A stretch of DNA of 64,000 nt from Ignavibacteriota bacterium (lineage in GTDB: Bacteria; Bacteroidota; Ignavibacteria; UBA10030), in assembly GCA_963727825.1 (NCBI GenBank), contig CAVSHO010000001.1:64001-128000 (forward strand). The letters are read 5' to 3'. Below are positions 1-64,000 of the stretch, piece by piece. The notes under the pieces are model-generated. The model made no database searches, was not told the origin of the DNA, and worked only from the letters and a program-made list of their open reading frames with translations. Each line of letters opens with the position of its first letter. Position 1 is the stretch's first letter. A program made the position numbers and the translations under genes.

Positions 1-1
1 C

Positions 2-1339
2 AGTCAGGATGGTGCACAAGAAGGAGACGCTGTATTTGTTATCGGAAATCCCGGCAGAACAAACCGTTTAAAATCGGTGGCACAGTTGGAATATCTTCGT
101 GATGTTATCTATCCAGCAAATATCGAGACGTATGAGAAAGTTGGAACAATCTATTCATCGTATATTGCAGCTCATCCCGAAGCAAAATTAAAATATCTCA
201 ATACAATCTTCGGGTTAGAAAACTCACGAAAAGCTATTACAGGACAATTAAACGGTTTGCAAGATCCTGTGCTGATGGCAAAGAAAAAAGACTTTGAAAA
301 AAAGTTTCAAAACGCATTGCATGATAAACCTGCCTTGACTGTGAAGTACGGCAATCCGTGGAGTGATATTGCGCAGTACCAAGCCGAGCTTACAGGGCTC
401 TATCCGAAATTCGACGCTCTAAGATTTCGTGGACGAAACTTCCCTAAATATTTGTCATTGACAGCCGATCTTGTAAATGCAGCTAATCGATCTAAAGATT
501 CGATTGCAGATTCGACACGAATAAAATTCTATCCTTCTAATTTAACGCCAGAAGTCGAGAAACGACTACTTGCATTCCGATTGAGTATTATGGAGCGTGC
601 GTTGGCAGGAAAGGATGAAGCGTTTGACAAACTGATGGCGGGAAGGACACCTGAGAAGGCGGCAGAAGATTTGAGCTCAAATTCAGTCATAGCATCAAAA
701 GAGAAAACACAAGCATTGCTTGTCGGAAAACCGGAAGATATTCTCCAATCAAACGATCCTTTAATTGCGTTTGTTGTTGCCGAACAGACGCATGTAAAAG
801 AAATTCAGAAAAAATATGACAACACCAATGAAAAACTTCAAGCGTGTGAACAAATACTTGGCGATGCAATGTACGAAGTCTATGGAACACAAATTCCACC
901 AGATGCAACATTCACACTTCGTATTGCGGATGGCATAGTAAAAGGATACGAATACAACGGGACTATAGCTCCCCCTGTTACAACATTCTATGGATTATAC
1001 GATCGGTACTATTCGTTTGGCAGGAAAGACCCGTGGAAACTGTCGGAGCGTTGGATGAATCCGCCGGCAACGTTTAAGATGAACACGCCGATGAACTTCG
1101 TTTCAACGAATGACATCATTGGCGGTAATTCCGGAAGTCCTGTAATTAATAAAAATTTGCAAATAGTTGGATTGATTTTTGATGGCAATATTGAAAGTCT
1201 GCCAGGGGATGTTATCTTTGACGATACAAGTAATAGATCTGTTGCAGTCCATTCTTCGGGATTATTAGAAGGATTGGAGCAAATTTATAAAGTGGAGAGA
1301 ATTGTAAAAGAATTACGCACAGGAAAGATTGAACAGTAA
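2..1339 (+). CDS. S46 family dipeptidyl peptidase (DPP7/DPP11-like), 5'-truncated by window edge
   Basis: Frame open from base 2 (SQDGAQEGDAVFVIGNPGRTNR...); PDATFTLR and catalytic-Ser motif NDIIGGNSGSPV, GLIFDGN. Confidence 0.9.
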   Translation, partial: SQDGAQEGDAVFVIGNPGRTNRLKSVAQLEYLRDVIYPANIETYEKVGTIYSSYIAAHPEAKLKYLNTIFGLENSRKAITGQLNGLQDPVLMAKKKDFEKKFQNALHDKPALTVKYGNPWSDIAQYQAELTGLYPKFDALRFRGRNFPKYLSLTADLVNAANRSKDSIADSTRIKFYPSNLTPEVEKRLLAFRLSIMERALAGKDEAFDKLMAGRTPEKAAEDLSSNSVIASKEKTQALLVGKPEDILQSNDPLIAFVVAEQTHVKEIQKKYDNTNEKLQACEQILGDAMYEVYGTQIPPDATFTLRIADGIVKGYEYNGTIAPPVTTFYGLYDRYYSFGRKDPWKLSERWMNPPATFKMNTPMNFVSTNDIIGGNSGSPVINKNLQIVGLIFDGNIESLPGDVIFDDTSNRSVAVHSSGLLEGLEQIYKVERIVKELRTGKIEQ

Positions 1340-1416
1340 AGATCAAGTTACTCTCGCGAAGATTACTTAACGCAACCTTAGATAATATCTGCAAGGTTCA
1401 ACAAGTGAGTATTTCT

Positions 1417-2367
1417 TTATCCGCGCGGATGAAACGTGCGGTGAACCTCTTTTAAATACTCGCGATCGATATGTGTATAGATTTGTGTTGTGGAGATGTC
1501 GGCATGACCGAGCATTTCCTGTACAGCTCGGAGATCGGCACCTCCTTCTAATAAATGTGTTGCAAACGAATGGCGAAATGTATGCGGGTGAACTTTCTTA
1601 CCGATTCCTGCTGCCAACGAATATTTATCCACTAATTTCCGAATCATATCGCGTGTTAACTTTGTACCGCGTACATTCAGAAAGAGAACATCCTGTGACT
1701 TGCCGGTCCTAGCTAGATGCACGCGCGATTGTTTCTGATATTCCTCGATCCATTGTCTTGCCGAACGTCCAATTGGAACTAAACGTTCTTTTGATCCTTT
1801 GCCATAGACAAGAATCAGTCCGTCTTCAATCATAAGATTTGATTGTGTCAGATTAACTAATTCTGAAACACGAATACCGGTGGCATAGAGGGTTTCAAGC
1901 ATCGCGCGGTCACGAATGCCGATCCGGCTGGATGTATCTGGCTGTTTTAAAATTTCATCTACTTCAAAAATATTTAATACATCGGGCAGATTTTTTTCTT
2001 GCTTCGGTGAGTCAATAATTTGTGTCGGATCATTTTTTACCGCTTCTTCGCCAAGAAGGTATTGATGAAATCCGCGGATGGTGGAGAGAGTGCGCGCTAC
2101 GCTTCGCGGTGAGAGATTTTTCTGATACAGCACAGCTAAAAATTTACTAATGTGCTCTTCCAATACAGCAGATGCTGTTTGAATTCCAATAGAAATGAGA
2201 AAGCTGCGGTACTTGGAAAAATCGAATTTATAAGATGTCAAAGTGTTTTTGGAAAGATTTTTTTCTAAACGAAGGAAATCCAAATAGCTGCGAATTTGGC
2301 GATCAAGATTTGAAATAGTAAATTTTTGTTCTGCCGCTTGTTTCACTATGCGCGATCTTATTTTCAT
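1417..2367 (-). CDS. xerD: Site-specific tyrosine recombinase XerD
   Basis: LYATGIRVSEL, GKGSKERLVP, HTFRHSFATHLLEGGADLRAVQEMLGH, TTQIYTH, ends FHPRG. Confidence 0.93.
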   Translation of the reverse strand: MKIRSRIVKQAAEQKFTISNLDRQIRSYLDFLRLEKNLSKNTLTSYKFDFSKYRSFLISIGIQTASAVLEEHISKFLAVLYQKNLSPRSVARTLSTIRGFHQYLLGEEAVKNDPTQIIDSPKQEKNLPDVLNIFEVDEILKQPDTSSRIGIRDRAMLETLYATGIRVSELVNLTQSNLMIEDGLILVYGKGSKERLVPIGRSARQWIEEYQKQSRVHLARTGKSQDVLFLNVRGTKLTRDMIRKLVDKYSLAAGIGKKVHPHTFRHSFATHLLEGGADLRAVQEMLGHADISTTQIYTHIDREYLKEVHRTFHPRG

Positions 2368-2521
2368 GTATGATATTTATTCCAACAATGATCAATGCCG
2401 AAGGCAAATTACATTGATTCCCGGGAAGGTGCAAGTTGGTACATAGGAAGAAATAATAAACAGAATGTGTTATTAGCTTTGTACATCAACTTTCCGCTGT
2501 GTGCAGAAAATGAGGCGAAAA

Positions 2522-2854
2522 TTATCCCTTTGCTGCTTTTGCCAGAGTATCGAAAATCTGGAATGTGCGGTCAAGGTGAGAGATTTTAAGGAGAGAAAGT
2601 ACTTTTTTCTGTACACCAACCAATTTAACTCTGCCGTTGTTTTCACGCATTTTGCGTTCGGCAATAAGCAGCGCACTCAAGCCAGAACTATCACAGAACT
2701 CAACATTAGAAAGGTCTATTACCAGTTCCTTCAGTTGCGGCTTGCAAAGCAATAGAAATTCTCCTTTGAGTTCCGGAGAAGAAGTCGCGTCAAGCTTTCG
2801 CTCTTTGACTTTTAGTATAGTTGCAATCCCATTTTTCTTTGTTTCAAAATGCAT
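2522..2854 (-). CDS. STAS-domain anti-sigma factor antagonist
   Basis: 110 aa; IDLSNVEFCDSSGLSAL phospho-Ser motif. Confidence 0.9.
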   Translation of the reverse strand: MHFETKKNGIATILKVKERKLDATSSPELKGEFLLLCKPQLKELVIDLSNVEFCDSSGLSALLIAERKMRENNGRVKLVGVQKKVLSLLKISHLDRTFQIFDTLAKAAKG

Positions 2855-2875
2855 ATGCAGACTCCAACAAAAACA

Positions 2876-3430
2876 TTAAAACATATCGAGACATTTTAGG
2901 AGACTCCGATAAGAATACTTATTATTATTTCCTTTGGTTTTAACTTGAAAATTATAGAATTGATCACCATTATTTTTTGCAAAACTGATACGCAAGGGTG
3001 CATTAGATGCTTTACAAAGGAATGCACTTGTTAAAGAAAGATTTAAATTGAGATCCAATGCCACATCGAAGTTACTGTTTTCCATTCTTTGTAACAGTTC
3101 TCGGCGAGGTACAAACCACTTGTTAACATCGCGCACTGAATATGTAAAGGTTTTCATCGGCGGGGCATATGCCATCATAAAAAGTTGATCGTCTCGAATT
3201 ACTACCATAATTTTTTCTGAAGAAAATTTCCGAAGTAGATTCCGAAGAAAAGCTGAAGCCGATTCACCATCAAGCGATGATTCTGGAAATATAACCAAAG
3301 CGCGGCGCGATCGTGTAATTGCATCAGTGAAATTCATTACCCGGTCGTGCTTGTGCCGAAAATGCATCCGCGAGTACAAAAGTCCTACTTTGAATCGAAA
3401 ACCCTCCAACATCTTTATTCTGTACCGCAA
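2876..3430 (-). CDS. Hypothetical protein resembling the N-terminal domain of GT9 heptosyltransferases (DUF6913-like)
   Basis: FDVALDL...AFLCKASNAPLRISF...YN pattern; co-oriented with neighbours. Confidence 0.5.
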   Translation of the reverse strand: MRYRIKMLEGFRFKVGLLYSRMHFRHKHDRVMNFTDAITRSRRALVIFPESSLDGESASAFLRNLLRKFSSEKIMVVIRDDQLFMMAYAPPMKTFTYSVRDVNKWFVPRRELLQRMENSNFDVALDLNLNLSLTSAFLCKASNAPLRISFAKNNGDQFYNFQVKTKGNNNKYSYRSLLKCLDMF

Positions 3431-3436
3431 TTATTG

Positions 3437-4084
3437 TCAGTTTTTCGATCTATCACTTTGAGCTTGCAGCAGTTTTTTAATGAATGATTGATCGAAGAAA
3501 TAATAACGTATCTGAATACTTCCACGGAGAAAGCTATCGTTATTGGAATTCTCCGGACCGTTGTAATACTTTGAACCTGTTAATACGTACTCGCCCATCA
3601 TTGTAACGGACCAGAATTCGCTCAGGAAATAATCAAAGCCCAATCCGCCAATGTAATTTATATCAGAACTTGAAACACCAGGTGCACGTAATCCAGTTGA
3701 TTGTTGCTTTGGATCATAAAATACAGTCCCGCCGCCGCCTAAAAGGAAAATATTAAACGAACTATTCGGCATTAAATCAATAGACAAATATCCGTTTATG
3801 GACATAAGATCTGTGGTGATGGATTGTTTTGCATCATTTTCCCAAGAGAGTTGATTGATACCAATCTTTGAACGGAGACTGAGGCCTTCTATAATAGAAT
3901 AGGTCAAGTTTAATCCGCCGCCGATTGCAGGCGAAGTTGTCACAGATCCAGCACCGAAAACATATTGCATGGAGCCGTCAACTCCAACACCTAATTTTCC
4001 AACCCGTGTTTGCCCGAAACTTGGAACAACGAGAATGAATATAAGGAGCAGCGATATCAGACAGCAAAACGAAGATTTCGACAT
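3437..4084 (-). CDS. Outer-membrane beta-barrel protein (OmpA/OmpW-like small barrel)
   Basis: Signal peptide; alternating amphipathic strands (GGGLNLTY, GGLGFDYF, GSIQIRYYF). Confidence 0.7.
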   Translation of the reverse strand: MSKSSFCCLISLLLIFILVVPSFGQTRVGKLGVGVDGSMQYVFGAGSVTTSPAIGGGLNLTYSIIEGLSLRSKIGINQLSWENDAKQSITTDLMSINGYLSIDLMPNSSFNIFLLGGGGTVFYDPKQQSTGLRAPGVSSSDINYIGGLGFDYFLSEFWSVTMMGEYVLTGSKYYNGPENSNNDSFLRGSIQIRYYFFDQSFIKKLLQAQSDRSKN

Positions 4085-4117
4085 GATACCCTCACAAGTA
4101 AGTGGGTGATGGTGAAT

Positions 4118-6154
<2,037 letters not shown>

Positions 6155-6955
6155 CTAATTCTTAAGGTTAGCTTCAGTAATAACAGCGTTACGAACGACA
6201 GCTCCACGTTTACCAAGAGTGCCGATATCTTTACCGTTTAGTTGGAAAGTCGCGTTGCCTGCATTTCCCATCGTTACAACGAAGCGCTCTTTTGCCGCCC
6301 ATGTCCGTTTTCTTTTTGCGCCCAAAAGATACGTCCCGCTGGTTTTGCCGTCAATAAGAATATTAATCCAAACCGAATCTAGTGTAGTAATCTCTAATCG
6401 CAAGCTATCGGCCTGGGTTATGTTGGTTATCGGAGCAGAATCAGCGGCTGTAGCTGGCTGTGGTATTGATGCGGCTTCATTTTCGCGCACTACGCGATCG
6501 AATGGGACTTCTTCTACCAAAGTACCGGAACTTGGACTTTTATTTATATTTACCAAAACGACAATCAGAACAACAGCTGCAGTAATGAAAAATCCGAAAA
6601 CAATATTGCGTTGAAGAGGTGAAAGTGAAAATTGTTTTTTCTTGCTATCCTGCATCAATGTCTTTTCTTGACGTGAAATTTGTTTTAGGGAGACATCATC
6701 CGATTTTTGAGATGAAGATTCCTGCATAGCAGATTCATATCGTTCCATAACATCGTTCGGATCAAGACCGGTCATTAAAGCATATTCACGAAGAAACGCG
6801 CGCACATATGTTTGAGGAAGAATTTGAAGCTGTCCGCGCTCAATTGCATCGAGAAATTTTAAACTAATGCGCGTCTCGGCAGAAATATCCATCAACGATA
6901 ATTCTTTCTCCAAGCGAGCTTGTTTAAGTTCTTCGCCGAATTGTTCAAGATTCAT
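6155..6955 (-). CDS. rodZ: RodZ-like HTH / transmembrane / DUF4115 protein
   Basis: GEELKQAR...LPQTYVRAFLREYA HTH, one TM helix, MGNAGN..LNG C-terminal motif. Confidence 0.8.
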   Translation of the reverse strand: MNLEQFGEELKQARLEKELSLMDISAETRISLKFLDAIERGQLQILPQTYVRAFLREYALMTGLDPNDVMERYESAMQESSSQKSDDVSLKQISRQEKTLMQDSKKKQFSLSPLQRNIVFGFFITAAVVLIVVLVNINKSPSSGTLVEEVPFDRVVRENEAASIPQPATAADSAPITNITQADSLRLEITTLDSVWINILIDGKTSGTYLLGAKRKRTWAAKERFVVTMGNAGNATFQLNGKDIGTLGKRGAVVRNAVITEANLKN

Positions 6956-7092
6956 AGGGGGAAACCTATGCTACGTACAACTTAATAGAATGCTGGATTT
7001 GCTGTGGCAAAATATTAGCAATTATTCTAACCACTTTCAAGGAGAGACTTATTCTTGTCCAATGAAGAAATGTGTTAAAATTCCAGTGACAT

Positions 7093-8862
7093 TTATTTAA
7101 ATAAATTCTTTTGAATTTCATTCACTAAGCTAGAAGGAACAGCTATTCCAAGTTGTATCGCTTTTTGGCAATGATCTAATGCCGACTGATATTGACCAGA
7201 TTCATAATAGAGGAATGAAAGGTTAAGATGTGCATTACCTATTGTAGGATCTAATCGCAAGGCTTCTTGCCATGCTTTCTCGGCTTTAGTTGGTTCGTGA
7301 GCACTATAATAGAGAATACCTAGATTATATCGAATAGATGCATCTTGTGGGTTGCTTCGGATCGCAGCAAAAAAATTTTCTTCGGATGAAAGAAATAAGC
7401 CACGTGCAAAGTATGCCACAGCGAGTGCATTATTTAGCTCTGGAACAATATAATTTGATTTTTGTTCATTTTTTAAGTTATCAATAATTTTCCATAATTC
7501 TTCTTTCGACACTTCCGTACGCTTAGGTCCTCGCGGTTGTGACGCCTCCTTTATTGCGTTTATTTCATGGTTAAGCTTTTCGGGAACATTCATTCTTGTG
7601 ATATCACTATACAGTCTTGGATCGTTCGGTGATGTAGCGGCATCATATTCCATGAGCGTAAGAGAGTTCTTGAAGTTGAACGTGTGTGTATAGCTAAGCC
7701 ATCCTAAAGAAATAAAAACGAGAAATAATATTGGAGGAAAGTATTTATTTAAATATTCCAATCTGTTTTCATAAGACAGAGAAAGGAGAACGAACAATAT
7801 TCCCATGAACGGAAGATATATTCGGTGCTCATAAAATTTGGGCGGTGTGTGAACTCCAGAATTATAGTAAAATGTGGGGATAAGAAAGGCAAAAAACCAT
7901 ATGAAGCCAAAGATAATAAATTTCCAGTCTCTTCGTTCGGATAGCAAAAGGGCAAGTAAAAACAGACATACAGAAATAATGCCGGCAGTTACATGGATAT
8001 CACTTGAGACAGGGGCAAAAGCAAGATTGAACGGTAAAAATATTTTTCCAAAATAATATACTCCAATCCAAAGATTTGAAATTACAGTTGTCGCTGCCAG
8101 AAGCTTGTTTCCCATAGGCACAATCATTGCAGCAGACCGCAAAATGTACCAGTTGAACAGGACAATTCCCCATCCGACAAGAAAGAGAGCCGTTGTGATT
8201 GAGACTATTTCTTTTCCCTTCAGATTGTAAAAATATAACATGGCAAGAACTGGAAACACAATACTCGTTTCCTTTGTGAACATTGCAAGCGTAAAAAAAA
8301 GAAGATGAATAAAATACCATTTCAGATGAGAGGTTGAAAGAAATTTCATAAATGATATAAAACATAGCAAAATAAGAACAGCAAGCAGAGAATCATTCCT
8401 CCCTGCAATCCATGCAACTGCTTGCGTTAATGCAGGGTGAATACAAAACACAAGCGATCCGAGAAACGATATCGATCTTTTAAAACCAAGCATCTGAAAG
8501 GTAACAAAAAGAAGACAGCAGCTTGCGCAGTGCAAGATGATATCAATCAAATGGTAGCCAAAAGGCATTGTTCCGCTTATTTGTGCGCTGAGAATTAAGG
8601 AAAGAGTTAATAATGGGCGGTATAAGTTACCACCTTGCCCTTGATGACTTACATCCTCCAGAAATGCGTGACCTATATTAGACAAACTATTTATATGTGA
8701 AAAGTTTTCAACTATGAGGAAGTAATCGTCATGATGAGTGTATTCAGAGAATGTGAGAATCTGCAGATAAAGTAAAGAAGCGATAAGTGTTAGCCAAAAG
8801 TAGGGGTGCCAGGAACGTAAAAAGAAATCGTTAACATTAAGGTGTTTTTCCGGTGAATTCAT
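7093..8862 (-). CDS. TMTC-like GT-C protein O-mannosyltransferase with C-terminal TPRs
   Basis: HDD after TM1, YRPL, YHL, IHP..TQAVAWIAGRND, FTKET, EHRIYLP, then TPR repeats. Confidence 0.8.
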   Translation of the reverse strand: MNSPEKHLNVNDFFLRSWHPYFWLTLIASLLYLQILTFSEYTHHDDYFLIVENFSHINSLSNIGHAFLEDVSHQGQGGNLYRPLLTLSLILSAQISGTMPFGYHLIDIILHCASCCLLFVTFQMLGFKRSISFLGSLVFCIHPALTQAVAWIAGRNDSLLAVLILLCFISFMKFLSTSHLKWYFIHLLFFTLAMFTKETSIVFPVLAMLYFYNLKGKEIVSITTALFLVGWGIVLFNWYILRSAAMIVPMGNKLLAATTVISNLWIGVYYFGKIFLPFNLAFAPVSSDIHVTAGIISVCLFLLALLLSERRDWKFIIFGFIWFFAFLIPTFYYNSGVHTPPKFYEHRIYLPFMGILFVLLSLSYENRLEYLNKYFPPILFLVFISLGWLSYTHTFNFKNSLTLMEYDAATSPNDPRLYSDITRMNVPEKLNHEINAIKEASQPRGPKRTEVSKEELWKIIDNLKNEQKSNYIVPELNNALAVAYFARGLFLSSEENFFAAIRSNPQDASIRYNLGILYYSAHEPTKAEKAWQEALRLDPTIGNAHLNLSFLYYESGQYQSALDHCQKAIQLGIAVPSSLVNEIQKNLFK

Positions 8863-8947
8863 TCTACTTCATTTCTTTGGTCGGAGTTTGGTGGCTTTAG
8901 GTGTTGAAAGATATTCTTGATATTAAATCAAGCAACACTATATATAT

Positions 8948-11188
8948 TCAATGAGATATTTTTTCGCTATCGCGGTTTAATGTAAGGCGCATTACTTTAG
9001 AAAGTTCTCCAATTTGATATGGCTTTTGTAAGAATGTATCGCCTGCTGCTTTGCCAAGAGAAGCATCTATAACTCTGTCACCATAACCCGTTGAAATAAC
9101 TACCCGTACATTTGGGTCTATTTTCTTTAACTTTATAAAAGTTTCCTTTCCACTCATTTTTGGCATATTGAGATCGAGAATAACGACGTCGAATCGTTTT
9201 TTCTTTTTATAGAGATTGATTGCTTTCTGTCCGCTATCGACATGTGTAACTTGATATCCGAGACTATCTAACATTCCGTTAATAACGTCTGCAACATCTT
9301 TCTCGTCATCTATCACAAGTACTCGTTCATTGCCGCGTTCGAGTTTTGAAGGCCGCGCCTGCGGTTGAAAATTTTTTGCTGCAGGTATAATTGGAAAATG
9401 TACAGTGAATTCGGCACCATGGTTTAATTCGCTCTGAACGGTAACGAAACCATTATGGGAATTGACAACACCATACACTACAGAAAGCCCCAATCCTGTT
9501 CCTTTTCCTATATCTTTCGTTGTAAAAAATGGTTCGAAGATATGTTGTTGGGTTTTCGTATCCATACCAACGCCAGTATCTGTTATGGAGACGGCAACAT
9601 ATAATCCTTTGTGGATCTCAGGCGTGGCAGTTGGATCATCGTCTACCTGTTTGATTTTGCTTTGGACAGTGATAGTCCCTCCATCCGGCATGGCATCCCG
9701 AGCGTTGATGAGCAAGTTGAGAAATGCTTGTTGAAGTTGTCCGTCATCACCATTAATGATGCACACTTCGTCTGTTAATTTTTTCTCAGTAAGAATTGTC
9801 TTATCGGTGCTGCGTTCGAAAAGCCGCAGTGTTTCTTCGATAATATCATTTACCACTATAGGCCGGAATTGCACATTGCTCTTGCGTGCGAACGTTAACA
9901 GCTGTCGTGTTAAACTGGCACCACGCCGAGCGGCAGTCTCAATTATGTCAGCGAAGCGATACCAACGATCATCATGTTTCATCTTTCGCTTCATAATTGA
10001 AGTTGAGCCAAGAATTGAAGTGAGGATATTGTTAAAGTCATGAGCAATTCCGCCGGCAAGATTTCCAATGCTGTCGATGCGTTGAGCATGAATGATTTTC
10101 GCTTCGAAAGCTTTTTGTTCTGTGATATCACGTGCCACTGCGCGCACAAAGGGTTGTCCGGTTTCATCCAGAATTATAGAAGCGTTAATGCTTACGTCAA
10201 TTAATTCGCCGTTTTTTGCTGTAAATTTTTCCTCCAGGCCTTTGATTCCTTTGTTCCAGTTAAAGATATTATTAAGATTCTGTTGCGCTTCTTTTCGGTA
10301 TTCTGGTGGATATAGTTTCAAAATAGACTCGCCGACTAATTCCTCTTTACTATATCCCAATCGTGTCGCTTCTGTCTTGTTACAACTGATAATTATGCCA
10401 GCTTTGTTGAAAATGTGAGACATATCCGGCGAATTTTCAAAGAGATCAATGTAACGCTCTTCCGATTTATGGACTTGCTCAAATAGCATGGCATTTTCCA
10501 TAGCAATACCGATCTGGTTGGCGAATGCCATGATTAAAGCAATTTGTTTATTGGAGAATGCATCTCGATTTCTGCTTCCCAAAACGATCAGTCCGGACAT
10601 CTGGTCTTTCATCATAATTGGTACTGATGCTAATGATCCAATAACACCGTATGCCCATGGGTAGCCGTTGCTTGAATCAGATTTCTTTGGCCGTTTCATA
10701 ATACGAGGAGAATGAACCCATCTCATTTTTTCGTGATCAACTCCAATAGCAGTATCTACGACAGCAAAATTTAATTCTTCAGTTCCACGAAGAGCCTTGA
10801 GCACAAGTTGATGGTTTTCTACACTAAATATCCATCCGTACTCTACTTCGAGTAAACGTTTCATTTCGAGAAGAGCATTGTGTAGAAGAAATTGAACACC
10901 AATTGCTCGATTTACGGATTCAGCAAATGTGTTTAGTGCGAGCAATTCTTGTTTTTGCTCTTCAAGCAGTCGCCCATACTTTAATGTGAAGAAGACAATA
11001 ATAAATCCAAATACACCGACGGTAAGAACACTCCCAAATAATAGTAGTTCAAGTGTGTGGCCGCTCGTCATCCGCACAACCACAATTGTTACGAGGGTTA
11101 CTACCACAGCAACAGATATGACGATCTGTGCTTGTTCAACTGGTCCAAGTGAGGTGCGAAGTTTTAGAACGTTACGGAAGTTTGCCAT
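8948..11188 (-). CDS. Hybrid sensor histidine kinase (2 TM-GAF-PAS-HisKA-HATPase-REC)
   Basis: AGGIAHDFNNIL H-box, NLLINARDAM, DTGVGM, GTGLGL, C-terminal receiver. Confidence 0.92.
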   Translation of the reverse strand: MANFRNVLKLRTSLGPVEQAQIVISVAVVVTLVTIVVVRMTSGHTLELLLFGSVLTVGVFGFIIVFFTLKYGRLLEEQKQELLALNTFAESVNRAIGVQFLLHNALLEMKRLLEVEYGWIFSVENHQLVLKALRGTEELNFAVVDTAIGVDHEKMRWVHSPRIMKRPKKSDSSNGYPWAYGVIGSLASVPIMMKDQMSGLIVLGSRNRDAFSNKQIALIMAFANQIGIAMENAMLFEQVHKSEERYIDLFENSPDMSHIFNKAGIIISCNKTEATRLGYSKEELVGESILKLYPPEYRKEAQQNLNNIFNWNKGIKGLEEKFTAKNGELIDVSINASIILDETGQPFVRAVARDITEQKAFEAKIIHAQRIDSIGNLAGGIAHDFNNILTSILGSTSIMKRKMKHDDRWYRFADIIETAARRGASLTRQLLTFARKSNVQFRPIVVNDIIEETLRLFERSTDKTILTEKKLTDEVCIINGDDGQLQQAFLNLLINARDAMPDGGTITVQSKIKQVDDDPTATPEIHKGLYVAVSITDTGVGMDTKTQQHIFEPFFTTKDIGKGTGLGLSVVYGVVNSHNGFVTVQSELNHGAEFTVHFPIIPAAKNFQPQARPSKLERGNERVLVIDDEKDVADVINGMLDSLGYQVTHVDSGQKAINLYKKKKRFDVVILDLNMPKMSGKETFIKLKKIDPNVRVVISTGYGDRVIDASLGKAAGDTFLQKPYQIGELSKVMRLTLNRDSEKISH

Positions 11189-11251
11189 ACTATAGAATCT
11201 TTGTTTGAGCGGTTTGTTTCCAATAAACCAAATTACTTTATTGAAGGTTTC

Positions 11252-11632
11252 TTAAACGGATAAATGTTTGGAGAGAACAGAACTCACTTCGTCTTCATTG
11301 AACGGTTTAATCAAATAATCAACTGCGCCAAGCGTGCGCGCCACTTTGCGAGCATCATAATCATCAATAGCAGAGAAAAATATCACTGGAGTTGAAGAAG
11401 TTAAAGGATTACGTTTCAAGCTATCTACTAGATCGAAACCATTCATATCCGGCATCCGAACATCACTAAAAATCAAATCTGGTCTAAAAGTTTTCAAGGC
11501 TTTCAACGCTTCTGCCCCGCTTCCGGCGGTAAGGACATCATAGCCATGACTTCGGAGGATATGTGAAGTAATCTTCTGCCAAGCCGGCTCGTCGTCTATA
11601 ACGAGTATATGTTTTTTCCTTTTAACGGGCAT
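11252..11632 (-). CDS. Single-domain response regulator (CheY-like)
   Basis: LVIDDE, FSDVRMPDMNG, KPF; start at MPVKRKK preferred (ORF extends to 11665). Confidence 0.88.
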   Translation of the reverse strand: MPVKRKKHILVIDDEPAWQKITSHILRSHGYDVLTAGSGAEALKALKTFRPDLIFSDVRMPDMNGFDLVDSLKRNPLTSSTPVIFFSAIDDYDARKVARTLGAVDYLIKPFNEDEVSSVLSKHLSV

Positions 11633-11849
11633 CTTAGACTCTGTAGTATTATTTTCAAGATACAAAGGAGGAGAATAGAAAGCAAACCTGATTTACGAAT
11701 ACGAAATATTTGATATAATGGAAACAGAGGTAATTCCGTCCTGTGTCATCTTGACTCTGTGCGGTAAATTGTTCCACTCCTTCAAGAAATTGTTGAAGCT
11801 TTTTACGCAGAAAAAGAGGGTGGGTAAACGAAAATTGATCTTGCCCGAT

Positions 11850-11865
11850 TGGTACGAAACTTGGA
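11850..11865 (+). promoter_or_regulatory. Candidate sigma54 (-24/-12) promoter for the first pilin-like gene
   Basis: TGGTACGAAACTTGGA versus consensus TGGCACGNNNNTTGC; correct GG-N10 spacing but GG instead of GC at -12. Confidence 0.45.
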
Positions 11866-11943
11866 GATAATATGCAGTCGAATGAAGAAATAAACAATTA
11901 ACACAATTCACTTTATTACAAACTTTTTATTGGAGGATTTATT

Positions 11944-12324
11944 ATGGGACAACAACAGTTATTACTCATCATCCTGGGCGTTATCATTGTCGGTATCGCA
12001 ATTGCCGTAGGATTGAGCCTGTTCAGTGCGCAAAGTGTTCAGGCAAATCATGATGCAATTATCAATGATTTAAATAATATTTCGGCAAACGCATATCAGT
12101 ACTATATTCGTCCTGCCTCTATGGGAGGTGGCGCAAACTCTTATACAGGATATACTATTCCATCTAGAATGTCGTCTAACGAAAATGCTTCATATGCTGC
12201 TGTCCCTAATGGCACAACCAACTGTGCTATTACAGGTACATCATCTTCGGTAACCGGCGCCACTATATTAGCTACAGTAGATAATACAGGACATGTTGCT
12301 ATAACTACTAGCTATGCTTGGTAA
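11944..12324 (+). CDS. Putative type IV pilin-like protein, MGQQQLLL type (copy 1)
   Basis: Strong RBS GGAGGA; MG-QQQ then ~22-aa hydrophobic helix running into an amphipathic helix; small Ser/Thr/Gly/Asn-rich head; own terminator. CDS is firm, pilin call is inference. Confidence 0.6.
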   Translation: MGQQQLLLIILGVIIVGIAIAVGLSLFSAQSVQANHDAIINDLNNISANAYQYYIRPASMGGGANSYTGYTIPSRMSSNENASYAAVPNGTTNCAITGTSSSVTGATILATVDNTGHVAITTSYAW

Positions 12325-12363
12325 GCTATAGTTCTGAGTGGGATTTATGTGATTTATATATAT

Positions 12364-12407
12364 ATCCCAACCATTTTCTTATTGCAAGTGGTTGGGATTT
12401 TTATTTA
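12364..12407 (+). terminator. Rho-independent terminator
   Basis: ATCCCAACCA...TGGTTGGGAT stem followed by TTTTATTT. Confidence 0.7.
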
Positions 12408-12620
12408 AGTTACATAAAGTGGAATTATATAGTAATTCGGTTGTTTACAATAACATATCTTAAAAGTAGACAACAAGATCAAGCTGTCCCGATTTTATGG
12501 GGATCAGCATATATGTGCAAGACATTATATAGATTCCAATCCCGTTAGGTTGTTACAAATCGGGAAGGAACGGCAGTGTATTATTACGATAGTTAACAGC
12601 AATTCATTAGAGAATTTATC

Positions 12621-13034
12621 ATGGGACAACAGCAGTTAATGCTAATCATACTTGGAATGGCCATTATTGGTATCGCACTGGCTGTTGGATTGAGTTTGTT
12701 TAGCTCTAATGGCGTTCAGGCGAACAAAGATGCAATTACCCATGATCTTCTTAATATTTTTGCAGCAAGTGCATATCACCACTATCTTCGTCCCCGAAGT
12801 ATGGGAGGCGGTGCATACGCTTTTGATGGTAGTCATGGCGGCAGCCCATATGTTATACCAACGATGTTGGCGAGCAACGCAAATGGCATATATGTTGCTG
12901 TCAATACACCAAGTACGTGCACTATCACAGGTAGTTCTGTTGCCTATCCTGGTAATTCAGTTTCGTTAACAATTGGTGCTGATGGTAAGCCTGCTCCTCC
13001 TGGTTGGGTTGTTGTTGGCCCGGACTTCAATTAA
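12621..13034 (+). CDS. Putative type IV pilin-like protein, MGQQQLLL type (copy 2)
   Basis: Paralog of 11944: MGQQQLMLIILG...GLSLF, QAN.DAI..DL, AY.Y.RP.SMGGG; divergent C-terminus. Confidence 0.6.
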   Translation: MGQQQLMLIILGMAIIGIALAVGLSLFSSNGVQANKDAITHDLLNIFAASAYHHYLRPRSMGGGAYAFDGSHGGSPYVIPTMLASNANGIYVAVNTPSTCTITGSSVAYPGNSVSLTIGADGKPAPPGWVVVGPDFN

Positions 13035-13256
13035 GCTTCATGCCTGATTATGGCAAAGTTATTTAATATGGATTCTATATCATCTGGATAAAGGTGGTTA
13101 GATTTTTTCCTATTTTGCACTTCATTGAACTATCATTAATCTGTTTTACGTATTCTTACTTGTATTTATCCTTTACTACTATTCCGCAAAATGTTGTTAT
13201 TCACATAATGGTAGGAAACACTTTTTCTTTATAAAACTTTATTGTATATATCTGTT

Positions 13257-13973
13257 ATGAAACCAAAATCTAAAGTTATTGTTGTCTTACCAGCCTATCA
13301 GGCTGAGAAGACATTAGAACTAACTGTTCGCGATATTTCACTCTCCGTCGTTGATGAAATTATTTTAGTTGACGATATGAGCAATGATCATACCGTGGAG
13401 ATTGCACGGAAATTTAATCTTGTTGTTGAACAACATACAAAGAATTTAGGCTATGGTGCGAATCAAAAAACATGCTACCAATTAGCCCTTCGTCGAAATG
13501 CAGATATCGTTGTTATGCTTCACCCTGATTATCAATATGACCCTAAGCTCATTCCTCATTTTGTTGATTTTATCCAAAATGGCTACTTCGACGTAATGCT
13601 CGGCACTCGAATACGCACAAGAAAGGAAGCTTTAGCAGGAGGAATGCCGCGATATAAATACTTTTCAAACCGACTCTTGACATTCATAGAGAACATTATC
13701 ACAGGGCAAAATCTATCCGAATGGCATACGGGCATGAGAGCATACAGCCGTCGAGTACTAGAGTCGATCGATTATTTAAAAAATTCGGATGATTTTGTTT
13801 TCGATAGCCAGGTGTTATTTCAAATTGTGGAGCATGGCTTTCGCATTGGAGAAATCCCCGTACCTGTCCGGTATTTTCCAGAAGCTTCCAGCATTAATTT
13901 CTCACGTAGTTTGCGATATGGAATTGGAACGATCGGAACCGCGTTAAAGTTCTTAATAAGAAAAATCTTCTGA
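13257..13973 (+). CDS. GT2 glycosyltransferase, polyprenol-phosphate sugar synthase (DPM1/ArnC-like)
   Basis: [38 protein letters not shown]. Confidence 0.85.
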
Positions 13974-14003
13974 TCTATCAGTTGGGCGGGCGGCATCATT
14001 AAT

Positions 14004-15632
14004 ATGAGACTGAAAATACTAAACATTCCTTACCCACTAATATTCCTATTTTTCATCATTCTTTTCACAATTTTTTTTCGGGTGCGATTATTAAATGTTC
14101 CTCTAGAGCGCGATGAAGGTGAATATGCTTATATAGGTCAGCTCATTCTTGATGGGACTCCGCCTTACACCGAAGCATATAATATGAAATTCCCCGGTAT
14201 TTACTTTATCTATGCCGGAATATTATGGCTTTTCGGTGAAACACACACAGCAATTCATTTTTGTCTACTCATTGTCAATGTGCTCTCGATTGTACTACTT
14301 TACATTTTTGCACGCAGAGCCTATGATGATTGGGTTGCGGCAGCTTCTGCAGGCGCCTTTGCGCTCTTGAGTATGAGTTACCATGTTCAAGGGTTTTGGG
14401 CAAATGCTGAACATTTTATTTTGCCTTTCGTAATAGGCGCAAATATCCTCTTGCTTTCCGGGTTGAAGAAAAACCGAATAAAATATATTCTATTCAGTGG
14501 GATCCTGTTTGGCTGTGGAGCTCTTGTAAAACAGCAGGGCGCATTTTTTGGCCTCTTCGGATTCGCAGCTTTGCTTGTTTTGTTATGGCAAAATAAAACA
14601 TTTGAAAAAAAGATTTACTGGGAATGCATTTTAGCTTATTCTGGAGGAGTTATTATTCCCTTGCTCCTATGTTTTTCCTACCTCGCTTATGCAGGAGTTC
14701 TTGAAAAATTTTATCTTTGGACTTTTATCTACGCAAAGGAATATAGTTCGATAACATCCGTAATGGATATTAAATACAATTTCATTAGAGGGTTCCAATC
14801 CATCTTGTATTTTGCGTCTCTTATTTGGATCATAGCCGGAATAGGATTGATTACTTTATTTTCCGGCAAATATAATAAGCAATCGGGCATTCTCATTATA
14901 GGGTTACTCATTGCTGGCGTCATTGCGCTTTCGGTTGGCTTCTATTTTAGCCCACATTATTTTATATTAGTACTGCCTGCAACAGCCGTTCTTTTTGGAA
15001 TTGGAATTCGATATATTTTTCATATTTTTTCATCTGCTTCATCATCAATAGTACGCTATTTCCCACCCATCTTTATTGTTACGATAACAATTCTTGGCAC
15101 TATCGCAGCTCACTGGGATGTCCTATATCAATTCTCACTTGCTCAGGTGACTGAAACAGTATATCACAGTAATCCTTTTCTATTTTCTTCTAAGATTGCA
15201 AAAATAATAAGTGAAAATACTTCAAAAGAAGATCGAATAGCTATAATCGGAAATGAACCGCAATTCCTATTTTATTCTCACCGCAGGTCTGCGACATCGT
15301 TTATTTATACTTACTCTATTGGTGAAGACCAACCGCTTGCCGAACAATTTCGCTTTGAAATGATACAACAAATTGAATCGTCATTTCCCAAACTTCTCGT
15401 TTATTCAAGTATTCAACCCGAATGGTATAAAAAACCAAAAGGTTGGGAAGAGTTAGATAAATGGTTTTTTAGCTTTGCGAATTTACATTATGCTCCATTT
15501 GCCCGTTTTGAATACAATAATATTAAAGACACATTACTAATTACAGATACAGATAGGATATTAAAGAAACCGACGCATTTATTTTGGATCACGATTTATA
15601 AGAAACTATTAACTGATGATAAGCAAAAATGA
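14004..15632 (+). CDS. GT-C membrane glycosyltransferase (GT39/PMT/ArnT-like)
   Basis: ERDEGEYAY acidic loop after TM1, PY...K.PG, NAEHF, LVKQ, PHYF; many TM helices and a periplasmic tail. Confidence 0.8.
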   Translation: MRLKILNIPYPLIFLFFIILFTIFFRVRLLNVPLERDEGEYAYIGQLILDGTPPYTEAYNMKFPGIYFIYAGILWLFGETHTAIHFCLLIVNVLSIVLLYIFARRAYDDWVAAASAGAFALLSMSYHVQGFWANAEHFILPFVIGANILLLSGLKKNRIKYILFSGILFGCGALVKQQGAFFGLFGFAALLVLLWQNKTFEKKIYWECILAYSGGVIIPLLLCFSYLAYAGVLEKFYLWTFIYAKEYSSITSVMDIKYNFIRGFQSILYFASLIWIIAGIGLITLFSGKYNKQSGILIIGLLIAGVIALSVGFYFSPHYFILVLPATAVLFGIGIRYIFHIFSSASSSIVRYFPPIFIVTITILGTIAAHWDVLYQFSLAQVTETVYHSNPFLFSSKIAKIISENTSKEDRIAIIGNEPQFLFYSHRRSATSFIYTYSIGEDQPLAEQFRFEMIQQIESSFPKLLVYSSIQPEWYKKPKGWEELDKWFFSFANLHYAPFARFEYNNIKDTLLITDTDRILKKPTHLFWITIYKKLLTDDKQK

Positions 15633-15803
15633 AAAGCACAGATGTTGGTAAAATTAGAAAAGAGGTCTTACTTTCGTTTGAGTTTTTTATTGCTGATAAG
15701 TCTGTAGATATGTACATTAAATCAGCACTATGAGGATACGAACGAAGGGATGGCTATTTGAATTATCCACTGTCCGCCAGCATTCGTTGTTCAACTTGAA
15801 ACC

Positions 15804-17657
15804 ATGCACGATCATGGCAGGATAGACATCCATAAGCAAAGCATGAACCGAAACGATAAAAGAGAATACACCATCATACTGGGATTGCTGATCGCTCTCG
15901 GCTTAGTTCTCGTCGTTACGACAATTAAAGGCCCCTTCATAATCGACGAGGACAACTATCTAGTTACTGTAATTGGCCTCCGCCAAGGGGTTCTTACCGT
16001 ACCCGGTACGGAAGGACTCACGCCAAGTAAAGAGCTTTTCTTTTTTGACCCGGAGGCATATGGTAGAATCGCTTCCCGCACGCCTGTATTTTCTATCGCA
16101 CCACCATTGTATGCACCAATAGCTCTTCCATTTGTGTTTTTGGGTTGGCGAGGTCTAGTGCTCCTCAATACCATTTCATATCTGCTCACGGCATTCATTG
16201 TTTTTGTGACGGTAAAACACTTTTCGACTGAGCGCCAGACACCATGGCTCGCTGCAGCGCTTGTGTTGTTTGGAGGATATGCGATCGAGTATGCTCAAGG
16301 CGTCTGGCCCCACATGCTTTCTGTATGCCTGGTAACGTCTGCTGTCTTTGCCGCCAGCAGAGTATGGAATGGGGGAAGACCACAGATCGCGATCATCTGC
16401 GGATTGCTGATGGGCATTGCCACCGGGGTTAGAGAGCAGAACATTATCCTAACCGGGCTATTGGGTATAACGCTACTTCTATTCGGTGTAAAAAAAATTG
16501 TCTCATCCTTTTGGTTCGCCCTCGGAGCTTTGCTTCCTCTTACACTCATAGGAATAATTAATTTTTTTAGACAGGGAATATTCCATCCGTTTCCGAAGGC
16601 GGTCGCATTTTCAGGTCAGTTGACTCAGAGTGTAAGCGGTAGTTCGACTAGTTCGCCTCTGCAAATGTTCTGGGCACGGGTGGTTGATTTTTCCTCGTAC
16701 CCGCCAATTACAGACTCCATCCAATCTCTCTTCTACAGAAAGGATCCCGTATCCGGCGTTGTCTTCGTATTCGGAGTAGTGAAAAAGGCACTAATTCAAT
16801 CTTCTCCCTGGGTTGCCCTGGCGTTGGTAATTCTAATTCTTGTCTGGCTAAACAGAAATCTGTATTCGAAAGATGTGAAAAAAAATCTCAGAGCTCTCTC
16901 TTTGTTAATCCTCCCTTTTCTTGTGTTCATGACATTGGTGGGGGGAGTACGAACAGATGGGCTTTGTTACAATCAGCGATATTTTCTTGAAGTCATTCCG
17001 TTGGCGGCGATTACCATCGCACTTGCACTCGACGGACTTGCCCTTCCCATCGTACCTATGGTCACTGGCTTACTGGGTTCAGGTATTCTGTTTGCACTGA
17101 CGTTGATGCTCTCGTCTCGTTCCCTGTATGGAATTGCTCTCACCAGGATTCCGCTTCTTTTGGCTGCAGTCCTAGTGATGGTCTGGATTTTTCGATCAGA
17201 AAAGTCTATACACTTGATCTTCCCACTCCTAATAGGACTTTGTATCGGGTGGGCGATGTTTGTTCACGTATTTGATGATCTCTCAGCATCGCGGACACGA
17301 AGGAGTAGGCAAGCTGCACAACTTGCAGTTCTGGAATCGACCATACCAAATCATTCCGCTCTTTTCGCATATTGGGGTTCGAAGGATGCTGCAGGGCCGC
17401 TCTTGCTTACGCGCGATGTCGTGATCCTCGATGTCTGGGCAGATAATGGAGTTGATGCTGTTCGGCTTACACATGAGCTCGAGCTCCAAAACCGCCGGAT
17501 CTTCGTCTTGACGGATTGGTTTCCTGATTTAGTGCTGAAAGGAATTGTAGGCAAAGATTCTCTCGCTGTTGTATCTAGACGTACGATTGGTATCGGTGAA
17601 GTTGTCAAACGGAATCAAGAGAATAATCATATGGAAATGAGCTCTCCGAAACTATAA
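15804..17657 (+). CDS. Polytopic GT-C-like membrane protein
   Basis: IIDEDNY acidic motif after TM1, PPLYA, WPHM, NQRYFLE; start may be 15843. Confidence 0.6.
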   Translation: MHDHGRIDIHKQSMNRNDKREYTIILGLLIALGLVLVVTTIKGPFIIDEDNYLVTVIGLRQGVLTVPGTEGLTPSKELFFFDPEAYGRIASRTPVFSIAPPLYAPIALPFVFLGWRGLVLLNTISYLLTAFIVFVTVKHFSTERQTPWLAAALVLFGGYAIEYAQGVWPHMLSVCLVTSAVFAASRVWNGGRPQIAIICGLLMGIATGVREQNIILTGLLGITLLLFGVKKIVSSFWFALGALLPLTLIGIINFFRQGIFHPFPKAVAFSGQLTQSVSGSSTSSPLQMFWARVVDFSSYPPITDSIQSLFYRKDPVSGVVFVFGVVKKALIQSSPWVALALVILILVWLNRNLYSKDVKKNLRALSLLILPFLVFMTLVGGVRTDGLCYNQRYFLEVIPLAAITIALALDGLALPIVPMVTGLLGSGILFALTLMLSSRSLYGIALTRIPLLLAAVLVMVWIFRSEKSIHLIFPLLIGLCIGWAMFVHVFDDLSASRTRRSRQAAQLAVLESTIPNHSALFAYWGSKDAAGPLLLTRDVVILDVWADNGVDAVRLTHELELQNRRIFVLTDWFPDLVLKGIVGKDSLAVVSRRTIGIGEVVKRNQENNHMEMSSPKL

Positions 17658-19213
17658 TGAATCTCCGCAAACAATTACTCACATGGTTGCCCACTTTCAC
17701 CGTGATCGCCATATTCCTAATCTATCTACGCACTTTGCTACCCGGGATTGGATACTCAGGCGATACATCAAAATTTCAATTCGTGGGCAAGGTTCTTGGC
17801 ACACCTCATGAACCGGGTTCGCCGACTTACGTTATGCTCAATTTTCTTTTCGTGAACATATTCCCAATCGGTACGACAGCTTTCAAGGCAAATCTGTTTT
17901 CAGCAATAACCTCAATGCTTTGCCTGTGGGTTCTCTCGCGTTCCCTGATTTTACTCGGTGTGCGTCCTTTCATCGCCGCTTGTACAGTCGCAATTTTTGG
18001 GTTCACATACACCTTCTGGTCGCAATCGGTAATCGCCGAAGTGTATTCGTTATGCATACTCTTCATCGCGATTACTCTGTATTACTTCATTCGGTGGCAC
18101 CTCTTTGGGGAGTATAGATATTTCCTATTCGCTTGTGCGTTCTATTCCTTTTCTTTTGGTGATCATCTCATCGTCGTGACATTGTTTCCTGCAATATTCT
18201 TTTTAGTTTTGGCAACAAGGAGGGATTATTTCACTAAGCCGCGGATCATTGTGCACGTGACTATCTTGATTCTTCTAGGAGCGCTCCAATATGGTTATCT
18301 GTTTTGGAGAACATATGCCCATGACACGTCCTATCTCGAAATTGCAGTTACAAATCTCAACGATCTCTGGCGCTATGCAAGTGGAGGGCAATTCCATGAT
18401 AAATTGATGGATGGAGGCCTGAACAAAGCTTTCTTTATTCGGATGCCTATAATGGTTCGCCTAGCGTGGCTTGAATATTCTGTGTTCTTACCTTTTGCCA
18501 TTCTAAGTTTTTTCGTCATTCGTGATACTTCGTTGAGAGTATTTCTCGTACTATGTGCAGCAGGAACATTTGTGTTTACATGCATATATGGAATTCCGGA
18601 CATATATGTTTATATGATTCCAGTGTACTATATCTTGGCATTAGCTCTTGGGATTGGCTTGGAATGGCTTGCCAGCTGCTGCACGCGGCGCTCCTTGATT
18701 CTTTTTCAGCTCTCTCTTGTTTGCATGCCCTGCCTCTTCCTGTCTGTCAACTATCAAAAGGCGGATCAAAGCAGCAATGTGAGCGCGAAGGAGTTCGTTG
18801 AACGCTCGCTCAAGTCTATTGGCAGAAAGTCGCTCATCGTCTGTCCAAAATATGATTGGGGAGAAAATTTTTGGTATTATATTTTTGCAGAAGGATATCA
18901 GCAAGACAGCATCTATGCTTTTTACCCGCATGATACTGAAGTGCCGGTCGAATCGCTGGAATCGTACATCAACGACGGTAAACCGCTTTATTTACCTGTC
19001 CAGCGCTGTTACACTCCCGCCGGACTGACAGTATATTTCTGTACTTCCTCCGAAGAACGTGATTTCGATGATTCTCGCGCGCGATACCCATCCATTAAGA
19101 CTATTCTTCCCTTTTCTATAAGTGATCCTTCTATGGAGCGTATGATAAATAACGGTTTCCGATTTACACAAATAGGAATTGGTATGTACAGAATAGATAA
19201 ACCTTCACTTTGA
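17657..19213 (+). CDS. DUF2723 / TMEM260-like GT-C protein O-mannosyltransferase homolog
   Basis: GDTSKFQ...LGTPHEPGSPTY, FWSQSVIAEVYSL; translationally coupled to upstream gene (TAATG). Confidence 0.8.
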   Translation: MNLRKQLLTWLPTFTVIAIFLIYLRTLLPGIGYSGDTSKFQFVGKVLGTPHEPGSPTYVMLNFLFVNIFPIGTTAFKANLFSAITSMLCLWVLSRSLILLGVRPFIAACTVAIFGFTYTFWSQSVIAEVYSLCILFIAITLYYFIRWHLFGEYRYFLFACAFYSFSFGDHLIVVTLFPAIFFLVLATRRDYFTKPRIIVHVTILILLGALQYGYLFWRTYAHDTSYLEIAVTNLNDLWRYASGGQFHDKLMDGGLNKAFFIRMPIMVRLAWLEYSVFLPFAILSFFVIRDTSLRVFLVLCAAGTFVFTCIYGIPDIYVYMIPVYYILALALGIGLEWLASCCTRRSLILFQLSLVCMPCLFLSVNYQKADQSSNVSAKEFVERSLKSIGRKSLIVCPKYDWGENFWYYIFAEGYQQDSIYAFYPHDTEVPVESLESYINDGKPLYLPVQRCYTPAGLTVYFCTSSEERDFDDSRARYPSIKTILPFSISDPSMERMINNGFRFTQIGIGMYRIDKPSL

Positions 19214-19234
19214 AATTCCTTCCTGCTAAGCATT

Positions 19235-19266
19235 CAATGGGGTACGCCTCAACTAAAACCCCATTG
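19235..19266. terminator. Hairpin between convergent genes, possible bidirectional terminator
   Basis: CAATGGGGT...ACCCCATTG inverted repeat; no clear U-tract. Confidence 0.35.
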
Positions 19267-19292
19267 GGGGCGATGTTGAGATGTTTGCATAA

Positions 19293-20522
19293 CTATTTCT
19301 TTCTTTTGTGTAAAATTATATTCCAATTCGGATTTATTGGAATGCTTACACTATCTTTTGTTCCGATTAAGCTGCTGTTATATTTCCAATTATAGTCTAT
19401 CATTTTTGTTCGTATTCCAATTGAAATAGATGAACAAGGTATAAGGAGCAGTAATGATATAATAAATATATTTTTCCAGATTCCTTGTTGATTTAAACAA
19501 AGTATTAAAGACCACGCGACCATTACATGAGGTAAATAATAATATCTGCCGGATATTGTCGTGACGAATGGAGAGAAATTGTACCTAGCTATGAGAGCTA
19601 TCAGTACTATTACTGATACGGTTAAAAACATAAATACTATCTTTAATATTCGTTTATCCTTTGAAGATTTTAGATAGGACAGGTAGAGAAGAATAGAATA
19701 AAAAGCTAACGCGCCGACGCTTATTATTAGTGCATTACTTTTCATCATAGATCTTCCAAAAAACAGTCCGCTGAACATCCTTCTTCCAAATATAGAAATG
19801 TAAACGTCTAAATTGAACATGTTACCCTCTTGCAAAATTTCTGTGCTCGGAACGATGAAGGAGAGTTGAATCAATAGCATGCAAAACGCTGTAACGAGCA
19901 AGGTATATCCATATATCTTTTTTGTATGTAATAATTTCCACACGAGAAAGGGGAATATAATAATCAGAAATGGACCTGTTAATCCTGCAAATATGATTAT
20001 AATAAAATCAGATATTACTTGAAGAGTGTAATTTCCGTATTTTTTATTAGGGGCGTCTTTTAGTAACGTCAATACGAGCAATAAACACAATATCCATTGG
20101 AGATTTGTTACGTTGAGAAAGACCTCATTCAATACTTGTGGAACAATTACAATTGAAAGAGCTAAGAGTGGTTTAAATGGTAATGGCAGTCTTGGTGAAA
20201 AACAATGAGCGATTACTATAATAGTAATTAACAGACACGTATAATTGTAAACTGCCGGTATGTTAGCATATGAAAAGAACAAGTCGGCAAATACTGCTAT
20301 AAGTCTTGGAACAATATGAAGATAGCCGGCATATGGAGTAAATATGGACGCGGCACCATATTCATATTGTTGAGCGAAGAAGATCGTTCCGTCTTCTGCC
20401 CAAAACTGAGGATTAATCAAAGAATCCGATTTTCGAACTATGAGTATAAGTATTGCAAGTACTATAAAGGCAATATTTTTATAATTTATAAACCTATTTT
20501 GTGCGACATGTCTTGTATCCAT
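19293..20522 (-). CDS. Polytopic GT-C-like membrane protein (PQFWAEDG type)
   Basis: PQFWAEDG, PYAGYLH..PRL, TNLQW, GRYYYLP; very AT-rich. Confidence 0.6.
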   Translation of the reverse strand: MDTRHVAQNRFINYKNIAFIVLAILILIVRKSDSLINPQFWAEDGTIFFAQQYEYGAASIFTPYAGYLHIVPRLIAVFADLFFSYANIPAVYNYTCLLITIIVIAHCFSPRLPLPFKPLLALSIVIVPQVLNEVFLNVTNLQWILCLLLVLTLLKDAPNKKYGNYTLQVISDFIIIIFAGLTGPFLIIIFPFLVWKLLHTKKIYGYTLLVTAFCMLLIQLSFIVPSTEILQEGNMFNLDVYISIFGRRMFSGLFFGRSMMKSNALIISVGALAFYSILLYLSYLKSSKDKRILKIVFMFLTVSVIVLIALIARYNFSPFVTTISGRYYYLPHVMVAWSLILCLNQQGIWKNIFIISLLLLIPCSSISIGIRTKMIDYNWKYNSSLIGTKDSVSIPINPNWNIILHKRKK

Positions 20523-20691
20523 GCAAGGTCTTCGATTCGATGGAACAAAAATACTGCTGTTTGTTTCCTATTTGAACAAAATCTTTCATTTCTCTATTTC
20601 TATTAAGCATTCATTATAACGATTGTAGTGTATTAGCCCCAATTAATCAAGTATTAAAAAATTTCGGTAGAGTCTCAATTCAATATAGTTG

Positions 20692-20790
20692 GTTAGTGAT
20701 GTCAGTCCCGCCGGCCTGCTGCGGGCAGGCAAAGCGGGATTCCTGACATTCAACGGTATCGGTCAGGACGTAACTCCTGACCGCACTAAC
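20692..20790. repeat. Nested palindromic REP/REPIN-like element
   Basis: Outer GTTAGTG/CACTAAC; inner ATGTCAG/CTGACAT enclosing TCCCGC/GCGGGA and GCCTGC/GCAGGC; second hairpin CGGTCAGGA/TCCTGACCG. Confidence 0.65.
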
Positions 20791-20874
20791 TATTATATCC
20801 GTAGGTTCATCTGCTTCCTATCTGGGGTAATTCAATTTCTGAAACAATTGCCATTAGAGGGTGGACATTCATCT

Positions 20875-20901
20875 GGAACTATCTATCTCCAGTGTCGTCT
20901 A
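20875..20901 (+). promoter_or_regulatory. Candidate ECF (sigmaE-type) promoter
   Basis: GGAACT-N16-GTCTA about 50 nt upstream of the PDZ gene. Confidence 0.4.
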
Positions 20902-20953
20902 TAAAATTGAACCCATAGATCAATCAACATTTCAATAAAAGGAAAAGACAGCC

Positions 20954-21949
20954 ATGAAAACAATTTTACAAGTTATCGCATGCTTTGCAATAGCGCTTTT
21001 TCTTTCAACTAGTACGGTATTGAGTGCCAGTGGCAAACTCCCGGGTGAGACCCAAAAGAAAGAAAGAATAAAAAGCTCCGGGTGGATGGGAGTCATGATT
21101 CAGGATGTAAGCGAAAATATTGCGCGAAAGGCAAAGCTCGACTCCGAAGAAGGCGCATACGTAAAGGATGTAATTGAAGACAGCCCAGCAGACTCCGCCG
21201 GAATTCGAGAGCGTGATATCATAATTGAGTTTAATGGAAAAAAAATATTTGATTCAGATGATTTAACGAAAATAGTACATCGAACTTTACCGGGAACGAA
21301 AGCAGACATTGTTATTGTCCGTGATGGTCAAAAGAAAACACTTGCATTAACTGTCGGCAAGAAAAAAGAATCAAAACATGAGATGTTTGGCGCGCTTCCC
21401 AATGTACCTGATGTGCATGTTTTTGTAGGAAATCGCATCCTTGGACTGCAGCTTCTCACTCTCAATGAGCAGCTTGGTGAATATTTCGGTGTGCCGAATA
21501 ATGAAGGAGTGTTAGTAGAGAAAGTGGAAAGTGAAAGCGCTGCAGATAAAGCAGGCTTTAAAGCCGGTGATGTTATTATCCGGGTTGGAAATAAAGCAGT
21601 AGGCGAAGCGGAAAAAATTCAAAGGGAACTTCGTAAATATGATGAAGGCGATAAAGTAGACTTTGAAATTATGCGAAAGGGAGTAAAAAAAGTATTGAGT
21701 GTAGAGATGGAAGAAGAGCAAATTGTTCCGCCAAACTTCTTTTTCCGAAAGCCACACTTTCAGATGTTCCGAATAAATCCATTCGGTGAGGAAGAAATGC
21801 ATTTGGATATAGATGAACTTAGGTCTAACTTAAATCAAGTACAAATCGAGCTTAGGAATTCGATAAAAGATGATAAAATAATAAGCCATGAAATTCAAAG
21901 ACCTGGAAGATGGTTTTTACTACCATCAACTGAATCAATAATATTATGA
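20954..21949 (+). CDS. Exported tandem-PDZ protein without a protease domain
   Basis: Signal peptide; GWMGV..SPADSAGI..DII and LGLQL..SAADKAGFKAGDVI PDZ domains. Confidence 0.85.
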   Translation: MKTILQVIACFAIALFLSTSTVLSASGKLPGETQKKERIKSSGWMGVMIQDVSENIARKAKLDSEEGAYVKDVIEDSPADSAGIRERDIIIEFNGKKIFDSDDLTKIVHRTLPGTKADIVIVRDGQKKTLALTVGKKKESKHEMFGALPNVPDVHVFVGNRILGLQLLTLNEQLGEYFGVPNNEGVLVEKVESESAADKAGFKAGDVIIRVGNKAVGEAEKIQRELRKYDEGDKVDFEIMRKGVKKVLSVEMEEEQIVPPNFFFRKPHFQMFRINPFGEEEMHLDIDELRSNLNQVQIELRNSIKDDKIISHEIQRPGRWFLLPSTESIIL

Positions 21950-21981
21950 CCCCTTCCATATTTTTTATGCCTTAAAATGAT

Positions 21982-22020
21982 AATCCGGTGTGCCAATAAT
22001 GGTAGCCGGATTTCTTTTAT
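21982..22020 (+). terminator. Rho-independent terminator
   Basis: AATCCGG...CCGGATT stem followed by TCTTTTAT. Confidence 0.55.
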
Positions 22021-22076
22021 TGTTCGTCAAGCGTCTTGCCAATCTCCGAACCATAACGTACCTTTCATCGTGAACT

Positions 22077-23492
22077 ATGCCTGAAGCGTCTTTTCTTTTT
22101 TCTCAATATGGGCATGTTGTTGATTTGCTGCCCGAGATGGTGCTAATCCTGGATGATGAAAACAGGGTTCTCGACGCCAACAAAATAGCCGTCGATGAGC
22201 TGGGAGTGATTGTCCGACCATCGCATCCAAAATATGTCTTCGATATAATTCCTGAAGATGAACGTACTGTTTTTAGAAACTTGTTTCCGTTTACCGACCA
22301 ATTGAAATTTGAAACTAAATTTCGTAGGCGAGATAGATCGGTAATCGATGTTAGGGGGATGGTGCGGATCTTGCATTCGGGTCAAACGAAATACTGGGTG
22401 CTGGTGATGCGCGATGTAACAAAAGAAAAGCGGAAAGAACTAGATTTACTTCGTTTCTCCAATGTCATCCACAATACAATTAATCCTATACAGATCAGCG
22501 ATGCAAATGGAACAATGGTGTATGTCAATCCGGCTTTTGAAAAAGTGACCGGTTATAGCAATACAGAATTGATAGGAAAGAATCCCAATATCTTAAACAG
22601 CCGTAAGCATAGCAAAGAATTTTGGTCTGGAGTATGGAAGCATATTATTTCGGGCAAAGTTTGGATAGGTAGAATTGAAAACCGGCGGAAAGATGGGAGT
22701 CCATTTTTCACAGAGCTTGTCATTTCGCCGATCGTTGATTCGCATGGCAAAATCGCGGGTTATCTTGGTGCGCACCGGGATATCACAGAACAAATTATTT
22801 TGGAGCAACAGCTTGTTCGTTCACAACGTATGGAAAGTATCGGCACTCTCGCAGCCGGTATTGCGCACGAAGTTGGTAACCCGCTAACAGCTATTTCATC
22901 GCTAGTACAAGTCCTTCAGCGTACAAGCGTAGATGAATTTGCCAAAGAGAAATTAGAGTTAATCAATAGTCAAGTGAATCGTATTACCCGGATCATTCGT
23001 GAACTTGTAGATTTTTCGCGTCCATCAACGCACGTTGTGAAACCGACGAATATCAACCGAATTGTCAAAGAAGCGCTGAACATTGTTCAGTATGGGAAAA
23101 AAGTTAAGGATATTACTTTTACTCTCGAATTGGATGAACAGCTTCCTGAGATTGCCGCAGTGCCAGATCAAATCGTTCAGGTTTTTATCAACATTCTAAT
23201 GAATGCCGTGGATGCATTGGATGAACGCCGTGGTACGATCACTGTTCGCAGTTGTAAGAACGATCATGCGGTTGAAGTGATAGTGCAAGATACAGGAAAA
23301 GGAATTGAGTCTTCAGCATTGGAAAAAATCTTCGAACCGTTCTATACTACAAAAACTACGGGCCAAGGCACGGGGCTTGGGTTATGGGTGAGTTACGGTA
23401 TCGTAAAAAGTTTTGGCGGCGATGTGTTTGTGGAAAGTATTCCCGAAAAGGGAAGCACCTTCACCGTCTCGTTTCCCTGGAAAGGTATCTAA
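22077..23492 (+). CDS. Cytoplasmic PAS-PAS sensor histidine kinase (NtrB/AtoS-like)
   Basis: No TM; PAS YVNPAFEKVTGY..ELIGKNP; AHEVGNPL H-box; DTGKGI; GTGLGL. Confidence 0.92.
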   Translation: MPEASFLFSQYGHVVDLLPEMVLILDDENRVLDANKIAVDELGVIVRPSHPKYVFDIIPEDERTVFRNLFPFTDQLKFETKFRRRDRSVIDVRGMVRILHSGQTKYWVLVMRDVTKEKRKELDLLRFSNVIHNTINPIQISDANGTMVYVNPAFEKVTGYSNTELIGKNPNILNSRKHSKEFWSGVWKHIISGKVWIGRIENRRKDGSPFFTELVISPIVDSHGKIAGYLGAHRDITEQIILEQQLVRSQRMESIGTLAAGIAHEVGNPLTAISSLVQVLQRTSVDEFAKEKLELINSQVNRITRIIRELVDFSRPSTHVVKPTNINRIVKEALNIVQYGKKVKDITFTLELDEQLPEIAAVPDQIVQVFINILMNAVDALDERRGTITVRSCKNDHAVEVIVQDTGKGIESSALEKIFEPFYTTKTTGQGTGLGLWVSYGIVKSFGGDVFVESIPEKGSTFTVSFPWKGI

Positions 23493-24853
23493 TGGCGCAA
23501 CGTATATTAGTGGTTGATGATGAACAAATAATACGTGAATCCCTCTCGTTCATTTTAAAGAAAGAAGGATATAATGTTGAAGAAGCGGCAAACGGTAAAG
23601 ACGCATTAACGAAACATGAAGCAAATCTATTCGATATCATCATCACCGATATTGAAATGCCTGAAATGAAAGGAGTCGATTTGCTGAAGCAAATTCGTCA
23701 GCGGACGCCACAAACATTGGTTGTTATTATTACGGCATTTGGATCTGTCGAGACGGCAGTGCTTGCACTGCGCGAAGGCGCCGCGGATTATATTTTAAAG
23801 CCGGTTAACTTTGATGATCTGTTATACCGTGTGAAGAAGCTTTGCGATTACCATGCACTGATTGTCGAAAATTCTCTCTTACGTCGAGAACTTCAGCGCA
23901 CCTATGATTTCGATCAAATTATAGGTCAAAGCACTCCGATGAAAAAAGTCTTCGAGGTAATTAAACGTGTTGCTCATAGCGAAGGTACTGTATTAATCAC
24001 CGGTAAAAGCGGTACTGGAAAAGAGATTGTTGCGCGAGCTATTCACTATAACAGTCCGCGACACGGAAAACGATTTTTACCTATCAATTGCGGTGCTATT
24101 GTTGACACATTGTTTGAAAGCGAGCTCTTCGGACACAAAAAGGGGTCTTTCACAGGTGCAACAGTAGACAAAGAGGGATTGTTGAAAGTTGCTGAAGGCG
24201 GCACGGTCTTCCTTGATGAAGTAAGTGAAATTCCAATTCAACTTCAGGTTAAATTGTTGCGTGCCCTTGAGCAAAGAGAAATTACACCTGTCGGCATGAC
24301 GGAACCAATTAAAATTGATGTTCGAATTATTGCCGCTACAAATCGAGATCTGCGCAAAGAGGTGGAGAATGGCAGGTTCCGCGACGATCTTTATTATCGT
24401 TTGAATGTTGTCGAAATCGATTTGCCGTCACTCAAGGAACGTCCTGACGATATTCCTATTCTTGCACAGCATTTTCTTGACATCTTTAAAAAGCAAATGA
24501 GCAAACCAATTCAGGGTTTTGCAAACGAAGCTATGCGTGCATTGCTTCAGTACCAATGGAAAGGCGAAGTACGTGAGTTAGAGAATGTCATAGAGCGCGC
24601 AGTCATCTTTTGCGATGAAGAATTTATCGGACTTGAACATCTTCCGGAATACATGAGACCTAAAGAAGATATTCCTTCAATTTCTTCCGGTCATGGGACA
24701 CTCAAGGATGCAGTTAAAAGTTTTGAACGGCAATTCATTCAACAGACGCTATCAGCTTGCGCACAGAACAAGGAAGCAGCTGCCAAAGTTTTAGGTGTTA
24801 GTCTTTCTTCGCTCTATCGCAAATTAGAAGAACTACAAATACCGGTGCGCTGA
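23492..24853 (+). CDS. Sigma54-dependent response regulator (NtrC family)
   Basis: Start coupled to kinase stop (TAATG); REC, GKSGTGKE, ESELFGHKKGSFTGA, FLDEV, Fis-type HTH. Confidence 0.93.
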   Translation: MAQRILVVDDEQIIRESLSFILKKEGYNVEEAANGKDALTKHEANLFDIIITDIEMPEMKGVDLLKQIRQRTPQTLVVIITAFGSVETAVLALREGAADYILKPVNFDDLLYRVKKLCDYHALIVENSLLRRELQRTYDFDQIIGQSTPMKKVFEVIKRVAHSEGTVLITGKSGTGKEIVARAIHYNSPRHGKRFLPINCGAIVDTLFESELFGHKKGSFTGATVDKEGLLKVAEGGTVFLDEVSEIPIQLQVKLLRALEQREITPVGMTEPIKIDVRIIAATNRDLRKEVENGRFRDDLYYRLNVVEIDLPSLKERPDDIPILAQHFLDIFKKQMSKPIQGFANEAMRALLQYQWKGEVRELENVIERAVIFCDEEFIGLEHLPEYMRPKEDIPSISSGHGTLKDAVKSFERQFIQQTLSACAQNKEAAAKVLGVSLSSLYRKLEELQIPVR

Positions 24854-25028
24854 GTGGAATTTTCTATTTTTTCTCAAAAATATATTCATAAACGCCGGTT
24901 TATTTCTTCTGATTTGTAAGAAACCTGCGTAAAACGATTTCCTAAAACCTGCAAATTATGTAGAAATAGCAATGCTTACTTCGCACGATTAACCTTGATT
25001 TACTGAATCTTGTTGCCCTAATAATTAC

Positions 25029-25044
25029 TGGCACATTCCTTGCA
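25029..25044 (+). promoter_or_regulatory. Sigma54 -24/-12 promoter
   Basis: TGGCACATTCCTTGCA = TGGCAC-N5-TTGCA, GG-N10-GC; lies just downstream of an NtrC gene. Confidence 0.85.
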
Positions 25045-25085
25045 AAATATTTGTATAATTATCAATATTTACACGAGAGAAATAT

Positions 25086-25274
25086 ATGAAGTTACGGTGG
25101 TTTATTGTGGGAATCGTTGCCGTTGCAGCAGGTAGCATATTTATGATTAAACATTTAGTGGATAACAAGAAGACAGTTCTTCCTTTCGTTGATAACAACA
25201 ATGAAAAGAGTTATGGCAAGTTCCCGCGTGAAATTCTTGAAACAGAATTTGATGACGCAGATTATTTAACATAA
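25086..25274 (+). CDS. Small membrane-anchored protein (62 aa), unknown function
   Basis: First ORF after the sigma54 promoter; N-terminal TM, acidic tail ETEFDDADYLT. Confidence 0.6.
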   Translation: MKLRWFIVGIVAVAAGSIFMIKHLVDNKKTVLPFVDNNNEKSYGKFPREILETEFDDADYLT

Positions 25275-25313
25275 CTCCGATATATAGGGCATCGAATAAG
25301 AGACGACTTTACC

Positions 25314-25736
25314 ATGTCCAATCAGACTGGTATTATTTCGCAAGAAAAACCAAAGGTGGTAGTAGATTCTACCGTCTCCCGGAAGCGTGTGCTCGTTTTT
25401 AGCCCCGATGCGGATTTGGCACGATTTCTTCTACTGAATCTCGAAGACAAGTTCCAGATTATACGCGAAAACCGATTGGAACACTTTAAACAAGCAGTCA
25501 AAGAAACTTTGCCAGATTTGATATTAGTCGATCTTTTCGCGTTTTCTACTGATATAATCAAGCAACTCGACATTGTACGCCGGATGGCAGGAATAGTTCC
25601 AATCATCGCATTACGCGCATATATGTCTCTTACACCTGAGATGAACAAATCAATTGATGATCTTACAAATGCGGTTTTTTATAAACCGGTCGACGTAGAA
25701 CTTATTACGCAGGCCATTGAAGATTTGTTGAAATAG
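25314..25736 (+). CDS. Atypical stand-alone receiver-domain protein
   Basis: RVLVFSPD, PDLILVDL, PIIALRA, FYKPVD: REC pattern with degenerate acidic pocket. Confidence 0.7.
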   Translation: MSNQTGIISQEKPKVVVDSTVSRKRVLVFSPDADLARFLLLNLEDKFQIIRENRLEHFKQAVKETLPDLILVDLFAFSTDIIKQLDIVRRMAGIVPIIALRAYMSLTPEMNKSIDDLTNAVFYKPVDVELITQAIEDLLK

Positions 25737-25850
25737 ATATATTATATATGTGTTCCAAGGTGACGATTGAATAATTGCAGGATTTTTGAGATCATAGTAT
25801 TTGTACTAACTTATCTTATATTCTCATAAAGCAATCTTGTAGGTATCCAC

Positions 25851-26978
25851 GTGAAAACTTATATTTTTGAACGCAGTGAACTTGATCATCTGGTTGAAAT
25901 TCTAAAAAGTCGTAACTATAAAGTCATTGGACCCGTCATTCGCGATGACGCAATAATTTACGATGAGTTGACAAATACAAAAGACCTTCCCATCGGCTGG
26001 ACAGATGAACAGACAAATGGCATGTACCGATTGAAAAATCGTGATGATGCCGCTGTGTTTGGCTGGACGGTTGGTCCACAGTCATGGAAGAAATTTCTTT
26101 TCCCGCCAATTCAAAAAATCTTTGCAACCCATAAAAGTACTAAAGGACTTGATCTCCCGAATTCGAAGAAACAACCATCACAAGAGTTGACAGCTACAAA
26201 ATATGCTTTTTTGGGTGTTCGCCCCTGCGATTTAAGCGCGATCGCTATTCAAGATAAAGTATTTCTTGGTGGGCCTTTTATTGATCCGGTCTATGAACGA
26301 AAACGTTCTGGGAATTTTATTGTAACGGTAAATTGCGGAAAAGCAGGCGGAACCTGTTTTTGCGCATCGATGGGCACTGGACCAAAAGCCGTAAAAGGAT
26401 TTGATCTTGCACTGACCGAAATATTAGACAACAAGCGCCATTACTTTATTGCAGAAGTGGGGACTGAACTGGGTGGGGATGTTCTCAAGAGCGTGAAGTG
26501 TGTAAAGGCAACCGAAGAAAACATTGTAGCAGTCAACGAGATCTGCGAGAAGACCGTGAAACAAATGGGACGTTCACTCGATACATCCAATTTAAAAACT
26601 ATTCTATATCAAAATTCCGAACACCCGCGGTGGGAACGAACTGCAGCGCGATGCCTTACCTGTGCTAATTGCACAATGGTTTGCCCAACCTGTTTCTGCG
26701 TTACTATAGAAGATGTGACTGATCTTGCAGGCACGCAGGCAGATCGTGTGCGAAAATGGGATTCCTGCTTCACACTCGACTTTTCATATATCCATGGTGG
26801 AAGTGTGCGTGCCTCTGCAAAAGCACGCTACCGGCAATGGATGACACACAAACTGGCATCGTGGATAGATCAGTTCGGAACATCTGGCTGTGTCGGATGC
26901 GGCCGCTGTATTACGTGGTGTCCAGTCGGTATAGATATTACAGAAGAAACACGCGCAATTCGCGAAAATCAGTCGTAA
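25851..26978 (+). CDS. hydB: Group 3b [NiFe] sulfhydrogenase beta (Fe-S) subunit
   Basis: [45 protein letters not shown]; GTG start. Confidence 0.88.
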
Positions 26979-27007
26979 GGAATTACTATAATTAAAGGAA
27001 AAGTGCT

Positions 27008-27469
27008 ATGGAAGATCTGAAAGATATTCTTGCAAAACATCCGTTCTTTAAAGGATTCAATGAAGAGTATTTTGCACTTATAGTCGGTTGTGCATCGAAT
27101 ATACGCGCCAACGCTGGTAAGATGATTCTTCGAGAAGGTGAAGAAGCAAATCATTTCTACCTCATTCGTTCGGGAAAAGTGACGCTCCAATTGATGACGC
27201 CAAATAAAGGGCCGATCATTATTGAAACATTGAGTGAGGGAGATATTCTCGGCTGGTCGTGGCTTGTGCCACCATATACTTGGCACTTCGATGCAAAGGC
27301 ATTGGAACTCACACGCATGATCGCCCTTGATGGGAAGTGCTTGCGTAATAAGTGCGAGAATGATCATCACCTTGGGTACGAATTGTTAAAACGCTTCGCT
27401 GACATAATGACGAAACGACTGAATTCTACACGCTTACAACTTCTGGATATTTATGGCGACCGATCCTGA
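27008..27469 (+). CDS. Stand-alone cyclic-nucleotide-binding domain protein
   Basis: [24 protein letters not shown]; no HTH. Confidence 0.85.
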
Positions 27470-28322
27470 ATTGCTATCACTCAAATTGGATTACAAACGG
27501 AATCCAATGCTTCCATGGCCGTTTCAAATCCGGCGGGTTAAGCATGAAACGGAAGACACATTCACCGTTGAATTACAACCTCTGGGCGCTTTGGAGGAGT
27601 TTGCGTTTCAGCCGGGACAGTTCAATATGATTTATGTACATGGAGTCGGTGAAATTCCGATTTCAATCAGCGGCGATCCTGCAAATCCACGTACACTTGT
27701 GCATACAACACGCGCAGTTGGCACTGTAACGAAAGCAATGGATAAAATGCGGCGCGGAGACATTTTAGGTATTCGCGGTCCGTATGGAACACCATGGCCT
27801 GTGGATCAAGCAATCGGATTGGATGTCGTTTTCGTTGCCGGCGGTATAGGGCTGGCACCATTACGACCAGCATTATATGAGGTCGTTGCCCACCGTGAGC
27901 AATACGGAAAAGTAGTATTATTATATGGGACACGCACACCCTTAGATGTTCTTTTTCGGCAAGAACTGGAGAACTGGCGTGCACGCTTCGATTTAGAAAT
28001 TTATGTTACAGTTGATCGAGCGATGAGCGGCTGGCGCGGCAATGTTGGAGTAGTGACGAATCTTATTTCCCGTGCGCCATTTAATCCGCGTAATACGATG
28101 GCATGCGTCTGCGGTCCGGAAATTATGATGCGGTTCACAGCAATGGAACTGCACAAGCGCGGTGTCGATAATGAACGCATTTTTGTTTCAATGGAGCGTA
28201 ATATGAAATGTGCTATCGGCTTGTGCGGTCATTGCCAGTTCGGATCGGTCTTTGTATGTAAAGATGGGCCTGTCTTTCAGTATAGTAAAATCAAGGATAT
28301 GCTGGTGAAATGGGAAATTTAA
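27453..28322 (+). CDS. hydG: Sulfhydrogenase gamma subunit (FAD/NAD(P), 2Fe-2S)
   Basis: [47 protein letters not shown]. Confidence 0.88.
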
Positions 28323-28338
28323 TATAAAGAGCACGAAG

Positions 28339-29154
28339 ATGCCCACTAAGAACATAAAGGCTCTAAAAATGGCTGCCAAGAAAATGCGTAAGCCGAAACT
28401 TGCTGTTTGGAAATTTTCTTCATGCGATGGATGTCAGTTAAGTTTGCTCGATTGTGAAGACGAACTGCTCGCCATCACCGAGCACTTAGAGATCGCTAAC
28501 TTCGTAGAAGCGTCACGCGCAGTAGTGAAAGGTCCATATGACGTTTCACTTGTGGAAGGCTCTATCACTACGCCACACGATGCCGAGCGCATCCACCAAG
28601 TGCGGCGGCAGTCGAAAGTTCTCATTACCATCGGAGCATGCGCGACGGCAGGAGGCATACAAGCGCTTCGCAACTTCAAGGATGTGAAACAATTCATCGC
28701 GATGGTTTATGCCAACCCGAAATACATCGAAACGCTAAATAAATCTACACCTATTGCAGATCATGTCTTTGTTGATTTTGAGTTACGCGGTTGTCCGATC
28801 AATAAGCATCAATTGGTGGAAGTCATTAATGCATATCTCAACGGTCGTAAACCAAATACACCGGCATATGCCGTGTGCATTGAATGCAAACGGCGCTTTA
28901 TCACTTGCGGATTGGTGTCGCACGGTCCAACATGCCTCGGTCCGGTCACGCAAGCAGGCTGCAATGCATTATGTCCATCATACCACCGTGGCTGCTTTGG
29001 TTGTTATGGACCAAAGGAAACACCAAACACATCTGCACTTAGCACATACTGGAATTCACTCGGTGTAAAAGATGATGAACTAGTACGTTTGTTCCGCGGA
29101 TTCAATGCTTATGCTGAAGCATTCCGGAAAGAAAGCGAAGCACATGAAAAGTAA
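28339..29154 (+). CDS. hydD: Sulfhydrogenase delta (small) subunit
   Basis: [38 protein letters not shown]; no Tat signal; start may be a few codons later. Confidence 0.88.
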
Positions 29155-30433
29155 GACCATAAAAGTTGATTACCTTGCCCGCGTAGAGGGCGAAGGCGGA
29201 TTATTAGTGAAAGTCAGCGGAAATAAAGTTGCCGATGTCAAATTCAATATCTTTGAGCCGCCAAGATTTTTTGAAGCATTTCTCCGCGGCAGACATTACA
29301 GCGAAGCGCCGGATATTACCGCGCGCATTTGCGGCATTTGTCCTGTTGCATACCAAATGAGTTCCGTTCATGCGATGGAAAACGCTTTTGGTGTTAGGGT
29401 AGACGGACAGCTCCGGGCGCTCCGCCGATTATTATATTGCGGTGAATGGATTGAAAGTCATGCACTGCACATTTTCATGCTGCACACACCGGACTTTCTC
29501 GGTTACGCCGATGTGATTCAGATGGCAAAAGATCACGGTCCCGTTGTTCAAATGGCGTTAAAGATAAAAAAGGTCGGCAACGATATCGTTAATCTTATCG
29601 GCGGGAGGGAAATTCATCCGATCAATGTTCGAGTTGGCGGCTTCTACAAATTACCGACGAAGCAAGAACTTGAAACATTAGTCGAGCGATTAAAGTGGGC
29701 AGTGGATTCATCCATTCAGACTGTGAAATTTGTTGCCAAATTAACTTTTCCTGACTTTGAGCGTCCGTACGAATATGTCGCATTGCGCCACGAGAAGGAA
29801 TATCCATTTAATGAAGGACGGCTTTTTTCCAACAAGGGACTGGACATCGAGATTAATGAATATGAGAACCATTTTATGGAAGAGCACGTCTCACACTCCA
29901 ACGCACTTCACTGCATTTTAAAAGAACGCGGTGCGTATTTCGTCGGACCGCTGGCGCGTTATAACCTGAACTTCGATAAACTTACATCTGCCGCGCAAGA
30001 TGCCGCAAAGTCGGCAGGTATCGGAAAAGGGACAAATAACCCGTTCAAGAGTATCATCGTGCGATCAGTGGAGATGCTCTACGCCTGCGAAGAAGCGTTG
30101 CGCATTATAAAAGAGTATGAAATGCCAGAGAAAGCGGCAGTGGATATTCAACCAAAACTCGGTACCGGATATGGTTGTACCGAAGCACCAAGAGGTATCC
30201 TCTATCACCGATACCGTTTAGATGAGCGAGGGATTATTCTCGACGCAAAGATCGTTCCACCTACATCACAGAACCAGAAGACTATCGAACAGGACTTGCG
30301 AGAATTCGTTCCGCCACGCTTGCATCTTTCACAAGAGAAACTTACTTGGCAATGTGAACAAGCAATCCGGAATTATGATCCGTGCATTTCGTGTGCAACC
30401 CATTTCCTGAAGCTTGAGATCGAAGACGAATAA
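29144..30433 (+). CDS. hydA: Group 3b [NiFe] hydrogenase large (alpha) subunit
   Basis: ARVEGEG, PPRFFE, RICGICP (L1), [15 protein letters not shown] (L2) with 9-aa C-terminal extension; start at MKSK. Confidence 0.92.
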
Positions 30434-30548
30434 CACAGAGACACATCCGATATGAATGCGATTGAACACAGCGACAGTGAAAATTTTTATTATTCTTACA
30501 ATTGATAGCTGAAATGTATTCATTCACGAATAAAGCAGGAGGTGGTGT

Positions 30549-31037
30549 ATGGCGAAGCTTGATGATGTGATTGATTACTTAAAGCACAACAACGTACAGT
30601 ATGAGGTGATTGAGCACCCCCCAGCATTTTCTGCGCACGAAGTTGCTGTTGTTTCACATGTGCCGGAAAAAGATCTGGCAAAAACTCTAATTGTTAACGC
30701 CGACGGAAAATATTATATGGTTGTGATGCCTGCTGACCACAGATTAGATGATCATTTGCTGCACGATGTACTAAAGTCGAAACATGTTCATCTTGCATCC
30801 GAAGAAGATTTACGGCAGATTTTTCCAGATTGTGAAGTTGGTGCTATGCCGCCGTTTGGAAATCTCTACGCCTTACCGGTGTATGCCGATAAATCGCTGG
30901 CAGATGATGATGTGATTGTCTTCAATGCATGTTCGCACATAAGATCTATTCGCCTTAAAATGTACGATTTCCTGCGATTAGTGAAACCTGTCGTTGCGGA
31001 ATTCTCACAGACGCGATTCGAGATAAAAGAACCATAA
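30549..31037 (+). CDS. YbaK/EbsC (ProX-like) aminoacyl-tRNA deacylase family protein
   Basis: LAKTLIV, LASE, CEVGAMPPFG, FNA.SH; RBS GGAGG. Confidence 0.85.
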   Translation: MAKLDDVIDYLKHNNVQYEVIEHPPAFSAHEVAVVSHVPEKDLAKTLIVNADGKYYMVVMPADHRLDDHLLHDVLKSKHVHLASEEDLRQIFPDCEVGAMPPFGNLYALPVYADKSLADDDVIVFNACSHIRSIRLKMYDFLRLVKPVVAEFSQTRFEIKEP

Positions 31038-31504
31038 TGATCGAGAACAGCCCAAGAAAGGTTCTTCTCATCGGGATTGGCAATGAGTATCGCGGTGATG
31101 ATGGAATTGGGTTGGAAGTAGCGCGTCAAATCCGGAAGAAACAATTTCCGTCTGTTATTGTAAAAGAAGAGTCGGGCGAAGGCGCCGCCCTGATGGAAAC
31201 GTGGCAAGGATGTAAGAACGTCATTATAGTGGACGCAATTTCATCAGGCGCAAAATCAGGAACGATAGTAAAAATTGATGCTAGTAAGGAAATTGTGCCA
31301 ATGAAGTTTTTTCATTATTCAACACACGCGTTCAGTGTTGCAGAAGCGATAGAGTTAGCAAGGGCGATGAGAACGCTGCCGCGGGAGCTCTTGATATATG
31401 GAATTGAAGGCGCAGACTTTAGTGCAGGAATGAATATATCGCACGTTGTGCAAGAGTCAGCAAAGCAAGTTGTCAAACAGATTTTAAAAAAGTTAAGGCA
31501 GTAG
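31037..31504 (+). CDS. Hydrogenase maturation endopeptidase (HycI/HyaD family)
   Basis: IGIGNEYRGDDGIG, IVDA, STH. Confidence 0.92.
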   Translation: MIENSPRKVLLIGIGNEYRGDDGIGLEVARQIRKKQFPSVIVKEESGEGAALMETWQGCKNVIIVDAISSGAKSGTIVKIDASKEIVPMKFFHYSTHAFSVAEAIELARAMRTLPRELLIYGIEGADFSAGMNISHVVQESAKQVVKQILKKLRQ

Positions 31505-31599
31505 GCTGGTAGAAATATTGTTGCCCTCTGCCGGTTGTCAACGTGCATTGCGCAAAAGATATCACGATAAGAAAATCATTTTTATTTAAGGAGTAATGA

Positions 31600-32244
31600 A
31601 TGCAAATCCCAACTTCACCATCGATTCGACCGGATGAAGTGCCGCGAAAAATAGAAAAAATGAAAAAAGTCGTCCGACGGATCAAGTTTGAGGCCGAACT
31701 TGACCACAATTTCGGTGAGCATATTGCAGAGAAAGCGTATGGACAAAAACTATTAGGTTGTATCCAATGTGGAACGTGTAGTGCAACATGTCCTTTATCG
31801 CACTATATGGATTATACACCACGAAAAGTTATCGCTATGACACGGGAAGGATTCAAAGAAGAAGTTTTGAATTCGCTCACAATCTGGCTTTGTGCCTCAT
31901 GTTATTCGTGTACTGTAGAATGCCCGCGCCAGATTCATATTACTGAAATTATGTATGCACTCAAGCGCGAAGCAATCCAGCTTGGTTACTATCCGAAAAG
32001 GCTGCCTATTCCAGTGCTTGCGCGCGAGTTCTATAAACGCGTTTTAAAAGATGGTCGCAGCACCGAAAGCTGGTTGCTCATAAGCCTATATCTTCACACG
32101 AATCCATTTGCAATGTTCAAAGAAGCGATACTCGGACTGAAGTTATTTTTACGCGGACGATTGACAATAGGGAGAGAGCGGATCAGACGACGTGACCAAC
32201 TCCATGCAATTCTTGGACATACGAAAGGAGGATCGCCATCATGA
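31600..32244 (+). CDS. hdrC: Heterodisulfide reductase subunit C
   Basis: CIQCGTCSATCP and WLCASCYSCTVECPR; RBS AAGGAG. Confidence 0.9.
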   Translation: MQIPTSPSIRPDEVPRKIEKMKKVVRRIKFEAELDHNFGEHIAEKAYGQKLLGCIQCGTCSATCPLSHYMDYTPRKVIAMTREGFKEEVLNSLTIWLCASCYSCTVECPRQIHITEIMYALKREAIQLGYYPKRLPIPVLAREFYKRVLKDGRSTESWLLISLYLHTNPFAMFKEAILGLKLFLRGRLTIGRERIRRRDQLHAILGHTKGGSPS

Positions 32245-33140
32245 AGTATCTCTATTATCCTGGTTGCTCCCTTCGTAGCACTGGTCGTGCATACGGCGAA
32301 TCACTTGAAGCGGTCTTCAAAGCGCTTGAAATACCCATGGAAGAGTTGGATGATTGGAACTGTTGTGGCGCCACCTCATATGTTTCCATCGACGAAACAG
32401 ATGCTTTCGCTCTTGCTGCCCGTAATCTTGCACTTGCTGAACAGCAGTCTTCAGATGAGAAAATAAATCTTATCGCACCTTGCAGTGCGTGTTACCTTGT
32501 GCTCTCAAAAACCGAGCGTTTTCTCGAAGATGTTCCAAATGTTAGTGCGAAAATCAATTCAAGCCTTAATAAAGCTGGACTTCATTACAATGGTCGTGTC
32601 GATGTACGCCATCCGATTGATGTATTGGTGAATGATTACGGTTTAGAGAACATCGCCAAACGTGTTAAGACTCCACTAAAAGGTGTTAAAGTTGCCTGTT
32701 ACTATGGTTGCCAGATTTTGCGACCATATGCCACGTTCGACGATCAATATCATCCGGAAACAATGGAAAAGCTTGTGAAAACTATTGGCGCGGATCCTGT
32801 TGATTGGTCCTTAAAAACCCGTTGTTGCGGAGGCAGTTTGACAGGCACAATACAAGAAGCAGGTCTACGGCTCAACCGTATATTACTCAATGATGCGCAA
32901 AAAAGTGGAGCCGCAGTTGTTCTCACATGTTGTCCGCTGTGTCAGCATAATATGGAATGTTATCAGCAACGGATTAATCGTATGTACGATGAAGAAATTG
33001 ATATCCCGGTGATGTACTTCACGCAATTAATGGGCATTGCACTCGGTTTATCAGAGAAGGAAGTTAGTATGCAAAGACTGTTTAAGAAGCCATCGCTCAA
33101 ACGTTTTACTCAGAAAGGAGCGACGGCAAATGCATGGTAA
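32241..33140 (+). CDS. hdrB: Heterodisulfide reductase subunit B
   Basis: YYPGC, WNCCGA, PCSAC, YYGC, CCGG, CPLC (two CCG domains). Confidence 0.92.
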   Translation: MKYLYYPGCSLRSTGRAYGESLEAVFKALEIPMEELDDWNCCGATSYVSIDETDAFALAARNLALAEQQSSDEKINLIAPCSACYLVLSKTERFLEDVPNVSAKINSSLNKAGLHYNGRVDVRHPIDVLVNDYGLENIAKRVKTPLKGVKVACYYGCQILRPYATFDDQYHPETMEKLVKTIGADPVDWSLKTRCCGGSLTGTIQEAGLRLNRILLNDAQKSGAAVVLTCCPLCQHNMECYQQRINRMYDEEIDIPVMYFTQLMGIALGLSEKEVSMQRLFKKPSLKRFTQKGATANAW

Positions 33141-35142
33141 TGGACAAAACGGACATGTTCGTATCGGATTTTACATTTGTCATTGCGGACACAACATCGC
33201 CAGTATCGTGGATGTGAAAGCAGTTGCAGATTATGTGAAGACACTCCCCGGCGTCGTTATCTCACAAGATTACAAATATATGTGCTCCGATCCGGGACAG
33301 GAACTTATCCAGAAAGATATTAAAGAACATTCTCTTAATCGCGTCATCGTGGCGTCTTGCTCACCGCTGTTGCATGAGCATACCTTCCGCACGGCAGTGG
33401 AAAAAAGTGGACTCAATCCGTATTACTTTCAGATGGTAAACATCCGCGAGGATGTTTCGTGGGTTCACACTGACATTAAAGCAGCGACAGAGAAAGCGAA
33501 GGACCTTGCACGCGCAGCAGTGCAGCGTGTTTTTTACCACAAAGCTCTGGAAACAAAGCATGTGAAGATTCATCCAGACGTGCTCGTTGTTGGTGGCGGC
33601 ATTGCTGGAATTCATGCGTCCCTTACACTTGCAAATGCCGGCAAAAAAGTTTATCTCGTGGAAAGAGATCCGACAATCGGCGGACATATGGCAATGTTCG
33701 ATAAAACATTTCCAACGCTTGACTGCGCTGCGTGCATTCTAACACCGAAAATGTCGCAGGTGAAAAATCATCCCAACATTACACTGTGGACATATTCAGA
33801 AGTATCAAAGGTAGATGGTTATGTTGGCAACTACAAAATTGCAGTCAAACGGAAGCCACGCTATATCAACGAAGAATTGTGTGTCGGCTGTATGGATTGC
33901 ATCGAAAAATGTGTCTATAAGGAAGGCAAGACACCTGACGAATTTAATATGGGGCTGAGCAAGAGGAAACCGATTTACATTCCATTCCCGCAGGCAACTC
34001 CGCAAATTGTTGTGATTGATCCGGAAACCTGTATCGAGTTTAAATCCGGTCGATGCAAAAAGACCTGCGTCGAAGTATGTGACCGTAAAGCAATTGACTT
34101 TAAGCAACAGGAAGAAATAAAAGAGATAGAAGTTGGTACAATTATTCTTACAACAGGATTTCAAACATTTGATGCAAACAGGACTCCATATTACGGCTAT
34201 GGAAGATATTCAAATGTCTACACGTCTCTTGAAGTTGAACGTCTTGTCAATGCTTCCGGCCCGACTACAGGTGAAGTAATTCTTCGCGATGGGCGCCAAC
34301 CCAAATCGATTGGTATTATCCATTGTGTTGGTTCGCGTGATAAAAACACGAATCGTTGGTGCTCGCGCACCTGCTGTATGTATTCACTCAAGCTGGCACA
34401 TCTTTTAAAAGAGCATACGAATGCGGAGGTATATAATTTCTACATCGATATGCGCACACCGGGCAAAGGGTATGAGGAATTTTATGACAAACTGCTTGAA
34501 GAGAACGTACACTTTATCCGCGGCCGTGTTGCAGAAGTAACCGATAGCGCAGTGCGCCCGGAAGAGGAAGGAAAGCTTATTATCCGTGCTGAAGACACAA
34601 TGATCGGTATTGTGCGTCGTGTACCGGTGGACATGGTCGTACTTGCTGTTGGAATGGAACCTCATGCAGATTCGCAAGATGTACGGCGGATGTTTAATAT
34701 TTCCTGTTCGACAGAAGGATTCTTCCTCGAACGCCATCCAAAACTTGCACCGGTTGATACTTTTACTGATGGTATTTACATTGCAGGTGCGTGCCAGGGA
34801 CCAAAAGATATTCCTGATACTGTCGCACAAGCGGGCGCTGCTGCTGCTCAAGTGCTTACACTCATCGATACTGGTGAGATTGAACTGGAGCCGAATACAG
34901 CTTTTGTCGTGCAAGAAGATTGTTCAGGCTGTCGTACGTGTCTCACGATATGTCCGTACAATGCTATTTCTCGTGATGAGGTAAAGCAAAAAGCATTCAT
35001 CAATGAAGCGCTCTGTAAAGGATGCGGCACATGCGTTGCTGCATGTCCATCGGGCGCGATCAAGCAGAATTTGTTTGAAGATGAAATGATCTTCAGCGAG
35101 ATTGACGGCTTATTGAATATGGGACAGAATGTATGCTGTTGA
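33130..35142 (+). CDS. hdrA: Heterodisulfide reductase subunit A (FAD, Fe-S)
   Basis: CHCG.NI, YMCSDPGQ, ASCSP, GGGIAG, DKTFPTLDC, HCVGSR, CSRTCC, ferredoxin motifs; start at MHG after AAAGGAG. Confidence 0.93.
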   Translation: MHGNGQNGHVRIGFYICHCGHNIASIVDVKAVADYVKTLPGVVISQDYKYMCSDPGQELIQKDIKEHSLNRVIVASCSPLLHEHTFRTAVEKSGLNPYYFQMVNIREDVSWVHTDIKAATEKAKDLARAAVQRVFYHKALETKHVKIHPDVLVVGGGIAGIHASLTLANAGKKVYLVERDPTIGGHMAMFDKTFPTLDCAACILTPKMSQVKNHPNITLWTYSEVSKVDGYVGNYKIAVKRKPRYINEELCVGCMDCIEKCVYKEGKTPDEFNMGLSKRKPIYIPFPQATPQIVVIDPETCIEFKSGRCKKTCVEVCDRKAIDFKQQEEIKEIEVGTIILTTGFQTFDANRTPYYGYGRYSNVYTSLEVERLVNASGPTTGEVILRDGRQPKSIGIIHCVGSRDKNTNRWCSRTCCMYSLKLAHLLKEHTNAEVYNFYIDMRTPGKGYEEFYDKLLEENVHFIRGRVAEVTDSAVRPEEEGKLIIRAEDTMIGIVRRVPVDMVVLAVGMEPHADSQDVRRMFNISCSTEGFFLERHPKLAPVDTFTDGIYIAGACQGPKDIPDTVAQAGAAAAQVLTLIDTGEIELEPNTAFVVQEDCSGCRTCLTICPYNAISRDEVKQKAFINEALCKGCGTCVAACPSGAIKQNLFEDEMIFSEIDGLLNMGQNVCC

Positions 35143-35167
35143 ATGTAACCTTGGAGAAGAATTAATT

Positions 35168-35687
35168 ATGTCAACAAAAATTGAACAAGAAAGAAATACA
35201 AACGGTTGGGAACCACGTATAATTGCTTTTTTCTGTAACTGGTGTACATATACTGCAGCAGACCTTGCTGGTGTATCGCGCTTACGCTATGAGCCAAATG
35301 CTCGAATTATTCGCGTCATGTGCTCTGGACGAATCGATCCACAATTCATTCTTGAAGCTTTTTCCAAAGGTGCAGATGGCGTTCTCATTGGCGGCTGTCA
35401 CCCCGGTGATTGTCATTATATGGAAGGGAATTACAAGGCGCTTCGCCGCGTCCAGCTTCTTAAACGAATGTTGAAAGACATGGGAATTGAAGAAAAGCGA
35501 TTTCGTCTTGAATGGATTTCCGCTTCTGAAGGCGAGCGTGTCAAGACAGTTATGAATGAAATGACAGAGCAAGTACGCGCACTCGGTCCGCTTGGATTAC
35601 CGAAAAAAAAAATTTGAGGAGTGGGACAAAGAAATGGAATTAATTGAACAAAAAGTCAATGGAGAGGAGGCAGCAGTCCATGCCTGA
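35168..35687 (+). CDS. mvhD: MvhD [2Fe-2S] subunit; core intact, tail frameshifted at an A10 tract (as written, ends at 35617)
   Basis: FCNWC, MCSGRIDP, GCHPGDCHY, WISASEG; +1 frame after A10 (35603-35612) reads FEEWDKEMELIEQKVNGEEAAVHA* and overlaps the mvhG start. Confidence 0.88.
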
Positions 35688-36645
35688 TAAACCGAAAGTA
35701 GCTTTCTATTGGTGTGCTTCCTGCGGTGGCTGCGAGGAATCAGTTGTTGATCTCGCTGAGAATATTCTGGATGTCGTTGCGGCAGTGGATATTGTGATGT
35801 GGCCTGTTGCTATGGATTTCAAGAAAAAAGATGTTGAAGCGATGGCTGATGGTTCGATCCTGGTCTCTATGGTCAATGGAGCAATACGTACATCAGAACA
35901 AGAAGAGATGGCAAAATTGATGCGGAAGAAAAGCAAGCTTATAATCGCCTATGGTTCATGCGCGCATATGGGAGGTATTCCGGGACTTGCCAATCAATTT
36001 CAACGTGAAGAAATCCTTCAATATATATTTGAAGAATCGCCTTCAACAGTGAATAAGGAAAAAATACGGCCGCAAATGAAATTTGAAACAAATGGCAATT
36101 CAGTTACTTTGCCAACATTTTTCAACGTTGTCCGCGCGCTTGATCAGGTAATCGATGTCGATTATTATTTACCAGGATGTCCGCCAACTTCAAAGTTGCT
36201 AAAGCAAGCACTTGAAGTACTTCTTTCTGGCAAATTACCGGAGAAAGGCGCTGTTCTTGCTCCGGATATAGCACTCTGCGATGAATGCCCGAAAAAAGAT
36301 ACGAAGCCAAGCGATTTGAAGTTCACGGAATTCAAACGTCCGCACTTGACACAAATCGATCCAAATACTTGTTTACTGGCACAAGGTATTGTCTGTATGG
36401 GACCGGCAACACGCGGCGGTTGCGAAGCGGTCTGTATTTCCGGTAATATGCCTTGCACGGGCTGTTTCGGCCCAACATCACGCGTAAAAGATCAAGGCGC
36501 AAAAATTCTTTCTGCTCTTGCATCGCAAATGGAAGCAAAAGATGAAAAAGAAATTGATGAGAAACTTGCATCAATTCCAGATCCAGTTGGTACATTTTAT
36601 CGGTATGGTTTGCCGGCATCAATCCTAAGAAGAAAAAATTTTTAA
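35680..36645 (+). CDS. mvhG: F420-non-reducing (group 3c) hydrogenase small subunit
   Basis: CASCGGC, GSCA..GG.PGL, PGCPP, CDECP, CMGPATRGGC, CTGCFGP; RBS GAGGAGG. Confidence 0.9.
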   Translation: MPDKPKVAFYWCASCGGCEESVVDLAENILDVVAAVDIVMWPVAMDFKKKDVEAMADGSILVSMVNGAIRTSEQEEMAKLMRKKSKLIIAYGSCAHMGGIPGLANQFQREEILQYIFEESPSTVNKEKIRPQMKFETNGNSVTLPTFFNVVRALDQVIDVDYYLPGCPPTSKLLKQALEVLLSGKLPEKGAVLAPDIALCDECPKKDTKPSDLKFTEFKRPHLTQIDPNTCLLAQGIVCMGPATRGGCEAVCISGNMPCTGCFGPTSRVKDQGAKILSALASQMEAKDEKEIDEKLASIPDPVGTFYRYGLPASILRRKNF

Positions 36646-36671
36646 GTACAAGTTGAAAATAAGGAATAGTC

Positions 36672-38150
36672 ATGGATGCATCCGCTACAAAGACACGACG
36701 TATAACGATTGATCCGATCACGCGACTTGAAGGTCATGGGAAGATTGATATCTTTCTCGATGACCAAGGTGAAGTGACGAAGGCATATTATCAGATCCCA
36801 GAATTGCGTGGATTCGAGATTTTTTCTAAGGGACGTCCCGCCGAAGATATGCCGCAAATTACCAGCCGTATTTGCGGTGTTTGCCCAACGGCACACCATA
36901 TGGCTGGAACGAAAGCGTTAGACGATCTCTATAAAGTAGATCCACCGCCTGCAGCAAAGAAAATCCGCGAGTTGATTTACAACCTCTTTATACTCGAAGA
37001 CCATGCACTGCATGTGTATATACTCGGTGGTCCAGACTTTATCGTTGGGCCGGATGCGCCAAAAGAACTGCGCAACATCGTCGGTGTGATTGGCAAAGTT
37101 GGAGTCGATGTTGGTAAGAAGGTGATCTCGATGCGTCGTCAATTGCGTGAGCTCATTAGTTACCTCGGCGGCAAAGTGATTCATCCGGTCTTCGGTTTGC
37201 CAGGCGGTGTGGCAAAAGGAATTGCTCCGGAAGATTTGCCTAAGTTTAAAGAAGTGGCAAAAGACGGACTCGAGTTTGCGAAGTTCACGCTTCAAGTATT
37301 CAAAGATATCGTACTAAAGAACGATAAATACGTCAAGATGATCACATCCGATACATATACTCATAAAACATACTATATGGGGTTAGTGGATGAAAACAAT
37401 AAAGTAAATTTCTATGATGGTAAGGTGCGGGTAATCGATCCAAGCGGAAAGGAATTCATCAAGTTTGCGCCCCAACAATATCTCGATCACATTGCAGAAC
37501 AGGTTGAGCCTTGGAGTTATGTGAAGTTTCCTTACCTCAAGACAATAGGATGGAAAGGATTTATCGATGGAGCCGAGAGCGGCGTGTATTCTGTTGCTCC
37601 TTTGGCACGTCTCAATGCATCCGATGGTATGGCAACTGCCGAAGCTCAAAAGGCATGCGATGAACTCTACAAAACTCTTGGTGGAAAGCCGGTGCATATG
37701 ACACTTGCTAATCATTGGGCGCGTGTTGTGGAGATGTTGCAAGCTGCAGAAAAATGCATTGAACTCGTGAATGATATTGAAATCACAAGCAAAGATATTC
37801 GCACTATTCCGACAAAAACGCCAACCATTGGAATCGGTATTGTTGAGGCGCCGCGCGGTACGCTCATCCATCATTACGAAACGGATGAACGTGGATTGAT
37901 AACAAAAGTGAATTTGATTGTTGCTACTGCGCATAACGGCGCACGTATTGCTATGGGTGTTGATAAAGCAGCGAAAGGGCTTATACGCGGCGGAAAAGTA
38001 AATGACGGCCTTTTGAATATGGTTGAAATGGCATTCCGCGCATACGATCCATGTAATGCCTGTGCGACGCATTCGTTACCAGGTGAGATGCCCTTACTTA
38101 TTAGCATCCGCGATAAACAAGGCAATCTGATTAATGAATTGAAGCGATAA
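36672..38150 (+). CDS. mvhA: Group 3c [NiFe] hydrogenase large subunit
   Basis: DPITRLEGHG, ELRGFE, RICGVCP, EAPRGTL, YDPCNACATH with 25-aa extension. Confidence 0.92.
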   Translation: MDASATKTRRITIDPITRLEGHGKIDIFLDDQGEVTKAYYQIPELRGFEIFSKGRPAEDMPQITSRICGVCPTAHHMAGTKALDDLYKVDPPPAAKKIRELIYNLFILEDHALHVYILGGPDFIVGPDAPKELRNIVGVIGKVGVDVGKKVISMRRQLRELISYLGGKVIHPVFGLPGGVAKGIAPEDLPKFKEVAKDGLEFAKFTLQVFKDIVLKNDKYVKMITSDTYTHKTYYMGLVDENNKVNFYDGKVRVIDPSGKEFIKFAPQQYLDHIAEQVEPWSYVKFPYLKTIGWKGFIDGAESGVYSVAPLARLNASDGMATAEAQKACDELYKTLGGKPVHMTLANHWARVVEMLQAAEKCIELVNDIEITSKDIRTIPTKTPTIGIGIVEAPRGTLIHHYETDERGLITKVNLIVATAHNGARIAMGVDKAAKGLIRGGKVNDGLLNMVEMAFRAYDPCNACATHSLPGEMPLLISIRDKQGNLINELKR

Positions 38151-38234
38151 TATTTTTGAAACTATAGACATTTAATATCTCTTGGCGTTGCATTTTAAGA
38201 GTTTAAGAAATAAGTACAAATTGGAGTTCTAAAA

Positions 38235-39458
38235 ATGATAAAGAAATCTATATTCGTTATTTTGTTTTTGCACTTGGCAACAGCGCAATTGTATGCTCAG
38301 CCGGAGCGTCGCGACAAGGCGGTGTTCACAGAACCAAAGAATGAGTTTTGGGATTCTATCAAGACGACACTTGATAAATTCTATAAAAAGGATTCAGTTA
38401 AGAAACTGCAGGTAGATTTTAGTCAATTCAATCCGCCAAAATCCGTAGATGAATTCACAAATTACTGGCATAACAAACCGGTATCACAAGCTGTCTCCGG
38501 TATGTGCTGGTGCTTTTCCACAACATCATTTTTCGAATCAGAAATATTCCGGTTAAGCAAGCGCGAGATCAAACTCTCCGAACTTTATACTGTGTATTGG
38601 GAATACGTTGAAAAGGCACGAGGGTTTGTTCGGGCACTAGGTAATCAGGAGTTCGGTGAGGGATCAGAGTCGGATGCAGTGATACGTATATGGAAGAATC
38701 ATGGTATTGTTCCTGCAGATGCGTACACCGGGTTGCTCAATGGTCAACCTTTTCACGATCACTCGAAAATGTTTGCGGAATTGGATTCATTTCTTAAATC
38801 CCTTAAAGCCTCAAACAGTTGGGATGAAGATGCAGCAGAGCGTAACGTTAAATCTATTCTTAATTATTACATCGGTGCACCGCCGGAAAAGATCCTTGTT
38901 GGCAACAAAGAAATGACACCCAAGGAATATTTGGAAAAGGTTGTTAAATTAAATCTGGATGAGTATGTGGAACTTATTTCTCTTGCCGATCGCCCATATT
39001 ATACATGGGTAGAATATGACGTACCGGATAATTGGTGGCATAGCAAAAACTATTTCAATGTTCCATTGAACGATTTTATGACTACGGTGAAAAGTGCCAT
39101 TCGCTCGGGATATACAGAAGCCATCGGCGGCGACGTTTCGGAACCCGGTATCGATGGTAATGCTGGTATTGCCGTTGTGCCGACTTTTGATATTCCGTCG
39201 CAATACATTGATGAAAATGCGCGCATTTTTCGATTTAAGAATGGTACTACCGGAGATGACCATGGCATTCACCTTGTCGGTTACACACAGAAAGATTGTA
39301 CAGATTGGTATCTCATAAAGGATTCAGGCTCTGGCTCACGTAATAATTCGCATCCTGGATATTTCTTTTTTCATGAAGATTATGTGAAATTGAAAATGCT
39401 CGGAGTAATGCTGCCAAAAAGCGCTATGCCTGAACTTGCGAAGAAAATGGAGAAATAA
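38235..39458 (+). CDS. Secreted C1-family cysteine aminopeptidase (PepC/bleomycin hydrolase-like)
   Basis: Signal peptide; Q..SGMCWCFS, DDHGIHLVG, WYLIKDSG. Confidence 0.85.
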   Translation: MIKKSIFVILFLHLATAQLYAQPERRDKAVFTEPKNEFWDSIKTTLDKFYKKDSVKKLQVDFSQFNPPKSVDEFTNYWHNKPVSQAVSGMCWCFSTTSFFESEIFRLSKREIKLSELYTVYWEYVEKARGFVRALGNQEFGEGSESDAVIRIWKNHGIVPADAYTGLLNGQPFHDHSKMFAELDSFLKSLKASNSWDEDAAERNVKSILNYYIGAPPEKILVGNKEMTPKEYLEKVVKLNLDEYVELISLADRPYYTWVEYDVPDNWWHSKNYFNVPLNDFMTTVKSAIRSGYTEAIGGDVSEPGIDGNAGIAVVPTFDIPSQYIDENARIFRFKNGTTGDDHGIHLVGYTQKDCTDWYLIKDSGSGSRNNSHPGYFFFHEDYVKLKMLGVMLPKSAMPELAKKMEK

Positions 39459-39487
39459 GAGCTCAAAACTTATAAATGCGGACAGCA

Positions 39488-39512
39488 AATGCCGGATGAT
39501 GAGTCCGGCATT
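39488..39512. terminator. Hairpin between convergent peptidase and hypE genes
   Basis: AATGCCGGA-N7-TCCGGCATT. Confidence 0.5.
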
Positions 39513-39539
39513 CTGCGTTTAAATCGTGGGATTGTTACA

Positions 39540-40604
39540 TTAGCATATTCTTGGCAGTTGTTCGCCGGAAAGCATATCTACCACACGCGAACCACCAATT
39601 CGCGTTTTCATAATCACAGTGCTGGGATGATTGGCAACAACCTCGCCGATTATAACAGCATTTTTTCCAAACGGATGCGCGCGCATTGCTGCCAGTACCT
39701 TATCTGCGGCTGTTGGAGAGGTAAACGCAAGAAGCTTGCCTTCATTTGCCACGTATAGCGGATCGAAGCCGAGAATTTCGCAAGCACCCTTAACTTCATC
39801 AGATACAGGTATTAGATCTTCAAAAATAGTTATTCCAATATCAGCGCTCTCAGCAATTTCGTTTAGCACGGATGCGACGCCGCCGCGCGTCGGGTCGCGA
39901 AGAACATGAATTTCCTGGCTTGCCTCGAACATCGTCTCTACTAATCCGTTGAGTGGCGCACAGTCGCTTTCAATCTGAGTGTCAAATTCCAATCCTTCTC
40001 GAACAGACATGATGGCGATTCCATGATCGGCAATTGTTCCGCTTAAAATAATTTTATCGCCTAATTTCGCATGCCGAGGATTGATATCAACACCATCTGA
40101 AATAATACCAATACCAGAAGTATTGATAAAGATTTTATCCCCTTTGTTGCGATCGACCACTTTTGTGTCACCAGTAACGAGTTTGACCCCAGCTGCCTCT
40201 GCTGCGGTTTCCATCGAAAGCACAATGCGCCACAATTCTTCCATTGGCAATCCTTCTTCAATAATAAATGCGGAAGAAAGATAAAGCGGGCGTGCGCCAC
40301 ACATTGAAAGATCATTCACGGTTCCGTTCACGGCGAGCTTGCCAATATCTCCGCCGGGAAAGAAAATTGGATTGATGACGTATGAATCAGTAGAAAATGC
40401 TAATCGTGCTCCTCCGACAGAAAAGATCGCGCCATCGTGCAGCGGCTCTATCAATTCATTTTTAAATTGTGACGCAAACATGTCCTTGATCAACTGGTGC
40501 GAAAGCTTTCCTCCTCCACCATGTGCCAGCAGAACATTCTTGTATTCCATAATTGGCAACGGACAAGCAAAGCCATTGCTCAAGTCTATCTTTTTTTCAT
40601 TCAT
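39540..40604 (-). CDS. hypE: Hydrogenase maturation protein HypE
   Basis: LAHGGGG, FFPGGDIG, GDTKVV, RDPTRGG, ANEG, terminal LPRIC. Confidence 0.97.
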   Translation of the reverse strand: MNEKKIDLSNGFACPLPIMEYKNVLLAHGGGGKLSHQLIKDMFASQFKNELIEPLHDGAIFSVGGARLAFSTDSYVINPIFFPGGDIGKLAVNGTVNDLSMCGARPLYLSSAFIIEEGLPMEELWRIVLSMETAAEAAGVKLVTGDTKVVDRNKGDKIFINTSGIGIISDGVDINPRHAKLGDKIILSGTIADHGIAIMSVREGLEFDTQIESDCAPLNGLVETMFEASQEIHVLRDPTRGGVASVLNEIAESADIGITIFEDLIPVSDEVKGACEILGFDPLYVANEGKLLAFTSPTAADKVLAAMRAHPFGKNAVIIGEVVANHPSTVIMKTRIGGSRVVDMLSGEQLPRIC

Positions 40605-40675
40605 CGGTTTTATTTTTGTTGTTACCGCGGTGATTATTTATTCTCTATGGGATTATGTACTCCTACGCTTGCATC

Positions 40676-40742
40676 GTCATTCCCATCCCGACAAAGTCGG
40701 GAGGAATCCAGAACAATAGACTCCCGCGTACGCGGGAATGAC
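40676..40742. repeat. REP-like palindromic element (GTCATTCCC...GGGAATGAC type)
   Basis: Terminal IR GTCATTCCC/GGGAATGAC; internal hairpins TCCCGAC-AAA-GTCGGGA and TCCCGCGTACGCGGGA. Confidence 0.75.
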
Positions 40743-40773
40743 AGAATACCTTGCTGCTTGCGGCGATGATTGT

Positions 40774-43700
40774 CTATTTCTTTTCAAGCACCTTTCTAAT
40801 CTTTGCGAGCACTTCTTCTATGATATAAGGCTTTTGTAGAAACCCCAGTACGCCGGCACTTTCCAATTTCGCCTTAACGTCCGGCTCAAAATATCCGCTG
40901 GCTAATATCATCTTTACTGCAGGGTTTATTTCTTTGAGTTTTTTAAATTCAGCTTCGCCCGATAGTTTTGGCAAGCCCATATCACTGATAACGAGTGCAA
41001 TCTCATGTGCATGCTGGTTATATATATCCACTGCTTCCATACCGTTCTTTGCCGTTAGAACAGTATAACCGTGTGATTCAAGAAGAAGTTGTACCATATC
41101 GAGCATCAAGTCTTCATCTTCTACAATAAGAAGGGTCTCGGTTCCACCGTGAACTAAACCTTCCTCCTTACCAGCTTCGAGTGTCGGAATGCTTTCCTTT
41201 GGAACTGGCAAATATAAATGGAAGGTCGTTCCGCTCCCGACTGTGCTTTCGACATCCACGAACCCATGATGAGCTTGAATAACACCATACACTACAGAAA
41301 GTCCCAATCCTGTTCCTTTGCCTTTCTCTTTTGTTGTGAAGAACGGGTCAAAAATTCTATTGCGAGTCGTTTCATCCATCCCCGTACCTGTATCAGATAC
41401 AGTTATGCAGATATATAGCTGTTCATTTGCCGCTGGGAAACGTTCAAGCAACTTATCACCTGCTGTCGTATCTGCAGTGATTGTTATAACACCTCCATTG
41501 GGCATAGCATCCCGCGCGTTAACGCATAGATTGAGCAATGTCTGATGGATTTGTGTGTGATCGGCATTGATCATCGGAAGCTGTTTTTCTATTTCTTTGT
41601 TGAATGTGATAATTTTTGGGAATGTCTGTTGCAGCATCGAAACAAGTTCTCGCGTAAGATCAGGAACGTCCAATGGTTCGAATGCAATTTCAGCTTTGCG
41701 GGCAAAAGTAAGAATTTGCCTGACCAGTGCTGCAGCACGATCGATTGTTTGTTTGATAGCGTTCACACTATCTGAAAATTTCTGTGGATTATCCTTTATC
41801 GAGGGAAGGATGGATGTGTATCCGAGAATGATTCCAAGAATATTATTGAAATCGTGCGCAATTCCGCCGGCGAGTGTGCCAATGCTAAGCATCTTTTGAG
41901 ATTGCACCAACTCTTGCTGAAGTTTCTTTTGTTCTGTAATGTCTTGGAAAACTTCCAGCATTGCCTTGCGTCCTTCGTACATCATACCAACATGACTGAT
42001 TTGGAAAGTTTTACCGCCTAAGACGCCCGTTGTTTCAATAACACCTGGTTTCCCAAATGATATTCCTCTCTTCAACGGACAGTCTTGGCATTGCTGGTTG
42101 TCGTCTTTGTACACCTGCCAGCAACACATATCTACCGCATCAACTGTAAGCATTTCCTTCATAGTATTACTGACAAAAAGAATATTTCCTTCTTCATCAA
42201 CAATGTTCATTCCGAATGGCATTGTCTGAATGAGCATGATCGTTAAAGGCATGCGTTTGACGAAGCGATTCTTCTGCCATCCGGCGTTGAGTGAGATCGG
42301 AGAAGAAAGCAATTGTGTGCTCACTCGTCAATACGAACGTAGACTCGATGTACTTCGTTGAGCCGTCCTTGCATGTGATGACGGATTCCATCGGTTGAGG
42401 TTCATGGTTTTCTCTTTGTGCCCATTCAATGGAAGTGCGCCAAGCTTCTTCAATCTGACTCCGATATTCTTCCCGCGGATATGCGATAGGCCACCATGCA
42501 CTCAAGGATGGTACATCAGCTTGTTCATACCCAAAGAGCTCAGTAAAACTATGGCTGACGTACTCAATGGTTTGATTCTTTCCGGAGAACACAGCATTAG
42601 CGACAGGTGAAAACTCTACTAATGTTTTAAAAAGTCCTTCACTTTGCACCAAAGCTTCTTCTACTTCTTTACGTTCTGTAATATCCTCGATCATAGCGAT
42701 AAAATGCAAAATCCGGTTACTATTATCACGAATAGCTGTAATAGTTGCTGCTCCCCAGACGGCTCGTTTGTCTTTTCGCATGTAGCGCTTCTCGGTATGA
42801 TAAATGGGAATATCTCCAACGGAAAGTTTTTTCATTGCTTCTGAGTCTTGCGTTATATATTCCGGATGTGTAATATCTTTGAAGGTGAGCGAAGTTAATT
42901 CATTTTCCTCATAATCCATCATTCTGCAAAAAGCTGCATTGGCTTTAATAAATTTAAAGTCTGTGCCAGAAGTCGCCATTCCGAGCGGGCCTTCTTCAAA
43001 TATTCTTCTGAAGCGCTCTTCACTTTCCTTCAAGAATTCTTCTGCACGCTTGCGATCGGTAATATCTATGACAATCCCGCTCAAGCCCACAGGTTTATTT
43101 TTCTGCATAATTCTATTTGCATAGAGAGCTGCTGGAAACGTACTGCCGTCTTTCTTGATTATTAAGTATTCTTGCTCTCCTATTTCTTCTCCATTCAAAC
43201 GCTTCCGCATATTCTCTAATGCTCTGTTTTTATCTTGCGGATCAAATATTTGAACAGCATTGAACCCTTTAGCAATATCATCTTCTGTGTATCCCGCAAT
43301 TGTAAATCCTTGACGATTGATGAATGTCACATTCCCCTTTTCATCTGTCTCAAAAATAATTTGTGGTAATAAAGTGGATAGATTTCTAAACCTCTCTTCG
43401 CTTTTACGTATTATCTCATCTGCTTGTTTGCGTTCAGTTATATCCCGAATAATGCTTTGATAGAATTTCTTTTCATCAACCTTAATAAATCGTGAACTGA
43501 TTTCAGCGGGGAATACTGTGCCGTCTTTTCGCCTGTGTTCTGCCTCATATATTAACCCGCCTCGCTCTTCAACCTGTCTCATTTGTTTTTCATCCTGAGA
43601 ACTAGTTTTTTGTGAAAGGAGATCGTAGATACGCAATTTTGCAAACTCTTCCCTTGTATAACCGTAAACCTTGCAGGCCTGGTCGTTTGCTTCTACGATC

Positions 43701-44806
43701 CATCCATCCATATTGACTAATAGGACACAGTCATTCGCATATTTAATGACGTAATCGAAGTGCTTCACGAGAGCTTGGCGTTCAACTTCCGCTGAATATT
43801 TATCATGATAGAATATGGAACGCTGATGCCGCCACCATGCCACTATAATGCCGCTGACTGCTAAGATAACAAGGAACGTTCCGATAGCGGCGATCCAAGC
43901 TTGTGAATAAAGAGATTCATAAACTTCTTCCTGGTCGCATTTTGCATTCATATACCAGGGAGAATCGGGAATATGTCTAATTGCCACGAGCACAGGAACA
44001 CCGCGATAATCAATACCTTCAACTATTCCTTCGATACCGCGGACCGCCATTGAAGCGGGGAGCTGTTTGTTAGAAATTGGCAAGCGTAACGTCAGCATCG
44101 TGTTTTTTTGATGACGAAGCTCATTTAAATAAACAATGCTCTCTCCATCTTGTTCAAGCAATAATGTCTCAGATGTGCGGCTTGGCTTCGGCCATGATTG
44201 GATAAGTTGAAAAAGAACTGCCTGCGGATTGATACGCAGCATTATCGCTCCAATTAGAGAGCTGTCATGTCGATCATGGAAAAAAAGAGGCACCATCAAA
44301 TCCATATGAGCAATAGGAAGCGGCCCTGATTTGTGTAAATCCGAGAGGATTGCTTTTCGTTGACGACTAACTTCTTGAAATAATGAACGAGCTAATGTAC
44401 CGACTGAATCACCATAGCGCGATACTGATAGACGGACTTTTCCCTTTGCGTCGAACAAGATGGAAGATTCATAACCAACTTCGGACTCAAATGATTTCAT
44501 TACTGCAAGAATTTCTTGTTTTCGATCCGTATTGGCTGAAGAATTTAAAAAATCCTTAACTGTTCGTAAGAGAGGTAGGTTGTTAAAAAGAAGGTCACCA
44601 TCTGCGATTCGTTCGCGGCGCCATTGAGTAATTTGGCTCACCTTTAAATCTGCTATGGCTGAGAGATCGTTTTGAGCTTCTAATTTAATGCTCTTCTTCT
44701 GTGCTTGATAGAAACGGTAACCGGCAAGAAGAGTACATGCCACTAAGAGCACAAAAACAATAAGGATGAACCAGTGGATTTTCCGGCGGGGTAGATGAAT
44801 TTTCAT
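40774..44806 (-). pseudogene. Large hybrid sensor kinase (TM-Cache-like-TM, multiple PAS, HisKA, HATPase, REC) split by a +1 frameshift near 42238, or a sequence error
   Basis: Coding strand ...TTT AAC GAT C ATG CTC ATT CAG ACA ATG CCA...; removing one base joins EESLRQTHAFND to MLIQTMPFGMNIVD. Confidence 0.8.
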
Positions 44807-44867
44807 GTGCCGAATCCTTTCTTAACGCTCAGTAGTCTTTCTAAAGTAATTTCAATATATAGCTTTT

Positions 44868-45960
44868 TCAATGATTCATTTTTCCATAATGATAATATGC
44901 CGCGCATGCACCCTCGGAAGAAACCATCGGAGCACCAAGAGGATGTTCCGGTGTGCATTGATTACCGAACGCCGAGCATTCGTGAGGTTTCTTTAAGTCC
45001 TTGCATTACTTGACCGGCAATGCACAGCGGCGATTCTTGCGTATGGATAGCTGCAAGATCAAACAAGTTCTCGGCGTCAAACGCGGAAAACTCATTGCGT
45101 AATCTGTAACCACTCTTCGGGATTGTTCCGATGCCCCGCCACGAGCGGTCTGTAGTCTTAAAAACTTTTTGTATTAATTCTCGTGCCGAACGATTGCCCT
45201 CTCGTCGAACCACTCGTGCGTATTGGTTCTCAACTTCTGCACGCCCTTCTTCAAGCTGTTTGACCGTCATTAAAATTCCTTGAAGAATATCGACTGGCTC
45301 AAAGCCTGTTACTACAATCGGTACGCTATACTTGGATGCGAGTGGAATATATTCTTCATATCCCATCACAGTACAGACATGTCCAGCCGCAAGAAATCCT
45401 TGAACACGATTTACAGGCGATGAAAGAATTGCCTCCGTTGCCGGCGGCACAAGAACATGCGAACAGAGAATAGAAAAATTCTTAAGATCGAGCCGTTTTG
45501 CCTGCAATACGGACATAGCATTTGCGGGAGCGGTAGTCTCGAATCCTACGGCAAAGAAAACAATTCTTTTATCAGGATTTTGCTGGGCAAGTTTCAATGC
45601 ATCGAGCGGCGAATAAACGATGCGCACGTCTCCGCCTGCTGCTTTTACGGTTAGCAAATCTTTTTCTGAACCGGGTACTCGAAGCATATCACCGAATGAC
45701 GTGAAAAGGACGTCCGAAAGTGACGCAATGGCGATAGCTTTGTCGATGAGTTCAAGTGGAGTAACACACACCGGACATCCGGGTCCGTGCACAAGTGTGA
45801 TATTGGAAGGAAGCAGACCATCAATCCCGGATTTAACGATGGTATGTGTCTGCCCACCGCAGATTTCCATGATTGTCCATGCGCGTGTTACAACATTGCG
45901 GATTTCTTTAATTAACTTTTCCGCTGAAACCGCATCACGATATTCATCAATATACTTCAT
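44868..45960 (-). pseudogene. hypD: Hydrogenase maturation protein HypD with +1 frameshift at 44992-44994, or a sequence error
   Basis: [23 protein letters not shown]; GGA CTT AAA G AAA CCT breaks GLKKP; shifted frame gives [40 protein letters not shown]. Confidence 0.9.
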
Positions 45961-45996
45961 ACTAGTCTCTTGCTGCCGACTTCTTGAATAACGATT

Positions 45997-46233
45997 CTAT
46001 TCATTTTCAAGATCGTTCATTTCGTTTATCAGTTTGAGCGTTTCCTGCGCTTCCTCTTCATCCATCATACTGATGGCAAAGCCGACATGAACAATAACAT
46101 AATCGCCGATCTTCACCTCTGGCACAAGTTCGAGACAGACTTCCTTTTTTATACCACCGAAGCTTACTTTGCCCATAATTGGCGAAACAGCAGCATCGAT
46201 TTCTATGACTTTACCGGGAATTGCTAAACACAT
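45997..46233 (-). CDS. hypC: Hydrogenase chaperone HypC
   Basis: MCLAIPG, GDYVIVHVGFA. Confidence 0.95.
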   Translation of the reverse strand: MCLAIPGKVIEIDAAVSPIMGKVSFGGIKKEVCLELVPEVKIGDYVIVHVGFAISMMDEEEAQETLKLINEMNDLENE

Positions 46234-46343
46234 ATTGTTTCCTCTTTCCGTTTCAATTTTCAAATTCCTGAATCAACAATCAAGCTGTTTCTATAATTTT
46301 CTTAAATCTTGCAGAGCAAATCTAAAGTAGATCCAGGGAATCT

Positions 46344-48752
46344 TCACTTTTCTTTCCGATTCAAACGGAGAGCAGCATAAACTTGCCCCAAGGCAATTCC
46401 TCCATCATTTGGCGGAATGCGCTGATGCCAGTATGGGTGAAACCCTTCTTCACGTAACCGTTTTACACTGTGTTCAGTTAGATATTTATTCTGAAAGCAT
46501 CCGCCGGAAAGCACCACATGATTTTGTCTGATCTTCATTGCAACTGCTACGATTATTTCAACGAGCGTATTATGAAATTTTACAGAGATAATTGATTGAC
46601 TAATATGATCTTTCATATCTGTAAGAATTCCTTCGAAAATTGGCCGCCAGTCAACTTTTTTAAGATTTAGTGCTTCGTCAATTTCAAAGGGATAACATTC
46701 TTTGCTCTCCACACCTTGTGTCAAAAACTCCAACTCCATTGCTCCTTGACCCTCGTAATTTACGATCTGTCTTAATCCAATAAGCGATGCGACAGCATCA
46801 AAGAGTCTGCCTGCGCTTGTGGTAGCAGGCGTATTGACCTTCTTTACAAACATTTGTTTAAGCACATCAAGTTCCACTGACGTGAATGAAAGTACAGAAA
46901 TTAAATCGTCACGATGAAAAATATCCCCGCCAAATATTTCGTACAAAATACCAAGTGCAACGCGCCGCGGTTCTTTAATGGCTTTTTCTCCACCGGGTAA
47001 TCGAAAAGGATGGAAGGTGGCAATGCGCTCGAATGATGTGTCAGTTGTCAGTAGAAATTCGCCGCCCCAGATATTTCCATCGAGGCCATACCCTGTCCCA
47101 TCCCAGGAGACGCCAAGCAATTCGCCCTCCAATTGATTCTCCACCATACAAGAAGCTATATGTGCATAATGATGTTGGACTTCTATGAGTGGAATGCCGG
47201 TGTTTCGAGCAAACTTCGAAGATAGATAATCGGGATGAAGGTCGCAAACAATCTGCGCAGGCTTTACTTCGTACAGCGTTTGGAAATCTGTGATTACTCG
47301 ATGAAATGCATCTAACGATTCTTTCGTTTCTAAATCACCAATATACTGACTGATAAACACGTTGTCTTCAGATGTCAGCGCAACAGTGTTCTTGAGGTGT
47401 GCGCCAACTGCCAGTAGGGACACGCCATGGCGTGTCCCTACTACTGAGATGGGTAACGGTGCATATCCTCGTGCTCGGCGAAGTACTAACTCGCGTTCCA
47501 TTATAATACGAACAATAGAATCATCAATATGCCGCACAATCGGCCGGTTGTGAACAAGAAATATATCTGCAATGCCGTTAAGCCGATGAAGAGCTTCATA
47601 CTCATCGATACAAATCGGTTCGTCTGACAAATTACCACTTGTTGCGACAACCGGAGAACCAAGTTCTTTCATTAGGATGTGATGCAGCGGAGTGTATGGC
47701 AGCATCACACCAAGATATGGATTGTTGGGAGCAACAGAAGTTGAGATGGAAGATGGGAGATGATAATTAGACTGTCCCAATCTATTTTCATTCTGTCTTC
47801 TGCCTTCTGATTTCTGAATCCTTTTTAGCAACACAATCGGAGATTCCGGTGAAAGAAGAAGTCTCGTTTCAAATTCGTTAACTTCGCATTCTAATTTTAT
47901 TGCTTCTAATGAATGGAACATCAGCGCCAGCGGTTTCTCTTCCCGATGCTTCCTCTTGCGAAGACGGCGCACTGCTTCGTCATTGTGAGCATCAACCATC
48001 AAATGAAATCCGCCAAGCCCTTTGACGGCGACAATTTTACCGGCTCGAATCATTTCCACGGCTTGAAGTAACGAATCGTGTCTTTCAGCAATTACGGTTC
48101 CTTTGTCATTCCACAATTCTAATTTTGGCCCGCATACGGGACATGCATTTGGCTGGGCATGAAATCGGCGGTTGAGCGGATTTTCGTACTCTGCCTTACA
48201 CTCCGGACACATCTCAAATTTCTTCATTGATGTATTCGGTCGATCGTACGGTAATGCTTCAATAATAGAAAAGCGCGGTCCGCAGTTTGTGCAATTAGTA
48301 AAAGGATAAAGGTAGCGGCGATTTGATAAATCGAAGATATCTTTCAAACAGTCAAGACAGGTTGAGATATCGGGAAGAACCAGCGCAGACTTTGTTCCGG
48401 TAGAATCACTTTTACGAATCTCAAAAGACGTGAATCCCATTGAATCAAGAAATGAGAACTCTAAACTCTGGATAAATGCTCGTGGCGGAATTTCTTTTTG
48501 TATACGAAACAGAAAATGATTTAGAATGTCTTTTTCCCCTTCGACTTCAAGGAAGACACCTTGAGCAGAGTTCGATACCCAGCCCGGCAGGTTCATCTCT
48601 GTCGCCAATCGATAGACGAATGGCCGAAATCCTACGCCTTGCACCGCGCCGCGAATAACGACTCTCAGCCGCCCTCTTTCTGTTTTTTTTTGATTTCTTT
48701 CTTGCACTGCACTTACAAGGTGCAAAAAAATCTTGTGAGAATCAGTATGCAA
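46344..48752 (-). CDS. hypF: Carbamoyltransferase HypF
   Basis: GAVQGVGFRP acylphosphatase domain, Zn fingers, KGLGGFHL, TSGN, HH.AH, DGTGYG, PPNDGGIALGQ; exact start uncertain. Confidence 0.96.
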   Translation of the reverse strand: MHTDSHKIFLHLVSAVQERNQKKTERGRLRVVIRGAVQGVGFRPFVYRLATEMNLPGWVSNSAQGVFLEVEGEKDILNHFLFRIQKEIPPRAFIQSLEFSFLDSMGFTSFEIRKSDSTGTKSALVLPDISTCLDCLKDIFDLSNRRYLYPFTNCTNCGPRFSIIEALPYDRPNTSMKKFEMCPECKAEYENPLNRRFHAQPNACPVCGPKLELWNDKGTVIAERHDSLLQAVEMIRAGKIVAVKGLGGFHLMVDAHNDEAVRRLRKRKHREEKPLALMFHSLEAIKLECEVNEFETRLLLSPESPIVLLKRIQKSEGRRQNENRLGQSNYHLPSSISTSVAPNNPYLGVMLPYTPLHHILMKELGSPVVATSGNLSDEPICIDEYEALHRLNGIADIFLVHNRPIVRHIDDSIVRIIMERELVLRRARGYAPLPISVVGTRHGVSLLAVGAHLKNTVALTSEDNVFISQYIGDLETKESLDAFHRVITDFQTLYEVKPAQIVCDLHPDYLSSKFARNTGIPLIEVQHHYAHIASCMVENQLEGELLGVSWDGTGYGLDGNIWGGEFLLTTDTSFERIATFHPFRLPGGEKAIKEPRRVALGILYEIFGGDIFHRDDLISVLSFTSVELDVLKQMFVKKVNTPATTSAGRLFDAVASLIGLRQIVNYEGQGAMELEFLTQGVESKECYPFEIDEALNLKKVDWRPIFEGILTDMKDHISQSIISVKFHNTLVEIIVAVAMKIRQNHVVLSGGCFQNKYLTEHSVKRLREEGFHPYWHQRIPPNDGGIALGQVYAALRLNRKEK
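47413..47442. repeat. Perfect 30-bp GTAG-type REP palindrome inside the hypF coding sequence
   Basis: AGTAGGGACACGCCA|TGGCGTGTCCCTACT, translated as VVGTRHGVSLL. Confidence 0.8.
47742..47816. repeat. Heptamer-repeat insertion inside hypF
   Basis: Coding strand CAGAAAT CAGAAGG CAGAAGA CAGAATG ... CATCTCC CATCTTC CATCTCA; 75 bp, frame-preserving. Confidence 0.6.
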
Positions 48753-48817
48753 GAATTCTAAACCATCATCGTTATAAAGGTGTTTATTCTTTCCTAAAAA
48801 AGTATTTAATTAAAACG

Positions 48818-48991
48818 GTAATTACTCAGCAGGTTTTCTGTATCGTGGAAAATAATCCCTCTCCTCACAGGAGAGGGATAGGGTGAGGTCAAATAAAAGA
48901 AATGACCCCACCTGATCCTCCCCTATAGGAGAGGAAATTTTTTAAAAAACCCGATATATAAAAAGGTTAAAAGATGATACTGAGTAGTTAC
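48818..48991. mobile_element. 174-bp MITE-like element with 12-bp TIRs, target-site duplication and internal REP hairpins
   Basis: GTAATTACTCAG / CTGAGTAGTTAC (11/12 match); TTAAAAC at 48810-16 and 48992-98; inner CCCTCTCC/GGAGAGGG and GGGTGAGGTC/GACCCCACC. Confidence 0.75.
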
Positions 48992-49041
48992 TTAAAACAT
49001 ATTGTATCGAAAAGCATAAACACAAAGGAAAAGAATCAGGC

Positions 49042-50343
49042 ATGATTTGGAATGAATATATTGAATGCATGGATCGGGAACGGCTTGCAAAATTGCAGGG
49101 TGAACGACTCTCCGCAATGGTAGAAAAACTCTATTATAATGTGCCGTTCTATCGCCAAAAATTTCAGAAAAGCGGAATCGAACCAGGAGATATAAAAAAC
49201 GTCAACCAATTAAAAAATCTGCCTTTTACCATGAAGCAGGATTTGCGAGATAATTATCCCTTCGGTTTATTTGCAGTTCCGGCATCGGAAATTGTGCGCG
49301 TGCATGCCTCAAGCGGCACAACAGGGAAGCCGACTGTTGTGGGATATACGCGAAAGGATCTTGAAATTTGGTCTGAGGTCGTAGCCCGCACACTCACTTC
49401 AGCCGGAGGCGGTAAGAACGATGTATTGCATATTGCGTATGGCTATGGTTTGTTCACAGGTGGATTGGGTATCCATTATGGTGCAGAAAAAATTGGTGCA
49501 GCCGTCATTCCTGTTTCCGCCGGCAACACCCAGCGCCAATTACAATTGATGCAAGATCTTGGTTCCACAATCCTCGCCTGTACACCATCGTATGCTCTTC
49601 ATTTGGCAGAGGCAATTGCTGAAGCAGGTATATCGACAAATTCATTGAAGCTTAAAGCTGGAGTATTTGGAGCCGAGCCATGGACTGAAGAAATGCGTCG
49701 TGAAATTGAAGATAAATTGAAAATTAAGGCAATTGATATTTATGGATTAAGCGAGGTGATTGGACCAGGTGTTGCTTCTGAATGTATGTGTCAAAAAGGT
49801 CTGCATATTTTTGAAGACCATTTTATTCCGGAGGTAGTCGATCCGGAAACACTAGAAGTACTTCCCTATGGTCAGATGGGGGAATTGGTATTCACCTGTA
49901 TTACGAAGGAAGCGTTGCCATTGCTCCGATACCGCACACGTGATCTTACGGTATTGAATCCTGAAAAATGCGAGTGTGGACGTACACTTATGCGAATGAA
50001 AAAATGTCTCGGCCGTTCGGATGATATGCTGATTATCAGAGGAGTAAATGTTTTTCCATCGCAAATAGAAGCAGTGCTGCTCGAGATGAGCGAAACCAAA
50101 CCACATTACTTACTTATTGTTGATAGAGTAAATAACCTTGATGTTCTGGAAATATGGGTTGAAGTTGAAGGGCAATTCTTCTCTGATGAAATTAAAAAAC
50201 TGGAAGAACTTAAGAAAAAGGTACAACACAAGATTGAATCAACTTTAGGTATCAGTGCAATTGTAAAGTTAGTTGAACCAAAAACCATCGAACGCAGCGA
50301 AGGCAAAGCCAAAAGAGTAATAGATAAAAGAAAAATAAAATAG
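49042..50343 (+). CDS. paaK: Phenylacetate-CoA ligase
   Basis: [58 protein letters not shown]. Confidence 0.93.
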
Positions 50344-50349
50344 GACGCT

Positions 50350-50775
50350 ATGATCATAAAACAACTTTCAGTATTTCTCGAAAATAAGTCGGGCCGACTG
50401 ACTGAAGTGACCGAAACATTAGCTTCAGCACAAATTAATATCTCTGCTTTCAGTATTGCCGATACCTCTGAATTCGGCATTCTGCGGATGATAGTTAGCA
50501 AGCCGGAAGCAGCGGAAGCTGCATTGAAGGCAAAGGGGATTTCTGTTCATATCACAGAAGTTGTCGCTGTCGTGGTTCCGCACAATCCTGGTGGTTTACA
50601 CAGGACATTAGAAATTCTTTCTTCCGAAGGAATTAGCGTAGAATATATGTACGCATTTGCTATGGGCGATCGTGCGACTGTGATCATTCGTACCGATGCA
50701 ATTCAACAGACCATTACAGTTTTACAGAAGCATAAAATGGAATTGCTCAAATCAAGCGACATCTATGAAATTTAA
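50350..50775 (+). CDS. Tandem ACT-domain protein (paaK-associated)
   Basis: QLSVFLENKSGRL, ADTSEFGILR, PGGL, EYMYAF. Confidence 0.9.
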   Translation: MIIKQLSVFLENKSGRLTEVTETLASAQINISAFSIADTSEFGILRMIVSKPEAAEAALKAKGISVHITEVVAVVVPHNPGGLHRTLEILSSEGISVEYMYAFAMGDRATVIIRTDAIQQTITVLQKHKMELLKSSDIYEI

Positions 50776-51290
50776 ATACTAAACTCCAAATGACAATAAA
50801 ACAAATCTCAAACAAGCTCCAACAAAAAAATATCAAATAATAAATCTGAAATCACAACTAGTTTTCAAATGGATAAAATCCAAATAAAAAAGCCATACGA
50901 TCTTGAAGAACGGACGCTCCAGTATACAAAAGACGTTATTTCTCTGGTTAGTAAGGCAACAAAGAATTTATCAAATATTGAAATCGCAAAACAATTGATT
51001 CGATCATCGGGATCAGTGGGAGCTAATTATATTGAGGCAAATGAATCTTTGGGAAAGAAAGACTTTGTGATGCATGCACGGATAGCTCGTAAGGAGGCAA
51101 AAGAAAATCGTTATTGGCTACAGTTAATGGAATGCAACGACTATTTGCAACCATTAAGAGATCAATTGACTCAAGAATCAACGGAATTATTGAAAATTCT
51201 TAGCAAGATCATTGAGAAATCAACTTGATTCGGAATTTTGAGTTTGTTATTTGTTTGTGATTTGGGTGTTGATAATTGGAATTTCAATTA
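50774..51290. repeat. Heptamer-periodic inverted flanks around the four-helix-bundle gene
   Basis: Left AAATACT AAACTCC AAATGAC..AAATATC AAATAAT AAATCTG AAATCAC; right GGAATTT TGAGTTT GTTATTT; CAAATCTCAAACAA (50802-15) pairs 13/14 with 51251-64. Confidence 0.7.
50869..51228 (+). CDS. Four-helix-bundle protein (23S rRNA IVP / TIGR02436 family)
   Basis: DLEERT, QLIRSSGSVGANYIEA, KKDF, IARKEAKE..YWL. Confidence 0.9.
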   Translation: MDKIQIKKPYDLEERTLQYTKDVISLVSKATKNLSNIEIAKQLIRSSGSVGANYIEANESLGKKDFVMHARIARKEAKENRYWLQLMECNDYLQPLRDQLTQESTELLKILSKIIEKST

Positions 51291-51308
51291 AAGATATTGG
51301 ATAAGTTT

Positions 51309-52514
51309 ATGAATCGTTATTCCAAATCCGTTTCTTCTCTTCGTACATCAGAGATCCGAGATCTCATGGGGCTTGCAACGCGGGCGGATATTATTTCGTT
51401 TGCCGGCGGTATGCCGGGTAACGAACTGTTTCCCGTTGAAGAAATCGACGAGATCTATAACAATTTGCCCCTCGATATAAAACAAACTGCTTTTCAATAT
51501 GGCCCTACACCTGGGTACCCACCACTACTTGAATCTTTGAAAGAGTATTTAAAAAAGAAAGGAATGCCGGTTGAAACAAACAAGTTGATGATTACAACCG
51601 GTTCTTTGCAGGCGATCAATATTCTTGCAAAAGTATTTATCAATCCGGAGGATTTAGTTGTTACGGAAAATCCTTGTTTTATTGGAGGAATTTCTGCATT
51701 CAAATCATATCAAGCAAATCTTCACGGAATAAATTTGGATGACAATGGAATTGATATCTTTTCTTTGAAGAGTTTTTTAGATGGTACGAAATATATGCCC
51801 CCAAAATTTATTTATCTTACGCCAAACTTTCATAATCCTGCCGGCATACTTTATACAGAACAGCGAAAGGAAGAATTGGTGCCTGTGCTTCAAGAGCATG
51901 ATTTAATGCTAATCGAAGATGATGCATATGGCGAATTGTATTTCGATGAAGAAGCGAAAAAAAGAGTAGTTCCTTTGAAAGCATTATATGAAGGTAAGCT
52001 TGATATATGTTATACAAGCTCTTTTTCAAAAATACTCGGGCCTGGTTTTAGATTAGGTTGGATGTTAGTACCTAATGAGATTTATCAGAAAGCAGAATTG
52101 TGCAAGCAGTCAATGGATGCTTGTTCTCCTAACTTTACGCAAGTTTTAGCAAATGAATTCCTGCGAAGCGGTAAGATGGATCTCTACATAAAAAAAATGC
52201 GGGTAATTTATAGGCGGCGTAAAGATACAATGGCTATTGCCATCCGCAAATATTTTCCCGATGAAATTACTTGGGTGGAGCCAAAAGGCGGGTTTTACAT
52301 TTGGTTAAAATTACCATCGAAAATTGATATTATGTCCGTGCTAAAAGCAAGCATCGAAAAAGGTGCTGTATTTGTAATTGGAAAAACATTCGATCCAGAA
52401 GGGGAGGATAATAGTCATTTCAGGTTGGCATACTCGCACACCCCTGAAGATAAAATCGAAAAAGGTATTCATATTCTTGGCGATGCGTTGAAGAAAGCAA
52501 TGGCACAATCATAG
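51309..52514 (+). CDS. PLP-dependent class I/II aminotransferase (LysN/aromatic aminotransferase-like)
   Basis: ISFAGGMP, QYG.T.G, PNFHNPAG, EDDAY, SFSKILGPGFRLGW; ATG start MNRY. Confidence 0.9.
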   Translation: MNRYSKSVSSLRTSEIRDLMGLATRADIISFAGGMPGNELFPVEEIDEIYNNLPLDIKQTAFQYGPTPGYPPLLESLKEYLKKKGMPVETNKLMITTGSLQAINILAKVFINPEDLVVTENPCFIGGISAFKSYQANLHGINLDDNGIDIFSLKSFLDGTKYMPPKFIYLTPNFHNPAGILYTEQRKEELVPVLQEHDLMLIEDDAYGELYFDEEAKKRVVPLKALYEGKLDICYTSSFSKILGPGFRLGWMLVPNEIYQKAELCKQSMDACSPNFTQVLANEFLRSGKMDLYIKKMRVIYRRRKDTMAIAIRKYFPDEITWVEPKGGFYIWLKLPSKIDIMSVLKASIEKGAVFVIGKTFDPEGEDNSHFRLAYSHTPEDKIEKGIHILGDALKKAMAQS

Positions 52515-52583
52515 CATTCCAATTCCGGAAATCTATTTCTAAATCGAATTCCTGCGTTAATTCCCAATAATTCAAAAAAAAAC

Positions 52584-53519
52584 ATGATATATAATACAAA
52601 ACGATTGACATCTTATTTAATCGTCGTATTTCTTTTGTTTGCGGATCTTTCATCTTCACAAAACCAGAATAATCCTTTACCGGTTAAAAATGTGAACAAT
52701 GAAGATCAGTACAACATCTATTTTCGTAAAGCAGACAATCACTTAGGCAAATATGAATTTGAAGAGTCCATTAAGGATTGCGAATTAGCCCTAAATTATA
52801 ATGCGAATGATTTTCTCATACGTGCAATGATGTGTCTGAATTATTATGAAATTGCAGAAAGACTTGACGTGAAGAAGTCTGGCGACAAAGATAAAAAGAT
52901 CGAGATATATAAAAAAATGATTCAGATTGCGGAAAAAGGAATAGCTTGTGCGCCAGATAAGGGTGAGTGCTATTTCATGCGGGGATTGGCAAATGCAAGA
53001 ATGGCAACAACTAAAGGAGTTCTTTCCCAATTGTTTACAGCGAAACAAATTGAGACTGATTGGCTAGTGGCAGTAAATCGCAAATCTGATTATGTGACAC
53101 CAAATGGGGAGAACCTTCAAGCATCCAGTTGTTTGGCGCTTGGAGTATACTATCGACTCTGTCCGACTTTCTTTTTGCTCAAATGGATATTTGGAATCAG
53201 TGGCGATCTTGAAAAAGCGGTTACATATTGCAGGAAGGCATATGATCTGGATTCGACAAGAATTGAGATTGTAAAAGAATATGGTGTTGCACTGATAACG
53301 CGTGGATTGGAATCTAAGAACGAAAATGATATCGAACGAGGCAAAGAATATTTGCGAAAGGTGGCTTCTCTGCCGTTACGGTTACAGACAGATAAAACTG
53401 ATATCGAACATAGTAAAATGCTTCTAGAGAATATAAGCTTATGCCCAGGATATTCAAGAGATGAAGAACAAGATGTTTCCAAAGAAACATTTACTAAGGA
53501 AAATTCAGTGTCGCACTGA
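52584..53519 (+). CDS. Exported alpha-helical TPR-like hypothetical protein
   Basis: Signal peptide; helical repeats such as ECYFMRGLA, LALGVYY, AVTYCRKAYDLD. Confidence 0.6.
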   Translation: MIYNTKRLTSYLIVVFLLFADLSSSQNQNNPLPVKNVNNEDQYNIYFRKADNHLGKYEFEESIKDCELALNYNANDFLIRAMMCLNYYEIAERLDVKKSGDKDKKIEIYKKMIQIAEKGIACAPDKGECYFMRGLANARMATTKGVLSQLFTAKQIETDWLVAVNRKSDYVTPNGENLQASSCLALGVYYRLCPTFFLLKWIFGISGDLEKAVTYCRKAYDLDSTRIEIVKEYGVALITRGLESKNENDIERGKEYLRKVASLPLRLQTDKTDIEHSKMLLENISLCPGYSRDEEQDVSKETFTKENSVSH

Positions 53520-53552
53520 ACTTGTTATTGCGATGAATATCGCTTATGACTG

Positions 53553-54179
53553 TTATGCCAAATGGTTGTTTACGCTCGCAAGAATATCGGAAGTAGAAGT
53601 TTCTAAAGAAGTGCGATAATGTTCTACCTCAGTTTTAGTTTGAGCAACAAAGTCAGCATCAATTAATGAACCGAGGTTAATTTTAACATTCAACATCGCC
53701 CCTTCACACCCTGCATGCAACATCAGCGCGGCGACACCGGCATCAGAAATAGAATTTTGATTTCCCTTTTCCACAATTATTTTGACAAGTTCCATTGCTT
53801 CAATGCAAAGTCCTATGAGTCTTAGCGGAACGAGTGTAGCCATTTTTATTGCATTCTGAATTTCTACTGCACGTTTTACTTTCTGTTCTTCTGTTTCCTT
53901 TGGCAATCCATATGCCGCCATAACCTGGTCGAATGCTAAAGTGTCTTCTTCGATAATTGAATTGAACTTAGCGCGGAGGTTTTCGGATTGCTTCAGTGTT
54001 TTTTCCATTTCTACCTGCACATCAGCATATTTCCTTTTGCCGATGGTGAGTCGGCAGACCATTGAAGCAAGTGCGGCTCCAAGTGACGCAGCAACCGCAG
54101 AAACACTTCCACCGCCGGGCGCAGGAGTGTCGGACGCAATTTCATTGAGAAAGTAAGTAACAGAAAGAGAAGTAAGCAT
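53553..54179 (-). CDS. Formiminotetrahydrofolate cyclodeaminase
   Basis: PAPGGGSVSA, MVCRLT, GNQNSISDA, LNVKINL. Confidence 0.9.
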   Translation of the reverse strand: MLTSLSVTYFLNEIASDTPAPGGGSVSAVAASLGAALASMVCRLTIGKRKYADVQVEMEKTLKQSENLRAKFNSIIEEDTLAFDQVMAAYGLPKETEEQKVKRAVEIQNAIKMATLVPLRLIGLCIEAMELVKIIVEKGNQNSISDAGVAALMLHAGCEGAMLNVKINLGSLIDADFVAQTKTEVEHYRTSLETSTSDILASVNNHLA

Positions 54180-54236
54180 ATTAAATCCTATGAGCTAATA
54201 TCGCGCTTCAGCTTCGTTCACTATGAGGTGCTTAAT

Positions 54237-55259
54237 TTAAATTTGGTATTCTATGATTTTATTCTTCGTGTCGAACGGTTCAAATTGGCTTAATCCTAAT
54301 TTCTCGACAGCGAGTGCAACATATTCTTGCTCAGTAAGTATTTTTTTATCTGAGTAATACTTTCCCGCCTTCAACATTGCAGCAAGCGGTGTCAACCCAA
54401 CAATTTCGCTTCCGGTAACGCCGATGTCGAGTGCTTGCGCTTGCTTTTTGACTTCTTCAAAAGCTTCGTGAATAGAAGTAATTTCAAAATCTACTAAATT
54501 AATAGAAACTTGAGCGATATTGAATCGCCCCAGGAAAACTCCAAGAGCTTTCACGGCTTTAAGCGTGCCCGGAATTTTTATTGTTTCGCCATTTTCATTC
54601 TTTATCGGATTATCAAATTCATCTTTCAATACGCGGCCGCTTTCACGGATTCGCATTGCAATTTCATGTGCTAACGCAATGTCTTTTGTATTTAGATTGA
54701 CGTTGTACGCGATGAGAATACTTCTCGCTCCGGTGACAGTAGCGCCGGACTTTGAATTAAAAACTGGTTCACCATAATCTGGTTTCCACGCAGGGTCTTT
54801 CAGTTTCACGATTAGACCCTCATATTCGCCTCTGCGGATGTCAGAAAGATTTTTTCTATAATGTAAGCGAGATGCAAATTCATATAAATAAATTGGAATG
54901 TTCAGCTCAGATGCAACACGCCTGCCATAAATATTGGCAAGCTGCACACAATCACTCATTGAAACGCCGCTAATTGGGACAAATGGAACTACATCTGCAG
55001 CGCCGATACGAGGATGTTCACCTTTGTGCCGAGCCATATCGATATGTTCAGTCGCAACTTTTGTCGCTTGGAAAGCCGCTTCCAGCACGGCGCCTGGTTC
55101 ACCAATGAATGTTATTACTGTTCGATTGTAATCTTTATCCGGTTCAACATTTAGCAAACGAACGTTAGGCACATTTTGCACACTCGCGCCAATGGCATGG
55201 ATTGTCTCCTGATTTCGACCTTCGCTAAAATTAGGAACACATTCTACAAGTTTTCGCAT
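54237..55259 (-). CDS. ftcD: Glutamate formiminotransferase
   Basis: ECVPNFSEGR, YNRTV, GEHPRIGAADVVPF, RRGEYEG, AYNVNL, GSEIVGL. Confidence 0.92.
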   Translation of the reverse strand: MRKLVECVPNFSEGRNQETIHAIGASVQNVPNVRLLNVEPDKDYNRTVITFIGEPGAVLEAAFQATKVATEHIDMARHKGEHPRIGAADVVPFVPISGVSMSDCVQLANIYGRRVASELNIPIYLYEFASRLHYRKNLSDIRRGEYEGLIVKLKDPAWKPDYGEPVFNSKSGATVTGARSILIAYNVNLNTKDIALAHEIAMRIRESGRVLKDEFDNPIKNENGETIKIPGTLKAVKALGVFLGRFNIAQVSINLVDFEITSIHEAFEEVKKQAQALDIGVTGSEIVGLTPLAAMLKAGKYYSDKKILTEQEYVALAVEKLGLSQFEPFDTKNKIIEYQI

Positions 55260-55276
55260 ATTGAATTCTTTCTAAA

Positions 55277-56542
55277 TTAAAAATCCAAATATGTTCCGCG
55301 TTTGATAACTTTAGCGACGTGGTTTGTTCCAAAATGATAAGCAAGATACCGATAGCTTGGAACATCGTAAAGCACAATGTCTGCTTGTTTGCCGATTTCA
55401 ATGCTGCCAAGTTTCTCTGACAGTCCAAGAGCAGCCGCTCCGTTGAGCGTGGAAGCGGTAATAGTTTCTTCCGGCGTCATTGACATTTGCGTGCAGGCAA
55501 TTGTCATCATCAATGGCATGCAATAAGACATACAAGTACCAGGATTGAAATTTGATGCAATCGCTAGCGGAATACCAGCATCAATAATCTTCCTCGCGGG
55601 CGAATAATCGCAGTGAAGGAAGAACGAAACGCCGGGAAGAATGGTTGCAATAGTTCCGGATTGTTTTAATGCAGCAATTCCTTCATCGTTGATCTGCTCA
55701 AGATGGTCGGCAGAGATCGCTCCCATTTCTGCTGCAAGTTTCGATGCGCCAATCTGCGTTAGCTGATCTGCATGAATTTTTATGTTCATACCAAGCGATT
55801 TAGCTGTTTTAAAAATTCTCCTGCATTGTTCAACAGAAAAATATCCTTGCTCGCAAAAAGCATCGCAGAATTTTGCAAGTTTGCGCTGCGCAATGTAAGG
55901 AAGCATCCGTGTGCAAATGAGATCAACATAACCGTCGGAATTGTTCTTGAATTCCGGTGGTACTGCGTGAGCTCCGAGAAATGTCGATGTAATGTCCATT
56001 AGACATTCGTCGGCAAGCTCATTTATCGCTTCCAGTATTCTAATTTCATCTTTTTCGCTCAATCCGTACCCGGATTTAATTTCTACAGTTGTTGTTCCCT
56101 CCGTGAGCATTGCATCCAGATGCCGGTGAGCGAGTTTCTTCAATTCCTTTTTAGTTGCGGTTCGTGTTGCGTTAACAGTATTGAGAATTCCTCCGCCAGC
56201 TTGTGCAATCTCCTGATATGTTTTTTCACGAAGCGATGGATTCCCACCTTCAGCTCGCAATGCAAACTCATTTTCTCGTGTTCCAGCAAAAATCAAATGC
56301 GTATGTGAATCTACAAACCCAGGCAGTCCAACCAAATCTGTAGCATCAATAATGTCGATATTTTCATTCAATGTTTGCGTGAATTCGGCGTTTCGACCAA
56401 TCCCTTTGAAGGTTCCGTTTTCAATTAATACAGTTGCGTTTTCGATAATGCCGAGATCACGCATTTCTTTGCCGGATTTGAACGGCATGCCATTCGCGCG
56501 GACAGTAACGAGTTGCTTGATATTTTTTATGAGAAGATTCAT
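55277..56542 (-). CDS. hutI: Imidazolonepropionase
   Basis: PGFVDSHTH, EIKSGYG, AHA, FCE, HADQ, SADHL, FNPG. Confidence 0.95.
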   Translation of the reverse strand: MNLLIKNIKQLVTVRANGMPFKSGKEMRDLGIIENATVLIENGTFKGIGRNAEFTQTLNENIDIIDATDLVGLPGFVDSHTHLIFAGTRENEFALRAEGGNPSLREKTYQEIAQAGGGILNTVNATRTATKKELKKLAHRHLDAMLTEGTTTVEIKSGYGLSEKDEIRILEAINELADECLMDITSTFLGAHAVPPEFKNNSDGYVDLICTRMLPYIAQRKLAKFCDAFCEQGYFSVEQCRRIFKTAKSLGMNIKIHADQLTQIGASKLAAEMGAISADHLEQINDEGIAALKQSGTIATILPGVSFFLHCDYSPARKIIDAGIPLAIASNFNPGTCMSYCMPLMMTIACTQMSMTPEETITASTLNGAAALGLSEKLGSIEIGKQADIVLYDVPSYRYLAYHFGTNHVAKVIKRGTYLDF

Positions 56543-56632
56543 AAAATATTATTTTCTATTGATAGCAAGAAAAGAAGATAATGCTTTGGAATCAAGCCAA
56601 CGCACTAACAGAGTCAAGCCATTGTAAAGTGA

Positions 56633-58294
56633 TTAAAATTTTATCATAGGAACATTAATTGACCATTTCTTTGCATTATCAATTGCACGTTTGTATCCAG
56701 CATCAGCGTGGCGAATAATACCTAAACCGGGATCGTATGTCAATACTCTTTGCAATCTCGCTTCTGCTTCTTTGGTTCCATCGGCGACAACAACCATTCC
56801 AGCGTGGATAGATAAACCGATGCCAACTCCGCCGCCGTGGTGAACACTTACCCAGCTTGCACCGCCCGTTGCATTAAGAAGTGCATTAAGGATTGGCCAA
56901 TCTGCGATAGCGTCACTACCGTCAAGCATTTTTTCTGTTTCACGATTTGGCGACGCAACGCTGCCGCAATCGAGGTGGTCACGGCCAATGACGATAGGAG
57001 CTTTTACTTCTCCATTGGCAACAAGATCGTTGAAGATCTTTCCCATTTTTGCTCGTTCACCATACCCAAGCCAGCAGATGCGTGCCGGTAATCCCTGAAA
57101 CTCGACTTCCTTTTGAGCCTTATTAATCCAAGTGCATAACTGTTTATTCTGCGGAAATGTTTCCATCACTGCTTGGTCTGTGCGATAGATGTCTTCTGGA
57201 TCGCCTGAAAGAGCAACCCAACGGAATGGACCTTTGCCATCGCAGAAGAGTGGACGAATATATTCGGGCACAAAGCCGGGAATATCAAACGCCTTCTTCA
57301 CGCCATTTGCCAATGCTTCGCCGCGGATATTATTCCCATAGTCGAAAACAATGGCACCTTTCTGCTTCAGTTTCAACAAACCTTTCATATGATCAACGAT
57401 GGATGCTTTGGCGAGTGCAATGTATTTTTGAGGATCCTTTTTTCGAAGTTCGAGCGCTTTTGTATAAAGCATACCTGCAGGCACATAGCCGTTCAGGGTA
57501 TCGTGTGCAGATGTTTGATCGGTAACGATATCGGGCAGGAATTTCCCTGCCGCAATCTTTGGAATGATCTCTGCTGCATTCCCGAGTAGACCTACAGATA
57601 GAGGAATTTTCTTTTCTTTTGCCGCGCGAACTTGTGCGAGAGCATCATCAAGATTATTTGTCATTGTGTCTAAATAACTTGTCTCAAGGCGACGCTTGAT
57701 ACGATGCAGATCGACCTCAACAACAAGACAGGCGGCTCCGTTCATTGTTGCGGCGAGCGGCTGCGCTCCTCCCATACCGCCAAGGCCTGCGGTGAGCAAG
57801 AATTTGCCGGCAAGATTTTTTCCGAAATGTTTCGCTGCAGCTGCAGCAAATGTTTCGAATGTCCCTTGCAAAATCCCCTGCGTACCTATGTAAATCCAGC
57901 TTCCTGCTGTCATTTGTCCGTACATTGTCAGACCAAGTCCTTCAAGCCGGCGGAATTCTTCCCACGTTGCCCACTTTGGTACAAGCATAGAATTGCTGAT
58001 GAGAACGCGCGGTGCGTTTTCATGCGTCTTGAAGATGCCGACTGGCTTGCCGGATTGGACAAGCAATGTTTCATCATTCTCTAAATTCTTTAGGCTTTCA
58101 ACAATCGCATCGAAGCATTGCCAATTGCGGGCAGCCTTTCCTGTGCCGCCATAAACTATCAACTCCTGTGGTTTCTCGGCAACTTCCGGATCGAGATTGT
58201 TCATGAGCATCCGTAAAGCGGCTTCCTGAATCCAGCCCTTGCAGGTGAGTCGCATGCCGCGTGGTGCACGAATATTATGTCGTTTTAATTTCAT
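56633..58294 (-). CDS. hutU: Urocanate hydratase
   Basis: [50 protein letters not shown]. Confidence 0.98.
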
Positions 58295-58381
58295 AACGCC
58301 GCCTTTCGATAATTACGAAAGTGGTACACAACTTGATGTGGCCTCTAAAGTTTCAAATCAGAAATCTAAGAAACTGCGAGA

Positions 58382-58864
58382 CTATAATTTATACCCGATC
58401 TTCCGTAAAAAATCTTTACGCCATTTAATATCGCTCTCGGTCTCTATACCTCTTGATTTTTCGCCATCGATGATGCCGAGAATGCCGCGGCCTTGCTCGG
58501 TTTCTGCAATTATTACTTCTACAGGATTTGCAGTAGCGCAGAAAATGTTGCAGACTTCCGGAAGATTCTTTATCGCATTAAGAATATTTATCGGAAAACC
58601 ATTTTCTACAAATAAAATGAAGCAGTGCCCGCAGGAAAGTGACAGGGCATTCTTCTTTGCTATCTCAATGAGTGCATCGTCGTTGCCGGTCCAGCGGACA
58701 AGTGCCATACCGGATGATTCGCAGAACCCAAGGCCGAATTTCATCTGCGGATTTGTTTGCACGATGGCTTCGTGAATATCTTCCACTGTTTTAATGAAAT
58801 GCGATTGCCCGAGAATAAAATTAGTTGCTTCCGGCTTTTCAATTTTGATTGTTTTTAATTCCAT
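58382..58864 (-). CDS. DUF355 adenosine-specific kinase family protein (PAE2307-like)
   Basis: N.ILGQSHFIKTVED, FCESSG, GHCF, CATANP, QGRGILGIIDG, LRKIGYK. Confidence 0.88.
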   Translation of the reverse strand: MELKTIKIEKPEATNFILGQSHFIKTVEDIHEAIVQTNPQMKFGLGFCESSGMALVRWTGNDDALIEIAKKNALSLSCGHCFILFVENGFPINILNAIKNLPEVCNIFCATANPVEVIIAETEQGRGILGIIDGEKSRGIETESDIKWRKDFLRKIGYKL

Positions 58865-58892
58865 TTGTTTTCCTCAAATTATGTATAAAAGA

Positions 58893-59369
58893 TTAAACTA
58901 TTGTTTCTACAGGTATCAGAAACTTTAATAATCCAGTGCCTTGATGAATTGGAATTGATATATCCACTAATGCTAAACTGCATTTTTTCATTTCTATCTC
59001 AGGGCTTCGATTTTCATCAATAAGCAATGAGATTGCTTCAGATAAATATGGCTCGTGTCCGACTAGAAGCACCGACGATACTTTAAGTTTATTAAGCTGC
59101 TTGAATAGCTGCCGTGGATCAGAACCGTTTAACAATAATTCGCTGTAAACAATCTGCTTCTTATTGATGTTTGATAAGACAATAGATGTAGTATCTTGTG
59201 CGCGTTTGAGTGGACTTGAGAACGCTACATCAATAACAACATTTATTCGTTGGAGAAGTGTACTGATGAGCGTTGCTTGATGCCTACCAAGATCAGTAAG
59301 CGGGCGTTCGCTGTCGTCAATTCGCGAATCGGAAGAAGCGTCGCCGTGTCGGAGGAAGTAAATATGCAT
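58893..59369 (-). CDS. sixA: Phosphohistidine phosphatase SixA
   Basis: LRHGDA, ERPLT..G, SSP..RA..T, LLVGHEP; start MHIYF. Confidence 0.9.
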   Translation of the reverse strand: MHIYFLRHGDASSDSRIDDSERPLTDLGRHQATLISTLLQRINVVIDVAFSSPLKRAQDTTSIVLSNINKKQIVYSELLLNGSDPRQLFKQLNKLKVSSVLLVGHEPYLSEAISLLIDENRSPEIEMKKCSLALVDISIPIHQGTGLLKFLIPVETIV

Positions 59370-59431
59370 AGTCGTGTTACCAGAATTCTGGAAACCACTG
59401 TGCAAACCGAAAGAGCAGATTGAAAGCTCTG

Positions 59432-60811
59432 CTATGGTTTCGTCAAATTGTATTGTTGAATTTTTGTGTAAAGAGTTTTAAGACTGATGCCAAGAATTTG
59501 CGATGCTGTGTTTTTATTCCAACCGACAGTTTTAAGGACGCCTGCAATGTGAAATTTTTCGATTTCGTGTATCGAAACTGCACTTCCGATTTGTGGACCG
59601 CTTGTCGCAGTGGTAGTTTCTTTGATTAGACTTGCGCGTTTACCGATGGGGAGAGCTATGTCTTCAATGCAAATAAGATTTTCTTTACACAGAATGCTGG
59701 CACGTTCGATTACATTTTCTAATTCGCGCACATTGCCGGGCCAATCATATTTCATTAGAAGCTCCAGTGCCTTTGGTTCAATCATTTTCAATTCATGTGG
59801 ACGCACGCGATTCTTCAAAAAATAATCCACGAGTAGAGGAATGTCTTCCGATCTTTCTCGCAATGAAGGTACCGACAGCGTAATGACATTAATACGATAT
59901 AACAAGTCCTCGCGGAATTTTCCAGTACCGATTTCGTCATGTAAATCTTTATTCGTAGCAGAAATCACGCGTACATCTGATTTAAAATTCTTATTGCCGC
60001 CTACACGCCTATACTCACCTGTTTGTAGGAAGCGCAAAAGTTTTGGTTGAATCATTAAACTAATCTCGCCGATTTCATCGAGGAAGAGTGTGCCGCCATT
60101 TGCAATTTCAACAATACCCTGCTTCATTGCATGTGCATCGGTGAAAGCGCCCTTCTCATGACCAAATAATTCGCTTTCAAGCAAATTCTCCGGAATAGAT
60201 GCACAATTCAATGCAACGAACTGCTGGTCTTTACGCGAACTATTTTTGTGCAGGAAATTAGCGACAAGTTCTTTGCCCGTGCCGCTTGCACCCTGAATGA
60301 GAACAGGCGAATCGGTTGGCGCAACTTTGGCGGCTATATTCAGCAATTCTAACATCGGTTTGCTTTCACCAACAATATTGCCTGCGAATGTATGGCGCGC
60401 AAGTTCAGACTTTAAGACCTTGTTTTCGAGACTGAGACGCTTACGCTCCATTGCGTGTTCAATAACAGCAAGAAGTTCGTCTCCTGCATAGGGTTTCGTG
60501 ATGTAGCTGTATGCGCCTAATTGCATGCACTCGACTGCGATTTTCACATCGTGCACACCTGTAAGCATAATGACCTGCGTATCGAAGGAATGATCGCGTA
60601 TAAACTTCAACACTTCCACTCCATCAACGCGTGGAAGTTTAACATCCAGCAGAACGAGATCAAATATATGCTGCTGCAGGGCGTTAATGGCAAGAACGCC
60701 ATCTTTCGCAACTTCAACCCTGTATCCTTCTTGAGTGAGCAATACCTGAATGACTTGAAGGAACGATTCCTCGTCATCGACTGTAAGGATGGAAATAGAT
60801 TCGTTTTTCAT
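59432..60811 (-). CDS. Sigma54-dependent response regulator (NtrC family)
   Basis: REC, GASGTGKE, ESELFGHEKGAFTDA, FLDEIGE, WPGNVREL, HTH. Confidence 0.93.
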   Translation of the reverse strand: MKNESISILTVDDEESFLQVIQVLLTQEGYRVEVAKDGVLAINALQQHIFDLVLLDVKLPRVDGVEVLKFIRDHSFDTQVIMLTGVHDVKIAVECMQLGAYSYITKPYAGDELLAVIEHAMERKRLSLENKVLKSELARHTFAGNIVGESKPMLELLNIAAKVAPTDSPVLIQGASGTGKELVANFLHKNSSRKDQQFVALNCASIPENLLESELFGHEKGAFTDAHAMKQGIVEIANGGTLFLDEIGEISLMIQPKLLRFLQTGEYRRVGGNKNFKSDVRVISATNKDLHDEIGTGKFREDLLYRINVITLSVPSLRERSEDIPLLVDYFLKNRVRPHELKMIEPKALELLMKYDWPGNVRELENVIERASILCKENLICIEDIALPIGKRASLIKETTTATSGPQIGSAVSIHEIEKFHIAGVLKTVGWNKNTASQILGISLKTLYTKIQQYNLTKP

Positions 60812-60835
60812 AATATATTCAGAATAAGAAAGCGT

Positions 60836-61942
60836 TTATCGGATGGGAAGTGCGAAATAGAATGTGGCCCCTTTGCCGACTTCCGATTCGACCCAAATTT
60901 TTCCGTTATGTGCTTCAATTATTCGCTGCGAAATGACGAGTCCAAGCCCGGACAATTTTTCTTTATTTGATTTATCAGAGACGAGATCGCGATAACGATC
61001 AAAAATTAACGGTAGTTCTTCCGGTGGAATGCCGGTACCGCTATTAAATACTGAAATCATTACATGCTCAGTCGGCTGTTGTCCTTCTTCCAGCACAAGA
61101 GCAACTTTGCGCACTTGCACAACGATTGCGCCTTGATGAGGTGTATGAGCAACGGCATTGCTCAAGAAATTTTTTATCACTTGTTCGATTTTTTCGGAAT
61201 CATATTCAAGCGATGGTAAATCAGGCTCGGCGTAGAAATCTAAAGTGATGTTGCTTGATTGAATTGGAACATTGAATTCTTGTGTTATATTTTGCGCCGA
61301 CGTTCCAAGACTGCTGATGCCTTTATTCAATCGTACGCGCCCGCCTTCAAGTTTTGTCAAGTCCATCATATCGGTTAAAAGATTTATCACTTTATCGATA
61401 GATGTAGTCATATAACCAAGCAATTCTTTCTGATGATCGCCGAGCGAACCAGCCATTCCCTTGAGCAAGTAGCCGATGCTTTGTCGAAGGCCGGCGATAG
61501 GATTGTGGAGATCATAGAGTAGGCGCGCAGTGTGTTCCGATTGCAAGCGGTGGATTCGGTCTTCGGCATCACGTGCGCGGATAATTCCTTTAAGTTGAGG
61601 TACAAGTTGGTCCATATCGATGGGCTTAGTGAGGTACTCTTTGGCGCCAAGCTTCATCGCTTCAACCGCCATACTAACATCGCTCATTCCCGTCATCATG
61701 ACGACTTCCGTTTGAGCTGAATTCTTTTTAATGTAGCGTAGAACTTCCAAACCATTGGCGCCAGGCATTTTAATATCGAGAATGGCAATATCAAAGTCCT
61801 TCTCTTGTACTTTCTTTATCGCTTCTACCCCATCGGCTGCTTGTTCGACATCGAATCCTTCATCAACAAGCCATGCGGCGACTGTCATACGAAGCGGATC
61901 TTCGTCATCGGCGATGAGAACTTGAATTTTTTCTTCACTCAT
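60836..61942 (-). CDS. REC + degenerate histidine-kinase-like protein
   Basis: Intact N-terminal REC; H-box LYDLHNP, G1 FNSGTGI, G2 LSGLGL. Confidence 0.85.
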   Translation of the reverse strand: MSEEKIQVLIADDEDPLRMTVAAWLVDEGFDVEQAADGVEAIKKVQEKDFDIAILDIKMPGANGLEVLRYIKKNSAQTEVVMMTGMSDVSMAVEAMKLGAKEYLTKPIDMDQLVPQLKGIIRARDAEDRIHRLQSEHTARLLYDLHNPIAGLRQSIGYLLKGMAGSLGDHQKELLGYMTTSIDKVINLLTDMMDLTKLEGGRVRLNKGISSLGTSAQNITQEFNVPIQSSNITLDFYAEPDLPSLEYDSEKIEQVIKNFLSNAVAHTPHQGAIVVQVRKVALVLEEGQQPTEHVMISVFNSGTGIPPEELPLIFDRYRDLVSDKSNKEKLSGLGLVISQRIIEAHNGKIWVESEVGKGATFYFALPIR

Positions 61943-62190
61943 AAGCGATCGCTTTTGCTGGGTGACACACCTTCCCTATCAGCGCATTCTAATTGTCGAA
62001 TACAGCATCCAATCTGGAAAAATCTAGTATCAAGAAGCGCCAATTTTGTAATTTCTACTAACGGAAATAATAACCAGATTCGCTTGAAAAGTCAATTGCT
62101 TTCTCCTCTTTTGGCTATATAGAAGGGTTGAAATTGACATCAAGCACTACTACATTAGAGTACGAACTTCTATCAATCGATCGGTTTACA

Positions 62191-63762
62191 ATGAAAACCC
62201 ACATTCTCGATGGCAGCCAGCTTACTATTCCTGAAGTATTTAACCTTGCGAATAAAACCGCCCGTGCGAAATTAAATTCAACTGCGAAGCAAAAAATCTT
62301 GCGAGCGAGAAAACTTGTGGACGGGTGGACAAACACCGGTGAAGTAGTGTATGGTGTAACAACCGGTTTTGGAGAATTTGCCAATGTGTTGATAAATGCG
62401 GAAGATATTGAACAACTTCAAGAAAATCTGATTTTCAGCCATGCTGCAGGCGCCGGCGATCCGTTACCGGAAGAAGTGGTGCGAGCAATGATGGCATTAC
62501 GGGTTAATGCATTGGCAAAAGGATTTTCAGGGATACGGCTTTCGACGGTAGAATTATTAATAGAAATGTTAAATCGCGATATTATTCCGGTAATCCCTTC
62601 ACAAGGATCTGTCGGTGCAAGCGGCGATCTCGTTCAGCTTGCACATTTGGTGTTGGCAATGATGGGGAAGGGAAAAATAAATCCTAAGGGAAATGGAAAA
62701 AGTATAAGAGATAAGTTTATTGATTCGAGTGTAGTACTTCGGAAGAATGGGCTACGGCCGATCCATCTAACTGCGAAGGAAGGGCTTGCGCTCATCAATG
62801 GTACGCAAATGATGACAGCATACGCCGCGCTGGCAGTTCATCAAGCGAAACTTTTAGCAAAGATCGCAGATATTGCTGCTTCGATTAGCGTGGAGGCGCT
62901 ACGCGGAAGTGACACCGCATTTGATGAACGAATTCATCGGCTTCGTCCTTACAAAGGTCAATTGGCAGTTGCAAAGAATATGCGGAGATTAATGTACGGC
63001 AGCGAATTGCGTGAGTCTCATAGGCACAACGATACGCGTGTGCAAGATGCATATTCGATGCGATGTATTCCACAAGTGCATGGAGCTTCGCGCGATGCAA
63101 TCGATTATGTATACGATAAAGTTTCCATAGAAATAAATTCTGCGAACGACAATCCCCTTATATTTCCGGAAGATGGTATTCATCTTGAGGGCGGCAACTT
63201 TCATGGTCAGCCAATTGCGCTGGCAATGGATTTCCTTGCAATTGCGTTATCAGAACTCGCAAATATTTCTGAACGGCGCATTGAGCGATTAGTAAATGGT
63301 TCGCTCAGTGGTTTGCCGCGTTTTCTGACTCCCGATGGCGGATTGAATTCCGGTCTGATGATTGCGCAGTATACAGCCGCTTCACTAGTTTCAGAAAATA
63401 AAGTACTTGCGCATCCGGCGAGTGTAGATTCTATTCCGACTTCCGCAAATCAAGAGGATCACAATAGCATGGGTTCTATCAGTGCGCAGAAAGCATGGCG
63501 TGTACTAAAAAATGCACAGACAGTTCTTGCCATCGAATTGTTATGCGCCTGTCAGGGAATGGATTTCGCAAGAATATTGGAAGACAAGAGACCACTCAAA
63601 GCTGGTGCGGGAACGGAAGTGGCATATCAATTTGTTAGGAAGCGTATTAAGCATCTTGATCGAGATCGAGTGCTTTACAATGATATTCAAAAGACGTTAA
63701 GATTAGTTTTAGATGGAAGCATTCTCCCCGTAGTGGAAAAGAAAACTGGAAAACTGGATTGA
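62191..63762 (+). CDS. hutH: Histidine ammonia-lyase
   Basis: YGVTTGFG, GSVGASGDL (MIO), KEGLALING, QDAYSMRC, GGNFHGQP, NQEDH.SMG; start MKTH. Confidence 0.97.
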   Translation: MKTHILDGSQLTIPEVFNLANKTARAKLNSTAKQKILRARKLVDGWTNTGEVVYGVTTGFGEFANVLINAEDIEQLQENLIFSHAAGAGDPLPEEVVRAMMALRVNALAKGFSGIRLSTVELLIEMLNRDIIPVIPSQGSVGASGDLVQLAHLVLAMMGKGKINPKGNGKSIRDKFIDSSVVLRKNGLRPIHLTAKEGLALINGTQMMTAYAALAVHQAKLLAKIADIAASISVEALRGSDTAFDERIHRLRPYKGQLAVAKNMRRLMYGSELRESHRHNDTRVQDAYSMRCIPQVHGASRDAIDYVYDKVSIEINSANDNPLIFPEDGIHLEGGNFHGQPIALAMDFLAIALSELANISERRIERLVNGSLSGLPRFLTPDGGLNSGLMIAQYTAASLVSENKVLAHPASVDSIPTSANQEDHNSMGSISAQKAWRVLKNAQTVLAIELLCACQGMDFARILEDKRPLKAGAGTEVAYQFVRKRIKHLDRDRVLYNDIQKTLRLVLDGSILPVVEKKTGKLD

Positions 63763-63798
63763 TGAAATAGTTATTACAATTAAACAGAAAGACGATTT

Positions 63799-64000
63799 AT
63801 GAAATTTAAAAAAGAATTCATCAGAACTCTGCCAAAAGTTTTGCTGCACGATCATCTTGATGGAGGCGTACGGCCGCAAACTGTAATTGAATTAGCAAAA
63901 GATCAGAAGTATAAAAAACTTCCGACTACTGATGCTGGCGAGTTGGCGGGATGGTTTCATAGAGGCGCTACTCGCGGAAGTTTATCGCTTTTCCTTGAAG
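63799..64000 (+). CDS. add: Adenosine deaminase, 3'-truncated by window edge
   Basis: My translation: MKFKKEFIRTLPKVLLHDHLDGGVRPQTVIELA...; LPKV.LHDHLDG metal-binding motif. Confidence 0.88.
   Translation, partial: MKFKKEFIRTLPKVLLHDHLDGGVRPQTVIELAKDQKYKKLPTTDAGELAGWFHRGATRGSLSLFLE

Follow-up and report, generated by a model that had tools for sequence, protein, structure and literature searches.

The locus at positions 7093..20522 is read here, with moderate confidence and partly by analogy with TfpW, as encoding the pilins of a type IVa-like pilus of non-canonical kind, together with a variable cassette that would glycosylate the pilin. It lies within the window, the 64,000-nucleotide stretch of Ignavibacteriota bacterium DNA that was analysed. 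The original prediction of eight genes was confirmed, with every ORF real and in place; two regulatory genes lie among them. The features are as follows.

7093-8862, minus strand: TPR-GT-C, 589 aa
8948-11188, minus strand: GAF-PAS hybrid histidine kinase (Pfam)
11252-11665, minus strand: single-domain response regulator (Pfam)
11932..11936, plus strand: Shine-Dalgarno GGAGG, 7 nt 5' of the pilin 1 ATG
11944-12324, plus strand: MGQQQ pilin 1, 126 aa
12364..12398, plus strand: terminator-like hairpin with a U-rich 3' end, 3' of pilin 1
12621-13034, plus strand: MGQQQ pilin 2, 137 aa
13242-13973, plus strand: GT2 of DPM1/ArnC/PpgS type, 243 aa
14004-15632, plus strand: ERDEGE GT-C of ArnT/PMT_2 type, 542 aa
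15804-17657, plus strand: IDED GT-C, LA_3751/LA_3752-like, 617 aa
17657-19213, plus strand: TMEM260-like (DUF2723) GT-C, 518 aa
19293-20522, minus strand: WAEDG GT-C of GtrV/GtrX type, 409 aa

The block comprises three transcription units and not a single operon. The TPR-GT-C gene is on the opposite strand, separated from the pilins by the histidine kinase and response regulator, and the WAEDG gene is convergent to the cassette, outside its transcript. The start of the TMEM260-like gene overlaps the stop of the IDED gene. The inverted repeat after pilin 1 folds at -19.1 kcal/mol (z -4.8), a stability equalled in 0 of 200 shuffles; this hairpin is absent from the output of the consensus terminator scan, and the consensus promoter and terminator scan gave no more matches than in shuffles. 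The predicted lack of wzx/wzy/wzz, ABC exporter and nucleotide-sugar genes holds among the Pfam matches of the window ORFs scanned.

The AF2 model of pilin 1 (pLDDT 91.7) has a helix at residues 3-55 and four strands. Foldseek alone returned nothing at E 0.001 for the pilin 1 and WAEDG models (best pilin E 0.036), and VIA-align settled both folds. The best 13 matches listed for pilin 1 are all type IV pilins, headed by PilV (Z 10.5, rmsd 1.9, 87 aligned). The modeled fold of the MGQQQ proteins is thus that of type IVa pilins, a long N-terminal helix with a four-stranded antiparallel sheet, and the proposed pilin-like character of the two small genes is upheld. They are paralogs, as had been suggested, with 52% identity. 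Pilin 1 is the probable major subunit, and pilin 2, which has an ortholog with 76% identity in genome G179, is probably a divergent, less abundant one. Ser and Thr make up 31% of the pilin 1 head and 18% of the pilin 2 head, and these residues alternate along the strands of the pilin head. The family has no Pfam or NCBIfam match, and PF07963 matched none of 119 members. Glu5 is absent; positions 6-9 are aliphatic, with Leu8 in 165/172 sequences. The proteins also have no basic leader and do not fit the class III signal-peptide pattern of basic leader, Gly and Phe+1.

In relatives, an MGQQQ pilin heads a PilC-PilB-PilT-PilM-PilO-PilQ locus. Across 79 pilin loci, PilC was present at 45, PilB/PilT at 43, PilM at 34, PilO at 30 and PilQ at 23. 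The pilin occurs in 103/201 genomes and a PilM-like protein in 106/201, with 101 having both. The genome of the window (G000) carries the machine on another contig, at C11:358377-367172. Machine names come from NCBIfam, apart from PilM and PilO, which have no NCBIfam match and were named by position and N-terminal likeness. Fold and gene context thus show the MGQQQ proteins to be the main subunits of a type IVa-like pilus found across the class, for which this genome carries the machine genes at a separate site. The system shares the pilin fold, the long N-terminal helix, the PilB, PilT, PilC, PilM-like, PilO-like and secretin genes and a minor pilin set with the type IVa pili of Pseudomonas, Neisseria, Thermus and Geobacter (PilBCDT, PilMNOP, PilQ). 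It differs in pilins that lack the basic leader, Phe+1, Glu5 and any Pfam or NCBIfam match, and in the prepilin peptidase, PilD, discussed below.

The MGQQQ reading frames start at Met-Gly in 169/172 genes, 165/172 have no in-frame start upstream, and the median upstream open frame is 4 codons. A Shine-Dalgarno-like motif precedes 134/172 genes, compared to 11.5 in shuffles, and for pilin 1 the GGAGG, 7 nt from the ATG, favors Met1 as the genuine start. A prepilin peptidase (PF01478 or a strong PF06750 match) was found in 13/201 genomes, 12 of which also have canonical N-methyl pilins, and was not detected in 89 of the 101 class genomes carrying both pilin and machine. Leader cleavage by this enzyme is regarded as central to the assembly of type IV filaments, and the peptidase-free MSH loci noted by Denise et al. 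2019 always have a peptidase elsewhere in the genome (PMC6668835). Assembly from the leaderless start, with neither prepilin-peptidase cleavage nor a Glu5 salt bridge, is likely. The genome of the window does encode PilD, at C7:125640-126431 within a separate canonical system, so cleavage in trans may occur in this strain.

Melioribacter roseus and Ignavibacterium album are cultured organisms. In the Melioribacter roseus genome, pilB, pilC, pilT and pilQ were found and pilA and pilD were not (PMC3534657), a pattern that leaderless Met-Gly pilins would explain.

Two alternatives bear on the pilus itself. Archaeal class III sites are cut at G|Q, and a non-A24 or highly diverged peptidase could likewise cut the MGQQQ pilins after Gly2, a proposal that concerns only the cleavage-free assembly step. 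It fits the near-invariant Gly2-Gln3 pair, the minor pilin family that begins M-N/S-T-G-Q, and the PilD gene in this genome. The PF01478 search is also imperfect, finding 12/14 control genomes; Lactococcus lactis, which PF06750 recovered, was among the two missed. Processing is nevertheless unlikely. In another minor pilin family the helix is often not preceded by Gly (e.g. L082, L062, L075), no basic residues precede the helix, and alignment to Geobacter pilin places the mature +1 at Gln4, not Gln3, in a weak match (E 0.035). The single-contig genomes G076, G079 and G156 each carry pilin and machine and gave no match to the PilD of this genome at E up to 1. The machine could instead build a short T2SS-like secretion pseudopilus, in which case any glycan would serve subunit stability, not phage defence. 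GspF is the top or near-top match of PilC, no machine component attains the NCBIfam equivalog cut-off, and a T4aP-derived secretion system is described in Bacteroidetes (Denise et al., PMC6668835). This reading is improbable given a PilT-like ATPase scoring 314 bits (cut-off 319), a secretin whose nearest match is PilQ, best-listed fold matches that are all pilus pilins, and tandem pilins with hypervariable heads. A type IVa-like surface pilus of uncleaved pilins remains the preferred reading.

The GT2 matches PF00535, and its NCBIfam matches to PpgS and dolichyl-phosphate hexose transferase (E 1e-20) fall far under the cut-offs. PDB sequence matches to ArnC and DPMS agree with the proposed polyprenol-phosphate type, and the protein is a probable polyprenyl-phosphate monosaccharide synthase. 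Family matches assign all five membrane proteins to the GT-C type, as had been suggested, and the model of the WAEDG protein concurs. The claim of dissimilarity, made for four of them, extends to all five, which have no significant mutual BLAST similarity (E above 1). The acidic loops described after TM1 are all present and exceed chance; for IDED a single ortholog was seen, which keeps D-E only.

The TPR-GT-C has a DD motif after TM1 (D45/D46, conserved in 18 homologs) and C-terminal TPRs. It matches Pfam PMT_2 (E 4e-5, below cut-off) and TPR families and has no DUF1736/TMTC Pfam match; a PDB search with its profile gave only TPR proteins among the best 60 matches listed. Its homologs adjoin MGQQQ pilins at other loci (35-70% identity), and it is the best candidate for the first sugar transfer to protein. 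Of all cassette members the ERDEGE enzyme is the most constant, with pilin-adjacent orthologs at 41-84% identity. It matches PF13231 (63.7 bits), R36-D37-E38-G39-E40 is invariant in 88 homologs, and a PDB sequence search with its profile gave no matches. The IDED enzyme matches NF047440 (E 6e-16, below cut-off) and PMT_2 (E 0.005) and has an ortholog with 70% identity in G155, three genes before a pilin. It forms one GC-rich module with the TMEM260-like gene. The TMEM260-like enzyme matches PF11028 with 57.3 bits (cut-off 24.2) and human TMEM260 at E 2e-8; Asp36 of its G35-D36 loop aligns with the catalytic Asp52, and relatives adjoin pilins in G155, L050 and L170. The WAEDG enzyme is 28% identical over 415 aa to GtrV of phage SfV (E 1e-24), which acts on O-antigen, and its D376 aligns with GtrV D380. 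Across 114 homologs, W41-A42-E43-D44-G45 is conserved at 90% or more. The best VIA matches of its AF2 model (pLDDT 94.5) are GT-Cs, including AglB (Z 15.6, rmsd 5.1, 334 aligned). This enzyme probably attaches a branching sugar to a glycan.

The predicted linkage of MGQQQ genes to GT-C genes in relatives was found within the family and was not seen at the loci sampled beyond the order. In 10/12 family genomes a PMT_2 gene lies within 10 kb of an MGQQQ pilin (22/91 genes compared to 1.2 expected; 18/83 matches and 9/11 genomes when the genome of the window is left out), an enrichment that overstates the number of events because the genomes are kin and not independent. The sample from other orders, 23 pilin loci in 21 genomes (L136-L158), showed no GT-C. 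A GT-C lies within 1.5 kb of the pilin at 20/104 loci. Pilin and machine are separated in the five genomes of the genus, and there PMT_2 genes are near the pilin in 12/35 cases and near PilM in 0/35, indicating that the cassette stays with the pilin and not with the machine. Members of the GT2, ERDEGE and TPR-GT-C families occur beside the pilin in two arrangements, either 3' of an orphan pilin or divergent from a pilin heading a pilC operon, and two distant ERDEGE homologs come after canonical pilins (L173, L243). A pilin was seen at only 3/77 distant ERDEGE loci, most of which lie in TPR-GT-C arrays without a pilin, so the ERDEGE family is not pilin-specific. On a quick pilin tree the GT-C label needs 22 changes, whereas shuffles need 33.6; since many of the forks lack resolution and contig ends truncate many unlabeled loci, no count of origins was drawn from it.

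The cassette is a mosaic of mix-and-match genes whose content differs among all five genus genomes. G107 has only GT2 and WAEDG between the pilin and a PDZ gene, G179 carries GT2 and ERDEGE together with a different PMT_2, and G171 and G099 lack the GT2 ortholog at the locus. At three related loci, L046, L079 and L087, no GT gene lies between pilin and PDZ protein.

Composition of the pilin heads does not separate GT-C-linked from unlinked pilins. The Ser/Thr fraction is 0.265 in 37 linked and 0.259 in 130 unlinked pilins (p 0.8), N-x-S/T motifs number 1.57 and 1.59 per head, and the Bacteroidetes D-S/T-x motif is rarer in linked pilins (0.30 versus 0.59). N-glycosylation of the PglB/AglB type at the conserved N81 sequon was considered and rejected. 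The sequon is present in 26/37 linked and 93/130 unlinked pilins, and no full-length STT3 was found: PF02516 has no match in the genome of the window, and the weak matches in 11/201 genomes span only profile positions 48-267 of 405. The N81-x-S/T motif is probably structural.

The proposed pathway would begin with MGQQQ pilins, the main subunits of the C11 PilB/PilC/PilT/PilM/PilO/PilQ machine according to fold and gene context. As only Met-Gly-Gln precedes the mature start, the pilin would enter the inner membrane essentially mature and would likely be assembled uncleaved. Family membership suggests a polyprenyl-phosphate monosaccharide as the product of the GT2, with a flippase moving this donor outward. 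The TPR-GT-C, the TMEM260-like enzyme or both would, with a fair degree of probability, add the first sugar to head Ser/Thr residues of the membrane-held pilin in the manner of TfpW. The ERDEGE, IDED and WAEDG enzymes may extend or branch the glycan, using the GT2 donor or donors from other GT2s. Glycans on Pseudomonas pilins block phages; by analogy, exchange of cassette modules would alter the coat of the pilus, most likely as a defence against phages that bind it.

The cassette could alternatively be a surface-variation hot spot, in which horizontally moved GT-Cs decorate LPS (O-antigen/lipid A) or other envelope glycoproteins. Co-location with the pilin would then reflect shared phage-driven variability, with the pilin not being the acceptor. 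The full-length likeness of the WAEDG protein to an O-antigen glucosyltransferase, the ArnT-type annotation of ERDEGE homologs and the missing Ser/Thr signature in linked pilins all fit this idea. So do the GC3 of the IDED-TMEM260 pair, which looks foreign (0.46 for the IDED gene versus 0.31-0.35 in neighboring cassette genes), and the GT2-ERDEGE-TPR-GT-C groups of other lineages in which no pilin was detected (L174, L187, L237). The hot spot is the more doubtful account, however, because an MGQQQ pilin lies beside the GT2 ortholog (77% identity or more) in 6/6 genomes, that of the window counted, and the genes stay with the pilin through its separation from the machine. Two of the five enzymes have architectures known for protein acceptors (TfpW/TMTC type and TMEM260), and the block has neither a gtrA-gtrB arrangement nor O-antigen genes. 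In its strict form the original prediction goes further than pilin glycosylation by a variable cassette, with one dedicated pathway of five GT-Cs and a GT2 that builds a single glycan on the pilin sugar by sugar. Its pilins, GT2, GT-Cs and family linkage stand, and for every one of the six enzymes at least one other genome encodes a relative next to an MGQQQ pilin. The three transcription units, the gene content that varies from one genus member to the next, the loci that have no GT gene and the single GT2, which supplies a single sugar, make participation of all five GT-Cs in one pathway unlikely, and the dedicated pathway as a whole has a low probability. Glycosylation of the pilin by an exchangeable cassette is preferred over both.

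The closest described counterpart is the group IV pilA-tfpW(-tfpX) locus of P. aeruginosa (Pa5196, PA7). TfpW is a GT-C with a DDX motif and TPRs, adjacent to pilA (bioRxiv 2020.04.19.049825), and the TPR-GT-C was likened to it by described architecture and gene layout. Both systems combine a DD-motif GT-C with C-terminal TPRs encoded near the major pilin, a lipid-phosphate monosaccharide donor (predicted here), a Ser/Thr-rich pilin as likely acceptor and strain-variable accessory genes at the pilin locus (bioRxiv 2020.04.19.049825; bioRxiv 150227). The TfpW system has one enzyme supplied by a DprE1/E2 arabinose route, whereas the locus here has as many as five GT-Cs, unrelated to one another, with a GT2 donor synthase of hexose/HexNAc type. 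The TPR-GT-C also lies two genes away on the other strand, and the pilin is leaderless.

The Shigella phage SfV/SfX GtrA-GtrB-GtrV/GtrX system offers a full-length homolog of the WAEDG enzyme, with the loop motif (FWAED) and D380 kept, and a GT2 donor synthase nearby, as here. No gtrA is present at the locus, and no GtrA-type flippase (PF04138) was found in the genome assembly of the window (96.8% complete). The GT2 has 243 aa and no membrane helices, compared to 307 aa for SfV GtrB, and in contrast to a gtrA-gtrB-gtrC operon, the GT2 and WAEDG genes are on opposite strands, the latter convergent, in a pilin cassette. Animal TMEM260 shares PF11028 membership and the catalytic Asp with the enzyme here, and TMTC1-4 are TPR-bearing GT-Cs. 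The animal proteins are O-mannosyltransferases whose Ser/Thr targets lie on beta-strands within folded domains (PMC10214176), and the pilin head likewise presents Ser/Thr on strands. The bacterial enzymes are shorter.

The papers found, in a search that covered at most a minority of subscription journals, do not describe MGQQQ pilins or the cassette. A broader reading is tentative: a class-wide retractile pilus built from unprocessed Glu5-free pilins without a peptidase, on whose beta-sheet face an exchangeable enzyme kit would place strain-specific O-glycans. The kit would belong to the pilin locus in one order and draw on up to five GT-C families, including bacterial TMEM260-/TMTC-like ones. 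If true, this would be the first peptidase-free type IV filament and the first substrate for bacterial TMEM260-like enzymes. About 100 sampled genomes with Met-Gly pilins, mostly with no peptidase found, make the leader-cleavage rule (PMC6668835) testable. What the window adds to leaderless pilins is the swappable GT-C cassette, which offers candidate substrates and donors for orphan bacterial GT-Cs (TMEM260-like, TPR-GT-C, LA_3751-like, and GtrV-like outside enterobacteria) and hints that an environmental lineage, too, switches the glycans of its pili.

The histidine kinase and response regulator, at most candidate members of the pilin/GT-C system, form a conserved flank between TPR-GT-C and pilins that recurs in L032, L079, L080, L170 and L283.

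All eight ORFs of the original prediction are present in the window:

7093-8862, minus strand: TPR-GT-C, weak Pfam PMT_2 match plus TPRs
11944-12324, plus strand: MGQQQ pilin 1
12621-13034, plus strand: MGQQQ pilin 2
13242-13973, plus strand: GT2 by Pfam; NCBIfam matches to polyprenyl-phosphate sugar synthases, all below cut-off
14004-15632, plus strand: ERDEGE GT-C, Pfam PMT_2 (63.7 bits)
15804-17657, plus strand: IDED GT-C, weak Pfam PMT_2; NCBIfam LA_3751/LA_3752 family, below cut-off
17657-19213, plus strand: TMEM260-like GT-C, Pfam TMEM260-like (57.3 bits)
19293-20522, minus strand: WAEDG GT-C

The Pfam scan gave zero matches for both small pilin genes and the WAEDG gene. Judged by strands and a hairpin 3' of pilin 1 (z = -4.8), the block at 7093-20522 comprises several transcription units instead of a single operon. 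The TPR-GT-C gene is separated from the pilins by histidine kinase and response regulator genes, and the WAEDG gene is convergent to the rest of the cassette (the GT2 and GT-C genes by the pilin). By the names of homologues, the source is an Ignavibacteria-type member of the Bacteroidota.

The claim that the membrane proteins are dissimilar GT-Cs was borne out, with five different kinds. The WAEDG protein is a full-length homologue of GtrV, the phage SfV O-antigen glucosyltransferase (28% over 415 aa, E = 1e-24), and retains the residue equivalent to GtrV D380, called important in PMC3259042. Its predicted fold resembles AglB, ALG12, Pmt and ArnT (Z = 15.6 to 12.5). No GtrA flippase was found in the source genome assembly (G000). 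The other four are putative GT-Cs by profile matches and motifs. The TMEM260-like protein retains the catalytic Asp of human TMEM260, and the 589-aa TPR-GT-C has the layout of TfpW, the Pseudomonas pilin glycosyltransferase (polytopic, DD motif, C-terminal TPRs). A further large TPR-bearing GT-C is split over three ORFs at G000:C12:53737-56243; its family stands directly before the pilin in L075, L081, L082 and L288.

The pilin-like reading of the two small genes was upheld by predicted fold and gene neighbourhood. The MGQQQ family comprises at least 2,929 clusters without a Pfam domain. The AlphaFold model (pLDDT 91.7) has a helix at residues 3-55 and four strands, and its top 13 VIA-align matches are type IV pilins without exception, led by Neisseria PilV (Z = 10.5, rmsd 1.9, 87 residues). 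The pilin's most frequent neighbours in 79 loci from species-representative genomes are PilC (45), PilB/PilT (43), PilM-like (34) and PilO-like (30) proteins and a secretin (23). The machine (the PilB/PilC/PilT/PilM/PilO/PilQ set) of the source genome sits on contig C11 with no pilin adjoining; by NCBIfam score its ATPases are PilB and PilT-like (314 bits versus a cut-off of 319) and its secretin PilQ-like. The class was sampled with 201 genomes; the pilin occurs in 103, a PilM-like protein in 106 and both in 101. Predicted fold and gene context make it very probable that the MGQQQ proteins are the main subunits of a type IVa-like pilus.

MGQQQ pilins lack two defining features of type IVa pilins, an ordinary leader and Glu5. 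The start codon is at Met1 in 169 of 172 distinct pilin genes, 165 of the 172 have no upstream in-frame start, and an SD-like motif precedes 134 versus 11.5 in shuffles. In a profile search, a weak match to Geobacter pilin (E = 0.035) places mature +1 at Gln4 and the Glu5 position at Leu8. Minor pilins share the leaderless build, and one minor pilin family often lacks the Gly before the helix. Prepilin peptidase was detected in 13 of the 201 class genomes (PF01478 in 12, with one added by a strong PF06750 match; seven weak, partial-profile PF06750 matches in other genomes, E = 3e-6 or worse, were left out), so 89 of the 101 genomes with both pilin and machine, mostly draft assemblies, show none by PF01478/PF06750. 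As a control, the PF01478 search detected the peptidase in 12 of 14 reference genomes; one of the two missed was Lactococcus, which PF06750 recovered. Canonical N-methyl pilins are also present in 12 of the 13 peptidase-bearing genomes, within about 1.6 kb of the peptidase in 11 of the 12 PF01478 genomes. PMC3534657 reports pilT, pilQ, pilB and pilC, and not pilA or pilD, as found in the M. roseus genome. With these starts, and with the peptidase absent at this search sensitivity, MGQQQ pilins are probably assembled uncleaved.

The source genome itself has a single PilD. It belongs to a second type IV filament/T2SS-like locus, a canonical one that includes N-methyl pilins (G000:C7:120262-147193); the PilB of this locus is divided between two ORFs, and a gene for a 3,385-aa protein lies inside. 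Similar PilD-plus-pilin loci are sporadic (11 sampled genomes).

In the family of the source genome, GT-C genes are enriched within 10 kb of MGQQQ pilins, a linkage on which the original prediction depended. Linkage was mapped in 15 genomes, taking all PMT_2 matches and all pilins whose N-terminus is intact; the genomes are related and hence not independent. For the family, 12 genomes were sampled, and 22 of their 91 PMT_2 matches have a pilin within 10 kb, versus 1.2 expected from the genome share covered by pilin surroundings, and 10 of the 12 genomes have such a match. Excluding the source genome leaves 18 of 83 matches and 9 of 11 genomes positive; adding three more genomes of the order, one picked after its locus was seen, gives 27 of 118 and 13 of 15. 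In five genomes of the genus, where pilin and machine are apart, 12 of 35 PMT_2 matches are near the pilin and 0 of 35 near PilM. Six of 251 phylum genomes have a GT2 orthologue at 77% or more, with a pilin adjoining in all six. Members of the GT2, ERDEGE and TPR-GT-C families are arranged around the pilin in two ways, either downstream of an orphan pilin, as in the window, or divergent where the pilC operon begins (L036, L047, L073, L101, L131). Among 104 loci with an intact pilin (nine duplicates dropped; many cut by contig ends, and biased to close relatives), a GT-C lies within 6 kb in 23, two of them (L054, L076) scored by motif or BLAST match and not by Pfam, and within 1.5 kb in 20.

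Other observations count against a role specific to the pilin. Outside the order, 23 pilin loci (21 genomes) showed no GT-C, although L050 and L054, which belong to other families, have one. The Ser+Thr content of pilin heads is high throughout (26% versus 12.6% in long ORFs of the source genome), with no difference between GT-C-linked and unlinked pilins. The ERDEGE family was sampled in 80 metagenomic loci, many on short contigs. L170, the closest long one, carries an MGQQQ pilin; among the 77 distant loci a pilin was seen in only three, of which L173 and L243 are pilin-led cassettes, and most of the 77 lie in TPR-GT-C arrays without a pilin. A recurring array from another lineage (GC about 53%) joins an ERDEGE GT-C to three or four TPR-GT-Cs, also without a pilin (L185, L188, L193, L201, L213, L218, L224, L228, L249).

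Cassette content is a mosaic across related loci. Between pilin and PDZ gene the window has GT2, ERDEGE, IDED, TMEM260-like and WAEDG genes; G107 has GT2 and WAEDG; G171 has ERDEGE, TPR-GT-C and WAEDG; G179 has GT2, ERDEGE and another PMT_2 gene; L170 has ERDEGE, TMEM260-like and WAEDG; and L046, L079 and L087 have no cassette gene in this interval. The IDED-TMEM260 pair, which recurs together before the pilin in G155, has a GC3 of 0.46 versus 0.31-0.35 in neighbouring cassette genes and looks like a recently gained module. This variation and the several transcription units argue against the single dedicated pathway first proposed, and it is unlikely that all five GT-Cs act in one. Linkage and the TfpW analogy modestly favour glycosylation of the pilin by at least one cassette enzyme. 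The system would then work like pilA-tfpW, on a pilus without leader or Glu5, and by analogy with Pseudomonas (bioRxiv 150227) its purpose would most likely be phage evasion. A literature search, covering few subscription journals, found no account of this leaderless pilus or of the GT-C cassette. The surprise rests mostly on the leaderless pilus; the multi-family GT-C cassette is the window's contribution.

The leaderless pilus system of the source genome is scattered over at least four loci. Among them are another PilC-PilB pair, accompanied by leaderless minor pilins (G000:C1:440244-445438), a separate group of three minor pilins, and a third MGQQQ pilin that stands as an orphan (C10:84504-87164, C10:214693-215100). 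Loci of family f17, including L153 and L148, hold a second pilin-PilM-PilO-PilQ-minor pilin set without PilB/PilC, with pilin and minor-pilin duplications interleaved.

Some secreted proteins (P0121, P0122, P0123, P0187, P0211, P0223; G107:C38:31686-34322) contain 2-6 tandem copies of the MGQQQ pilin head, which there lacks its membrane helix. Some are 1,400-2,300 aa and have a T9SS-type C-terminus. In these adhesin-like proteins the head is reused as a repeat module. Membrane proteins ending in the head (G000:C11:424264-425034, P0163, P0169) possibly use it in a sensor or anti-sigma role; the source genome's example adjoins an ECF sigma factor gene and small membrane proteins.

Elsewhere in the window, a large cluster at 25851-48752 looks ordinary; it encodes two NiFe hydrogenases together with a heterodisulfide-reductase-like set (CCG, FAD/4Fe-4S, MvhD) and includes hyp maturation genes. 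At 40774-44806 (minus strand) there is a 127-nt overlap between a multi-PAS ORF and a kinase-receiver ORF; the two may be a single hybrid kinase broken by a frameshift. The region at 53553-63762 is an ordinary histidine utilisation set: urocanase, an imidazolonepropionase-like protein, a split formiminotransferase-cyclodeaminase and an ammonia-lyase.
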